From the NCBI GenBank assembly GCA_964016885.1, contig OZ024740.1, forward strand, positions 154,938,001 to 155,002,000: DNA of 64,000 nucleotides, read 5' to 3'. The position numbers and the translations under genes were made by a program. Below the pieces are notes generated by a model. That model was not told the DNA's origin, ran no database searches, and saw only the letters and a list, made by a program, of their open reading frames with translations. Source of the DNA: Eledone cirrhosa (taxonomy: Eukaryota). Of the stretch, positions 1 to 64,000 are shown piece by piece; position 1 is the first letter of the stretch; each line of letters begins with the position of its first letter.

Positions 1-197
1 GAGGGGCGGTGGATTGGTAGTATCGGTAGAGGGTCGGACGCCATGCTTTGACGCAAAGAGTTACGGCCCTTGCCATTCTGAGTTCAAATCCCGCCGAGGT
101 TAACGTTGCCTTTCATCCTTACGGGGTCGATAAAATAAAGTACCAGTAATGTACTGGGTAATTGCTGGCTTTGTGGCAAAAGTAGAAACGATTATTT
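1..197 (+). mobile_element. tRNA-derived SINE, family A (Meta/MESC-like central domain, ATT tail)
   Basis: Head with A-box-like GGTAGTATCGG and B-box GAGTTCAAATCC; central GCCTTTCATCCTTACGGGGTCGATAAAATAAAGTACCAG; about 10 copies in the window. Confidence 0.85.
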
Positions 198-281
198 ATT
201 CAAAGTAATCCAACTTATTTTACTAACTAGATTAAAAGAAATAAACCGTACGCAGTCCCGCAGCCCTTGCTTTATTATAGT

Positions 282-3050
282 TTAGATATTTATCCCAAAC
301 GCAGTGCATGCATTGGAGAAGGTGTCTAATATCAACGGCATATCCTCTACTGTATGAGCCACAATATCTGCATCATCATCATACAAGAGCTCCCTAACAA
401 GTGCGCCAAAAGTTTTGGACTTGGTGTTAAACCGGCTTAGATTAAATACTTTGCTAAAGGTTCTAATTCTCAAGTATACACCGATTCCAAAGTCTTGGAA
501 GGTATATGTCATCAGCATGGCAAAGTAGATGGAGAACAGAGTGGGTGCAGGTGTGTCGCCTTTCTTGGCACTGTTTTCCACTGAAATCAGCTCTGAAAGT
601 GTCCCGTTGAAGTTCACTTTGGCTTTTGATGGAGTTTTCTGAATATTCCAACAAACTCATAAGGGAATTCAAGTTTCTCCAATATAACCCGCAATGCACT
701 ATGATTAACAATATCAAAGGCTATAGTGCGGTCTACAAATACTTGGTATAGTGGCACTTGCTGCTCAACACAGTTCTCCATAAGCTGGCGCGCTGAGGAA
801 ATCATGTACATAGTACCCCCACCCAGTTTTGAATCCATACTGGGTCTCAGGAGTGGCACCAGGGCTGATCCATTTTATTAGATGATTCAGCAATACATTG
901 GATAAGACTTTTCCTACCGATTCAGGCAGACTTATAACACGGTAATCATCGAATTCTGACTTAGAGCCCTTGTAAATCGAGAGCAAAATTGCATCTACCA
1001 AGTCTTGCGGAACAGGTTCACCATGCCATACAGATAAGACTAGCCCATGAATGGTCATAGAAACATTGTCTCCTCCAAAGCCGATCAATTCAACTGGTAG
1101 TCCATCCAAACCTGAAGCTTTCTCTCTGTTTATCTCTTTGATAGTAGACCTTATCTCATCAGAGTTTGGATCATTCATCATCTCTGTTACAGTTTCCCTT
1201 TGCTGCAGTCCATTAATAATTTCCTCATCAACTATAGATGGGTTATGAAACAAATCTTTAAAATGTTCAGTCCATCGACTCATGATACCTGCTGGATCTT
1301 TGATGAGGACGTTCCCATCTTTTGACTTTAATGTTGCCATTTTTTAGGGTTGTGGACCCAAAACGTGCCTTGTTGTGCTGTATAATGCCTTCAAGTCTCT
1401 GCAATTATAAGCCCTCTGCATCTCTGCTGAAACTTCAGACCACCAGTTGTTCTTTATCTTTCGTGTTTTACTTTGCAGTTTTGATTTTGCTTCTTTGAAG
1501 GCCTTCTCAAAAGTGGTCTTCACTGAACACTCTTCAACAAGACACTTCTCATACAGCTTGTTCGTTTCTTTATTGAGTATGATGATTGCAGCATCATTGT
1601 CATCGAACCAGTCTCTGTTTTTGTCTTCTTCAGACCAAGTACATCAGCCACCCAACACTGAAAACTTATGGTTTAAAGTCTTCCCAAGTTCCATCAAAGA
1701 CAACGTTGTCAAGTGCATTTTGAAGAGCATCTCGCATTTCAACACTTTACAGCTTTGACACATCTATATGTATTGGCACTTATACCCCTGCTGCCATCAG
1801 TTTTCTTCTTTTCTGCACCTTCATTTTCCCACGCACAAGTTTGTGGTCTGTACCACATTCTGCACCATGCATTACACTTACAAAGCAGATATCCTGGAAG
1901 TCTCTCTTCCTAGTAATAATTGTTTCTACTTTTGGCACAAGGCCAGCAATTAATCAGTATATTACTGGTACTTTATTTTATCGACCTCGTAAGGATGAAA
2001 GGTAAAGTTAGCCTCGGCGGGATTTGAACTCAGATCGTAAAGGGGCGTAACTCTTTGCGTCAAAGCATGGCGTCCGACCCTCTACCGATACTGCCAATCC
2101 ACCGCCCTTTAATATGATCCAAGATGTATCATTGTCGCCTTGTAGATCTCCTTTTGCTGAAAAAATGTATTGCATATGACCAACTCAAACTCAGTGCATA
2201 ATTGCAAAAGGAGAAGATCATTGACATTCTTGTTGTCCTAAAACACTCCAGATGTATTCGTCCTTTCCCACACGTGCATTAAAATCTCCAAGAAGCAAGA
2301 TCTTGTCCGAATGAGGAATTGATGTTATGTACCCTCGTAATTCTTGGTAAAAAGCTATAATTGATTCCTGGCTACTATGCAGGGTAGAGGGAATACACTG
2401 AGATGACACTCCTGAAACGTCCCCTTGAATGAGGAACTCTTAGGTGCATGATACAAACACTAATGGCTTGTGTTTGCTTCAGTCGCTTTGTGATCTCTGT
2501 CCAGACAACGAAACCTACTCCTCCATTTCTTTTCTCCCCATTTGGTTTCCCTTTCCAGAAGAACGTATAGCCAGGACCACTCTCTAATAAATAACATCCC
2601 CCCACTAATACGGGTTTCAGAGAGTGCAGTTATACCAATATTATACCTGCTCAATTCTCTGCCAACAATAGCAGTTCTGCGTTCTGGATTTGTCGATGGT
2701 TCCTTGTCGAGAGGTGTTCTTATGTTCCACGTCGCAACATTCAGTGCAATTCTATTCTTTTGAAAATTATTTTTCTTCTTTTTTCCCCTGCTGGTATGGA
2801 CAGCCGTCAGCCGCAGGTTGCTGACCAGCTTGATGGTAGAATAGACAATGTTTGGATCCCCTTTTCTAGATCTCTCCCAAGATTTGAGTGAGCAGTGTTA
2901 TCTGTAGAAAGGGCTGCTCAGTCACAAAAGAATCTGCCCAAGCCAGTTTCTATTCCAAAAACTGGCAACATTAGATAAGCCTTAAGCCGCCTGCATGAAG
3001 ATTAGAAACTGTATAAATCCAACTCGTTAGGTCTGTACACATCACTGCTT
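282..3050 (-). mobile_element. Degenerate RTE-clade LINE (APE + RT), frameshifted, interrupted by a SINE
   Basis: APE pieces (RYNIGITALSETR, GYTFFWKG, GGVGFVV, LLLGDFNARVG); RT pieces (KASGLDGLPVE, YRVISL, ARQLMENCVEQ, PTLFSIYF, ELLYDDD) across ORFs 282-2654; 5' boundary approximate. Confidence 0.85.
1914..2107 (-). mobile_element. tRNA-derived SINE family A
   Basis: Reverse complement of 1-197. Confidence 0.85.
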
Positions 3051-3317
3051 CCACTTCGCCACAGGACTTTGAAAAGATATCTGCACAAGGCGATCAAAGC
3101 AGCATATGTTTGTGCTACACACATGCTGCTATTTAAGTATCGACAGTGATAATCCGATGACAAGCAGATGCAAGATCACCGGTAGCTGTATCAACCACAG
3201 GTATTTCAGAGTGTCCTTCTCTATCAAAAAAGGGTAGCTGTAGCAGCCATAGTTTTTTCTCACATAAATAATAACTAGCTAAAATTTTGAAAATTAAAAG
3301 TTTGAAAGTGTAAAACG

Positions 3318-3440
3318 TGCATACATGCATACATACATACATACAGACATACATACAGACAGACAGACATACAGACATACATACATACATACATACATAC
3401 ATACATACATACATACATACATACATACATACATACATAC
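3318..3440 (+). repeat. (CATA)n microsatellite
   Basis: Direct reading. Confidence 0.95.
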
Positions 3441-4768
3441 AAACTTCCACATCAACAGTGACATAGACCGCCTTTACTTGAAACGTAAGCAGAGAGGCAG
3501 AGGCCTAACATCAGTCCAGACAGAATTTGAATGTCGCATCATATCCCTCCGACAACATCTACGAACCTCGAAGCGTAGGAACCTGTCTCTCGAGGAGGTC
3601 TATCTGCATGAAACAGATAAGATCATGAGAGTTGGGAAGAAACTCCTCGATAGATATTCCCTGAGTGATAATCAAAAACTCACACCCAGGGAAGTCGCTG
3701 AGCAGTATCGCAGTGAATCCATGGATGAAAAGCTGCATGCTTATCAGCAAAAAATCATGCATGGATATGTTGCCAAGAAGCTGCAGAGTGAGAGTAATAT
3801 AGATAAGGAAAGTAGTCTATCTTGGACCCACAACCGCTATATTGGCTCCCACTTTGAAGGATACGCTTTTGCAATCCAAGAACAGGAGATTAACACGAAA
3901 TACCTGATTCACAAAAGAGTTAGGGATGCAGGCAAAACCCCTATATGTGATAACAAGTGCAGACTCTGCAGAATTAACATCGAAGATATCACCCATGTCA
4001 CAAGCAGCTGTCCAAATATGTCATCGTCCTATCTACCTATGAGGCATGACGTAGTGGCCAAAACACTGTACAATGCAATCCGTAGAAAAGATAGCCCCGA
4101 TAATAAACACATTAAAAGCTACAGCAATGTGGAAGACATCTATATACATAATATGAAAGAGTACTGGTGGAATGTTCCAGTAAAAAAAAACAATAAAATG
4201 CAGGCATAACAGACCAGATATTATGATATGGGACAGGGAAAAGAAAGCATGAACAGTAGTGGAAGTTAGCTGCCCAGCAAATGCCAATATAATATCAAAG
4301 ATTAGCGAAAAGAAGAATATTTATGCAGAACTGATGAGAAATCTAAAGATACTCCACCTTGATTACACCTTCAGATTTATGCCTGTGATTATTGGGGCAC
4401 TGGGGTATGTTAGTAACTGCCTCAATACAAATATTGAGAAGCTAGACTTTACAGGAACAGAAAGAACACAACTAGTTAGGAAATTACAAGTACAATCCAT
4501 TAATGGAACAGTAAAAATATGTAAAACATTCCAAAAATGTTGCAATATATACACATGTACAGATACAAAGCATATACACATGCACACATACAACTCAAAA
4601 CATCCACATCCACACATACAATAACATCCATATCTACACATGCATACATGCAGACATAATCTACCTAGTTGATGTTGTGTAAATGTCAATGAGAGAGTCT
4701 TGTGTCTATGTTAGAAACCGACTCTCTCTCTATTGGTAAACATTTGTGAAATTATAAAACCAGAAGAA
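3441..4768 (+). mobile_element. 5'-truncated R4/Dong-clade non-LTR retrotransposon (thumb, CCHC finger, restriction-like endonuclease), one frameshift
   Basis: DRLYLKRKQRGRGL, K-MHG, CRLC..EDITHVTSSC, RHDVVAK, then RPDI..D...EVSCP..K...Y and PVIIGALG after an A-run slip near 4185. Confidence 0.85.
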
Positions 4769-5864
4769 CATACATACATATGTGTGTATACAAATATATA
4801 CATAGATACACATACATACCTAGATACACATACATACATACACACACACATACAAACAAATAATATTCCTCATCTTGAATATAAGTACCATCACTATCTC
4901 TTTCATCCTTGACTCTTTTTTCCCACAATTCAACAGCCAAACATTTTAGGCATATTTATGAAAATTAAATCATTTTCAGCTACCTCCCTTACATAACATT
5001 CCGTATTTCCCCATTCCCATTCTTGAACACTACTACGCTACTAACTTTAATAACATCAATCTTGAACATATACAATCCTTTAAAATAATCGGCAAGTAAA
5101 TTCTTCTACCCACACATAGATTATATTTAACTGACCGGCATTAAGTGACCAATCATTTCTTGACATACTTAGTCACAATCTACTTTTGTTTGATTTCTGA
5201 AGCCATCTATCTGGGAGCATAAAGGTCATATATCTGAAAGAGTGAAGGTCATAAATCTAAGGTCACATATCATAAATCTGAGGGTATAAAAATCGTGCCT
5301 TTCAAGAATTTAGATCATAAATCTATGCTCAAAACGTCGTAACTCAAATAAGGTAACACAAAACTGCATGAGAAAAGTTTGGAAAAGGCTAGGGTCAGAG
5401 CATATAATGACTTCCAGGAATTTGGCAAAGTTCTGAACTCAAGGCTGAATTAAGTACTTTTGAAGCCATAAGTACGTAAAAGATTTTGGTGACCACCCCC
5501 ACCCCTTCTTCCCTTGGTGTCCTAAGTATCTGTTTATTTGGCTTACTGGTTAATCTATCCTTGGTTGAATTAGCCATTGAAGAGAGAATGCAAAATATCA
5601 TTGTGGAATATTTGAAGGAGTTAACGTAGTCTCATAGTAAAGTTGTTATCTATTGAAGAGCTACATTAGTTAGCTTTGCATTGAAAATTAACCTGAAGAT
5701 CTTACAGTAGAGCTAGTGATTCTAGAAAGAATTCTTACTATTGGATTCCTCAGAAACTGTATGTGATCTAGATAAAAATAAATCATAAACCAGTTTACGC
5801 GAATTTCTCTGACTTTGAGAGAAGCAGTAAAGCAAGGAGTTATTCACTGTTGTATAAAAAGAAA

Positions 5865-5946
5865 TATAATAATTGTTTCTACTTTAGGCACAAGGCCAAC
5901 AATAACTCAGTGCATTACTGGTACTTTATTTTATCGACCCCGTAAG
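5865..5946 (-). mobile_element. SINE family A, 3' fragment
   Basis: Matches the 3' half of the SINE. Confidence 0.75.
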
Positions 5947-5949
5947 AGA

Positions 5950-7118
5950 TATAATAATACAATGCTTACAGAACGAAAGTACAAACAAATATAATATAAA
6001 AGAAAAGGAGAGGGAAAACAGAAAAAAAAGAAAGGAAAAGAAAGAGAAAAGAAAAAAACACACATCTGGGAGCACATACAACAAAAGGCAGGCGAAAGGG
6101 GTGGACAACCGAGCCGCTACCAGAGTAAAAGAACAGTATCGCGAGGAGCACTGAGAAACCTCTCGAATAAATTTTGAGGCCAGCCAGCACGCTCGCGGCG
6201 TTACCTCGGGTGATAGCGAGGCGCTGGAACAACCAATCTCCCTCACGAGCTTGACCAGTTACTTCTGTTGGGCGAGACGCCAATGAAGATAGGAATCTTG
6301 CAATCAATAGCCCGATTCCCCCAAACGTCTCGAACGCCACAGGCTGGAAAATGTAGTTGGCTGACAGATCACAGTATTTTAGGATTTTGTTCCGTTCGGT
6401 TGTGGAAGCTGTGGTTCTCGCCCCAACCGCGGCATCTAGGATGTGGGAAGAAGCAAAAGAGTCACTAACTGTGACGTCCCAGACAAAGCACCTGCCTTTC
6501 AACCAGGGGCACAGTGTAAGGCCGTCAGGTATTTCCCATCACTTCTGGACAGCCCCGATGGTTCCAAGATTGAGAGCATTCAGGCGGCAAGAGAGACCAT
6601 GGAGGCCTTTGGAGTCGAGGAGTTTGCTACATCGGCACCTCAAACCCGTACAGACGTCAGCTCCCACTCTGAGGGAAATGGAGACACGAAGTTCGTCCAA
6701 GCTGAGTAGGCCACCAACGTTAGCCACGAGTAGGGCATCAACCCAGTCACTTGAGTATTTGGCGCTGGCGGACAGTAAGCGGAACCTTGAAAACTTATCC
6801 GACTGGTCGAAGAGGGAGTCGAGGGTGGCCTTCGAATTTATGCTGTCCCAAGTTCTCTGACTTCGACTGTCCTCCACCTTGTCTGGAACAGACAAGCCCA
6901 ACTCACTCCATTGTTGGAGAGCTTCATTCAACTCCCTGTTGGAACTAGTTCATGTTGGAGAAGAGAGGATGTTGCTCACCAGGGTGGAGCAAGCGTGGGT
7001 GGAGGAAAAGAAGCAAGGGAGAGAGAGGGACAAACCACCAAATCGCTTGGGCAACGCAGCCTGATCGCGGGACTCTGGAGAGAGTCTGACATTGACCAAG
7101 AAGGAGTCATTGTTATTG
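5950..7118 (-). mobile_element. CRE-clade non-LTR retrotransposon, 3' part, degenerate
   Basis: LPKRFGGLSL; WVDALL..LRVSISLRVG..CRC..D..GLHGLSC; PDGLT..PW.KGRCFVWDVTVSD; K..KY..FQPVAFETFG. Confidence 0.85.
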
Positions 7119-7303
7119 TGGATTGGCAGTATCTGTAGAACGTCGGACACCGTGCTTCGTTATGTCCCTTTGCGTTCTGAGTTCAAATCCCGCCGAGGTT
7201 AACTTTGCCTTTCATCCTTATAGATTCGATAAAATAAAGTACCAGTAATGCACTGGAATAATTGGTGGCTTTGTGCCACTAGTAGAAACAATTATTACTA
7301 TTA
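7119..7303 (+). mobile_element. SINE family A
   Basis: Same head, B-box, core and ATT tail. Confidence 0.8.
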
Positions 7304-7567
7304 TTGCGAGAGGTGGGTTAACGATATTCTATTACCATGAATTGATTCGTGAGAGAAGATTCAAGAATACACACAACATTAGATACATTCTTCAAAAAAC
7401 AGCCATTGTCCCAGGAAGAAGCTCAATCGGGTCCCTCGTCTTAGATACAACCTCTCCTCTCCTATTTCTCACTGCTATCTTTCAATTAAATTAATCATGG
7501 TTATACATGTGTACTCGTAATCAAAGTGAATAAATTTAACCTGGTTCATAGTTTATTATAACAGCTC

Positions 7568-7790
7568 AGGGCGGTGGATTAGCGGTATCGGTAGAGAGTC
7601 GGACACCATGCTTTGCAGCATAGAGTTACGGTCCTTTACGGTCTGAGTTCAAATCCCGCCGAGGGTCAACTTTGCCTTTCATCCTTACGAGGTCGATAAA
7701 ATAAAGTACAAGCCACGCACTGCGGTCGATTTAATCAACTTTCCCCTCCCCCAAAAAATTGCTGGTCTTGTGCCTATATAAGAAACCATT
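7568..7790 (+). mobile_element. SINE family A, variant with longer 3' body
   Basis: Same head and core; extra segment CACTGCGGTCGATTTAATCAACTTTCCCCTCCCC before the tail. Confidence 0.8.
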
Positions 7791-7930
7791 ATAACATAGA
7801 TCATAGCTAATTAGACATGTTTTCTAATTTTATCATGTGTTGATCATATTGTGCGTGTTTGAGGTTTTTTCAGTTATTCGTATTTCTATTTATTGTTTTA
7901 TTCACAGTTGTATGAAAAGGAATATGCCAA

Positions 7931-8314
7931 TATAATAATATAATTGTTTCTACTTTTGGCACAAGGCCAGCAATTATCCCAGTGTATTACTGGTACTTTA
8001 TTTTATCGACCCCGTGAGGATGAAAGGCAAAGTTAACCTCGGCGGGATTTGAACTCAGTTCGTAAAGGGACGTAACTGTGCTGCAAAGCATGGCGTCCGA
8101 CCCTCTACTGATACTGCCAATATAATAATATAATTGTTTCTACTTTTGGCACAAGGCCAGCAATTATCCCAGTGTATTACTGGTACTTTATTTTATCGAC
8201 CCCGTAAGGATGAAAGGCAAAGTTAACCTCGGCGGGATTTGAACTCAAACCATAAAGGGCCGTAACTCTTTGCTGCAAAGCATGGCGTCCGACCCTCTAC
8301 CGATACTGCCAATC
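7931..8314 (-). mobile_element. Two tandem SINE family A copies (7931-8120, 8121-8314)
   Basis: Two ~190-bp units with identical tails and diverged heads. Confidence 0.85.
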
Positions 8315-8602
8315 CAATATAATGCTTACAGAACGAAAACGCAAATATATTCAAGGGGAAGGGAAAGAAAGAAAGAGGAAAAGAAAGGCAGAAAAAAACA
8401 CATAAACAGGTAGTACACACATCTAGGACCACATACATCAAAAGTAGGCGAAAGGGGTGGGCAAACGAGCCACTACCAGAGCAAATGATAGCGATATCGC
8501 GAGGAACACTGGAAAACATCTCTAATCATTTTTTAGGCAAGCCGGCACGCTCGGGTGGTGGTGAGGCTGATGCGCTGGAACAGCCAAGCACCCTTACGAG
8601 CA
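8315..8602 (-). mobile_element. CRE-family 3' end fragment
   Basis: Homologous to 5955-6250 (AATGCTTACAGAACGAAA...GCGCTGGAACA). Confidence 0.75.
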
Positions 8603-10634
8603 TCATTTCTATTTATTCTATAATGATCCCCGTATAGCGGGAAAGTATCTAGAGCGTCAACAGATACTTAGTGTGTGTGTGTGTGTATGTGTGCGCGTGT
8701 GCGTGCGTGTGTGTGCGCGTGTGCGTGCGTGCGTGTGTGTGTGTGCTGATATAGATATTGTTATTAAAATTTAGCTTCGGCATAGCTGTATACATACATG
8801 CATGTGAATTTCGTATATCTAAAGATATACGGTATGTTTAATAAATAAACATTTTGAAAGCCCAGCTATGAATAGAAAGGCTGACGGCCAGCGCCGTCTA
8901 ACGGATTCCAGCAGAAGCAGGACTTTGAGGATGAGGTCATGCTTACCAATAAAAGCAAACGTACCAGTTGAGTTTCACTTTGATTTTTATTATTAGTTTG
9001 ATAAATAAAGTACCAGTAATGCACTGGGTAATTGCTGGCCTTGTGCCTAAAGTAGAAACAATTATTAGTTTGATAACTTATCTATTAGACAGATACTATG
9101 GAGTAAATGAAACAAAAACAGAATCAAACCAAAGAGGGGACACAGAGGAACATGAATGGTCATTAAGAATGTGTGACTAATGGGCTTTGACAATCAAAAT
9201 AGACAATTAAATAACCACCCGGTTACTAAACTAACCGAGGATTCGAAGTGAAACTAAATTGCTTCTCATATCAGCCCAATTCACTTTTTCAAATATTGGG
9301 CATACTATTCAAGGGAACCTACTCTTGTATACATTACATTATATCCATTTTAAAGTTATTTCCCTTGATATACCAATGATCGTTATTTTAAACAAAAAAA
9401 GTTATATATAATGGCCAATACAAAATATATTTAAGATAGCATTTGGAACCAATTATATACTTTAACATTTTCTGACTCTCTCTCACCAGGCAGCGTCTTA
9501 AAAAAAATAAACAAGAAAGAAAATAACCCCTTGACGAGCTGAGGATGTGGCATTTATTAAAGCTAATTAGCTTTGTTTGTGGTTCTGACGGGCCAGTGGC
9601 TGAGCTTGTGCGAAGACACAACTGGCGAATAGTGATCCCGTGTGAAGGCAATCAAGTAACATAAATATGGGAGGATATCAAAGATATAATCGTGATTTTA
9701 AATATGTATTCTCATTATAGAAGTTAGAAAATCATCTCGAAAAATACTTCCATTCGTTAAATACTTTCATAGTTGAAATATCATCGAGATTGTAAACACT
9801 TTCTGCCTTCACCTCTTTGGCACACATTGCAAAACTAACCTATTTTGAAAAAGTCGCGCTACTTTGCAGTTAGTCATTGCTCTCGAAACGGAAAGAAGGA
9901 AAATATTTGATAATGAAAATAAATTCGATAAAACGGAAGTCTTACATAATGGAAGTATTTATAATCTCGATTATATCGCTGATAATATTCTATACTTAAT
10001 ATTCGTAACTGTCAACCTATAAGACCGGTGTTCACCAGTTGTGCATCGATGTGATCTATTAATATTCTCTTCACATTTAGAATACGAATACTTTATAGGA
10101 ATATTAATTCGATCTTAGAAGTTGATCGGCAAAGTTGACTTCCGGGTGGATTTGAACTCAAAACTTAAAGAGCCAAAATTAATTATCTCAAGAATTCGGT
10201 ATACCACATGTGTCCGTTGGCTCATACCTGTGTACGAATAGAGCTGTTAGTCAGCGAGAATTAGTTGTTGTCTCTGGATTGCTTTTTAGAAGAATTATTT
10301 TCCTATGTTCTAACGATATTATCAACCTGCTAGAAATAGCAATCAAATCTCCATCGTACCGCTTCCTACCACTTGGAGAAGGAAGGACATATAGAATAAT
10401 TGATTGCCTATGATCATACATCTATTGGACAGATTTAACCTGGGGCTAAACAACAACATTAGATATGTTATGGTTTAAAAAAAAAGAGTGTTGGTCACAA
10501 CTGGAGTGCTAATGATCATAGGTCTACTGGATCAGGATTAACCTAGGGTTAAACAACACTAATGTTTTAGATATATTGTGTTTGAAAAGATGGAATAGTC
10601 ACAATTGGAGTGCTAATAACTATATCTTCTTTAT

Positions 10635-10852
10635 CCCTTTAGCATCTAAACCAGCCATATTCAGCCAGAATTCTCTCATCTCTTTCTGTTCAAACCGGCA
10701 GTAACTGGCTGCTTATACTGATGTTAAGGTATTATTCTCAAAATACATATGAAAATCTCATAGATTTGATACAGTGTGAGATACTTATTTGAGGTAAAAT
10801 CTTTACCATGAAAATATGATAGTAAATATAGAGTAATGTAAATTCTAAATGA
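10635..10852. mobile_element. piggyBac-type MITE, degenerate; a partial copy lies at 10958-11040
   Basis: CCCTTTAGCAT start; homologous to 51548-51747 and 58932-59152. Confidence 0.65.
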
Positions 10853-12207
10853 TTAGTCTACCTTCAGCTTTTAAATCAACAATACTGCAGCTAAAAATAG
10901 CAGACAAATGTACCACAAATCACACTCTACTATCTTACAAAATGAAGGACATATTATTTAACACTTTAGCATTTAAACCGGTCATATCCAGCCAGAATTC
11001 TCTCACCTCTTTCTGCTCAAACCGGCCGTAACTGGCTGCAAAAAACATTTCTTTGGAATGACAAATATATTTAATTTGAATAAAATGGTAACCCACTTCC
11101 ATTGATGTCCTAAGCATGTGCTTATTTTGCTTAATAGTTAATCCAGACCTGGATACAGGGGTATAGATACAGAGTGGGATAGATAGAGTGATATACTGTT
11201 AATAGATAGACTGTTATATAATTAAAGGTAGAAGACTGTTCGAAGTCCTTGTTAGAATCAAGCAGCATGCAGATAAATAATTAAAGAGAAGCAAGCAAAA
11301 AATATATTTTCATCTAAAGATGCACATTGTCCTATTTATGTACTCGGTAAATATGAGTCAATGATCAGGATGAAAAAAGAGAGAATGAGAAAGAAAGTGG
11401 CAGAAGATGAAAAGTAAAAATATTTTGGTGATTCTTCTGTTTAGAATATTAAGTTCATCTTAAAAACTTGCTAAATTCTTAAACAAAAAGAAAACTGTAT
11501 TATACAATATGTCCCTCATTTTTAGTCTGTCTTGTTATTGGATCTAGACAGGCATTGATTCTCATTACTTGACTCCATATGATGATGATAGTGATGATGT
11601 TTCTCATCCTTCTTGTTTATACTCTTCATTATTCTCTTATGTGACCTTGAAATCTCTAACAATCACCATATGCATATATACATAAAAACACACAAACACA
11701 CACACACACACAAATATATATTTATAAGAAAATTCAACAAGGTAAAACAACACTGGAGAACTATACAATGCAATGTTATATAAGGTTAACACTTGATACA
11801 GTCGAGAAAGAGTCATGGATGAGGTTAAGGAGTTCACTTTGCAACTTTTGGTGTATGACACCTTGAGTAATTGTCTTCTATTGTAACCTTGGGCTGACCA
11901 ATACCTTGTTAATTTGGTAGACACACTATATGTATATACATATATAATTCAGCCTTGAAATAAGGAACCAGTGACATACTAAGGAAACCTTGGAGTAGTG
12001 GGACACTGGGTCAACCTCTTAAATTATTAATCTCTATTATGATATTGAGTACTCATTCTCACTTTTGTCAATATATATACAACCAAAGCTGTTAATTGTA
12101 CATTTGATTGACTGACATATGTTTCACCATGCTACATAAGAACACGCAATATACACATATTGCAATCCAGCTCCTCTGGGTCTATAAAAAACATATTTAA
12201 ATTATTA

Positions 12208-12448
12208 TTAACAAGATATTACAAGTAAGTATGTTTTGAAACAGCGAGCGAGTTTTGAAATTAAAAATAGCTTTCGCCGTACTTTTGAAAAGATGAGTGT
12301 TGCCATACGTCAACACTCATCTTTTTCTATTTCCTTTTCTACCAGGCTAAAATTTCTTTAATCAAAAAATACGGCGAAAGCTTCTATTTCTAATTTCAAA
12401 ACTCGTTCGCTGTTTCAAAACATACTTACTTGTCATTATACTTGCTAA
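12208..12448. mobile_element. Palindromic (foldback) non-autonomous element
   Basis: Long arms ACAAGTAAGTATGTTTTGAAACAGCGAGCGAGTTTTGAAATT / AATTTCAAAACTCGTTCGCTGTTTCAAAACATACTTACTTGT; related to 32864-33114. Confidence 0.75.
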
Positions 12449-12537
12449 GAATGTAGCTTCTAATGGAAGGAGATGGGTAATGTGTTGATGTAATGGATTA
12501 ACAAGATATTACAAGAAATCCAAAAGAATAAGAAATC

Positions 12538-13250
12538 ACCATCATCGTTTAACGTCTATCTTCCATGCTAGCATGAGTTAGACGGGTTTGTCCCATCTGA
12601 GGCAAGTTGGGTCGAGTGAGCGTGTCTCATTTGTATAGGACTGTTTCTGACTGGTTTTCTACAGCTGGATGCCCTTCCTAATGCCAACCGCATTTACAAT
12701 GTGGACTGAGTGCTTTTTGTCATGACACCTACAGGACCACTTTACAGTGTGGGCTGGATGTTTTGTGGTACCAACATAACATTACAGAGTAAGGGTGGTG
12801 TGAGCAGAAGAGGGAGAGAGGTGTAAGGGGTGTGGGGGTATATTGGATTAAGAGTTGCCTACTGAGTAAGTTTAAGTCCGTGCGCAAGGGAAGGCAAATC
12901 TGTATTACTGCATAGTGCCAAAGATCTCAATCTTGTGTCATTGTCTTAGAGAAGTACAAGTGTGTAAGGTCAGCTTTTATCACCTCGTCCAGGTCTTTCT
13001 GGGTTTACCTACTCTGTAGCTTCCATCAATTTTGATCACCCTGCACTTTTTTTATACAGCTGTCGTCTTTCATATGCATCACATGACCATACCAACACAA
13101 TCTCCTCTCTAGTAAACTGCATCTGATCCCTCTTATGCCTAATTTCTCTATTTGTTTACGCTTTGTTGTTTGTGTATATTACTATTACACATGCATCAGA
13201 GCATGTATGTTTCGTTTCTTTCCAATCTGCGCAGATCCTCTGCACACAAA
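12538..13250 (-). mobile_element. RTE LINE 3' fragment with (GAT)n tail
   Basis: Homologous to the 3' ends at 47300-47966 and 33490-34050. Confidence 0.8.
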
Positions 13251-14374
13251 GAAAACTCAGAAGCAGTGAGCCCAAGGATACTCCACTCTCTTCCTCCTTT
13301 TTCTGAGGGAAAAGTCCTTTGTGCCATATTAAGAGGTAAGTTTATTGATAGCACATGAAAAAAAAAACAAAATAAAGGAAAAAGATTGTTTCCCTTGAAA
13401 TTGGTGGTGTTTTTTTTTATATAATAGCATATGTGTGTGTCTTCTCCGTTTCAGAATAGGTACACTGCATCCCTTTGTGTTGTAAGAAGCAACTAAAAGG
13501 ATTAGTGCCATGAAAGGAATCTGGCTGTAAAATATTGTCTCAAAAAGACCCATTCAAACCATGCCAGCATAAAAAAAGTCGATTTAAAAACTATGATGAT
13601 GATATTAGAGGAGCAAGGAAAGAAAAATAATTGTCTTGGCAGAGAAACAGATGGTATGTTAGCTTGCCACCAGACCCTTGATTTCCCATCAACTCTCTTC
13701 TTAAATCAATATTCCTTAAGTTATTATGAAAAAACACAAGTTCGGGTTTACGAGAACCACACCTCTTCAGCATCAGAACTCCTAATGTCAAAGTAAGGAA
13801 AGTGTACTTTTATCTTATAAAAAATCATAGCGAGTTTACCATATAATGAAGTAGTGGAGCTGTAATTGTGAACTGAGATGAGAGAGAAGAGAGCATGGAG
13901 AAAAGCTGGGAGAGAGAGAGAGAGAAAGAAAGAAGACAAGAAGAGATAAAAGAAGCAGAGATGGAGGAAGAGAAAGGAACATAAGTTGGAAGAAAAAAGC
14001 AGATGTTAAATGTATGAACATATGTACACATACATACATATATCGATGGCCCTGGGGTTCTGTCTTCTTCGTTTGTATGTTTATTTTCCCCTTAAAAAAT
14101 TATTTTTCGTTTTCCGTTCGTTGTCTTGTCCTCTCTGTTAATTTTTTAAAAAGTTTTAATGTATATATATATATAAAACAAAGAGGGTGTGGTGAGATAC
14201 CAGGTAGACCATAACGCACCAGAGTACTCAATACCACGACGGCCGAGTTCGGATCAAGCTGTCGAAAAGGCCAAAGCCCAGTCGTCGGGGTCCTGACTCT
14301 TTTCCTATATATATATATATACATGTATGTATATATATATATGTATATGTATGTGTGTGTGTATTGAAAAATAG

Positions 14375-16580
14375 ATGATGGGTCTTCTGTATGACTGTGT
14401 AGCGCCAAAGATCTCGGTCCAGTGACATTGTCTTGGAGAGGTGTAAGTGTGTGAGGTCGGAATTTATCAAGTCGTCCAGGTTTTTCTGGGTCTGCCTACT
14501 CCGTGGATACCGTCTATTTTTATCGCCCTGCACTTTTTTATACAGCTGTCGTCTTTCATGCGCATCACGTGACCATACCAACGTAGTCTTCTCTTGAGTA
14601 AACAACATCTGATCCCTCTTATTCCTAATTTCTCCCTTAGTTCGTTTATGCTTTGCCGTTCACGTATATTACTATTACACATCCAGCGGAGCTTCCAAGC
14701 TTCGTTTCTCTACAGTCTGCGTATATCCTCTGCACACAATGCCCAGGTCTCACTGCCATGTAACATTGCTGTTCGTATGCAGGCATCATACAGCCTGCCT
14801 TTCATTTTTAGAGAGAACCCTTTAGCGGCCAATAGTGGTATAAGCTCTCTGAACTTTTTCCATCCCGTTCTGACTCTAGCTACTGTACTTTCAGAGCACC
14901 CTCCCCCACTGCTGATTTTGTCACCCAGGTAACGGAAGGTGTCCACTATTTCTATAGTACCATCTGTGCAATGGAATGAGCTAGTATTCTGTGGGCACTT
15001 GCTGCTACTTATTGCACCAGAGCACCGGCCACATATAAAATTTATATTCTTAGTTAGCTTACCTGTGATCCCACTACATCTTTTATGCACCCATACTTTG
15101 CATTTGGGACATAAAATGGAGTTTCTGCCTACTCCTTTCCTACACACTGAGCATGGCCATTTCCCAGATGGGACCGGTGCCCTATTTTCCTTCCTACAAA
15201 CTAGAACTTTAGTCTTAGACAAGTTAACTTTAAGGCCTTTTGATTCTAGGCCATGCTTCCATGTTTGGAATTTCTTCTCTAGTTCAGCCATTGATTCAGC
15301 TATGAGCGTTAGATCATCTGCATATAGGAGTTCCCATGGGCAGCCCGTCTTGAACTCCTCTGTTATAGCCTGAAGGGCAATAATAAATAGTAGGGGGCTA
15401 AGAATGGAGCCCTGATGAACACCAACTTTTACACTAAACTCTTCACTATATTCGTTGTTAATTCTAACCTTGCTGATTGTTTCTTTATACATGGCTTGTA
15501 TTGCTCTCACAAGCCATTCATCAACACCTAGTTTTCTAAGCGCCCACCAGATAATGGAGCGGGGGACTCTGCCAAAGGCTTTCTCCAAGTCAACAAAAGC
15601 TAAGTATAAGGGTTTACTTTTAGCTAGGTACTTCTCTTGTAGTTGTCGTACAATGAAAAGAGCGTCTGTGGTACTTTTACCTGACACAAACCCGAACTGC
15701 ATTTCATCTAGATCAATTCGTTCTCTGATTAGTTGCGCTATTACTTTTTCTGTGACCTTCATGACCTGGTCGATTAATTTAATGCCTCTATAGTTACCCC
15801 TATCAAGAGCATCTCCTTTACCCTTGTAGCAGTTAATGATGATGCTGCTACGCCAGTCCTTCAGAACGGCCCCATTCTGTATGACTTGGTTTACTATCCG
15901 GGTGACCATAGTGTGTCCCACCATTCCAGATGCTTTCAGTATTTCAGCAACTATTTCCGAAGGCCCGGCCGCCTTCATATCTTTGATTGCCTTACTTATT
16001 ATACTACCTTCAACTCGCACTGCTGGTCCCTCTATTGGATCAATGTGGGGGAGACTGTCTTTCTCCCATTTATTCTCCTCATTTAGTAGCCTTTCGTAGT
16101 GACACTTCCAAGCTACCTTCTTATCAGCGTCAGTGATGGCAAGTACACCATCATCATTACGGACACACTTCTCCCCAACAATATCACGGTTTTCCTTGAC
16201 ACATTGCCTAGCAATCCTGAACACCTTACGTTTTTGGTCCTCGCGTTGTAGAACATGCTTGAACTTTCTTTCCTCTGCTTCCCTTCTTGCGAAGTACACT
16301 TGTCTCCTAGCTTCCCTCCTGGCCACTTGATAGTCTTCTCTACTTCCCCCATCCTGCCATACTTTCCAAGCCTGCTTTTTGGCCTTAATTGACTCCTCCA
16401 CCTTACTATTCCATCACCACGTTACTCTCCTCCTGCCTATAGGCCTGCTCCAGCCACAAACTTCATCTGCCGCCTTCAGCAGGTTAGCTTTCAGAAATTC
16501 CCACTGTTCCTCTATATTGTACGACTCTAATTGCTCTTCCTTACTGACAAGTAATATGCTTTTAAATTTATTACTGAAAA
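14375..16580 (-). mobile_element. RTE-clade LINE, 5'-truncated; RT with inserted PHD finger
   Basis: ORF 14710-16401: NYRGIKL, QFGF, FVDLEKAF, GVHQGSILSPLLF, LLYADD, C4HC3 finger, FRYLG; C-terminus RRLRWYGHVMR...GRPRKTW. Confidence 0.92.
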
Positions 16581-16785
16581 TATAGTTCATGGTATTAGCT
16601 GTCAGAAGTAACTCCACTGTTGGTGAAAATGATTTGTTTTCTAATTTCGCCCTTTTTAAGGGCCACCTATGTGAACACTCCATTTACGCGTGGTAGTAAT
16701 ACGGAAATAAACGATGACAAATGACGTCACCTTCGCCTGCTTTCACGACTGACAGCTAATAGCGTTGTTGTGCCAAAAATTGAAC

Positions 16786-17350
16786 TTACACCATCATCAA
16801 GCATTGACTTCCCATTGTTGAGTCTTCAATTTGTATGGAAAATTCATAACTCCGTAGATTATGGATGAGTTGATATTTGACGTCGGTGGTCATTTTATTT
16901 ATACGTGGAGAAATTGTGTTATTACTAAGTGGAATTGTCTTGATAATTGTGACAGGTTTTTTATACATTACAGTCAAGAGAACTTCTTCAATAACAAGTC
17001 GAAGTAATGTTTTTCTTATAGTGTGGGACATACCGGCATTTGTGACCAGTAACACAATGTTGTACGACAATATCATTACATTTCTTGCTGCATAGTTGCT
17101 TTTTGAACTTCTGGGATCAATGTTTTCTGCTTTTCGAATGAGATCTTAAGTTGTGAGAAATATTACAAATGTTTTTCCTTCTAGTCAGCATGCTTAGAAT
17201 ATAAATGATACGTTAAGCATGAAGGCTCCATGGCTTCGTTGCTTAATGTTTGGTTGCACATAGATAATTGACTGCTCTGAGAAGAAGTGATAAACCCATA
17301 AGTTAAATAAACAATGTTGTATTGACGACAAATTTTCTTCAATGGTGACA
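16786..17350 (-). pseudogene. Degenerate hAT (Buster/Charlie, ZBED8-like) transposase fragment
   Basis: IKTIPLSNNTIS.RI..M...EFSIQIEDST; upstream RQY...YL.YGFI and LSNEAM.PS. Confidence 0.7.
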
Positions 17351-18085
17351 TTGGATTGCTTTAAAATCGTACACTACACAGAGAAAATAGTAGGAACAAA
17401 AGATAACAAAATTTCCATTCACAAAGTTATATTGTTACTCGAAGTTAGTTTTCAATAATCCACAAATACGAGAACACGAGAGTGTTGTGATCAATACAAT
17501 CCAATAACTTCAAATGGCTGTCTGTTTGTATGAGTATGCGCATTGAGCTGTGAGCAGGTCCCATCTTAGGATTCTCATATTTTGTGTAGCATTGTCGTCC
17601 GCGCCTTCTTTTCTATGGCATGTTGTCAGAGGTCTTAGAAGTCATCACCAGTGCCAAATTTAAGTGTGATATCTCCTCGGTCCTGCAAATTTATCCTGAG
17701 ATCATTTCTTAATTTTACTGGCAAAGTTATTTTTCTTCCCATATAAAATGTTATTTCGTTCAAAGAACTATTTGAATATTAATGACTCTTCTCAAAACTA
17801 TAGAAAATACAAAAATATTCCTTGTTTGTGGGGATGTTTATATCTTATCTAGGCATGTGGCCTAGTTATTCCTATTTAGTCTCCTGTGTTTTTTTTTTAT
17901 ATAGGTTCTTTGCATATCTCCTTTGAATATTTATTTCGGGTAGTATATGTTGAAATACTTTCTTAATACTCAAAATCCTATATCGCCCACCAAAATTTGC
18001 AATCACCCCCAGTTTTCTGTTCAGTAGCTCATCGCCCACCCAGTAGTTCATATTGCCCAGGTTTGGAAATCCTGCTTTACTTATG

Positions 18086-18366
18086 TGTAGTTAGAAAAAG
18101 CTATCTCACTTACCGCTTTTCACAGGCGCCGCTAAATTCCACTGCAGGTACTTCTCTTCCACGTGCGTCCGACTGCTTAACACCGGGAGCTGCCCAAAAC
18201 TCGCGTCCACACCGTGTGCTGGTCACCACTAGAGAGAGGCCCTCTGCTGGCCCTTCCGGTCGAGCATCCTTCCGGCCAAAAACCCCTTCCGGTCGAGCAC
18301 TCAAAAACCCCTTCCGGTCGAGCACTCCCCTCGCCTCCGGCCACCGCACGCCACACCATACCCACA
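18086..18366 (-). repeat. 3' LTR (281 bp, contains an extra ~26-bp internal repeat)
   Basis: TGTAGTTAG...TACCCACA, near-identical to 21824-22078. Confidence 0.92.
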
Positions 18367-18379
18367 CGCCCCCCTGATC

Positions 18380-19324
18380 TCAAGGATCAATTTCCCCCTC
18401 GTCCCTCTGCATATGAAAGTCTGCTGTCCAGGTCGGTGGTCTACGACTTCGTTGCGATCTTCGTAGTATTGGGGCAGAGCTCTGGGTTTCCACCTCATCT
18501 TGCGTTTCCTCTTCCTCGGAGTCCGTCGACACAGTGATTCTTCTTACATCCAGGACATGACGTGGTACCCCGTCCACGGACACATTGTTCTTTGAATTTA
18601 CGGCCGTCACCGTTCCCCTTCCCCATTGAGATGTGCAACGTGCATCTGGGGGCTTAACCCAGACTTCTTCGCCCACCTGCACGAATGCACTCTCTCTCCC
18701 CACTAGCCATTGTGGCACCGGTTCCTCGACCTGTCCAACCCGAGGGGACATATTGTACCAGAACACTGCCTCCATTGGTGAGATATGGCCCCGCTCCGCC
18801 ATTGCCTTGATCGTCCGGTGGTGTTGCTCCACGATTCCATTCCCGCTCGGCCTGTGCGCCGCTCTGAAGAAACGGTCCACCTTCCATCCATCGAGCATCT
18901 CCCTCAGTGCCTCCGAGCAGAACGCTGCGCTGTTGTCCATCAGCAGTTCATCCACAGGGCCCCGCTCCAAGAACACCTCTCTCAATGTCCGCACGATTTC
19001 CTCGACCGTTCCAGTCTTCATCTCCCTCCATATCGCCATTCGACCTGGTCCACAGTCGACCATCGAGAGGTACGTTCCATGCCGGTAGTGCATCACATCC
19101 ACCGCTAATCGCTTCCAGTCGCGATCCACCGGGAGGCTTCCCGTTTCGTGTACACCCGGGGCGGGATCAATGGACTGACATCGGACGCAGCCTCTAACTA
19201 CCCCCCGAACACTGTGTCTGCTAACGTCCGAGTCGATTCTCCTGGCTAGGAACAGACTCCTATCCACCCCCATGTGGTGCATGTCATGCAACCCCTTCAG
19301 GTCTAACTCGGTCAGCCGACACAC
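18380..19324 (-). CDS. Gypsy integrase (HHCC + DDE), separated from RNase H by a lesion
   Basis: H...HMG...CVRC; LAVDV; MDNSAAF; GNGIVEQHHRTIK. Confidence 0.88.
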   Translation of the reverse strand: MCRLTELDLKGLHDMHHMGVDRSLFLARRIDSDVSRHSVRGVVRGCVRCQSIDPAPGVHETGSLPVDRDWKRLAVDVMHYRHGTYLSMVDCGPGRMAIWREMKTGTVEEIVRTLREVFLERGPVDELLMDNSAAFCSEALREMLDGWKVDRFFRAAHRPSGNGIVEQHHRTIKAMAERGHISPMEAVFWYNMSPRVGQVEEPVPQWLVGRESAFVQVGEEVWVKPPDARCTSQWGRGTVTAVNSKNNVSVDGVPRHVLDVRRITVSTDSEEEETQDEVETQSSAPILRRSQRSRRPPTWTADFHMQRDEGEIDP

Positions 19325-19341
19325 GGCAGCTATCTCATCCT

Positions 19342-20978
19342 CTACCTCCTCCGGCGCACTCTCTTCTCACTGGTGAGCACTGATCTTACCCATCCGAGTA
19401 CAGTAGCCGAGTCGGTGCGTATCTCGATGGTGCGCAGCCCCCACCGCAGGGCGAGGTTCACCCCTCTCAACACCGCGTCCAGCTCGGCCACATTGATGTG
19501 GCTGCAGTCGTCCTTCTTTCTAAGCCAGGCTGCATCCTCGACTTCAACACCTCCTATCTCCAACGTGACACCCAGCGCTATGCTGCTGGCATCGCACCAT
19601 ACAGTCCCGCTCTGTGATTTGGTAACGTACCAGCGTCCCCGCACTGGGTCGTCGGCCTTCACCCTCTCCATGATCTCCTGCATCATGGCCACCGTTCTCT
19701 CTCCCACTCTGTCACCCCTCCCGCTCGTCTCTTGACATAGCTGCATGCCGTCCGGAGCCACCCAGCGATCGGGTAGTGACCCACCAGCTTTCCACACACC
19801 GAGAAAAGCTCCCGCCTATTCATACTTGGGCCCAGTTCCGGAACTTCGTTTCCCCTCTGGAACACCAAAACGCCCGTCTTATCTCGCCGTAGCCTAAGTC
19901 CCAGCGCGGCTCCTCCCTCCAATGTTTCTGATGGCTTCGCAGTCAGTCCATACCTCCGCAAATGGCTCGTGACCTCCGCCATCGACACCACCGACTCGTC
20001 CACTAGGATGTCGTCAATATAGGAGTTAGTAGCCCTCTTTATCTTGTCGGCCCTCCCCAGAGCGGTCTTGAGGACCGCCGCCATGATCTTCGGTGCGGAG
20101 CTCAGCCCGAAACCGAGCCTGGTCAGGCAATATGTCCGGCCCTTATACCTGACCAGCTGATACCGCCAGAGCTTCTCATCTATATGCAACTGCAAGTAAG
20201 CCGACTTTAGATCCACGATCGCTGAACCCCCCATCATGCGTCTCCACTCACGCAGGGTTTCCCCACAGACATCCGTGACCTCGCCACCCGTGTGGCATGA
20301 CACGTGCTCGTTCAGCTCCCGATAGTCCAGCACCGGCCTCACCTTGCTCTTCGTGGGTTGCACCACCGCCATCAACGGCAATACTCCGCACTTCACCTCC
20401 TCCTTCCAGGGAAGCAGTATGCCCTCTTCGATCCATCTCTCTACTTCTCGCTCGAACTCGCTCCTAGCGTTTCCCTTCAATGTGTGTTGATAGCAGCCCA
20501 CTTTGGTCTTCAGTGTTGGTGGTTCTCCCATCCAGTACCACTCAACAACCCATCGCTGCCCATCAAACACGGCCTTGAAGTCTTTGTCCTGTACAGTGTA
20601 AGCGGGGTATTCCTCCTCGTGGGCCTTCTGGTTCTCATGACGTGCACTCACAGCGCATACCGATGCAGCGGCGCCGAACGACACACAGACATTGTTCACC
20701 GTGACGCCCCCTAGACGGCCAATCGCGTCCATGCCCATAACCACGCCGATCCCATCCACCACACTGTCTACCACGATGGCAGAAAGCCTTATCGTCCTTC
20801 CCCGTACCGCTATTTCCATCTCGCTGCGACCTCGGCATTCAATTTTCCTGCCGTCGACTGCCCTTACGCTGCTCTTCCCTCCCCACCTTTGCACCACCCA
20901 CGCAGTCACCAGTGTCGTCGTACAGCCCGTATCCACGAGGGCTCGCTGTGGCTTCCCCTTCACGAAAACGTCCACCAC
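19342..20978 (-). CDS. Gypsy pol: aspartic protease, RT, RNase H (frameshift near 19710)
   Basis: LVDTG; VRPVLDYRELN; DLKSAYLQ; LGFGLSSAP; YIDDIL; WCDAS; HINVAELDAV; TDS. Confidence 0.9.
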
Positions 20979-20989
20979 GGGCAGCGCCG

Positions 20990-21751
20990 CTACTCGTAAG
21001 GGGCAACTACCGGCGCAGTAGTTCCCCTTGGATCGTTTCCCTGGTCGCAGTTAGTAGCGATGTGGCCTGGTCGCTTACACCGGTAGCAAATTATCTCCGG
21101 CTTCGACTCTCTACAGTCTCTAGCCATATGCGGGCCCTGGCACCTAAAACAGCGCCCCCTAAACTCACGCGGACGGCCGCGTGCCGAGGTTGCCTCCCTT
21201 TCACCATTTCGCTGCCAGGTGTCCTGAGCCTCCGTAGTCGCTATCGCCGCAACACTCTTTTTGGCATCTTCCGCTATGATCCGGGCTTGTTCCACCAGTG
21301 AACGCATTTCCATCTCTTTATACCCCGGGACTTGCTGCAGTTTCACCGCTATGTCGTCCGGAAATCCATTGATGAACGCCAACCGCACCGTGCGTTCGCA
21401 TTCCGCCTGGTAACCGGCCAACATAGCCAACCGCCTTATTTCCGCTGCGAAAATGTCGACGCGCTCACCATTCCACCTGATTCTCGCCAGCTTAGCAAAA
21501 GCCGCCAACGGTCCTTCAGCGAATGCATCCATCAGACGCCTCTCAATCTTCTGCACATCTCTTTGGCTGTGCTCGTCCAACTCAAGGAAGAGTACCAGCG
21601 CGTCGCCCTCGAGGTACAATGCCATAAGGCCGGCCACGTCTTCTATCTTCTGCAAGCTTGCGACTAGCCGAACCTTCCGCAGCCAAGCGACAACATCACC
21701 TTCCCCGGTGAATGCCCTGATAGCTTCGTTCATCTGTAGTCTTGTCGCCAT
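20990..21751 (-). CDS. gag: Gag with two CCHC zinc knuckles
   Basis: CFRCQGPHMARDC and CYRCKRPGHIATNC. Confidence 0.9.
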   Translation of the reverse strand: MATRLQMNEAIRAFTGEGDVVAWLRKVRLVASLQKIEDVAGLMALYLEGDALVLFLELDEHSQRDVQKIERRLMDAFAEGPLAAFAKLARIRWNGERVDIFAAEIRRLAMLAGYQAECERTVRLAFINGFPDDIAVKLQQVPGYKEMEMRSLVEQARIIAEDAKKSVAAIATTEAQDTWQRNGEREATSARGRPREFRGRCFRCQGPHMARDCRESKPEIICYRCKRPGHIATNCDQGNDPRGTTAPVVAPYE

Positions 21752-21823
21752 CTTCTGATTTGTTTTGCGGCGAGTGTTTTCTTTTTTTTTTTTTTTTTTT
21801 TTTTTTCAGTCGCCGAAATAGCT

Positions 21824-22078
21824 TGTAGTTAGAAAAAGCTATCTCACTTACCGCTTTTCACAGGCGCCGCTAAATTCCACTGCAGGTACTCCTCTTCCAC
21901 GTGCGTCCGACTGCTTAACACCGGGAGCTGCCCAAAACTCGCGTCCACACCGTGTGCTGGTCACCACTAGAGAGAGACCCTCTGCTGGCCCTTCCGGTCG
22001 AGCATCCTTCCGGCCAAAAACCCTTCCGGTCGAGCACTCCCCCCGCCTCCGGCCACCGCACGCCACACCATACCCACA
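21824..22078 (-). repeat. 5' LTR (255 bp)
   Basis: Direct repeat of 18086-18366. Confidence 0.92.
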
Positions 22079-22689
22079 GAATAGCAAAAGAACGCAGAAA
22101 ATCGGTTAAAGCTTTTGGTATTGATGATAAACGGTAGTTATAATTGTTTAGCAGAAATATCTTCAAAATATGTTTTTTGGTTGTGAGAAGGATCCTTAAT
22201 GAAGATTAGGTTGTAAGGCTGCGTGTTTAGAGTTTCATGGTGAGGAAAGGATCAAATAAGTAAGCACAGCGAGGAAATATAAAAAAAAAGGTTTATTTTT
22301 CTCCGTAAAATATTACAATAGAATGTTAGGCGGCAGTGTGGCAGGGGGCCCTATTTTGGAGTTATGTCGTCTTCTGTTTATAGTCATGGACTTGTTATCC
22401 TTTTTTTTTTTTTTTTTTTTCAGTTCACCTGCTTTTTTGAAGAGATCGGTGACATTTCGCTGATTGTCGACACAGTGCTTTATTAGTTATATATTAAATA
22501 ACGTTACAAATGGGAGTGAAAATATAAACACATATGATATATACAAAGCATATAAATAAATTTATAGTAGAATAACATAACAAATATGTTTCAAATATAT
22601 ACACAAATAACATTACAATTGCTTAAATAACATTATAAATTGCTCGTGATTCTTTCAGGAGATATTCCTTTAATGTTGCGATATTAAAG

Positions 22690-22975
22690 AAAATATAAAG
22701 GAAGGGGTGGACACCGAGCCACCACCAGAGCAAAAGACAGCAGCATCGCGGGGAGTACTGGGCAACCTCTCTAATGATTTTTGAGGCAAGCCAGCACACT
22801 CGCAGTATTGCCTCGGCTGATGCGCTGGAACAACCAAGCGCCCTACCGAGATTCGCCAGTTACCTCTAATAGGTGAGCTGCCAGTGAAGAGAGGAAACTC
22901 GCAGTCAGCAGTCTCCCACACCCCAAACGTCTCGAAAGCCACAGGCTGGAAAATGTAGCTGGCCGAGAGTGTGGT
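22690..22975 (-). mobile_element. CRE-family 3' fragment
   Basis: YIFQPVAFETFG, homologous to 6100-6370. Confidence 0.75.
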
Positions 22976-23316
22976 ATATATCTAGGTAGGATGTTGCTGG
23001 GCCCTTGTCGAGGGGGCCAAAGTTCCTTGGTAAATGTTTCATCTTGCCAGTTGCTCCAGGGAACGCCATTAGTAACATCTTGTCTCTATGAAAATGAAGC
23101 TGCAACTGTTTTGAAGGGAAAAGAAAGGCGCGAGCAACTGCTGAGTGGAAGTTGACTTTTTGGTATTCATACATCGCCAAGCCTGTGGGCTGGCGAGTGA
23201 CAAAGTACAACCCAATCATTCCGCCGCGATATGGTAGTGCCATTGCTTACTACAATTGTAACATGATTATAAACTGTACTATTAGATATACAGTTTGTGT
23301 GAATTTTTGTCTGTAT

Positions 23317-23352
<36 letters not shown>

Positions 23353-23363
23353 CACACACACAC

Positions 23364-23655
23364 GCATGACTTAGTGGTTAGAGCATTGGGCTTGCAATTG
23401 GAAGGTTGTGAGCTCGATTCTTGGACCGGGTGATGCGCTGTGTCCTTGAGCAAGACACTTTATATTACGTTGCTTCAGTTTACTCAGCTGCAGAAATGTC
23501 AAGCCTCTCCCTTGGCCATCATCGGTGGCATGGAGAGGGGAGGCTGGTATGCATGGGCGACTGCTGGTCTTCCACAAATAACATTGCCTGGACTTGTGCT
23601 TCGGAGGGAAACTTTCTAGGTGCAAATCCAATGGTCATTTGTGACCGAAGGGAGT
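23364..23655 (+). mobile_element. tRNA-derived SINE family B (CORE-like domain)
   Basis: TAGTGGTTAGAGC head, B-box-like GAGCTCGATTC, then GTGTCCTTGAGCAAGACACTT; shares its 5' part with 50218-50360. Confidence 0.75.
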
Positions 23656-23932
23656 CTTTATCCTATATAACGACCAGTTCACGTGTAGGTCATGTTTACG
23701 GCCCCACTCGATCTTTCACTAGCTGGCTGAAGGCAATGTATTTACCTGCTATGGGACTATATGTCCTATATAAGGGAAAATGCTTTCTGAAGAGCCGATC
23801 TTTCCATTGGAAGTCCCTTGGATTTCAAATCTCTTGTGAGGCGAAACCGTCGGTAAAAGCAATATGGATAGGTAATTGTATTTTGATTTTATTTTGAAAG
23901 ATTGTTTAAATTTTGCTTGTTCCACTCATCTC

Positions 23933-23935
<3 letters not shown>

Positions 23936-24008
<73 letters not shown>
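23936..24008. repeat. (TA)n microsatellite, left flank of the PLE
   Basis: Direct reading. Confidence 0.95.
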
Positions 24009-24012
<4 letters not shown>

Positions 24013-24163
24013 ATACTTTGGGAGGGTCATGTTGCCAATAAGAAACACACGCACCAGTTGCTTTCACTTCAATTTAATTTAATATATATTTATAAATTTA
24101 CAAATTTATAAATTTCTGGTTGGTTGGTTGGTTCCACAACCAGATAGTTGTTTATATATATAT

Positions 24164-24208
24164 AGTCATAGTTCTTTCGTCACACACTCTGTGACCTCTT
24201 CAGTGACT
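24164..24208 (-). ncRNA. Minimal type I hammerhead ribozyme in the inverted pLTR
   Basis: Reverse complement of 25567-25611. Confidence 0.75.
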
Positions 24209-24488
24209 GGGGATTTCTTTCTTCGTTTCTGTGCCTTTCCTTTCTTCTATCCTACGCCATTTTGTTTGTGTGTGGGTTGCGTGCTCAGTTTGCGCATGCG
24301 CCACATCCGGGTGTCTGTGTGTGTTTGTGTTCATTTTTCTATTTTTCTATTTATATTTGTTTGTTTATTTATTTATTTATTGTTGGTTGGTTGTTTGTTC
24401 TATGTGTGTGTGTGTTTTCATTTTGTCTTGTGTGTGTTTTCAATTGTAAGTTGTTTGTTCTATGTGTGTGTGTGTTTTCATTTTGTCC

Positions 24489-25294
24489 TTAATTGTAAGT
24501 TGTGATGTTGCTGTTCCACTCATATTTTCTATTTAATTTTGGTTTTAATTCTTTTATGCTTACTGCCTCTGTAATTTGCCTAAACATTGCGTCTTTCTTG
24601 TGTGTGGATTCTATTTTTATTTCTATGCTCTCTAATTTACCCCTGTGTTCTATCTTAGCATGTTGGTAGAGCACAGATGATTCTTTACTATCTTGGAGGT
24701 CTCGCCAGTGTTCATTTATTCGTTCCCCTATACTACGAGCTGTCTCACCTATGTACACTATATTTTTGTTTCTACATTGTCCCTCAGTACATCTTATGCT
24801 ATATACTACATTTCTAGTTTTACAGTTAATATGGGGGCTTATTTTACAGGTTATACATTTCTTATCTATACATGAGGGTCTTTGGAACGGGTATGTCTTG
24901 CTAATAAGTGTTTTTACGGAGGTACCAGGTCTTTCTACTATCTTAATATTGAGATTATGTTTCTTTAGGGCCCTTCTAAATTTGTAGGCTAGTTCGCCTC
25001 TAGGGGTTGTATTGATGAACATTACACTCTGGTATTTATTGCTATCATACCATGAGTTTATTCTATTGGCCTTGTTCTTAGTTCTTTCTATTCTATTCCA
25101 AAATTTGCTCCTATACAAGGGGCAGGTCCCATTTATGTCATTATTTACCATTTTTTCCCATTTGGTTCTGGCTCCTTTATACACTCTGATTCTATCTCTC
25201 TGATTGTAGCCAGAGAACTGCATACGGTGGATGAAGTGTTGTATGTGTCTCTCTAGTTCTTCGGGGTTGCACATGCGGGACACATTTCTCATCA
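24489..25294 (-). pseudogene. Inverted, 5'-truncated copy of the PLE thumb-end/GIY-YIG region
   Basis: Translation identical to the C-terminus of the 25721-29551 ORF from MRNVSRMC onward. Confidence 0.92.
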
Positions 25295-25566
25295 TGAAAA
25301 CACACACACACATAGAACAAACAACTTACAATTGAAAACACACACAAGACAAAATGAAAACACACACACACATAGAACAAACAACCAACCAACAATAAAT
25401 AAATAAATAAACAAACAAATATAAATAGAAAAATAGAAAAATGAACACAAACACACACAGACACCCGGATGTGGCGCATGCGCAAACTGAGCACGCAACC
25501 CACACACAAACAAAATGGCGTAGGATAGAAGAAAGGAAAGGCACAGAAACGAAGAAAGAAATCCCC

Positions 25567-25611
25567 AGTCACTGAAGAGGTCACAGAGTGTGTGACGAAA
25601 GAACTATGACT
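25567..25611 (+). ncRNA. Minimal type I hammerhead ribozyme in the 5' pLTR
   Basis: AGTCA-CTGAAGA-G-GTCAC-loop-GTGAC-GAAA-GAAC-TA-TGACT: core CUGANGA/GAAA, stems I and II paired, vestigial stem III. Confidence 0.78.
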
Positions 25612-25744
25612 ATATATATATAAACAACTATCTGGTTGTGGAACCAACCAACCAACCAGAAATTTATAAATTTGTAAATTTATAAATATATATTAAATTA
25701 AATTGAAGTGAAAGCAACTGGTGCGTGTGTTTCTTATTGGCAAC

Positions 25745-28700
25745 ATGACCCTCCCAAAGTATAACAATATCGGTTTCAACACACGATTTCAGATAAAGAA
25801 TCTTGCTAAACAAATTCAGAAACGAAATATCGTAAGCCTTAGCCAGGCTAACAAGATACTGAAAACCACCATGTTCTGTTGTCTACGAAAAACCATAACA
25901 TCTCGACAACTACACTTCATAAAACTGTGCACCACTTCTAGAATCTACACCAACACCATCAATACCGACGTTAGAAGATTACAACTCACCAAAAAACAAG
26001 CAGATAGGCTAAAACGAACTTTAATTCTAAACATAAAAAAGAAGATCTATAGAGAATTAAGTCATCAAGAAAAACTAAAGCGTAACCTAATAGATGAAAT
26101 ATCTAAAATCACCACACCAGCAGAAAAACTAACATTTATAAGCCTTATACGCCCCGAAGAACAGTACATTACTCAAGAATGTAATAAGCACTTTAACAGA
26201 AAATTAAAGTGGCTTAAACAGGCAAAGCTAAATCGGGATACTATAGAGTATACCAATAGATATCCCGACAAAATTGACGGTATCAACATGGCCGACACCT
26301 CATTATCTGAAGAGTTCAACAATGAAAATACCAACATTTATGGAAACACGAAAATAGATAATAATGAAATGTCTGTGTTACGTCTGCCACCCAAATTTGC
26401 GACATTCAAGAAGGTAAATATGATTAGTTGTCTGTCAGAAATAGAAAAATCATTTACGAAACTACGCTGGAGCATCAAAAACAAAAACAAAAGCAACAAT
26501 ATACGCACACACATATACAACACACATCCCAACAACAACAGACACACAGACACAAACAACAATAACAACAACAATAGCAACATACCCAGATACAATACCA
26601 ACAATAGCAACATACCCAGATACAACAGACACGCAGACACAAACAACAATAACAACACACACGGAGACAACAATAACAACAACACACACATCAACAACAA
26701 CAACAACAGCAACATACCCAGATACAACAACAACAGACACGCAAACACAAACAACAATAACAACACACACAACAACGATAACACACACACACACGGAGAC
26801 AACAACACACATCAACAACAACACACATCAACAACAACAACACACACACATTCAATGCCTCTCACCACCACTACAATCTTAACAAACACACAGACACAGA
26901 AAACAAGTAATGACAGTAGCACAGAAATCAGAGAAATAAGAGAAAGTAATAGGATTAAAAGGAGTAGGGAGACTAAGGACAAAGAGAATAACCAAGACGA
27001 ACACACAGACACACAAAATAGGGTAGATAACAACATTGAGCCAGTGGAAAGAGACAGGAGTAATTATGAGAGACATAGAAACAACCATGAAGCTGAGGCT
27101 GCTGCTGTTGGTGGAAATAGAAACAACACAACTAACAATAGCACTAGTACACATAAAGCAGCAGCCTGGAACTCTCCGTTTTATAACCCCTCCGATAAAT
27201 CATTCGACCTACGACGAGTCCACGCCACGACTTTGCCATTTAACAAACGCACGCAGTTGCCGTCGCAGGTCGATGAACAAACAGAAGCACAATTTAGTAT
27301 AGCTAAATCCGAACTTAGAAATATTATAGAACAGTATAGCAAGAAGCATAATAGAATAGAGGCCCAGCAACTGGGAGAAGAATCTGCAAATGGCTTGCGT
27401 AAGCTCATGCAGCGCTCGCGTAATGGAGAGATAGCATGCTTTCCAACAGACAAGTCTGGCAGAATGTCGGTTGACAGCCTGCCAAACTACATCCAGGCAA
27501 TGCAACCCCACATCACTAACACAAGAGAGGTAACACCACAGGAGCATGAGGATAGAGAAAAAACCCTCAATGCCCATATGGTGATGTGGACAAATATAAT
27601 GCAGCCCAACAAAAGGACTGCCAACAACTTCCAGGCCTGGAACAATGACGTGCCGGCGTTGTATGGGCTTCGAAAAGACCATAAAACGGGCTGGGACCCT
27701 GTCGCGGGACCACCAACACGGCCAGTCTGTGGGGCTAACATTGCTAGTAACTACAGACTGTCCTACTTCCTCTCCCTGATCATACGCCCCATCATTGAGA
27801 TGTCCCCAGATGTGTGTGACAGCACGGAGGACCTCCTCAGCAGAATCGACGCGGGTAACCGATCTGGGGACCTAACAAACTGCATAATAGGCAGTATGGA
27901 TGTTGTGTCCCTGTATCCATCTATTGACGTGGATTTTGCTGTGGAGAAATGCGTCGAAATGATCAGCGAGAGCAAGGTTGAGTTCCGTGGGATTGATACC
28001 AGTGAGCTGGGACTTCTACTTAAGTTTACCCATAGTAATAGTTACCTAGACACTTATGACCTTAGCAACCTGTGCCCTACAAGACCAGCAAGAGGCAGAC
28101 CACCTACCATTACCTCAATGGCCAAGAAAACCCACACAGATAGATGGAACGGGTGGACCAGAGCCATACGGACACCCGAAAACCACGATGAACTGAAGAA
28201 AATGATTGCACATGCGGTAGGGGCCAGCATAAAATTAACCCTTAAGGAACATATGTTCAAATTTAATGGTAAAACATATGCCCAAGAAGAAGGAGCAGCC
28301 ATTGGTGTTAGCATTGCAGGCGACATAGCTAACTTGTTCATGGTATGGTGGGACAGTAGACTTAAACAAAAACTTAAAGAACAATTAGAAGACAGCTTAA
28401 CCCTGATAATGTACTCCCGCTACGTAGATGATATAAACATCGTAGTTAAGACACCCCCACTAAAGAACAGTCAGGAACCTGAGAAAAACACAATGGAAAG
28501 CATCCAGCAAATAGCAAACTCCATCCACCAGAGCATTAGAGTTACTATAGACTACCCAAGTAGACACCCCAACCATCGATTACCTGTACTAGACACAGAG
28601 CTCTGGTTAGATACTATTAACAACCAAAAACAAATCCTCCATTCCCATTATGCCAAACCCATGACTTCCAAACATCTGATCCACCGAAACTCGGCCATTT

Positions 28701-29551
28701 CGGACCATACCAAAATCAACATACTGATTGCGGATTTGATACGGGTGATGAGAAATGTGTCCCGCATGTGCAACCCCGAAGAACTAGAGAGACACATACA
28801 ACACTTCATCCACCGTATGCAGTTCTCTGGCTACAATCAGAGAGATAGAATCAGAGTGTATAAAGGAGCCAGAACCAAATGGGAAAAAATGGTAAATAAT
28901 GACATAAATGGGACCTGCCCCTTGTATAGGAGCAAATTTTGGAATAGAATAGAAAGAACTAAGAACAAGGCCAATAGAATAAACTCATGGTATGATAGCA
29001 ATAAATACCAGAGTGTAATGTTCATCAATACAACCCCTAGAGGCGAACTAGCCTACAAATTTAGAAGGGCCCTAAAGAAACATAATCTCAATATTAAGAT
29101 AGTAGAAAGACCTGGTACCTCCGTAAAAACACTTATTAGCAAGACATACCCGTTCCAAAGACCCTCATGTATAGATAAGAAATGTATAACCTGTAAAATA
29201 AGCCCCCATATTAACTGTAAAACTAGAAATGTAGTATATAGCATAAGATGTACTGAGGGACAATGTAGAAACAAAAATATAGTGTACATAGGTGAGACAG
29301 CTCGTAGTATAGGGGAACGAATAAATGAACACTGGCGAGACCTCCAAGATAGTAAAGAATCATCTGTGCTCTACCAACATGCTAAGATAGAACACAGGGG
29401 TAAATTAGAGAGCATAGAAATAAAAATAGAATCCACACACAAGAAAGACGCAATGTTTAGGCAAATTACAGAGGCAGTAAGCATAAAAGAATTAAAACCA
29501 AAATTAAATAGAAAATATGAGTGGAACAGCAACATCACAACTTACAATTAA
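25745..29551 (+). CDS. PLE polyprotein: RT + GIY-YIG endonuclease (probably Naiad-type), uninterrupted
   Basis: Open from GTG 25721, first ATG 25745; LRLPPKF, PTDKSG, LYGLRKDHK, PTRPV, SMDVVSLYPSI, GAAIG, RYVDDI, LPVLD, Cx4CxxC...C, VVY..RC....C.....YIGET, conserved H/H, EA...LN. Confidence 0.95.
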   Translation: MTLPKYNNIGFNTRFQIKNLAKQIQKRNIVSLSQANKILKTTMFCCLRKTITSRQLHFIKLCTTSRIYTNTINTDVRRLQLTKKQADRLKRTLILNIKKKIYRELSHQEKLKRNLIDEISKITTPAEKLTFISLIRPEEQYITQECNKHFNRKLKWLKQAKLNRDTIEYTNRYPDKIDGINMADTSLSEEFNNENTNIYGNTKIDNNEMSVLRLPPKFATFKKVNMISCLSEIEKSFTKLRWSIKNKNKSNNIRTHIYNTHPNNNRHTDTNNNNNNNSNIPRYNTNNSNIPRYNRHADTNNNNNTHGDNNNNNTHINNNNNSNIPRYNNNRHANTNNNNNTHNNDNTHTHGDNNTHQQQHTSTTTTHTHSMPLTTTTILTNTQTQKTSNDSSTEIREIRESNRIKRSRETKDKENNQDEHTDTQNRVDNNIEPVERDRSNYERHRNNHEAEAAAVGGNRNNTTNNSTSTHKAAAWNSPFYNPSDKSFDLRRVHATTLPFNKRTQLPSQVDEQTEAQFSIAKSELRNIIEQYSKKHNRIEAQQLGEESANGLRKLMQRSRNGEIACFPTDKSGRMSVDSLPNYIQAMQPHITNTREVTPQEHEDREKTLNAHMVMWTNIMQPNKRTANNFQAWNNDVPALYGLRKDHKTGWDPVAGPPTRPVCGANIASNYRLSYFLSLIIRPIIEMSPDVCDSTEDLLSRIDAGNRSGDLTNCIIGSMDVVSLYPSIDVDFAVEKCVEMISESKVEFRGIDTSELGLLLKFTHSNSYLDTYDLSNLCPTRPARGRPPTITSMAKKTHTDRWNGWTRAIRTPENHDELKKMIAHAVGASIKLTLKEHMFKFNGKTYAQEEGAAIGVSIAGDIANLFMVWWDSRLKQKLKEQLEDSLTLIMYSRYVDDINIVVKTPPLKNSQEPEKNTMESIQQIANSIHQSIRVTIDYPSRHPNHRLPVLDTELWLDTINNQKQILHSHYAKPMTSKHLIHRNSAISDHTKINILIADLIRVMRNVSRMCNPEELERHIQHFIHRMQFSGYNQRDRIRVYKGARTKWEKMVNNDINGTCPLYRSKFWNRIERTKNKANRINSWYDSNKYQSVMFINTTPRGELAYKFRRALKKHNLNIKIVERPGTSVKTLISKTYPFQRPSCIDKKCITCKISPHINCKTRNVVYSIRCTEGQCRNKNIVYIGETARSIGERINEHWRDLQDSKESSVLYQHAKIEHRGKLESIEIKIESTHKKDAMFRQITEAVSIKELKPKLNRKYEWNSNITTYN

Positions 29552-29831
29552 GGACAAAATGAAAACACACACACACATAGAACAAACAACTTACAATTGA
29601 AAACACACACAAGACAAAATGAAAACACACACACACATAGAACAAACAACCAACCAACAATAAATAAATAAATAAACAAACAAATATAAATAGAAAAATA
29701 GAAAAATGAACACAAACACACACAGACACCCGGATGTGGCGCATGCGCAAACTGAGCACGCAACCCACACACAAACAAAATGGCGTAGGATAGAAGAAAG
29801 GAAAGGCACAGAAACGAAGAAAGAAATCCCC

Positions 29832-29876
29832 AGTCACTGAAGAGGTCACAGAGTGTGTGACGAAAGAACTATGACT
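29832..29876 (+). ncRNA. Minimal type I hammerhead ribozyme in the 3' pLTR
   Basis: Identical to 25567-25611. Confidence 0.78.
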
Positions 29877-30267
29877 ATATATATATAAACAACTATCTGG
29901 TTGTGGAACCAACCAACCAACCAGAAATTTATAAATTTGTAAATTTATAAATATATATTAAATTAAATTGAAGTGAAAGCAACTGGTGCGTGTGTTTCTT
30001 ATTGGCAACATGACCCTCCCAAAGTATAACAATATCGGTTTCAACACACGATTTCAGATAAAGAATCTTGCTAAACAAATTCAGAAACGAAATATATATA
30101 TATATATATATATATAAGAATTAAAATACTAGAGTGTGTTGGAGTTAAACACCCTCTTCATATTATAGAAATGACAGTATAAAATATAGCTCAATGTAAT
30201 TAAACAGAGCCGAAGAATTATAAAAAATAAACCAAAGAAGCCTTCAATACATCAAAAGTCTTTATTA

Positions 30268-30305
30268 GCCAACAATGTTTCGTCCTATTAAGGACTCATC
30301 AGGGC
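30268..30305 (-). ncRNA. Minimal hammerhead ribozyme of a second PLE family
   Basis: GCC-CTGATGA-GTCC-TTAATA-GGAC-GAAA-CATTGTT-GGC. Confidence 0.72.
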
Positions 30306-32267
30306 AAGTAAAGCTACAAGAAGCACTATCGGCCAATACAAGCCAAAAACTCAGAAGAATATGGAGTATACATCTATTAAAGCTTAGGAAAGATATCAAG
30401 GAAAAGTTGGCTAAGATTAAGAGTGAGCAGTTAAAAACATAGATATAGACCAAATAGCAAGGAAGTGATTAACATGTTGAACCCACATTGCAAAAACTTG
30501 AAACACAAATGGTAATATAATGCGAGAATTACAGTACGATATAGAATATAATATAATATAATAGATGGTGATAATAAAAAGCTTAATATATGTATATATA
30601 TATATATATTAGAAAGATCGAGTATCGAAAAATCGGCGCACGAGTTCACGATAAACAATATTCGAAATGAGCGGCAGAGGGCTCAATAATTCAGATGAAT
30701 CAGAGCTATAACTATCGTTAAAATACCGTCACATATAGAACAAGTCTACAATCAACCATACGATAAAAAATCGATAATAGAAGATTCGGGACAAACAGAT
30801 AAAAAATATCAATAAAACAATACATCAATAATTTAAATGAATGTAAAATCATACCCGGACCCACTAGAAAGGTGTTAAATCTAGCTTCTTGGGTTTCTGT
30901 AAATCCTTTCTATACACATTAGTACAAACTAACACTTATTAAGTATTTAAATATATATATATATATATTGTTTACAGTATAATATAATAAAGATAAAAAT
31001 AAGAATAAAGATAAAAATAAAAATAAAATATAATATATAATTCCCTGTCAGTGTGCATAAACAATATTAAAACATTATAATAACATTATAATAACAATAT
31101 TATAATATATTGGCGTCAAAAGATATACAAAATTACATCATATATATAATTCAAGGTTAACAAATAGTATAAAGTTTTACACAGGGTAAGAAAAAAATCA
31201 TATAGAATTGTGTTGAAAAAATATCTATACCATTGCAACAAATACACGGAGGTCAAGTCATTTTACATTGGCATAAATATTACCAAAATATCACAAAATA
31301 TTACAAAATATAACAGTACAGTACTTCAAATAACAGACATATATTAAAATCTATAATACGATTACATAAAAATGATATGATATAACAACGTTAATATCAA
31401 ATAGCAAACAGAGTCTAAGGAAATGCTTAATATATATATTTACGTGGTTGACATACACAGACATATATTAATGAAATTACATGATTCCGACAGACAGCGT
31501 GTGGTAGTAAAAAAAAAAAAATAAAATAAACCGAAGATCGAAAAACAAAAACAAGTATATTTACTTAGGTGTCACAAGCGGTTAAGTAAAAGAAAAAAAA
31601 AAAAAATAGAAATGTAAACCGGAGAATTGACTAGAAAACCTTTTTAAATTAATTAATATTAAAAGTATTTAAAATACATATTTAGTCACTTCAAAATTGG
31701 CTAGAGTTTAAGTCATCAAAAACGTATAAGTTTAAGATATTTCAATAAAATTATCAAGAATAGAGTAAAATATGCTCCGTTCAGTCGAATGACGTTATCA
31801 AATAAAAGGACTCTAAATAGAACTATGGTAGACCAATGGGAACAGAAAGAAGAGAGGTTATGGAGGATAGGAAGGAGCATAAAAGTAAAATCAATATATT
31901 ATATAATATCATAATATCATAAAAGGAGCATAAAGGTGAAATTTATATATAGTATAATAGAAGGGGCGGATATTAAGTGTGTAGAGGAAGAGGTACATTA
32001 GTTGAATGAGACTCCAAACAAAGTATTTAATAAGATATAAACTCATAAGGTGTTAGTAGTGAAACTATAATAATGCTTAAGAAGATAGATAGGATATGGT
32101 AGCCAAAAGACTATGGAAACTAAAATCGAAAAGCTGTAAAAAACTAATAATAATAAAGATGATGGTAATCAAAATGAACCTAAAAAAAAAAGATAAGGAA
32201 ATATAGCAGCTAATGGATACGATTTAAACTACCAGAACTTTTAGGTCTATAATAGAAGAAAGAATTA

Positions 32268-32430
32268 GAAATGGCATGGGGGCAGGAAGAAAATATCTCA
32301 GACTTTCTATTAAGCAAAACTTCCCTAGAGAAAATTATAGAGTGGGTCTCTAGGATACAGAGATTACAGAATTTAGTGTGTGTTGATAGGTTATTAAAGC
32401 GTGCTACTATACGCCAATTAAGGCTATATG
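32268..32430 (-). pseudogene. C-terminal fragment of another PLE GIY-YIG protein
   Basis: Manual translation YSLNWRIVARF...KFCNLCILETHSIIFSREVLLNRKSEIFSSCPH, matching the W.I...CxLC..E...LLN..SE...C.H tail of PLE endonucleases. Confidence 0.7.
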
Positions 32431-32435
32431 GCTAT

Positions 32436-32439
<4 letters not shown>

Positions 32440-32490
<51 letters not shown>

Positions 32491-32518
32491 GGAAAAAATT
32501 TGAACAGGGACAAAACAG

Positions 32519-32600
<82 letters not shown>
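32440..32600. repeat. (TA)n and (GT)n microsatellites
   Basis: Direct reading. Confidence 0.95.
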
Positions 32601-32602
<2 letters not shown>

Positions 32603-32821
32603 TAAGGGTTGAGGGAAAAAACGGGGTTGCATGTTCAGGAAGAGGTGTGTGTGGGGGGGGTGTTTTTGTGGGTCGGAGTGTCTGTGCGTGTGTGGATAGG
32701 GGGGTGGGGGGGAGAGGAATCAGGAGGCTGAGGGTGTAAATATGTGGTGGGAAGCACGTGTGTGTGGGGTTTAAGCGTGTTGTGGTGTGGGTGGCGTGTG
32801 GATAAAAAAATGTTTGGGGGG

Positions 32822-32863
<42 letters not shown>

Positions 32864-32871
<8 letters not shown>

Positions 32872-33113
32872 TATAAGCTATCGCCGTATTTTGACTAAAG
32901 AAATTAAAGAAATTATTTAGCCTGATAGTGGAGTTAAGAACCCTCGGAGAAATGGAAAAAGATGAGTATTGACGTATTTTTCCATTTCTCCGAGGGTTCT
33001 TAACCCCACTATCAGGCTAAATAATTTCTTTAATTTCTTTAGTCAAAATACAGCGATAGCTTACATTTCTAATAATTTCAAACCAACTCGCTGTTTCGAA
33101 AATATTCTTACTT

Positions 33114-33114
<1 letters not shown>
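32864..33114. mobile_element. Palindromic element within (TA)n, ~95-bp arms
   Basis: 32864-32960 is the near-perfect reverse complement of 32976-33073; right end matches the TIR of 12208-12448. Confidence 0.8.
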
Positions 33115-33144
<30 letters not shown>

Positions 33145-33487
33145 TTATTAAAATAACAGATTAAAGTTTAAGCAAAGAATCGCTGCTTTCACCCTTAACG
33201 GGATCTTCTGAAACTAACAAAGTCAATCTGTAAACGCAGAACTGGATATTTCAAAAAACGTTGCAACCCGAGGAAGACAGGAAGACGATACTTTGGTTCG
33301 TGGAAACGTTCGCTGGCGAAGAACGGGAAAAAACGAATAATACGTCATTAATAGGAGCGGTGAAAAACATTTACGTGCAAAGACAGAACCACGTTTATGG
33401 TACAAAAGAGGTCGTAGACTATAATATATATATATATATATATTATTCAAAATATTAATAAATGAAAAATATTCTCATAATCAAAAT

Positions 33488-35240
33488 ATCATTATCATCA
33501 TCATCACCGTTTTACGTCCGTTCTTCCATGCTAGCATGGGTTAGACGGGTTGACCATGCCTTGCTCATACAGGAGCTGATTCTGGCTTGATTTCTACAGC
33601 TGTATGCCCTTCCTAACACCAACCTCATTTACAGTGAGTGCTGGGTGCTTTTTTCCGTGGCGCCTACACGTCCACTTTGCAGTGGGAGGGTGTGGGGAAT
33701 ATTGTCTATATGCTTCAGCTTGTACCCATGGGAGGTCGGGTACTCTGTATTACTGCGTGACGCCAGAGGTCACGGTCGTATGTCATCGCCTTTGAGCGGT
33801 GTAATTGGGTAAGGTCGGCTTTTATCACCTCATCCCAGGTCTTCTTGGGTCTCCCGACTCCGCGACTTCCATTGACTTCTAGTGCTCTGCACCTTTTTAT
33901 GCAGCTGTCATCCTTCATACGCATCACATGTCCATACCAACGTAACCGCCTCTCCTGCACACAGCATTTGATTCCTCTTATGCTCAGTCTCTCTCGCAAT
34001 TCATTTATGCTTTGCCGTTAGCGTATATTACTATTACACATCCATCGGAGCATGCAGGCTTCGTTTCTTTCTAATCTACGTAAGTCTTCCACCTTCAGCA
34101 CCCAGGTCTCACTACCATGTAACATTGCTGTTCGTATACACGCATCATACAGTCTGCCTTTCATTTTGAGGGAGAAGCCTTTTGCAGCTAGCAGTGGCAG
34201 TAGTTCCCTGAACTTCTTCCATCCTGTTCTTACCCTAGTTATTGTACTTTCTGAACACCCACCTGCGCTGCTAATTCGGTCACCTAGGTAGCAGAAGCTG
34301 TCTACTGTTTCTACAGAGCCCTCCCAGAGATTGGTGGTGCTTGTTTCCTGTGGCTGTTTGCTGCTTGCTGTCCCAGCACAGCTGCTACATGTGAAGCCTA
34401 CATTCTTAATTAAGCTTCCTGAGATCCCGCTACATCTCTTGTGTACCAATTGTTTGCATTTGGGGCAGAGAATGGAGTTCCTACCTACACCTTTCCTACA
34501 TACTGAGCAAGGCCATTTCTCTGAGGGGATCTGGGTTTTGTTTTCTCGTCTACTTACAAGGACCTTAGTCTTTGTCATGTTGACTTTGAGACCCTTTCTT
34601 TCTAGTCCCTGCTTCCAAGTTTGGAATTTCTTCTCTAGTTCTACCATAGATTCAGCTATAAGTGCGAGGTCATCTGCATACAGGAGTTCCCATGGGCATC
34701 CAGTCTTAAACTCCTTCGTTATTGCCTGCAGGACTATGATGAACAGGAGAGGGCTAAGAACAGAACCCTGGTGGACACCAACCTGTACGCTAAATTCCTT
34801 GCTATACTCATTGCTAATCCTAACTTTGCTGACTGCTCCCCTATACATGGCTTGTACAGCTTTCACAAGCCATTCATCTACTCCTAGTTTTCTAAGAGCC
34901 CACCAGATTACAGCACGTGGAACTCTGTCAAAGGCTTTCTCGAGATCGACGAATTCCAGGTAGAGTGGCTTACTTTTAGCTAGGTACTTTTCCTGTAACT
35001 GTCTCACAAGAAAGAGAGCATCAATGGTGCCTCTTCCTGGTACAAACCCAAATTGCATCTCATCTAGTTTCACCCGGTCCCTAATCAACTGTGCTATAAC
35101 TCTTTCTGTTACTTTCATGACCTGGTCCATCAGCTTTATACCTCTATAGTTTCCTCTATCTAGTGCATCACCTTTACCTTTGTAGCAGTTGACAATGATG
35201 CTACTGCACCAATCTTTTGGTATGACACCTTCTAGTATTA
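33488..35240 (-). mobile_element. RTE LINE, second subfamily, 5'-truncated, RT + PHD, complete 3' end with (GAT)n tail
   Basis: ORFs 34018-35457 and 33715-33999; same motifs as 14375-16580. Confidence 0.92.
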
Positions 35241-35419
35241 TATATTTTGGTATGACACCTTCTAGTATTATATATTTTATTATACATATTTCAAAGGTAC
35301 AATGGTGTTTAAGTACGTTTTCATCAGATAAAATATAAGATTTGATATGCGACATACCGCTACGGTTTTGATTATTCAATTCCAATAGTGCCACTATTGG
35401 AATTGAATAATCAAACTGC

Positions 35420-35591
35420 GGAGGATCCTGGAAGAATCCTTCCAGGAGTGCATGCAAGCGTGGCAGAAAAGGATGGAAAAGTGCATTAGACTCCGGGGGG
35501 ATTACTTTGAAGGAGAAAACTCTTAGTGTGAAGTTTGGGTTTGAAATAAATCTTTTATGACATCAGTCCTGGAACTTTTCTGACACACCTC

Positions 35592-35594
<3 letters not shown>
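35420..35594 (+). mobile_element. Mariner 3' end remnant
   Basis: FQECMQAWQKRMEKCIRLRGDYFEG followed by TIR-like ...ACTTTTCTGACACACCTCGTG|TA. Confidence 0.75.
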
Positions 35595-35644
<50 letters not shown>

Positions 35645-36060
35645 GCACAAGAATAGGCGCCAACTATGCCAACCTTTTCGTTGGCCATGTTGAGGCCCAC
35701 ATCTTTGCCCAATACACCAGCCCCACGCCCGAACTGTACGGTTGTTACATCGACGACTGTATCAGAGCCACGACCCTCACCCGAGAACAGCTCGACTGTT
35801 TTCTCTCCTTCTTCTGCTCCTTCACCCCTCCCTCCACTTCACCTCCTCTATCTCCACCACCCACGTCCACTTCTTGGACATCTCCGTCACTATCGACCCC
35901 CTCCCGCCGGTCCCTCGTCACCTCCGACTTCTTCAAACCCACCGACTCCCACTCCTACCTTGACTTCACCTCCTCCCACCCTACAGACACCAAACACTCC
36001 ATTCGCTACTCCCAACTTCTCCAGATCCGCCGCCTCTGCAGCCGAGATGCTGACTTCAAG
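35645..36060 (+). pseudogene. PLE RT fragment (Neptune-like), degenerate
   Basis: TRIGANYANLFVGHVE...YIDDC; FTSSISTTHVHFLDISV; KPTDSHSYLDFTSSHP...SIRYSQLLQIRRLCS. Confidence 0.8.
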
Positions 36061-36336
36061 AGAGGAGGCCCTGTCTCTGGTCAGCCCTTTCATCCGGAGA
36101 GGTTATGTATATATGTATGTGTACATGTACGTATGTTTATGCGTATGTGTTTGAGTATATGTATATGCGTGGGTAGATGCTTATATATGTAGTATGTGTA
36201 TATTTATATATATACATATATATTTATTATGTTCCCCATTATATTACGTCCGTTACTTTATTTTATATCAGCCTCACTTTCAATTGTTTTAGGCTTTGTT
36301 TTGAAATCCATATCTCACTTCCTCTTCAAATAAAAT

Positions 36337-36407
36337 TTCATTCTGACGAACGATTTCAGACGTCTGTGTTGAGCTCGTCGCTCTTTGTGAAACCTTTGGT
36401 AAATGGA
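36337..36407 (+). ncRNA. Hammerhead ribozyme with enlarged stem II loop
   Basis: CATT-CTGACGA-ACGA...TTGT-GAAA-CC-TTT-GG-TA-AATG. Confidence 0.55.
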
Positions 36408-36581
36408 ATAATTGTCTTATGTTGTTTGTTACATAACTGAATGGACACACTGGAAGAGGAAGACCAAGGTTAACGTATGTTGATGCCTATGGATCTCGGG
36501 GATTTTACCCGCCCTAGAAAATAGCTCTGTAGCCTACATAGAGCACTCCCCCTTTGCTTTACCTTTCCTACGGAAACACTT

Positions 36582-36685
<104 letters not shown>

Positions 36686-36785
36686 GGAGGTTCTTGCTTG
36701 ATAAACAGGTGAGGGCGAAAATCAAAAGTTCAGACACATTATAACCAAGACTCGCCGCAATTGTGATGTAAGAAGTACTTGCTTG

Positions 36786-37421
36786 TTATACTGATAGTTT
36801 CTCCCGTTCCCAGGTGGTAACAAGAGTGGCGTCGAGAGTCGGCTTTATTTGCAGTGTTTTTCGGGGTGGTACTGACTTGAAGATTTCATCATCAACACTA
36901 AAAGCTGGGCTGGATGACAAACTTTCAAGGATTTCTTTCTCAGACATCTTCTTGACTTCTTCATCCTCCATTCTCTTATTTACTTTCATATCGTGAATCT
37001 TCTTTTCCTTCTGAATGGCTTTCACATGTTCTGCATCAATACCAGTCATGAATGAAAACATACCATCTTCCTGATGTGTCTCAAGGAAAGCTTTGTCTTC
37101 AGATGGGACATCCTTTCGTTCGAGAATGTCCTGGCTTACACTGTCAAAAATTTCCTCGATATCACCATTTTAAATTTCACCTTTGTCAGTCATACTTGAT
37201 TTTTTTTTTCAGCCCTTGATATTCTTTATACAATTCCTCGATTGAAGTGCGGATGTTTTTTTTTCTGTTTTTGTAAGGATATATGCTTTTCCCAACACTT
37301 CCTGGATCTTCTGGCTAGTTTCCGAGTTCAATGTGATGATAGAGAAAACACGGAGTCGATCTGAGGTAACTCCTCCTCTAACTTTTTTCTGAAGCAGCCA
37401 AATTGCCTTTCTGATTTCCAT
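36786..37421 (-). pseudogene. Possible DNA-transposase N-terminal remnant (Sola2-like by recollection)
   Basis: Broken ORFs with GKAYILT and VPSEDKAFLE..Q...MTGID; weak motif recognition only. Confidence 0.35.
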
Positions 37422-38055
37422 TTTCTTATTCAGTGTGAAAGATGAAAAGCAAAATCAATCAATGAATTTTATTTTAACGGGCTTTTGTGTTCTTACATTT
37501 TTGGATCCCATTCAGATTATGAAAAGCAAAAGACAAGAAAATTATTTCATAACTTTATAACAACTGGTGGGACTTGATGAAAACCAGCGTGTTTACTACT
37601 TGCTAACAAAATCAACACTGAACCAACAATACAATGAACCTTGCATTAGAAACTGATTTTTATCTTGCTGAATTATAAAAACAAATATAAAAAAGCCCAC
37701 CTCATCAATGTGATACAAAATACTTCTTTGTGCAAACAATGAAAACAAATCACTGACGTAAAATTATTTCTACATACTAGGTTCAAGTTTATGGTTCATT
37801 TCTTTTTCGTTTAGAATTCTATAAACGTATGTATAAAGACAAAAATGGACAAAAATGCAACCTGGCTACAATCAACAAGTGTTGAAGTAATTTTTTTTTT
37901 AATTTTGGAAGAATTGCATTCAGAACGTACTGAACTGTGCAACCTCTAAACCTATCTGTATCTCCTTGTATTTTCGTCTGTGTAGCTTTTATGTAAAACT
38001 GAGTGAGGTCGTAATCGACATGAAGTGATTTCAACTAAAATCATTTTCCTTATAA

Positions 38056-38416
38056 CAGACCTGTCAACTCACCCCGTCCGACGGGGAGATCTCCCCGTTT
38101 TGGCTCATTTCTCCCCATCTTCCCGTTTTTGTCAAAATGGGTATAGCTTTCATTATGTAAAAATTGGCAGTATCGGTAGAGGGTTGGACGCCCTGCTTTC
38201 TAGCCTAGTTACGTCCCTTTACAGTCTGAGCTCAAATCCCGCCGAGGTTAACTTAGCCGTTCATCCTTACGGGGGTTGATAAAATAAAGTACCAGTAATG
38301 TACTGGGTAATTGCTGGCCTTGTGCCTAAAGTAGAAACAATTATGTAAAATCTTCCCATGGGGCACTTTTTTTCATGGTCACTCCTCGTTTAGGTTTGTA
38401 GGAGTTGCCATGTCTG
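38056..38416. mobile_element. MITE with ~15-bp TIRs, TTATAA flanks and a nested SINE
   Basis: CAGACCTGTCAACTC / GAGTTGCCATGTCTG; TTATAA on both sides. Confidence 0.65.
38164..38345 (+). mobile_element. SINE family A with TSD ATTATGTAAAA
   Basis: 11-bp direct repeat at ~38152 and ~38340. Confidence 0.85.
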
Positions 38417-39419
38417 TTATAAATATGAAGCACCCTAATATATATAAATATATATATATATACTAGCTGAGCTACCCGGTGATATTTTATGAAAGTTACA
38501 ATATATTTGTCATACATTACAAAATATTTGACCAGTCAAATATGATTGCTGAATTTTAACCAAAGTAGGAATTATAGCAGAATATTTATTGCCGTTTGGT
38601 CAAAGTAAATCATCTAGATAAAAATATTAGTTTTTTCCAGTGGTGATTTTTTTAAATATTACAGTCAGCATATATAATGCTTTACTCATAGATGAATCAT
38701 TAGGTATGTTGTCAGTGAAAAAGGCATGACCAAAAAAATACATTTAGATTTTTTTTATTTATCCTTTTCTTTATTTCTTTTTTCTTTTTTTTTTTGTTCA
38801 ATCTGAACTTCTGAAATTCAAACAACATGTAAAGACTATTTTTAAAACCATAAATAAAATAAGAAAATAAATTTAGCATTGGTTTATGATTGAATGAAGC
38901 ATTTACTTACTCATTTCTGTAATTCGGGGAAAGTGTATTTAAATTTATAGACTGTAGCTTTCACCAATCTTTGCCTCTATGGCAGTAGGATCTTGTTTGA
39001 AGGAGATTTGTTTTCTATTTCTATTAGCTATACCAACAGTTATAGTGGCTCACATGACATGCATAGATACATACACACACATGTATGTGTGTAAGACAGT
39101 TGTTTGTGATTTGAAATGGATTTTGCTAATATTTCTAGTAGATCAAGTTATCACATAGAACCATTCCTTTTTGCTTCATACATATATACATACCTGAGAA
39201 AGTAAGGTGGGATTTCAAGAAAGTTTGGCTGCTATTTCTACCCAACAAAGTCCTCACTTATACTACTTTATATAGAGAGGTACCCGGGAATGCCTGCATA
39301 TTCTTCCAAAGTAACACCATGCAGTAAATTTGTGGCTTCAGAATTCCTTGCAAACTACATGACTAAGGGATTAGGATCTGTGTGTAGTCATTGAATGAGG
39401 TATTACGACATTGCTCATT

Positions 39420-42400
39420 CCAAAGCCTCTGGATAAACAACATTCTTGGTTTTGCCCTGTGGTGCAACAATAAAGAGACAATCAGGGTTCCCAACCCTTG
39501 TTGTGCCAACATAGAGTTGACCATGTGAAAAGACAGGATCTGCCAGATTCAACCCAACGACTTTCAATGATTACCCTTGAGATTTATTAATGGTCATGGC
39601 AAAACTGAGCCTGATCGGAAATTGAAGTCTTTGAAATTCAAATGGCAAATCAGTTGGCTTCAGAGGTATTCTGGGAATGAAACAATTGTCACTAGCAAAT
39701 TTTCCTGACATGATTGCAACTTCTAGAACATTGGACATCATATTTTTGATGATGAGTCTTGTGCCATTACAAAGTTTTGGAGGATCCAGATTGCGAAGTA
39801 GCATAACCGATTCTCCAAGCTTCAGTATAAGGTTGTGTGGAGGAATTCCTGCTCGTTCAAGACTGTTCAAAAATTCAGTTGGATAGTTTACAACCTGGTT
39901 TTAAGAAGTGATTGTGTCAACTGATTTGTAGGATATTTTCTCTCCCGGTAAAATCTCCAGCAGCCTTCTGTTGATTTCTTTCACAGCAACATTTTTAGGT
40001 GCTAAGATTGCTCGTTCACAGAGACATTTCAGATCACATTGCCTGGTCTGAATGTTTGGAAACACTCTGGCAATCAGTTCTTGTTCTGTGTCAATGATAT
40101 GGCCAAATGACAACTGAATATGGTCATTGGAGTCTTTTTCAAGAAGTCCATTTCCCAATTTAAGTAGTTGGATGGCAAACTCACTGACACCTTCGTCACC
40201 AGTTAAGTGCACTCGCGTGTTGGTTGTAAGGCTCAGCAGCTGAAAGCGGGGCCAGAGATAGGATGTTTTCAGACAGGCATTGACCTGATCAGCTCGAGTC
40301 CCTTGAAGAATTACAGACAGAGTTTGTCTGAAATCACCAGCAAGAACCATTGTCACTCCTCCCATTATGCAACTATTTTCTCTCAGATCCATTATCATCC
40401 GGTCCAAAGCTTCAATTGCTCCTTTATGGCTCATAGTAGCTTCATCCCAAATTATCATCTTGCATGTTTGCAGAAGCTTGGCCTTGAGTGAGTTCTTCTT
40501 GATGTTGTAAAAAGATTGTTCATGCTGTGTGAGATCTATGGGCAGCTTAAACATGGAGTGTGCAGTTCTTCCTCCATCCAGAAGTGTTGCTGTAATGCCA
40601 CTTGAAGCCACAGCAAGGGCAATATGTTGCTTTTGGCGAACTTTTGCAAGCAGGAGGTTTATGAGGAATGTCTTGCCTGTGCCAGCAGGAGCATCGATGA
40701 AGAAAAGTCCTCCCCTGTCATTTTGAATGTTTTCAATGATGTTGTGGTAGGCGTATTTCTGGTCATCCATCAATCAAGGTTCATTTTCATCCACAAACTT
40801 ACGCAATGCTTGAATATCGTAGTTTGTCTCCTGAAAAATGTCTTGTGCTACCTCCATTTCTTCATCTGGCTCTGGCATCCCTCAGTTAGCTAATGTGCTA
40901 TTCATTGCCTGAATTCGATGGGACAGGTCACAGAGAGCTTGATTGTAAATCTTGGGGGTATATTCCATATACATATTGCTATATACATATTGTCTTCGGG
41001 CTAGGTGTAGATAGTCGTCCGACATATTGTTTTTGTACTCCTGCCAGAGTAGATGAGCTTCATCAATTCCACATGCTATGAGCATAATAGCAAATAATTG
41101 TCTTATTTGACTGGCTACTTGAGTGATTGCTGCTTCTTTTAGGTACTTCTTCCAGTGTCCATTGTCATGCAGGAGTCCATGCTGTTTAGATGCTTCTTGG
41201 TATGTTGCGCACTCCCTTCCTCTGAAGCACCTAAGATCCTCAAATGACGTTGGTCCTCGAACAGTATGCAGAAGTAGCTGTAAATAAAAACACTCTCTGT
41301 TGTTGGGATGGACATTGTAAACACGCCCAATAACATCACTTGACTTGACTTCATGACCTACTACTAAATGACCCTGCTTTCTTCGATTCCAGGTCTTGCA
41401 ATTGGTCCAGGTGTAGTATGTTGGGGCTTCAGCATATAGGAGGGATCGAGCAAATTCATCATTCTGGCAGAGTTTAAAGAAAGCAGTTAGTGTAGTATCA
41501 TGTGATGCTTGTGCCAACTGATGAGCAGTGATCTCAGTGAAGTACACTCTCTGTCCATTTTCCAGATGGACTGAGAGGTTGACCACTGTTGGGTGGTGTT
41601 GGTGGATATCAAATCGAAAGATTCGCCAGATAGCTTCATTGCTGGAGATGTATCAACCTGTTTGATACCGTTTGACCTCATCCAGCCAACCATCATTGAG
41701 TTCTTTGTCAGTAATAAAGGTAGCCATGTCTCTTCCCTTGTTGATATATTTTGTGACATATAGGATTGCCTTGACAGAGCTGCAATACTCAACATTGATA
41801 TGAGCTTTTAAAAGTTTACACAACAATTTTTTGTGTGGGACAACCCACTGATTGTTTATGGTCAGCTCCTCTCCTCGAACTGTTAGGCTTGCAGTATTGC
41901 CTCCATGTTCTGGTCTACGCCTACGATAAAGGGGGTATCCATTATTGTCAGTCCGAGTTTCCCGAATAAAAGCTCTAGGATAATGTTTGCTGCATTTTTT
42001 ATCTTTCATGCAGGGAGAGGCTGGATTGATGACTCCACATGGACCATGAATGAGTTTGGACTTGATGGTTTCAAAGAGCTCTGGATCACCACTTTTATCA
42101 GGCAACTCTGCTGAAATGATCTTATCAACATCAATTGGTCTTATCTTCTCCTTGCATCAGATTAGTGTGTGAGAGTGAAGAAGACCTCTCTTCTGCCACT
42201 CAATAGTGGTCATCCAAGCACTAATCTCACCAAAGATTCTTCCTTCTTTTAGGAGCCAGATGAGTTGTTTTTTTGCTTTTCATGGGAAACCCGAACAATG
42301 AGGTAATGTCGATCCTTTGGTTTTTGATTTTGAAATAATTCATTTGATATTTCTGACCAGTTTGAATTGCATGTAAATGTAATGAAGAGATCTGGCCGAC

Positions 42401-43842
42401 CAAATTTTCTGACATAGGCCATTGCATCTTGCGTACGTTCATGCATGTAACGTGGTCCTCCCGTGAAGCTTGATGGTAGTATGACTGGCTGGCCAATATT
42501 TCTTGGGTCAACATCAGAATTGATGGCATCTCTAAGGTGGATGAAGTTATCTGCCCTCAACTTAGTTTGATTCCTTCGCAGAAAACCCAATCTTTCTGTT
42601 TCAATTTTGGCATACATGTCCACCATGAACTGGCTGGTTACTTCTTTGAATCACAGAACTTGGTTGAAGGGATCACGTACCATGAAATGATAAGCATAGA
42701 ATTCTTTGCAGCTGATTGATCGGCCAGTTTCTTGTCCCGTTCCAGGGCTGATATGCCGTAGCTGAAAATGATATCCATCTTGACCATTCCAAAAGATGAG
42801 TGGAAATTGGGGGGAATCATAGTCTCTATGAGCTTCACAAATTCGCTCCAAATGTCCACTTTGTTTTTGCAAAACAATGTCACGTCGTTCATGCTGTTCA
42901 TCAACCATTATGATTGTAACTTCATCAGTGACAGGTGCATTGAATCTGCATTCATGTTCTGAAGCTGGGCGTTTGTCTGCCCTAATGATGATTTTACGAT
43001 CTTTGGTGTTGTTCATATGCTCCAGTGCATATTTAAATACACTGGCGTACATGTGATGTTGGTGAAGCATTTCTTGTAACTTTATGACTATGTAGAATTG
43101 CAATCCACCATGGACATTGGTATATCTTTGTTGTGCCTGTGTTTCATTTCTACCCATGAAGTAAACCTGCACAAATTTGTGAGGGTCCTGTGAAAGTGGC
43201 AGAAGGCCACCCATTAAGTGGTAACACTGTCCCTGAATTTTATAAGTTGTACAGAATCTAAAGTCAGTCACATTCCTGTCAGCCCCAAAAGATGTCATTT
43301 GAAAGGCAGAATTATATTTTATGATGTATTTATTGAAGTGTCGTGCTTCTGGTGTATGCTGAATAAGCAGATTCTTCAGAAATTCAGTAGGTTCTTGTAT
43401 TGTCTTAAGGCTCACTTTGCCTTTTGAGCAGCATAGACTTGGTGTTTCTGCTGCCCACTTCTTGGCACCACAATACTGGCAGCATTTGTTCATTTTCCCA
43501 ATGTTGATTTGTGGATTACTGCTGTAGTCCTTTTGGGGGTCATAAGAAAAAGCACCCATCAACCAGTTCATTTTACTTGTGGCTTGTTCTCCTGCTCGAG
43601 TAGAATGATGTGCTTGATTAGCATTTCGTCTGATTTGCTGCTGTTCTTTAATTTGTTGTTCTCGTGTAGCAGCAGTCCTTTGTTCCCTTTCATCCAAACA
43701 ATGTGCGTGTGCTAAAGCTGTTTGGGCTCTGTTAGCAGCTAGACGGACATGCCAAACTTCTTCACTTTCTTCAGATCGCTGTGTTTTCTTTCTCTTAGCC
43801 TCTGAAGATGACCTTCCATGATCTGGAACGTTTTCTAGGCAT
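39420..43842 (-). pseudogene. Helitron RepHel (HUH Rep + Pif1-family helicase), multiple frameshifts and stops
   Basis: FITFTCN, EWQKRGLLHSH, YVTKYINKG, VHLENGQ, DAPAGTGKT, IIWDEATM, GDFRQ, LCNGTRL, FAMTINKSQG, FSHGQLYV. Confidence 0.95.
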
Positions 43843-43867
43843 TTGAAGTGATATTATTACACAGGTG

Positions 43868-44140
43868 CATTGGCAGTATCGGTAGAGGGTCGGACGCCAT
43901 GCTTTCCAGCATAGTTACATCCCTTTACGATCTGAGTTCAAATCCCGCCGAGGTTGACTTTGCCTTTCATCCTTACGGGGTCGATAAAATAAAGTACCAG
44001 TAATGCACTGGGTAATTGCTGGCCTTGTGCCTAAAGTAGAGACAATTATTACACACCACACGATAAAATAAAGTACCAGTAATGCACTGGAATAATTGCT
44101 GGCCTTGTGCCAAAAGTAGAAACAATTATTACACACCACA
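43868..44140 (+). mobile_element. SINE family A with duplicated 3' half, inside the Helitron
   Basis: TSD-like ATTATTACACA; 3' segment repeated at 44062-44140. Confidence 0.85.
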
Positions 44141-44599
44141 CTCTTTCCGGAATAGAAACAACTATAGAATGTATTGTTCACTCAGTAAAGTTGTTTTAAA
44201 TGATCTCTTTATATGAATGTATATTAGGTGTAATTAATTTTAGACATATGTAGAAAATATTGGGATTTCAGGTTGTATTCTGAAATTATCATTTTTTATC
44301 CAACTCCCCCCCCCCCCCCCAAAAAAAAACGACAAACACTACAAAAAAAAAAATATTTTCTGTGTTAATTCAAATAACAGCGGAAAATAATATATTCAAA
44401 TAATACTTTTAAAAATACTGTTTTTTTTTTTTTGTCTGTTAAATACATATATACAACTTCTATAAAAGCATCTGTGATTTCTGTAGTAGAAAATAAGCTT
44501 TGATGGTAACATATATCGTCTGCTAAAGAACGCCCCCCCCCCCCCTAACACACATATGCGTGTGTAAATATATATATAAACGTGGACACACGTTAGGTA

Positions 44600-45290
44600 A
44601 AGAATCCCTCCAATCACCCTCCCTCTCTCCTACCTCTTTACTTTTTTTTCTCTCTCCCATCTTTTCTCTTTTCTTATTGTCTTTCTCTCCCCATCCGCCT
44701 CACTCCATTTCTCTTTCTCATCTCCTCTCTTTCTTTCTCTCTCTCATCCTCTACAGAATAACGAACAAAAAATAAATAAAAGGTAAATAACATTGGGAGA
44801 GTTAAGAAGTATGTAAAAATAACAAATAAATAAAAGTTAATGAACGCTGGCTACTTTCCCTCTCTCTCTCTCCCATCCCATTACTCTCTCTCTTTTTTTT
44901 TCTCTCTCACATCCCCCCTCTCTCTACAGAATAGAGAACAAAAAATAAAGAAAAGATAAATAACGTTAAGGAAGCGGGAGAGTTAAAAAGTGTGTAAAAA
45001 TAATAAATAAATAAAAGTTAATAACGCTCTTTCATCGTCTTTCTCTCTCATCCCTTTACTCTTTTTCTTTCTCTCTCACATCCCCTTACTCTCTCTCTCT
45101 CCCATCTCCCACTCTCTTTCTCTCTCATCCCTTACTCTCTTTCTTTCTCTCTCACATCCCCTTTCTCTCTCCCATCCACTCACTCTCTCTCTTTCTCTCT
45201 CATCCCCTTACTCTCTCTCCCATCTCCCACTCTCTCTCTCTTTCTCTCTCATCCCTTACTCTCTTATCTACAGATTGAAGAACACAAAAA
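44600..45290. repeat. CT-rich minisatellite/tandem repeats in the Helitron 5' region
   Basis: Repeated CATCCCCTTACTCTCTCT units and duplicated CTCTACAGAATA...AAATAACG blocks. Confidence 0.8.
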
Positions 45291-45485
45291 AACAAAATGG
45301 ATGATCTCTTTTGATATTCATTAGAAATTAAGCTAAATTGAATTTAAATGAATTCCTTGCATTGCAAAGTAAAACTTTTTCGACCGTTACCTGTCCAAGT
45401 GTATAATGAATATGTACATGTAATTTTGAGGAGTTTGGTCCGGTAGTTTTCTAGTTTTAGGCGGACACACAGAATCGTAAATTTG

Positions 45486-45513
<28 letters not shown>

Positions 45514-45516
<3 letters not shown>

Positions 45517-47969
45517 TCGTACAAGGTAGAGGAACAGTGGGAATTCCTGAAAGCAAACCTGCTGACGGCGACAGACGAAGTCTGAGGCTGGAGCAGGCCT
45601 GTAGGCAGGAGGAGAGTAACATGGTGGTGGAACAGTAAGGTGGAGGGGTCAATTAAGGCCAAAAAGCAGGCTTGGAAAGTATGGCGGGATGGGGGAAGCA
45701 GAGAAGACTATCAAGTGGCTAGGAGACAAGTGTACTTTGCAAGAAGGGAAGCAGAGGAAAGAAAGTTCAAGCATGTTCTACAACGTGAGGACCAAAAACG
45801 TGAGGTGTTCAGGATTGCCAGGCAATGTGTCAAGGAAAACAGTGATATTGTCGGGGAGAAGTGTGTACTTAACGATGACGGCGTACTTGCCATCACCGAC
45901 GCCGATAAGAAGGTAGCTTGGAAGTGTCACTATGAAAGGCTACTCAATGAGGAGAATAAATGGGAGAAAGACAGTCTGCCCCACATCGACCCAATAGAGG
46001 GACCAGCAGTGTTAGTCGAGGGTAGTAAAATAAGTAAGGCAATCAAAGATATGAAGACAGGCAAGGCGGCTGGGCCTTCGGAAATAGTTGCCGAGATGCT
46101 GAAGGCATCTGGTACGGTGGGACACACCATGGTCACCCGGATAGTCAACCAAGTCATACAGAATGGGGTTGTTCCGAAGGACTGGCGTAGCAGCATTATC
46201 GTTAACTGTTATAAGGGTAAAGGAGATGCCCTAGATAGGAGTAACTATAGAGGCATTAAATTAATCGACCAGGTCATGAAGGTCACGGAAAAAGTAATAG
46301 CGCAACTAATCAGAGAGCGAATTGATCTAGATGAAATGCAGTTCGGGTTTGTGTCAGGAAAAAGTACCACAGACGCTCTTTTCATTGTACGACAACTACA
46401 GGAGAAGTACCTATCTAAAAGTAAACCCCTATACTTAGCTTTCGTCGACTTGGAGAAGGCCTTCGACAGAGTCCCCCGTTCCATTATCTGGTGGGCTCTT
46501 AGAAAACTAGGTGTCGATGAATGGCTTGTGAGAGCTATACAAGCCATGTATAAAGAAACAGTCAGCAAGGTTAGAATTAACAACGAATATAGTGAAGAGT
46601 TTAGTGTAAAAGTTGGTGTTCATCAGGGCTCTGTTCTTAGCCCCCTACTATTTATTATTGCCCTCCAGGCTATAACAGTGGAGTTCAAGACCGGCTGCCC
46701 ATGGGAACTCCTATACGCAGATGATCTAACGCTCATAGCTGAATCAATGGCCGAGCTAGAGAAGAAATTCCAAACTTGGAAGCACGGGCTAGAATCAAAA
46801 GGCCTTAAAATTAACCTGGCTAAGACTAAAGTTCTAGTTTGTAAGAAAGAAAATAAGGTGGCGGTCCCCTCCGGGAAGTGGCCATGCGCAGAGTGTAGGA
46901 AAGGCATAGGTAGAAATTCCATTTTGTGTCCCAAATGCAAAGTTTGGGTTCATAAAAGATGTAGTGGGATCACAGGTAAGCTAACTAAGAACATAGATTT
47001 TACATGTGGCCGGTGTTCTGGGGCAATAAGTAGCAGCAAGTGCCCACAAAATACTAGCTCTTTCAACTGCGCAGAGGGTTCTATAGAAATAGTGGACAGC
47101 TTCCGTTACCTGGGTGACAAAATCAGCAGTGGGGAGGGTGCTCTGAAAGTACAGTAGCTAGAGTCAGAACTGGGTGGAAAAGTTCAGAGAGCTTATACCA
47201 CTATTAGCCGCTAAAGGGTTCTCCCTAAAAATGAAAGGCAGGTTGTACGATGCCTGCATACGAACAGCAATGTTGCATAGCAGTGAGACCTGGGCATTGT
47301 GTGCAGAGGATATACGCAGACTAGAGAGAAACGAAGCTTGCATGCTCCGCTGGATGTGTAATAGTAATATACGTGAACGACAAAGCATAAACGAACTAAG
47401 GAAAAAATTAGAAATAAGAGGGATCAGATGTTGTTTACTAGAGAGAAGGCTACGTTGGTATGGTCACGTGATGCGCATGAAGGACGATAGTTGTATAACA
47501 AAGTGCAGGGCAATAAAGATAGACGGTAGCCACGGAATAGGCAGACCCAGAAAAACCTGGGACGAGCTGATAAACTCCGACCTCACACAGTTACACCTCA
47601 CCAAGACAATGTCACTGGACCGAGACCTTTGGCGGTACTCAGTAATAGAGAAGACCCGCCTTACCTAAATACAAAGTAAAACCTACTACAGTCAGTAGGC
47701 ATCTCTAACAAAATACACCCCCGTCCCACCACCCCCACCCCATCCACACCGCCCCCTCTATGTAAAGTTATGTTGGTGCCACACCATCCAGGCCGAAACA
47801 AATGAGATCGTGTAGGTGTCACGACAAAAAAACACACAGTCCACGCTGTAATGTGGCCATGTAGGCAACACGGTAAAAACATCCCAGACCCACACTGTAA
47901 ATGTGGTTGGTGTTAGGAAGGGCATCCAACTGTAGAAAACCTGCCAGACAGTCCTATGCGAGCAAGACA
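45514..47969 (+). mobile_element. RTE LINE, 5'-truncated, RT + PHD; close relative of 14375-16580
   Basis: ORFs 45640-47157 and 47174-47668; 3' UTR cut at 47970. Confidence 0.92.
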
Positions 47970-49128
47970 AGGTTTTTTTTCATATATGAGTGAAGTTTGG
48001 TTGATTGATGCAGTCACGTGAATAAGCACACCAGCTTTCGCGCCAGTTTATTTGAATTTCTTTTTACTTAAAAACAGAATGACAGTTCATCGCCAACAAT
48101 TACGAGATCCAACCACAAGACAGATACCACTAAGTGCACATCTAGACATATGCGCAAGTAATAAGACACCCAAATTCCAAGTCTTCCCATTTTACCTTTG
48201 CGCTGACAATACAACAGAACAAATACGAATAAATAAGGAAAATATGTTTATTCAAAAATATAGACCAGCATTAAATATAGTTTAATATACATTATGTCAA
48301 CACCATAACATGCTAACCATCCAAACAGACACATACACACACATAACACCTTCTACTTTAGAAAATAAAAACCCGAACTAAATAAACCTTAACATACGTT
48401 TGCGCTGACAATACAACAGAACAAATACGAATAAATAAGGAAAATATGTTTCTACTAACGGAATCATTTTTCTACACACACACACACAAAATATATATAT
48501 TCTCTTCACCTTAACATGCTAACCATACTCCCACACACACACAACTCCCTCCCCCATTTCTACTAATAGAATCACTTTCCTACATACATCCACACACAAA
48601 ATATATATATTCTCTCTATCTTAACATACTCCCACACACACACATAACACCCATACACACACACACAACTCCCTCCCCCATTTCTACTAATAGAATCATC
48701 TTCCTATACACACACACACACAAATAAACATACATATCTCTACTTTCTTTATTTCAATAGAAAGTCTGAATTCTGACACCCCAGCGAACCAGCCATATTC
48801 ACTGAACCAGAACAATTCTCCCCATCCCATTTCTATTGACCATTATCTTTTGTTTGTCATAAAATTCTCTAAAAGGCTACAAAAAAAATTCCCAAATACG
48901 GGCACGAAATTTAATGAACTTGTCATAATTTAATGAACTTGTCGAAATTTAATGAACAATCATTTATAACCAATCAAATTACATTTATAAAAAAAAGCCT
49001 TTGTGAGCCACTTTTTTTTTTTTTTTAAAGTAAAAAGAAATTCAAACAAACTGGTGCGAAAGCTGATGTGCTTATTCACGTGACTGCTTCAACCAACCAA
49101 ACTTCACTCATATATGAAAAAACAACCT
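47970..49128. mobile_element. Non-autonomous DNA element with ~80-bp TIRs and internal tandem repeats
   Basis: AGGTTTTTTTTCATATATGAGTGAAGTTTGGTTG...CCAGTTT (47970-48049) is inverted at 49048-49128. Confidence 0.8.
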
Positions 49129-49494
49129 GAGCCCCCCCCCCCCCCCCCCCCCTTGTTTGAAGAACTTTGTAACGCGAACTGGCGCGAAATTTATTATACT
49201 TATTCACCAACCAATCAAATTACTTCTCTAAAAACCTGGCGTTTCGAGCCACTTTTTTCCATATAAAACAAGTAACATTCAAAGACCAACCAGATGTGAG
49301 AAAAACCACAGACCCTCCATCTCAACTCTACTTTTGAAAAGCAGAAGAACTGCGAAACCGGTAAAGGAACCAAATAAATATATACATATATTTTTAAATA
49401 AGACTCCAGTTGCATTTTCGATTTCATCTTTTTTCCTTATACTTTCACTCGTGTAGGACACCTCGGTTATTTTGTGTTTTGTAAAAAAACCTCA

Positions 49495-49581
<87 letters not shown>

Positions 49582-50190
49582 GTCAGGTCACCAGTTGGTG
49601 CTACTGGTAACATGTATCCCAGTACAACCTGTCTCATGGTCGGGTCGTTGGCGACTAAACTGGCAACCCCACCAAGGTTTCTTGGTGAGGAGGGTGACTT
49701 TGGACATCCTGCAGGACTAAAAACAAAACCTGTCAAAGGGCAAAGGAGCTCTTAAGAGTCAATGGCCATCCAAAATCACCGGGAGAGATGACCCCTTAGC
49801 CTTTGTCAAGGCAGAATTCTAGGAGAAGGAAAACTCTGATATAACACCTGCAACCCTGATGGTATCCAATGATGTTGACTTGTTCTTCTTTTTGGTAAAT
49901 ATCATCTTGGTTAAGAGAGTGGGACTGGCTTTGTGCAGTGCCTTTGCTCACTATAAAAGCTTCACGGCACAGGCATTGCTTTATATCTGGAGATCTCTCT
50001 GCACTTGTCGTCACATGGTACCATGGGCCCAGCACTATGTGTCAGTAATTGTCACAAGTGTAGTGTTTGTACCAGAGTTTTCAAGTCGCTGGCTGGACTA
50101 AAAAGTCACACTCGTTCAGCGCATCGGTAGGGGTTCTCCTACATGGATATAAAGTAGTGGCCGTACTCGAAAACGAGTTGGCAGCCACCA
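49582..50190 (+). mobile_element. Probable internally deleted RTE-type element (5' UTR-like part + 3' end with C2H2 finger)
   Basis: HKCSVCTRVFKSLAGLKSHTRSAHR at ~50053-50127; flanked by (TA)n. Confidence 0.45.
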
Positions 50191-50217
50191 TATATATATA
50201 TATATATATATATATAA

Positions 50218-50551
50218 TGGAGGCACATGGCTTAGTGGTTAGAGCATTGGCCTTGCAATCGAAAGGTTGTGAGTTCAATTCTCAGACCAGGTGATGTGTT
50301 GTTTCCTTGAGCAAAACACTTTATTTCATATTGCTCCAGTTTACTCAGCTGTAGAAATGAGATGATAGGGACTGGGGTCCATATCATTCCACAGCAAAGT
50401 GGTCGTGGAGGTGCCACGGCAAAAAAACACCCAGCACTCACTGTAAATGAGGTTGGTGTTAGGAAGGGCATCCAACTGTAGAAATCAAGCCAGTATCAGT
50501 TCCCGTCCCACCCTTGTAAGCAGCGAAAAGCGGACGTAAAATTATGATATG

Positions 50552-50552
<1 letters not shown>
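50218..50552 (+). mobile_element. SINE family B with RTE-derived 3' tail
   Basis: tRNA head + CORE-like block + CACTGTAAATGAGGTTGGTGTTAGGAAGGGCATCC shared with the RTE 3' UTR. Confidence 0.8.
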
Positions 50553-50583
<31 letters not shown>

Positions 50584-51019
50584 ATATTAATATAAATATG
50601 CACAAAAATATGTTCATATGTGCATACAGACATATCAAATACAGAATTAAACCTTAACATGAAAAAACTTTTTTTTTATTTCCTTCGGTTTTTTAAATTC
50701 TTGAACTAAATTTATTTGATCCAAATTCTTAATACATCCACTATGTAGTTAGATAAAGTTTGTACTTGGAATATATTAAAGAAAATAAAATCTTTAAGCA
50801 ATGTGTGACCAAGTGTAAACAACATGTGTTACCCTGATGCTGTGTTTATTTCTGAAGATCAGTTGTCACCCTTATTTTAAATGTGTAAAATAAATAGGAA
50901 ATTTAAAATTTTAAAAATTTGTCTTAAACAAGGATAATGAGGAGTGAACCTTTATATAATGGCACTTAGCCTGCAAGAAATAACAGCCAAATCTTTCTCT
51001 AATCACATTCTTCCATTTG

Positions 51020-51350
51020 ACTGTGTTGTTAAGAAGTTTGCTTTGCAACTACTTGGTTTCAGGTTCAATCCTAATGTGTTGTACCTTGAGCAAGTGTCTT
51101 CTACTATATCCTCATGCTGATCATTGGCTTGTGAGGAAGTCCACTATATAAATATATGCATTGTGTGTGTGCATGTGTGTCTTTGCACTAACAGCTGTTG
51201 ATATTTTTTGTCCTGCAGATCAGTGGTTCAACATGCAAAAATCAGAACCTTACTTAAAAGCAAGTAAAGGTTGATGTCTGGAAAGGCATCTGGCCAGAGA
51301 ATACTGCCTCATAAAGTTTCTTCCAGCTCATGCTGTTATATAAAAGGCAA
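51020..51350 (+). mobile_element. Old tRNA/CORE-like SINE
   Basis: GGTTCAATCC B-box, ACCTTGAGCAAGTGTCTTCTACTATA. Confidence 0.5.
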
Positions 51351-51547
51351 GTATAAAAACAATGATAGTGATTATGATGACACATTTATTAATGTAGTCC
51401 TAGATATGCAATGTCTGTAAACAAAAAAAACAAAGAAAATTTGGGATAGTCATGGCTAGAATACATTTTATCATAGGTCAGTTTGGTCAGATCTGATCAG
51501 GGCTATATGAGCTAATGGTGACACCTCAATGTATTTGTTTGCCTTTA

Positions 51548-51747
51548 CCCTTTAGCATTTACATTACTCTATATTTATTATTGTATTTTTGTGGTAAAGG
51601 CACATAATATCGAATCTACAAGATGTTGATATTATTTATTTTGAGAACAATACCGTAACGTCAGTATGAGCAGCCAGTTACAGCCGGTTTGAACAGAGAG
51701 AGGTGAGAGAATTCTAGCTGGATACGGATGGTTTAAATGCTAAAGGG
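51548..51747. mobile_element. piggyBac-type MITE
   Basis: TTTA|CCCTTTAGCATTTA ... TAAATGCTAAAGGG|TTAA. Confidence 0.8.
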
Positions 51748-52236
51748 TTAAAAGAAATAGCAGCTAAATCTCCCTCAAAAATTCAAAGGAAGAAGGGCGA
51801 TTCTATAATCTTTGAAAGACTTCATATAACTGGTGAAACTCATGGTCAGCTTCTACATCTGCTTGTCAACCTTTGCAGGAAAAACATGGGTACATGCAGC
51901 AGAAGGAACTCTGCTAAAAACAGTCAGAGACCAAGTTAGCAGTGTTACACCAGATGGTGAGATAGAGTAATATATATCAGCAAGAACGTTTTTATGTCCG
52001 TTTTTCAATACTTGCATGGTTTTGATGAATCCACTCCAGTACAGCATCTCTCCACTTGTTTCCTTCCTTTGTCATCTTTATAAGGTTCAGATGTTTGTGA
52101 TGGATGGACAGACAGGTGGGTTGGAAATGGATGGATAGATAGATAGATAGATTGATTGATAGATGGGTAAGTGGAAGGATGGACAAACAGACAGACTGAC
52201 TGACAGGTGGATAGAAGGATAGATAAGTAGATAGAT

Positions 52237-55200
52237 AGATATGTTTCTTTATTAGCCACAGGGGCACAAAAGAAGGAGACAAATACAAAGGGGTAAGTTT
52301 ACATACAATAAAAACGTGTAAAATATCACAAATGTAATTTAAAAGTTAATCGATTTTCCCCAATAAGGGAAGACACTTCATATGGGTAACACATACCCCC
52401 GAAAAAAATGTGCAACCCTCATCTCCAGGAGTACGAAGAGATTGTACCCCTTTCCTCTCTTCTTCCTTTTCCTCAACCTACAGGCTGATATAGAGAGAAG
52501 GCCCATTCACTCGAGCCATTCTCACAATTTCACAAAACTTGCTGGGTACAGCACCTCTCTCTCCATCCTGATTCTTCTTCCAAAGTTGTATTTGAAAAAA
52601 AGAAGCAGTTGTTGGCCGGAGAGAAAGGTGTCTGACCTCAGCCCTTTTAACCTCGTCCACCATACAACTTCTTTCGCCATAGCTATCACACAAAGGAAAA
52701 CCGCCTCTCCTTCGTTTTTGAAGGAGGGTGGCGGTTTGATTATGACAATGGACTCGGTGGTCAACTGGATTGGTCCCACCTGCGACAATAGTCGTTCTAC
52801 ATAGCCCCACAGGTTGGTAACGCCCGGGCAGTGTACAAATGCGTGCGCGACGGTTTCCTCGTCACGCACGCATCTCGGACAGATCTTTTTCGAAGGGTCT
52901 CTGCCCGGGCGCCCATGTCTGTAGAGCTTGTCTCGAACTGGTAGAGCTCCTCGGTAGCACTGCCAGGCCAGGGACTTTTGGAAGTTGTCCATCGGTCCCG
53001 GGCGGAAAGTTCTACCGAATAGACTGGCCATTTCGTCTTCCTCTACGCCCAGAGTTTCTCTGAGTGCGTCATCGCACTTGCTGCGGACCAACCCTCTATA
53101 GAATGACGAAGTGGAGTCTCCACTGATCGCCGGGTCCGCCTGCCAGAGGGCTGTGAGCGCCTAAGCACATTCGATGTGCCAGTCGCCCATTTTTCCTCGG
53201 TCTTTGCTTGACCCAGGACTGCAGCTCGGTCAGCGAGACGAGTCGTGGGAATGCTCGCCTCATGAACGGGGCCCACACTGGTTGTCCGGTGAGGAATACG
53301 TGGAGGTACCGCAGCCTGAGTGCGTGTTTGTGCATCCCCAGCCCTCCGTTTGAAGGGTGTTGGCAGCAGATGGATCTTCTCACCAAAGGAGCCCGCTTCT
53401 TCCAAAGGAATTGGAAGAGCGCGTGCTCCATTTTGGTGAGCGTTTTGGCTGGACAAGGCACGACGGTCAAGCGGTAGTAGATGACGGATGCTATAAAAGT
53501 GTTCACCACCTCCGCTCGACCTTTCAAGGATAGTTTGCACTCGGCCCACTTCTCGGTGAGTGCAAACACCTTGGCCGTCACCTCGTTCCAGTTCTTCTCC
53601 ACCTGGAGGTCCGGACCAAACCAGACCCCGAGCAGCTTTACCAGTCCTTCCGTCCAGCGTCCAATGACGCCATCGGATGGCATCAGTTTGCCTATCCACG
53701 ATCCGAGTTGCAAACCGATGGACTTGTCCCGGTTCAGCTTCGCTCCTGTGAACCTTTTGTATTCCTTCAGTAAGGTGCCGATTTCCCCGATTTCCCCATT
53801 ACTGTCACGTCGTCGGCGTAGGCCGACGCCGCTTTCCTCAGTCCCGGTTCCAGAGGAATGCCCTGCAATAGCTCCAACTTCTGCAGTAGTGGCTCGAGAG
53901 TCAGTACGTACAGAAGGGAGGAGAGAGGGCATCTCTGTCAAATGGATCGCATGATATGGAACAGCTCTGAGAGGTAGCCATTCACCTTGACCCTTGAGCA
54001 GATGTTGCTGCTGTGCATTGCAGCAATCCAGCCCCTGAACACGGGTCCGAAGCCTGCTGCCTCGAGCACCGCATCTAGGTAACGATGGTCAACCCTATCG
54101 AAAGCCTTAGACTGATCCAAGTTGATCAGGGCCCCACCGAAGCCGGGTTTACACCCTACCTTCTCTATGATGTATCGCATGAGGTGGCGGTTGTCGTGTA
54201 TGGACCTGGTCGGAATTGCGCATGTCTGCGCTTCTCCCACCAGGTTTTCGACGACAAGCACCAGCCTCTTTGCCAACACCTTGACCAAAATCTGTAACTC
54301 TGTGTTTAGCAGAGTTATGGGCCGGAAGTTGCCTATGTCATCCCCTTATTCTCGTCCTTCCTGACTAGTGTGACTACACCCCTGGTCACAGAAATGGGAA
54401 TTCTCCCGTTCTGCTGCCAGTTGCAGTAGACCGCTTCCAGGAGACCGGAAAACAAGTCCGGCATTGCTACGTAAAATTCGTAGGGTAGACCGTCGAGACC
54501 TGGAGATTTGCGTTTGCTGCATTGGCTCAGCGCGTCCCCTATCTCAGCGGCTGAAATCGGCTTTTCGCAGTACTTCGCCTCGCTGTCCGAGAGTCGCGGT
54601 AGGCCGTCGAGGTATGGACCAAAATCCATAGCCTCTCCTGGCGTGCCGCTCTGCCTGAACAGCTGAGCAAAGTGCCGTTGAAAGGCCGCACACATCTGCT
54701 TCGGCTCATGTATCACGCGTCCGTCTTGGTCCTTTTCGCCTCCGTCACTCGGGCCCAGCTAACAGCTTTGGCTCCCTCGTTACCCAGAGCACGTATTTTG
54801 CTTCTGACAACGCAGCCCTCGTGCTTTGCATTGAAGAACTGGTCCAAAGCCGTTCTCGTTGCTAGCACGCTGGCTACATTTCCCCTTCTAATTGCCTCCT
54901 CTACTTTATCTACCAGTTCCTTCTCGGTCCTATTTCTATCTAACGCTAATTCTTTACTAAAAACTAACGAGTCTAATCTAACTGCCCTCTTGAGAGAGTA
55001 CCACCATCTGTTGTTGACAATGGCCCCTGTCAAGTGCTGTTTAACTAAAGTGCTAATCCGTTTACTGTAGGCTTTGTATGTCGGTAACGACAAGTTAAGC
55101 TTCCAATAGCCGGGTCCTTGTCTATGGGTTCTATCAAGGTGGACCAAGCAGGTCACTATTTTGTGATCTGAATAGGCAACCATGAACATTTGTGGACAGC

Positions 55201-56637
55201 TTAACATGTCTCTATCCTTATTTCTAACTAGAACCCTATCCAGATACGATCTAGATGTTCCGCTACGATTAGTCCACGTCCACAGTGGCACAGTCGGAAA
55301 ATCTGGTCGATATCTATCGGCCAGGTCAAATCGGCCGATTAACTGTTTGAGGATGTTACACCCCCCCCCTTTATCGGGACATGCTCCCACATAGTCCCAA
55401 CATGCATCTAGGATTTCATTCCAGTCCCCCACTAAAAGTCTCTAGACGTTCCCAGAAAAGTCTCTAGACGTTTGAAGAAGTCTGGCTGCGGTGTCCTGGA
55501 TGGGGCATATGCGGCCACCAGCCTGAAGGCCTCACCTTCACTACCATCAACGTCTAGGACCACCAGTCGACCCTCCGGGTCCAGATGTACCGTCTGTGTT
55601 ACAAGGTCCAGGTGTTTCCGCAGCAAAACGGCAACCCCGCCCCCACCTCCCGGCTGACAGAGAGATGTGTAGATCTCAAAGTCGTCGAAGATGGGGGCCA
55701 GATGTCGCTCGCTGTGGATCCTCGAGTCGCAAATGGCTACTATATCCATACTGTGCGGCCTGAGGTCGTTTAATAGTTTGCCCTGTTTCCAGGTATCCCC
55801 AGGCCGCGTACGTTCACACATCCAACTCTTATATTGGCCATGTTGGTACTGAAAAGTTAAAAGAAGAGGAAAAGAAATCACTCACCCTTCGTCTCCTGGG
55901 GACCAGGTCACATGATTTCCATGGGGGTGTTGGAGGGGTTGGAGGGGTGGGTGGTGGTTTCCGGCGGGGTGGGGACGGAGATGTTTGGTGGGGAGGGTGT
56001 GTCTGGTGGGATGGGGGTGTCTGGGGTGGGGGTGTCTGGGGTGGGGGTGTCTGGGGTGGGGGTGTCTGGGATGGGGAAACATTTGAGAAGGACGCGGTTA
56101 AGTGGTTTCACACAGGAATTCCCCACATCCTTTTCAAATGTTTCTTTTAGGGACCTATAAGTTTGTATAGGGACCCTAATCAGTTTTAGGTTCAGTTTTT
56201 TGTTATTTTTAATAGAGTGGGCAAAAGTTTTCCCTTCGGTGAAAACCGAAGGGTTGTTCGTGATGGTCTCCATTAGTGTTTTGTTTTCAATGTTTATGTA
56301 TGTGTAAGTGTAATTTTCTTGTGTTGTGTTTGTTTTTGTCTGTAGTTCTTGTGCTTTTGTTTTGTTGTAGGTATTTTGTTTTCAGGAGGTGGGGTTTTGT
56401 TTGTGATGTTTTTGTTGTTTGTGTTGGTGGTTGTATGTTTGTGGTAGTGTTTGCTGGTTTTTTGTTTTTGTGGTGTCTTTTCTTTCTTTTCGAGCGATGG
56501 GGTTCTCGCTCGTCTTCACTGGGTGATGGCGAGATAGCCTCATCTGTTGTATCGTCTGTGTGATTGGGGAGGGGTATGTCTTGGGGAGCTGTTGTGTCTG
56601 TATGTGATTTTGCAGTGGTTTTAGGTGGAGTGGCGTT
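52237..56637 (-). mobile_element. Tx1/L1-clade LINE with 15-bp TSD, inserted in (GATA)n; degenerate
   Basis: ORF2 starts MANIRVGCVNVRGL at 55841; GDWN, YLDR, SDH, KSPGLDGLPYEFY, LDQSKAFDRVDH, GGLG, CPRC..ETVAHAFVHC; TSD GATAAGTAGATAGAT at 52222-52236 and 56638-56652. Confidence 0.9.
55882..56637 (-). pseudogene. Tx1 ORF1 remnant (basic, Pro/Thr-rich; probably internally deleted)
   Basis: ORFs 56287-56802, 55908-56273 and 55882-56082 lie upstream of ORF2; PDTPT repeats. Confidence 0.55.
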
Positions 56638-57499
56638 GATAAGTAGATAGATTGATAGATAGATAGATAGATAGGGAGATGGTAGATAGATAGAAAGGTG
56701 ATAGATAGAGCAATCCACTCTGCCATTAGAAAGACAGCTAGACTGCCAGTTGTCAGCTGAATAGAGCCACAATGTTAAATAGCCACAAAGATATGCACCC
56801 AAACATATATTATCAGGCCAGAAGACCAGACAGCTAAACAGCCAGTCTAAACTAGACAGCTATTCAGCCAGCCAGTCAGACATTCATTCACTTCACCATT
56901 ACATAACATTACACAAAGCATGTTTAAGTAAATGTTTTCCTTATTTTTTTCTGAATGCAGGAAGGTGAGGGGTTTAGGGCTAGATGCATACTTCTTCATT
57001 GCCAGAGTGACTGGAGAAACACACCACCAATATAAATTTTCATAGTAATGGTAAGAACATAAACTTTGTAGTTGAACGTCTGCAAGGAAAAATTGCAACA
57101 AGTATGGTATTTCAATTATGATTACTTCCACAGAGTGATGAAGAGTGAAGATACTGAAGAAGACAAGAAAATGAGAGGGGAGGGGGGGGGGGTCAAATAG
57201 TAAAGAGAGGGAGAGAGTGTGTAAAAGAGAATGAGATTGTAAAGCGGGAGAGAGAATGAGATGGTAGAGATAGGCAGATGAGAACAGTGTGTGTGCTCCT
57301 ATGTATACATATATACCTATAGTAGACAGATGTACATGAATCTAGGCAGTACAATTTTAGATTGTTTAAGCATGATATTTCATCACTAAAAGTGAACAAT
57401 TCCACAGGTAGTTGGTGCTATAAATTTAAGTCTATGTACATTAAACAAATATGGCACTATTGAGTCCTTTTTAACTGTAAATGTTTGCACACCAATGAA

Positions 57500-58445
57500 A
57501 TATCACAGTATAATCATTAATTCTTACAAGGGAAAGGGTGATACTCTAGATAGAAGCAACTAAAGAGGCATTAAACTGATTGATCAAGTTATGAAAGTGG
57601 CAAAAATAGTTTTAGTACTGCTAATTGGAGAAAAAAATCGAATTTGATGAGATGCTGTTTGATTTTGTGCCAGGAAGGAGCAACACAGATGCTCTCTTCT
57701 TAATGAGGCAACTATAAGAGAAGTTCCTAGCTAAGATTAAGCTACTATATCTAGCTTTCATTGATCTGGAGAAATCTTTTGATAGAGTACCATGAAGTGT
57801 TAAGAAAAAGTTCCATGAGAAAGTCCCATAAAAGTAGTTGATAGTTTCTGTCACTAAGTGACCTAATTAGTAGAGGAGGGGTTACTCTGAAAGCATAGTA
57901 GCTAGAATAAAAACAGGATGTAAAAGGTTCAAGGAAACTACTGACCCCTGTTGTCAAGTAATGGATATTCTCTCTAAGTTATATGATACCACCATGTGAA
58001 GTGAAATGTTGCATGATAATGGTACATAGGCAGTAAATACTGAGGATATGTGAAGACTGGAGAGAATCGAATTGAGCATGTTTCACTAGATGTGTAATGC
58101 TAGTGTGCCTGTATGATAAAGCACAGATGAGCTAAGAGAAAAACTGCATATAACAGAAATTAAATGTTTGCAAGAGAGAGGGTTGTGTTGGTATGGACAC
58201 ATGATGCATATGGTTGATGAGTGATGAGTAAAGAAATGCCAAGAATTCCCACTGGAAGGAAGCTGCAAAAGCAGAAGACTGAGAAAAACCTGGGCAAAAG
58301 TGATGAGAACTGATCCCTAAATGTTAAACCATGTAGATGGGATGATGCCACGAAAGGAGAGATGCTGGAGAAAACCCATCCAGCCCATGAATGTATATAA
58401 AATAAGTGTAAAAATGATGATGTTGAACGACGGTGATGATGATGT
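57500..58445 (+). mobile_element. Old, highly degenerate RTE LINE
   Basis: Remnants of RGIKLIDQVMKV, FIDLEKSFDRVP, WYGHMM; (GAT)n tail. Confidence 0.7.
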
Positions 58446-58931
58446 TGTATATATATATATAAACCAAAACCAGTTCTGTATAATCAAGACATAGACACCT
58501 GACCTAGCATTGCCCACAAATGTACAACTCGTCTAACCGATGCTAGCGTGGAAAAATGGACATAAAATGGTAATGATGATGATGATATATATATATATCA
58601 GTTATGATTCCAGCACTATGGCTACTCAGACTGGGTTCAAGTACTGCAATTGTCAGATCTATTTATTTGAAACTAACATGAAATGTTTCAGAACACTCCA
58701 TTTATTACTAGTAATATGTGCTCATACCCAAGCTGATTAGTTATCTGCAATACAACCATGTTACATTTTCAAGTAGAAAGCAGGAAAGTATCTTCAGAGA
58801 TTTAATAAAGTAAGTATTTAAGTCTTTATTAAAATTTGTATTTTATTTGTATTTTGACTTTTAAATATACTAGAGCAATGTCTGTTCCATGTAAATGCAT
58901 TCCTGATACTATTATGAACAAAGCAATTTAA

Positions 58932-59152
58932 CCCTTTAGAATTTAAACCAGCCATATCTGACTTGAATTCTCTCACCTCTTTCTATTCAAACCGGCTGTT
59001 AGCAGCTGCTCATACTCATGTTAAGGTATTGTTCTTAAAATATATAATATCAAAATCTCGTAGATTCGATATTATGTGAGATAATTATATGAGATAAAGT
59101 GTTTACCATGAAAATACAATAGTAAATAGAAAGTAATGTAAATACTAAAGGG
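58932..59152. mobile_element. piggyBac-type MITE
   Basis: TTAA|CCCTTTAG ... CTAAAGGG|TTAC. Confidence 0.8.
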
Positions 59153-59997
59153 TTACATTATTTTAATATAGAAAATTATGGAAAAAAGAAATCTTGTCTT
59201 TTCTATTAATTCCCAACCCACTAAATAATTATAGCTATAGTTCACCATTTTTTTGTTTTTTGTTTTTGCTTGTTAAATGTAAATAAACTCTAAGTAGCAT
59301 AACTATAGTTTAATTTCCCCTGCCCCATCATGACTTTGATTCCTCCCGACTTTGTTAATAATCCATATTTTGCAGAAGCATGCTTTAAAAGATGTAAATT
59401 ACAATTATCTCAATGAAAATATTTTGTAAGCAATTCCTAGTTGCTGAAATGAGATTACATTCCAGGGGAAAATCTATGACATTATCTTGATTGATATTAT
59501 TCATTATCAATATGAACTGATAGGCATGAGGAAAAAATTTCCAAGCTTATGCTTAGCCTAATTACAAATAAAGATCAAAAGTATACTGTAATAAAAAAAC
59601 ATTAACAAATGGAAGTATGTAATTATGAAAGTAATAAAAAAAATATATGTTTTTAAAATTCGATCATTACAATCATCATCTACACTTTCAGAAATGTGTT
59701 GCTGCAAAATCTCATTAAAAATATGCATTATTAAGAAAGTTATGAGAAAACAAATTTAAATGGTGGCGGCATAAATTGTAATGATGACTGATAGGTCATG
59801 TAAAATAGCCAAAATATTCAGAATATATGATTCAATTGTTGAAATTAATTTCCAGAAATTATACACTCACACGCGCACGCACACACACACACACACACAC
59901 ATATAAGTATGTAAAAGGTAAACAGAAATAACAACACAATTGGAACAGTATATGGAAGGGATATATTAAGTTAATGCTTGAAATAGAAGGAAGAGGG

Positions 59998-60033
59998 TCT
60001 TAACGTTTCGGACACTAGTCCTTCATCAGAAGA
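59998..60033 (-). ncRNA. Minimal hammerhead ribozyme (orphan, PLE-type)
   Basis: TCTT-CTGATGA-A-GGAC-TAGT-GTCC-GAAAC-GTT-AAGA. Confidence 0.72.
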
Positions 60034-60614
60034 AAGAATGAGAAATAAGATAGATTGAGGGGACAGCCGGGCTGGAATTTGAAAAAATGTCTTTAGATAA
60101 AAATAACAGGTCCATTCATGTTGACATCTCTTGCAAAACTGTTGGTGCTGACGTTTTGTGTATGATTTATTTTTTAGAAAAGTGGATGATGGACTGCGTC
60201 TACCTGAAATGGAAAAAAAACGTTTCGTAAACAGAGCTATATGTATATTTTCATTTTTTTCATTTTACGTTCGCTTTGTCCCTGCTTGCAAGGGTGTATA
60301 TACAAACAGAGACAAGAATAAATAAATAAATAAAAATAGAATAGACATTACAATACATAATGGAAACATAATAGTACCACTGATGATGTCATAGGTGTGT
60401 GATGAAAGAACTTTGATATATATATATATATATTTTTTTTTAACTGTTGGTAAATCAATGATAAACATTGATCGCCAGCTAAATTAGCTATAGGGATATA
60501 AAATATACGGAAGTGAAAACCAACCAAACCAAACAGTGAGTATGTTTTATTATATATTTCTGGCAATATTATAACAATATGACTCTCCCCAAATACAACA
60601 AAATATATCTATAT

Positions 60615-61572
60615 ATCATCATCATCACCATTTTTCGTCCATTCTTCCACGCTAGCATGGGTTAGGCGGGTTGTCCTGTTGTGGGCAGTGCCAGGTCAAG
60701 TGAGCATGTCTTGCTCATACGGGAACTGATTTGGGCTTGATTTCTACAGCTGGATGCCCTTCCTAACACCAAACTCATTTACAGTGAGTACTGGGTGCTT
60801 TTTTACCGTGGCGCTGACACGACCACTTTACAGTGTGGGCTGGGTGCTTTTTGTCATGACACCCCCACGACCACTTTGCAGAGGGAGGGGGTGGGGCATA
60901 TTGTCTGTATGCTTCAGCTTCGGCTTGTCCCTGTGGGAAGTCGGGTCTTCTGTATTACTGTGTGATGCCAGAGATCACGGTCCGGTGTCATCACCTTTGA
61001 GAGGTGCAATTGGGTAAGGTCATATATCATCATCATCATCATCATCATTTAACGTCCATCTTCCACGCTTGCATGGGTTTGGACGGGAATTTTCCCACTT
61101 GAGGCAAGATTGGTTGTCTTGCTCGCATAGGACTGTCTGGCGGGTTTTCTACGGCTGGAAGCCCTTCCTAACACCAACCACGTTTACAGTGTGGACTGGG
61201 AGGTTTTTACCGTGTTACCTACATGGCCACATTACAGCGTGGACTGTGTGTTTTTTTGTCGTGACACCTACACGACCTCATTTATTTCGGACTGGATGTT
61301 GTGGTACCAATATAACTTTACATCGAAAGGGGTGGTGTGGATGGGGTGGGGTGGGGGTGGGGGGGGGGGGGGTGTATTTTTGTTAGAGGTGCCTACTGAC
61401 TGTAGGTTTCGCTTTGTACTTAGGCAAGGCGGGTCTTCTGTATTACTGTGTAGCGCCAAAGATCTCGGTCCAGTGACATTGTCTTGGATAGGTGTAAGTG
61501 TGTGAGGTCGGAATTTATCAAGTCGTCCCAGGTTTTTATGGGTCTGCCTACTCCGTGGCTACCGTCTATTTT
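60615..61572 (-). mobile_element. Two tandem RTE LINE 3' fragments (60615-61022, 61027-61572)
   Basis: (GAT)n tails, shared 3' UTR, GRP.KTWDDLINSDL. Confidence 0.85.
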
Positions 61573-61608
61573 TATATATATATATATATTTTTATATATA
61601 TATATATT

Positions 61609-61641
<33 letters not shown>

Positions 61642-61647
<6 letters not shown>

Positions 61648-61930
61648 ATGTGTAGGGCCAAAGATCATATCCTTCACATCTAGAGTAAGGACTAGATACT
61701 GCAATAGCCTGGGGTTCAAAGGCCCCCAGCTCTTTAGTAAGCTGCCAAAAAACCTAAGAGATCTACATGGTGTGGATGTAGACATTCTGCTAACCAGGAT
61801 TCCAGATGAACTTACAGCATGAGAAATAAAGTCAGCAGCAGCAAACTCTCTCTTACATCAATGGCTAACCAAGGAAGGCTGGCTATAGAAGGTGTAGCAG
61901 TAATAGCAGTGCCCCAGCATGATCTCAGTC
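61642..61930 (+). mobile_element. CR1/L2-group LINE 3' fragment
   Basis: RTRYCNSLGFKGPQLFSKLPKNLRD...LTRIPDE. Confidence 0.55.
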
Positions 61931-63440
61931 AGTAGGCTGGAACAGGTAAATGAATATATATATTTATATATATATAAATGATGATGATGATGATGATATA
62001 TATATATGTATGAGTGTGTTTTAAACAGTGTTGATATATATATTTTTTTAGTTAATTCTATTGACTGATTAATAGCCTATGTTAATTTTAAAAACTATTC
62101 TGTCGAGAGCTTAATTCGTTTTGTGATATTTTGCAATTTTGCAATAACCACACATACTGAATTCATCCGCCAAGACTAGGGGTTCTCTCCCTTCTGACCC
62201 CGCACGTGGGTTCAGATAACGGTCAGTTCCTTAGCTTTGCATAGAACTAAATGCCTGTTGAAAAAGTGACTTCCTTGTTCAATCATCATACCAAAAGCTT
62301 AACATTATTTGTTTAAGCAGACAGTACCTGATTTAGGAGTTGCAGAAACCCCATATTGGATTTTACCACCGTTTCCAGGGTTCCGGGTATATTTTTCAAC
62401 CATATTTTATTATTTGTTTGACCCGAATAGCTTGCTCGCTTCTATGGCTTTGCGGTTAATGGTTTAACCATCATCTCAGTGTGTTTGGCCTTTTAACGTA
62501 TGTTTATTGCTCTAGTTCACTCGTTTCTATTGAGCGCTTGCCACACATTTCGGAAGTTGTTTTTTGCTAATTTCCAATAGTCGAAATGTGATTCTCGCTA
62601 ATTTATATATATAAATATATATATACGTCTGTGTGTGTATATAAAACAGTGATGATGATGATATATATACATATATATATAAGCAAAATGGTTGACTTAA
62701 GAAACACCAGATTTGAAATGTGTGCATCCAAACGGAAATGACCATAATAATAGTTGCTTGCTATAAATAATGGTTGAGAAAATCAAGCAAAGTACCCCAT
62801 CTGAGAGATGTAGGGTTTGTTTCCTCGTAGGCACCTCTTTTCACTTTTATCCACCTTCAGATTGAAAATAACAAAAGCCAAGGAAAATGTTGTAACAAAG
62901 AAACTAATACATCATCATCGTTTAACATCTATCTTCCACGCTAGCATGGGTTAGACGGGAATTGTCCCAAATACGTTAAATATACTTTACTATACACACT
63001 ATCATTTTTGGTAGGCATTATGCTAGTATATATATATCACTTGTGTGTCCCTCACTATGTGTGTGATATAAAAAATATACATGCATATATCATTTTACCA
63101 GTTGCTCAGATGCTTTTCTAACTGTCAACATATATAAATTATATCTAATGTTCAAATCTCCCATGTTTTGTAACAATCACTCTTAATTCTCTCCTAAAGA
63201 TTATTTGGGTTTAAAACGTGAGTTAAAGAGAATATCACAACTGGAATTACACAGTCTTTCAGGCTAAAGTTCTACATGCTCGTAAACAATAATTTTAAAA
63301 AAGTCGATAGATTATTCTTTGAGCTGGAGCACATTTGTTTATAGGTATGGGGATAAAAGGTTAATTCATCCTGTTCAATATTTGTAAAGCCATGAAACAT
63401 TTTTTATATCACTTAAATTGTTTTTTTTTTCCATTGTATA

Positions 63441-63680
63441 TATCATCATCATCATCATTTCGTTTTAAGTCCGCTTTTTCCCTGCTTGCAAGGGTGGGAC
63501 GGGAACTGATTCTGGCTTGATTTCTACAGCTGGATGCCCTTCCTAACACCAACCTCATTTACAGTGAGTGCTGGGTGCTTTTTTGCCGTGGCACCTCCAC
63601 GACCCCTTTGCAGTGGAATGATATGGACCCCAGTCCCTATCATCTCATTTCTACAGCTGAGTAAACTGGAGCAATGTGAA
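63441..63680 (-). mobile_element. SINE family B 3' part with RTE tail
   Basis: Reverse complement of ~50325-50545. Confidence 0.8.
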
Positions 63681-64000
63681 TCTATATATATATGAATATG
63701 TATGTATATATATATATATATGTCTATATATATTAGCTCTTAGTCCAGCTTGTTCTGTTGGGAACATAAGTCAACCAATCGTCTCCATTGCTGTCGGTTG
63801 GGCAGCGGTAGTTCGTTGACATCCATGCCAGCTAATGCTCACAGTTTGTAGGTTGCCTTGGAATATCCGCCGCTAGATCATCTTTGGTTGGTCTCGTTAC
63901 TGCTTGCCTTCGGCGGGGGGGGGGGGGGGGGGGGGGGCACATCATCACCATTTTGGACAGAGCAGTACATCTGGTGTGCTGATACTCCAAGGAAACTCAC

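Follow-up and report, generated by a model that had tools for sequence, protein, structure and literature searches.

The Penelope-like elements (PLEs) that come closest to the one described here are those of the Neptune and Nematis types, whose endonuclease is C-terminal (Craig et al., 2021; PMC8557442). Like our element, they combine a reverse transcriptase (RT) and a GIY-YIG endonuclease in one ORF, with a CX2-5CxxC linker and a CCHH motif; their pseudo-LTRs stand in tandem and contain a hammerhead, an inverted, 5'-truncated copy lies adjacent, a tail is often found at one end only, and insertions are biased towards microsatellites, including TA. That paper leaves the origin of the tandem and inverted structures as an open task and names their formation, together with the choice of microsatellites, as unsolved; its accessible text treats the one-ended tail qualitatively and gives no pairing rule, no TA-target duplication length and no evidence for a single RNA. 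PAc, a Poseidon element of Anolis carolinensis, has been studied in vitro (Frangieh et al., 2024; PMC11167929). As in our element, two internal starts bound a tail inside the beginning of the ORF, both strands are cut and extended, the cut prefers AT-rich DNA and a dimer is predicted; the steps after initiation remain unvalidated. For LINE-1, both twin priming and dual priming have been described (Meyer et al., 2010; PMC2837659). LINE-1 twin priming resembles what we report in that a second nick primes internally and two inverted fragments come to lie between target duplications. The Penelope elements of Adineta vaga also share several features with our element, namely head-to-head inverted pseudo-LTRs with the tail on one of them, short target duplications (8-10 bp in that species) and Asn-rich inserts, and self-priming, possibly on an antisense template, was proposed for them (Arkhipova et al., 2013; PMC3846280). 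Priming is not treated in the accessible text of a preprint on retrozymes (10.64898/2026.07.22.740005).

We analyzed a stretch of 64,000 nt from Eledone cirrhosa (GCA_964016885.1, contig OZ024740.1, 154,938,001-155,002,000 of the forward strand), hereafter the window. It contains an intact, young and very abundant PLE of the Neptune/Nematis type, laid out from 5' to 3' as (TA)n, an inverted arm, a direct arm that is itself a partial tandem, and (AT)n (Table 1). The 100% identity of the arms suggests that the insertion is young. Because the direct arm, at 4,802 nt, is longer than one unit of 4,265 nt, it would have been copied from a circular or multimeric template. We call the end point of the inverted arm, equivalent to 25770, site 1 and that of the direct arm, equivalent to 25830, site 2. 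In the template each site has the sequence AATATCG, each lies within the first codons of the ORF, and their AATAT motifs merge into TA arrays at 23936-24008 and 30092-30116. An earlier note on this DNA had placed the two end points 60 nt apart at such motifs, and this is exact.

Table 1. Features of the element, in positions of the window
Feature	Position	Strand	Remarks
Left (TA)n target remnant	23936-24004		Merges with the ATAT of site 1
Inverted, 5'-truncated arm	24005-25294	-	Exact reverse complement of 28746-30035 (1,290 nt, 100%); 3' end at site 1, without the tail
Head-to-head arm junction	25294-25294		1-nt overlap
5' partial pseudo-LTR plus tail	25294-25830	+	Identical to 29559-30095 (537 nt, exact)
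Candidate RNA start, where 5' ends of arms accumulate among other copies	25496-25516	+	
Minimal hammerhead-like motif, predicted	25567-25611	+	Core 25572-25600; motif and stem scan
Copy of the hammerhead-like core	29837-29865		
Copy of the hammerhead-like core	24175-24203	-	
(TA)6 run inside the pseudo-LTR, never an end	25611-25622	+	0/30 copies
Single open ORF	25745-29551	+	First ATG 25745; stop-to-stop frame 25712-29551, 1,279 codons
Site 1, AATAT	25766-25770	+	First templated base probably 25767
60-nt tail, site 1 to site 2, inside the ORF start	25771-25830	+	
Site 2, AATAT	25826-25830	+	First templated base probably 25827 (25826 off target)
Third AATAT, never an end	26098-26102	+	0/100 listed copies of 101
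3' pseudo-LTR plus tail	29559-30095	+	3' part of the direct arm (25294-30095), whose end is at site 2
Right (AT)n target remnant	30096-30116		

The ORF is intact over 1,268 amino acids and encodes, in order, an Asn-rich insert, an RT (YVDD at 28421), a CX4CxxC linker (29168-29194) and, at the C terminus, a GIY-YIG domain with CCHH. In Pfam, the C-terminal piece scored 23.5 bits for GIY-YIG, above the cut-off of 22.6, and RVT_1 matched with an E value of 2e-4, below its curated cut-off; a Pfam search with the whole protein returned no matches. The nearest protein atlas clusters include RT and GIY-YIG sets, and a search of solved structures gave only a weak match to a GIY-YIG homing endonuclease (E 0.16). 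Three properties identify an endonuclease-positive (EN+) PLE: a single ORF with the RT followed by a C-terminal GIY-YIG domain; a partial tandem of pseudo-LTRs with an inverted 5' copy and a one-ended tail; and a hammerhead-like motif in each pseudo-LTR, here predicted from a core with stems I and II. The hammerhead-like motif was not reported by an Rfam search. By the motif definitions of Craig et al. (2021), in which a CX2-5CxxC linker before the endonuclease and CCHH mark Neptune and Nematis, the CX4CxxC linker and CCHH would place the element in one of these two types. The Hydra clade, with no CCHH, a CxCX5C linker and DKT, was ruled out by the CCHH, CX4CxxC and DKS found here, the Penelope/Poseidon clade, which does not have the CX2-5CxxC linker, by the presence of CX4CxxC, and Naiad/Chlamys, with an N-terminal endonuclease, by the C-terminal position of the domain. 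The tail measures 60 nt, as against 30-40 nt in the Neptune and Nematis elements of Craig et al. (2021).

The two end points proved to be those of the whole family. Counted genome-wide by exact sequence patterns, the 26-mer that precedes site 1 has 25,674 matches; at site 1 itself 11,893 end into TA versus 11,173 that read through. At site 2, 14,921 pattern matches end into TA (some loci being counted twice) and 439 read through into the ORF. As an unselected set we fetched all of the first 100 listed places of the 26-mer; apart from the edited and off-target sets described below, the sampled loci come from the first 49 Mb of one contig. Fifty-two of these copies end at 25766-25770, 47 at 25823-25831, and one reads through, so that 99/100 end between 7 nt before and 1 nt after one of the two sites. 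The earlier note had proposed collecting such genomic 3' junctions and had inferred that TA microsatellites are targeted; 84 of the 99 ends run directly into at least six alternating TA bases, 89 of the 99 have flanks that are at least half TA, and TA targeting is thereby supported across the family. Fixed ends in TA are more frequent than chance, given that ATAT starts at 0.6% of unit positions and that (TA)6 or longer tracts make up 674 of the window's 64,000 bases. An assembly artefact was ruled out by the presence of the same ends on many contigs with distinct flanks. The RNA around the sites was no more stable than shuffled sequences (z -0.42 for 25735-25860 and +0.37 for 25700-25835), and we claim no hairpin.

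Pairing of the ends was examined in 76 two-armed insertions curated by hand. They comprise the window's own copy and three further groups: 41 unselected insertions, 40 of them mixed (one arm ending at each site); 21 anchored at site 2, of which 20 are mixed; and 13 picked from opposite-strand neighbors, a choice biased towards mixed pairs, of which 12 are mixed. Overall, a site-1 end is paired with a site-2 end in 73/76, the exceptions being two pairs of site 2 with site 2 and one of site 1 with site 1. About 15 interrupted or incomplete two-armed loci were left out (L050, L052a, L056, L063, L064, L073/74, L101, L109a/b, L114, L115, L120, L124, L127, L133 and L143). One more pair, outside the 76, may join site 1 to site 1. 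Single-armed copies are numerous and often have TA on both sides.

The arms of an insertion are alike in length (medians 248 and 254 nt, p 0.62), with no asymmetry. In 39 of the 73 mixed pairs they are not nested: the site-1 arm extends further 5', and the tail is found only on the site-2 arm. The arms overlap by at least 90 nt in 43/73, and in some insertions there is no overlap; L057, L060, L109, L116 and L119 have arms that are either non-overlapping or not nested. Non-nested and non-overlapping arms together exclude fold-back as a general route. Perfect palindromes, with both arms beginning at one base, are seen in five insertions (L036, L042, L129, L135 and L230). The 5' ends of 11/87 site-2 arms fall at 25496-25516, compared with 5 in 25430-25495 and 7 in 25517-25600, and this pile-up is a candidate for the RNA start. 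No such pile-up is seen at site 1, where 4/87 site-2 arms stop and neighboring bins hold 0-4; there is thus no stall, and no trace of an encounter between the two enzymes. Head-to-head junctions, scored by a noisy method, showed an overlap in 17/55 and inserted or unassigned bases in 36, most of them being without clear microhomology.

Target duplications can be seen where the target carries marks other than pure TA; in pure TA, including the window's own target, they are invisible. Counted from one first templated base to the other, the duplications of nine marked insertions are 12, 12, 12, 12, 12, 11, 11, 11 and 10 bp long, and in each case the duplication flanks the whole two-armed unit. 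Three of the nine come from the 76, two from the edited set and four from 19 site-2 ends with non-TA flanks, six of which have a site-1 partner within 1.5 kb. Two longer candidates, L036 and L066, lie in degenerate TA and were left out. Duplications of 10-12 bp around two-armed units imply that both ends arise from one staggered cut. Together with the 39 non-nested insertions, they bear out the suggestion of the earlier note that there were two priming events, one on each strand of a single cut, and in marked targets they stand in for the empty-allele test. None of five public runs considered for such an allele contained half of the flank words, and four of them, aligned to the left flank, gave repeat matches only and no spanning record.

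The two arms of an insertion also agree in sequence. At subfamily-diagnostic sites they are discordant at 34/531 (6%), versus 37% in shuffled pairs, for which the minimum in 1,000 shuffles was 22%. The subfamily mismatch of L044 is an artefact, its alignment being disturbed by an internal deletion, and that of L039 comes from its long arm, which contains two pseudo-LTR units that differ. Two unselected insertions, L039 and L087, have dense clusters of A-to-G changes in both arms, which we tentatively read as A-to-I hyper-editing of the template, with ADAR as the candidate enzyme. A pattern fitted to these two gave four genome matches, confined to those arms; a looser pattern gave 22, representing about nine clearly edited insertions, six with overlapping arms and three others without an informative partner. 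An unedited partner arm was found in 0/6 informative insertions. In five of the six the edit pattern is common to both arms, with 29/29, 30/30, 30/30, 27 of 29/28 and 11 of 13/15 edits shared; in the sixth, L219, both arms are edited and only 13 of 23/22 edits are shared (Jaccard 0.41). Between different insertions the overlap of edits ranges from 0.10 to 0.48 (Jaccard). The same edits in both arms in 5/6, albeit a small sample, suggest that one sense RNA templated both, and we regard this as the likely origin of the two arms. Dense transition clusters in the fetched loci are all A-to-G in sense, although the follow-up patterns looked for A-to-G only and the unbiased sense count is 2 to 0; such clusters on the sense strand argue for a sense template. 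The clusters lie in the pseudo-LTR, where donors with inverted arms would pair to give double-stranded RNA. In L039 the site-2 arm starts in an edited unit, whereas the site-1 arm begins further downstream, in a unit free of edits, and then continues across the edited one, which implies that the two sites need not lie on the same unit, although later recombination could also have produced this layout.

Taken together, these data make it probable, in our judgment, that a single staggered cut supplies two 3' ends as primers and that both use the same sense RNA, each at a different site. Acting probably as a dimer, the GIY-YIG nuclease would cut (TA)n to leave 3' overhangs of about 12 nt, and the protein would hold the RNA such that the two primers sit at the two ends of the tail. 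A primer ending in ..ATA-3' would pair with UAU and so set the register, although one terminal pair may suffice. Both cDNAs would be copied towards the 5' end of the RNA, one displacing or following the other where their templates overlap; both would stop early and then be joined head to head by end-joining. These enzymes are not known to have an RNase H. Several observations sit less easily with this explanation. L219 is what two RNAs, or two units of a single RNA, could give; L230, one of the five cases of sharing, is a palindrome that fold-back could explain; three of the 76 pairs are like with like; and there is neither a stall at site 1 nor, mostly, microhomology at the junctions. In addition, the in vitro start of the Poseidon element is not homologous to the cut DNA (Frangieh et al., 2024).

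The two arms might instead have separate templates, or one arm might have templated the other. Were each cut end to copy its own RNA from the same donor, the two subunits preferring different sites, long overlapping arms would need no strand displacement, no stall would be expected at site 1, the differing edit patterns of L219 would follow, and cis preference would explain the subfamily concordance. Two molecules edited independently would hardly match almost site for site in 5/6 insertions when patterns differ between insertions, however, and we consider such dual priming improbable. A single priming event followed by fold-back or self-priming, possibly on an antisense template as proposed for Adineta (Arkhipova et al., 2013), with the second end captured by AT microhomology or the arms homogenized by conversion, would account for the five palindromes, and copying or conversion would also yield common edits; indeed, later gene conversion may be what makes arms alike. 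But neither arm can template the other in the 39 non-nested insertions, nor in four of the five shared-edit cases (the fifth, L230, being a perfect palindrome), some insertions have arms with no overlap at all, and in sense orientation the edits read A-to-G, which a sense RNA would predict (unbiased cases: 2). Non-nested arms and sense edits thus argue against self-priming for the Eledone family, and we rate it as very improbable here.

A separate question is what places the two starts, for which the earlier note invoked AT microhomology on the RNA. As a means of choosing sites this does not hold: ends at the (TA)3-6 run of the pseudo-LTR were found in 0/30 copies and at the third AATAT (26098) in 0/100 listed of 101, and in five off-target site-2 junctions with a duplication the match is a single A. 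Longer matches left unused, and a 1-nt match that suffices, mean that homology does not choose the sites, which are the two known ends of the Penelope tail. Strict scanning, in which primers start wherever an AT motif pairs on the RNA, is largely refuted by the same unused motifs and scarcely credible, even though ATAT stands at both sites and a sister family has alternative TA/TAT positions 14 nt apart; counted against it, too, is the two-armed L063, which ends at the AT-rich block near 25690. What stands of the idea is a role in register: the usual match is 3 nt (TAT) and likely sets the register only. In two copies both arms have, and retain, a variant base at 25767, which limits the match to TAT. 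Junctions shifted in phase by 2 nt occur at 16/90 site-2 ends, 1/98 site-1 ends and 0/100 read-through copies, and an out-of-phase shift at 1/90 site-2 ends. A template variant was ruled out as the source of the shifted site-2 junction by the 0/100 read-through copies and because both tail haplotypes carry the junction; it may have been inherited from donors that ended in it. Even this role is not needed if the protein alone fixes the starts, without primer pairing, a phase-fixed cut yielding a seamless ATAT and later slippage the shifted junctions. The use of site 2 off target with a 1-nt match, the neglect of longer TA matches and the non-homologous Poseidon start in vitro (Frangieh et al., 2024) all fit such fixed starts. 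One age test, which included one misaligned and one near-variant row, leans to slippage, shifted junctions being biased towards older copies (p 0.03); a second shows no such lean (p 0.19), and 4/16 shifted junctions are in copies with 0 mismatches over 105 nt. Against fixed starts, too, the target has an A opposite 25827 in 5/5 of the off-target junctions, and the sister family (7,801 genome matches), in spite of its different sequence and codons at site 2, ends by eye at TAT 58 nt after site 1 (about 13/30 loci) or at TA 44 nt after it (about 6/30). Several unrelated families likewise have TAT or TA at site 1 (by eye, duplicates included). We therefore think this alternative rather unlikely, though clearly possible; it bears on no step other than pairing, and twin priming on one RNA could hold alongside it.

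Twin priming on one sense RNA differs in several ways from the systems described above. The tail, the two start sites, the inverted arms and the TA bias are already published. Our data show a real, family-wide feature of a known class and add new mechanistic constraints. In PAc the start lacks homology to the cut DNA, and no difference in start between the strands was seen (Frangieh et al., 2024), whereas here TAT at both sites matches the TA target and each insertion has one start of each kind. In the sense used for LINE-1, fragments lie between target duplications here as well (nine marked targets), and a single RNA is indirectly indicated (5/6, a small sample), but LINE-1 fragments do not overlap, whereas 43/73 of our pairs do so by at least 90 nt. 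For LINE-1, twin priming is also a variant of the pathway, in which one start is at poly(A), the internal site is free and an internal deletion results (Meyer et al., 2010), while in Eledone two-armed insertions are common, start at two fixed internal positions and usually have arms that overlap on the template. A literature search, largely of openly accessible texts, found no pairing rule, one-RNA barcode or stagger of about 12 bp, and neither twin priming on one RNA applied to PLEs nor edited copies used as barcodes.

We lean modestly towards a broader proposal, in which twin priming would be the normal PLE pathway. An asymmetric dimer would make a 12-nt stagger in (TA)n, its two primers would be seated, telomerase-style, by 3 nt on a single sense RNA at two fixed sites, and one stretch of that RNA would be copied twice, with strand displacement; tail, inverted arms and microsatellite bias would then have a common explanation, and the marks of host A-to-I editing, specific to each molecule, would be the genomic barcode that proves it. 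For the processes named as unsolved by Craig et al. (2021), the family sets constraints: a single primer at each site, a cut staggered by about 12 nt, probably a single sense RNA as template, and a match of 3 nt for the register. The intact 1,268-residue ORF allows these constraints to be tested. Telomerase is the sister group of these enzymes, and a short alignment of primer and template would link the two mechanistically. Edited insertions, in turn, label single molecules naturally, a kind of barcode that might be applied to other retroelements. Two edited cases fell within the first 20 Mb, though few were found elsewhere with our strict patterns.

The 5' ends of the arms (the two mutually inverted parts of one insertion) accumulate at window 25496-25520, directly upstream of an AARATGGCG motif that we take to resemble a YY1 site. 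This interval is a candidate for both an internal promoter and the RNA start. Minimal insertions also recur (L057, L060, L092 and L109): in these, the arm ending at site 1, the upstream of the two fixed AATAT 3' ends, is 33-34 nt long and starts at 25737-25738, and the site-2 arm spans 10-21 nt. Site 1 is common to the main family and its sister family (L180-L209), which has 7,801 exact matches in the genome and two or three alternative downstream ends.

In several copies (L039, L087, L218-L221, L223, L225 and L229-L231), dense A-to-G clusters were observed in the pseudo-LTR, a partial tandem repeat. In each, the pattern is private to one insertion, and these copies look like A-to-I hyper-edited RNAs after reverse transcription.

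Besides those in its pseudo-LTRs, a further hammerhead-like motif lies in the right flank of the main element and suggests that an older element may have hit the TA tract earlier. On the other side, the left flank (23780-23935), which ends at that tract, contains by eye a CTGAAGAG...GAAA stretch, and a third element of this kind may terminate there; a stem scan for hammerhead-like motifs did not detect this stretch.

The in-frame insert in the main element's ORF resembles the Asn-rich inserts that Penelope elements carry in rotifers. Other mobile-element frames were identified by eye from their translations: an LTR-type gag-pol lies on the minus strand, one region looks like a Helitron-type helicase, and there are several fragments of LINE-type RT. 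Finally, in the short two-armed insertion the arms are 98 nt, only one carries a tail (~40 nt), and the short end matches by 3 nt; Rfam returned nothing but sub-threshold microRNA hairpins.

Coordinates of features (window positions, except L039)
Feature	Position	Strand	Remark
Other mobile-element frame	14710-16413		
Other mobile-element frame	18380-21805		
Other mobile-element frame	34018-35562		
Other mobile-element frame	39901-43853		
Other mobile-element frame	45586-47668		
Asn/Thr/His-rich in-frame insert	26470-26850		N-terminal part of main element's ORF
Hammerhead-like motif	30248-30318	minus	Right flank (30117-30600); Rfam score below gathering score
Short two-armed insertion	32865-33114		Different family; between TA tracts
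L039	G000:C1:2083233-2090526		A-to-G-clustered copy
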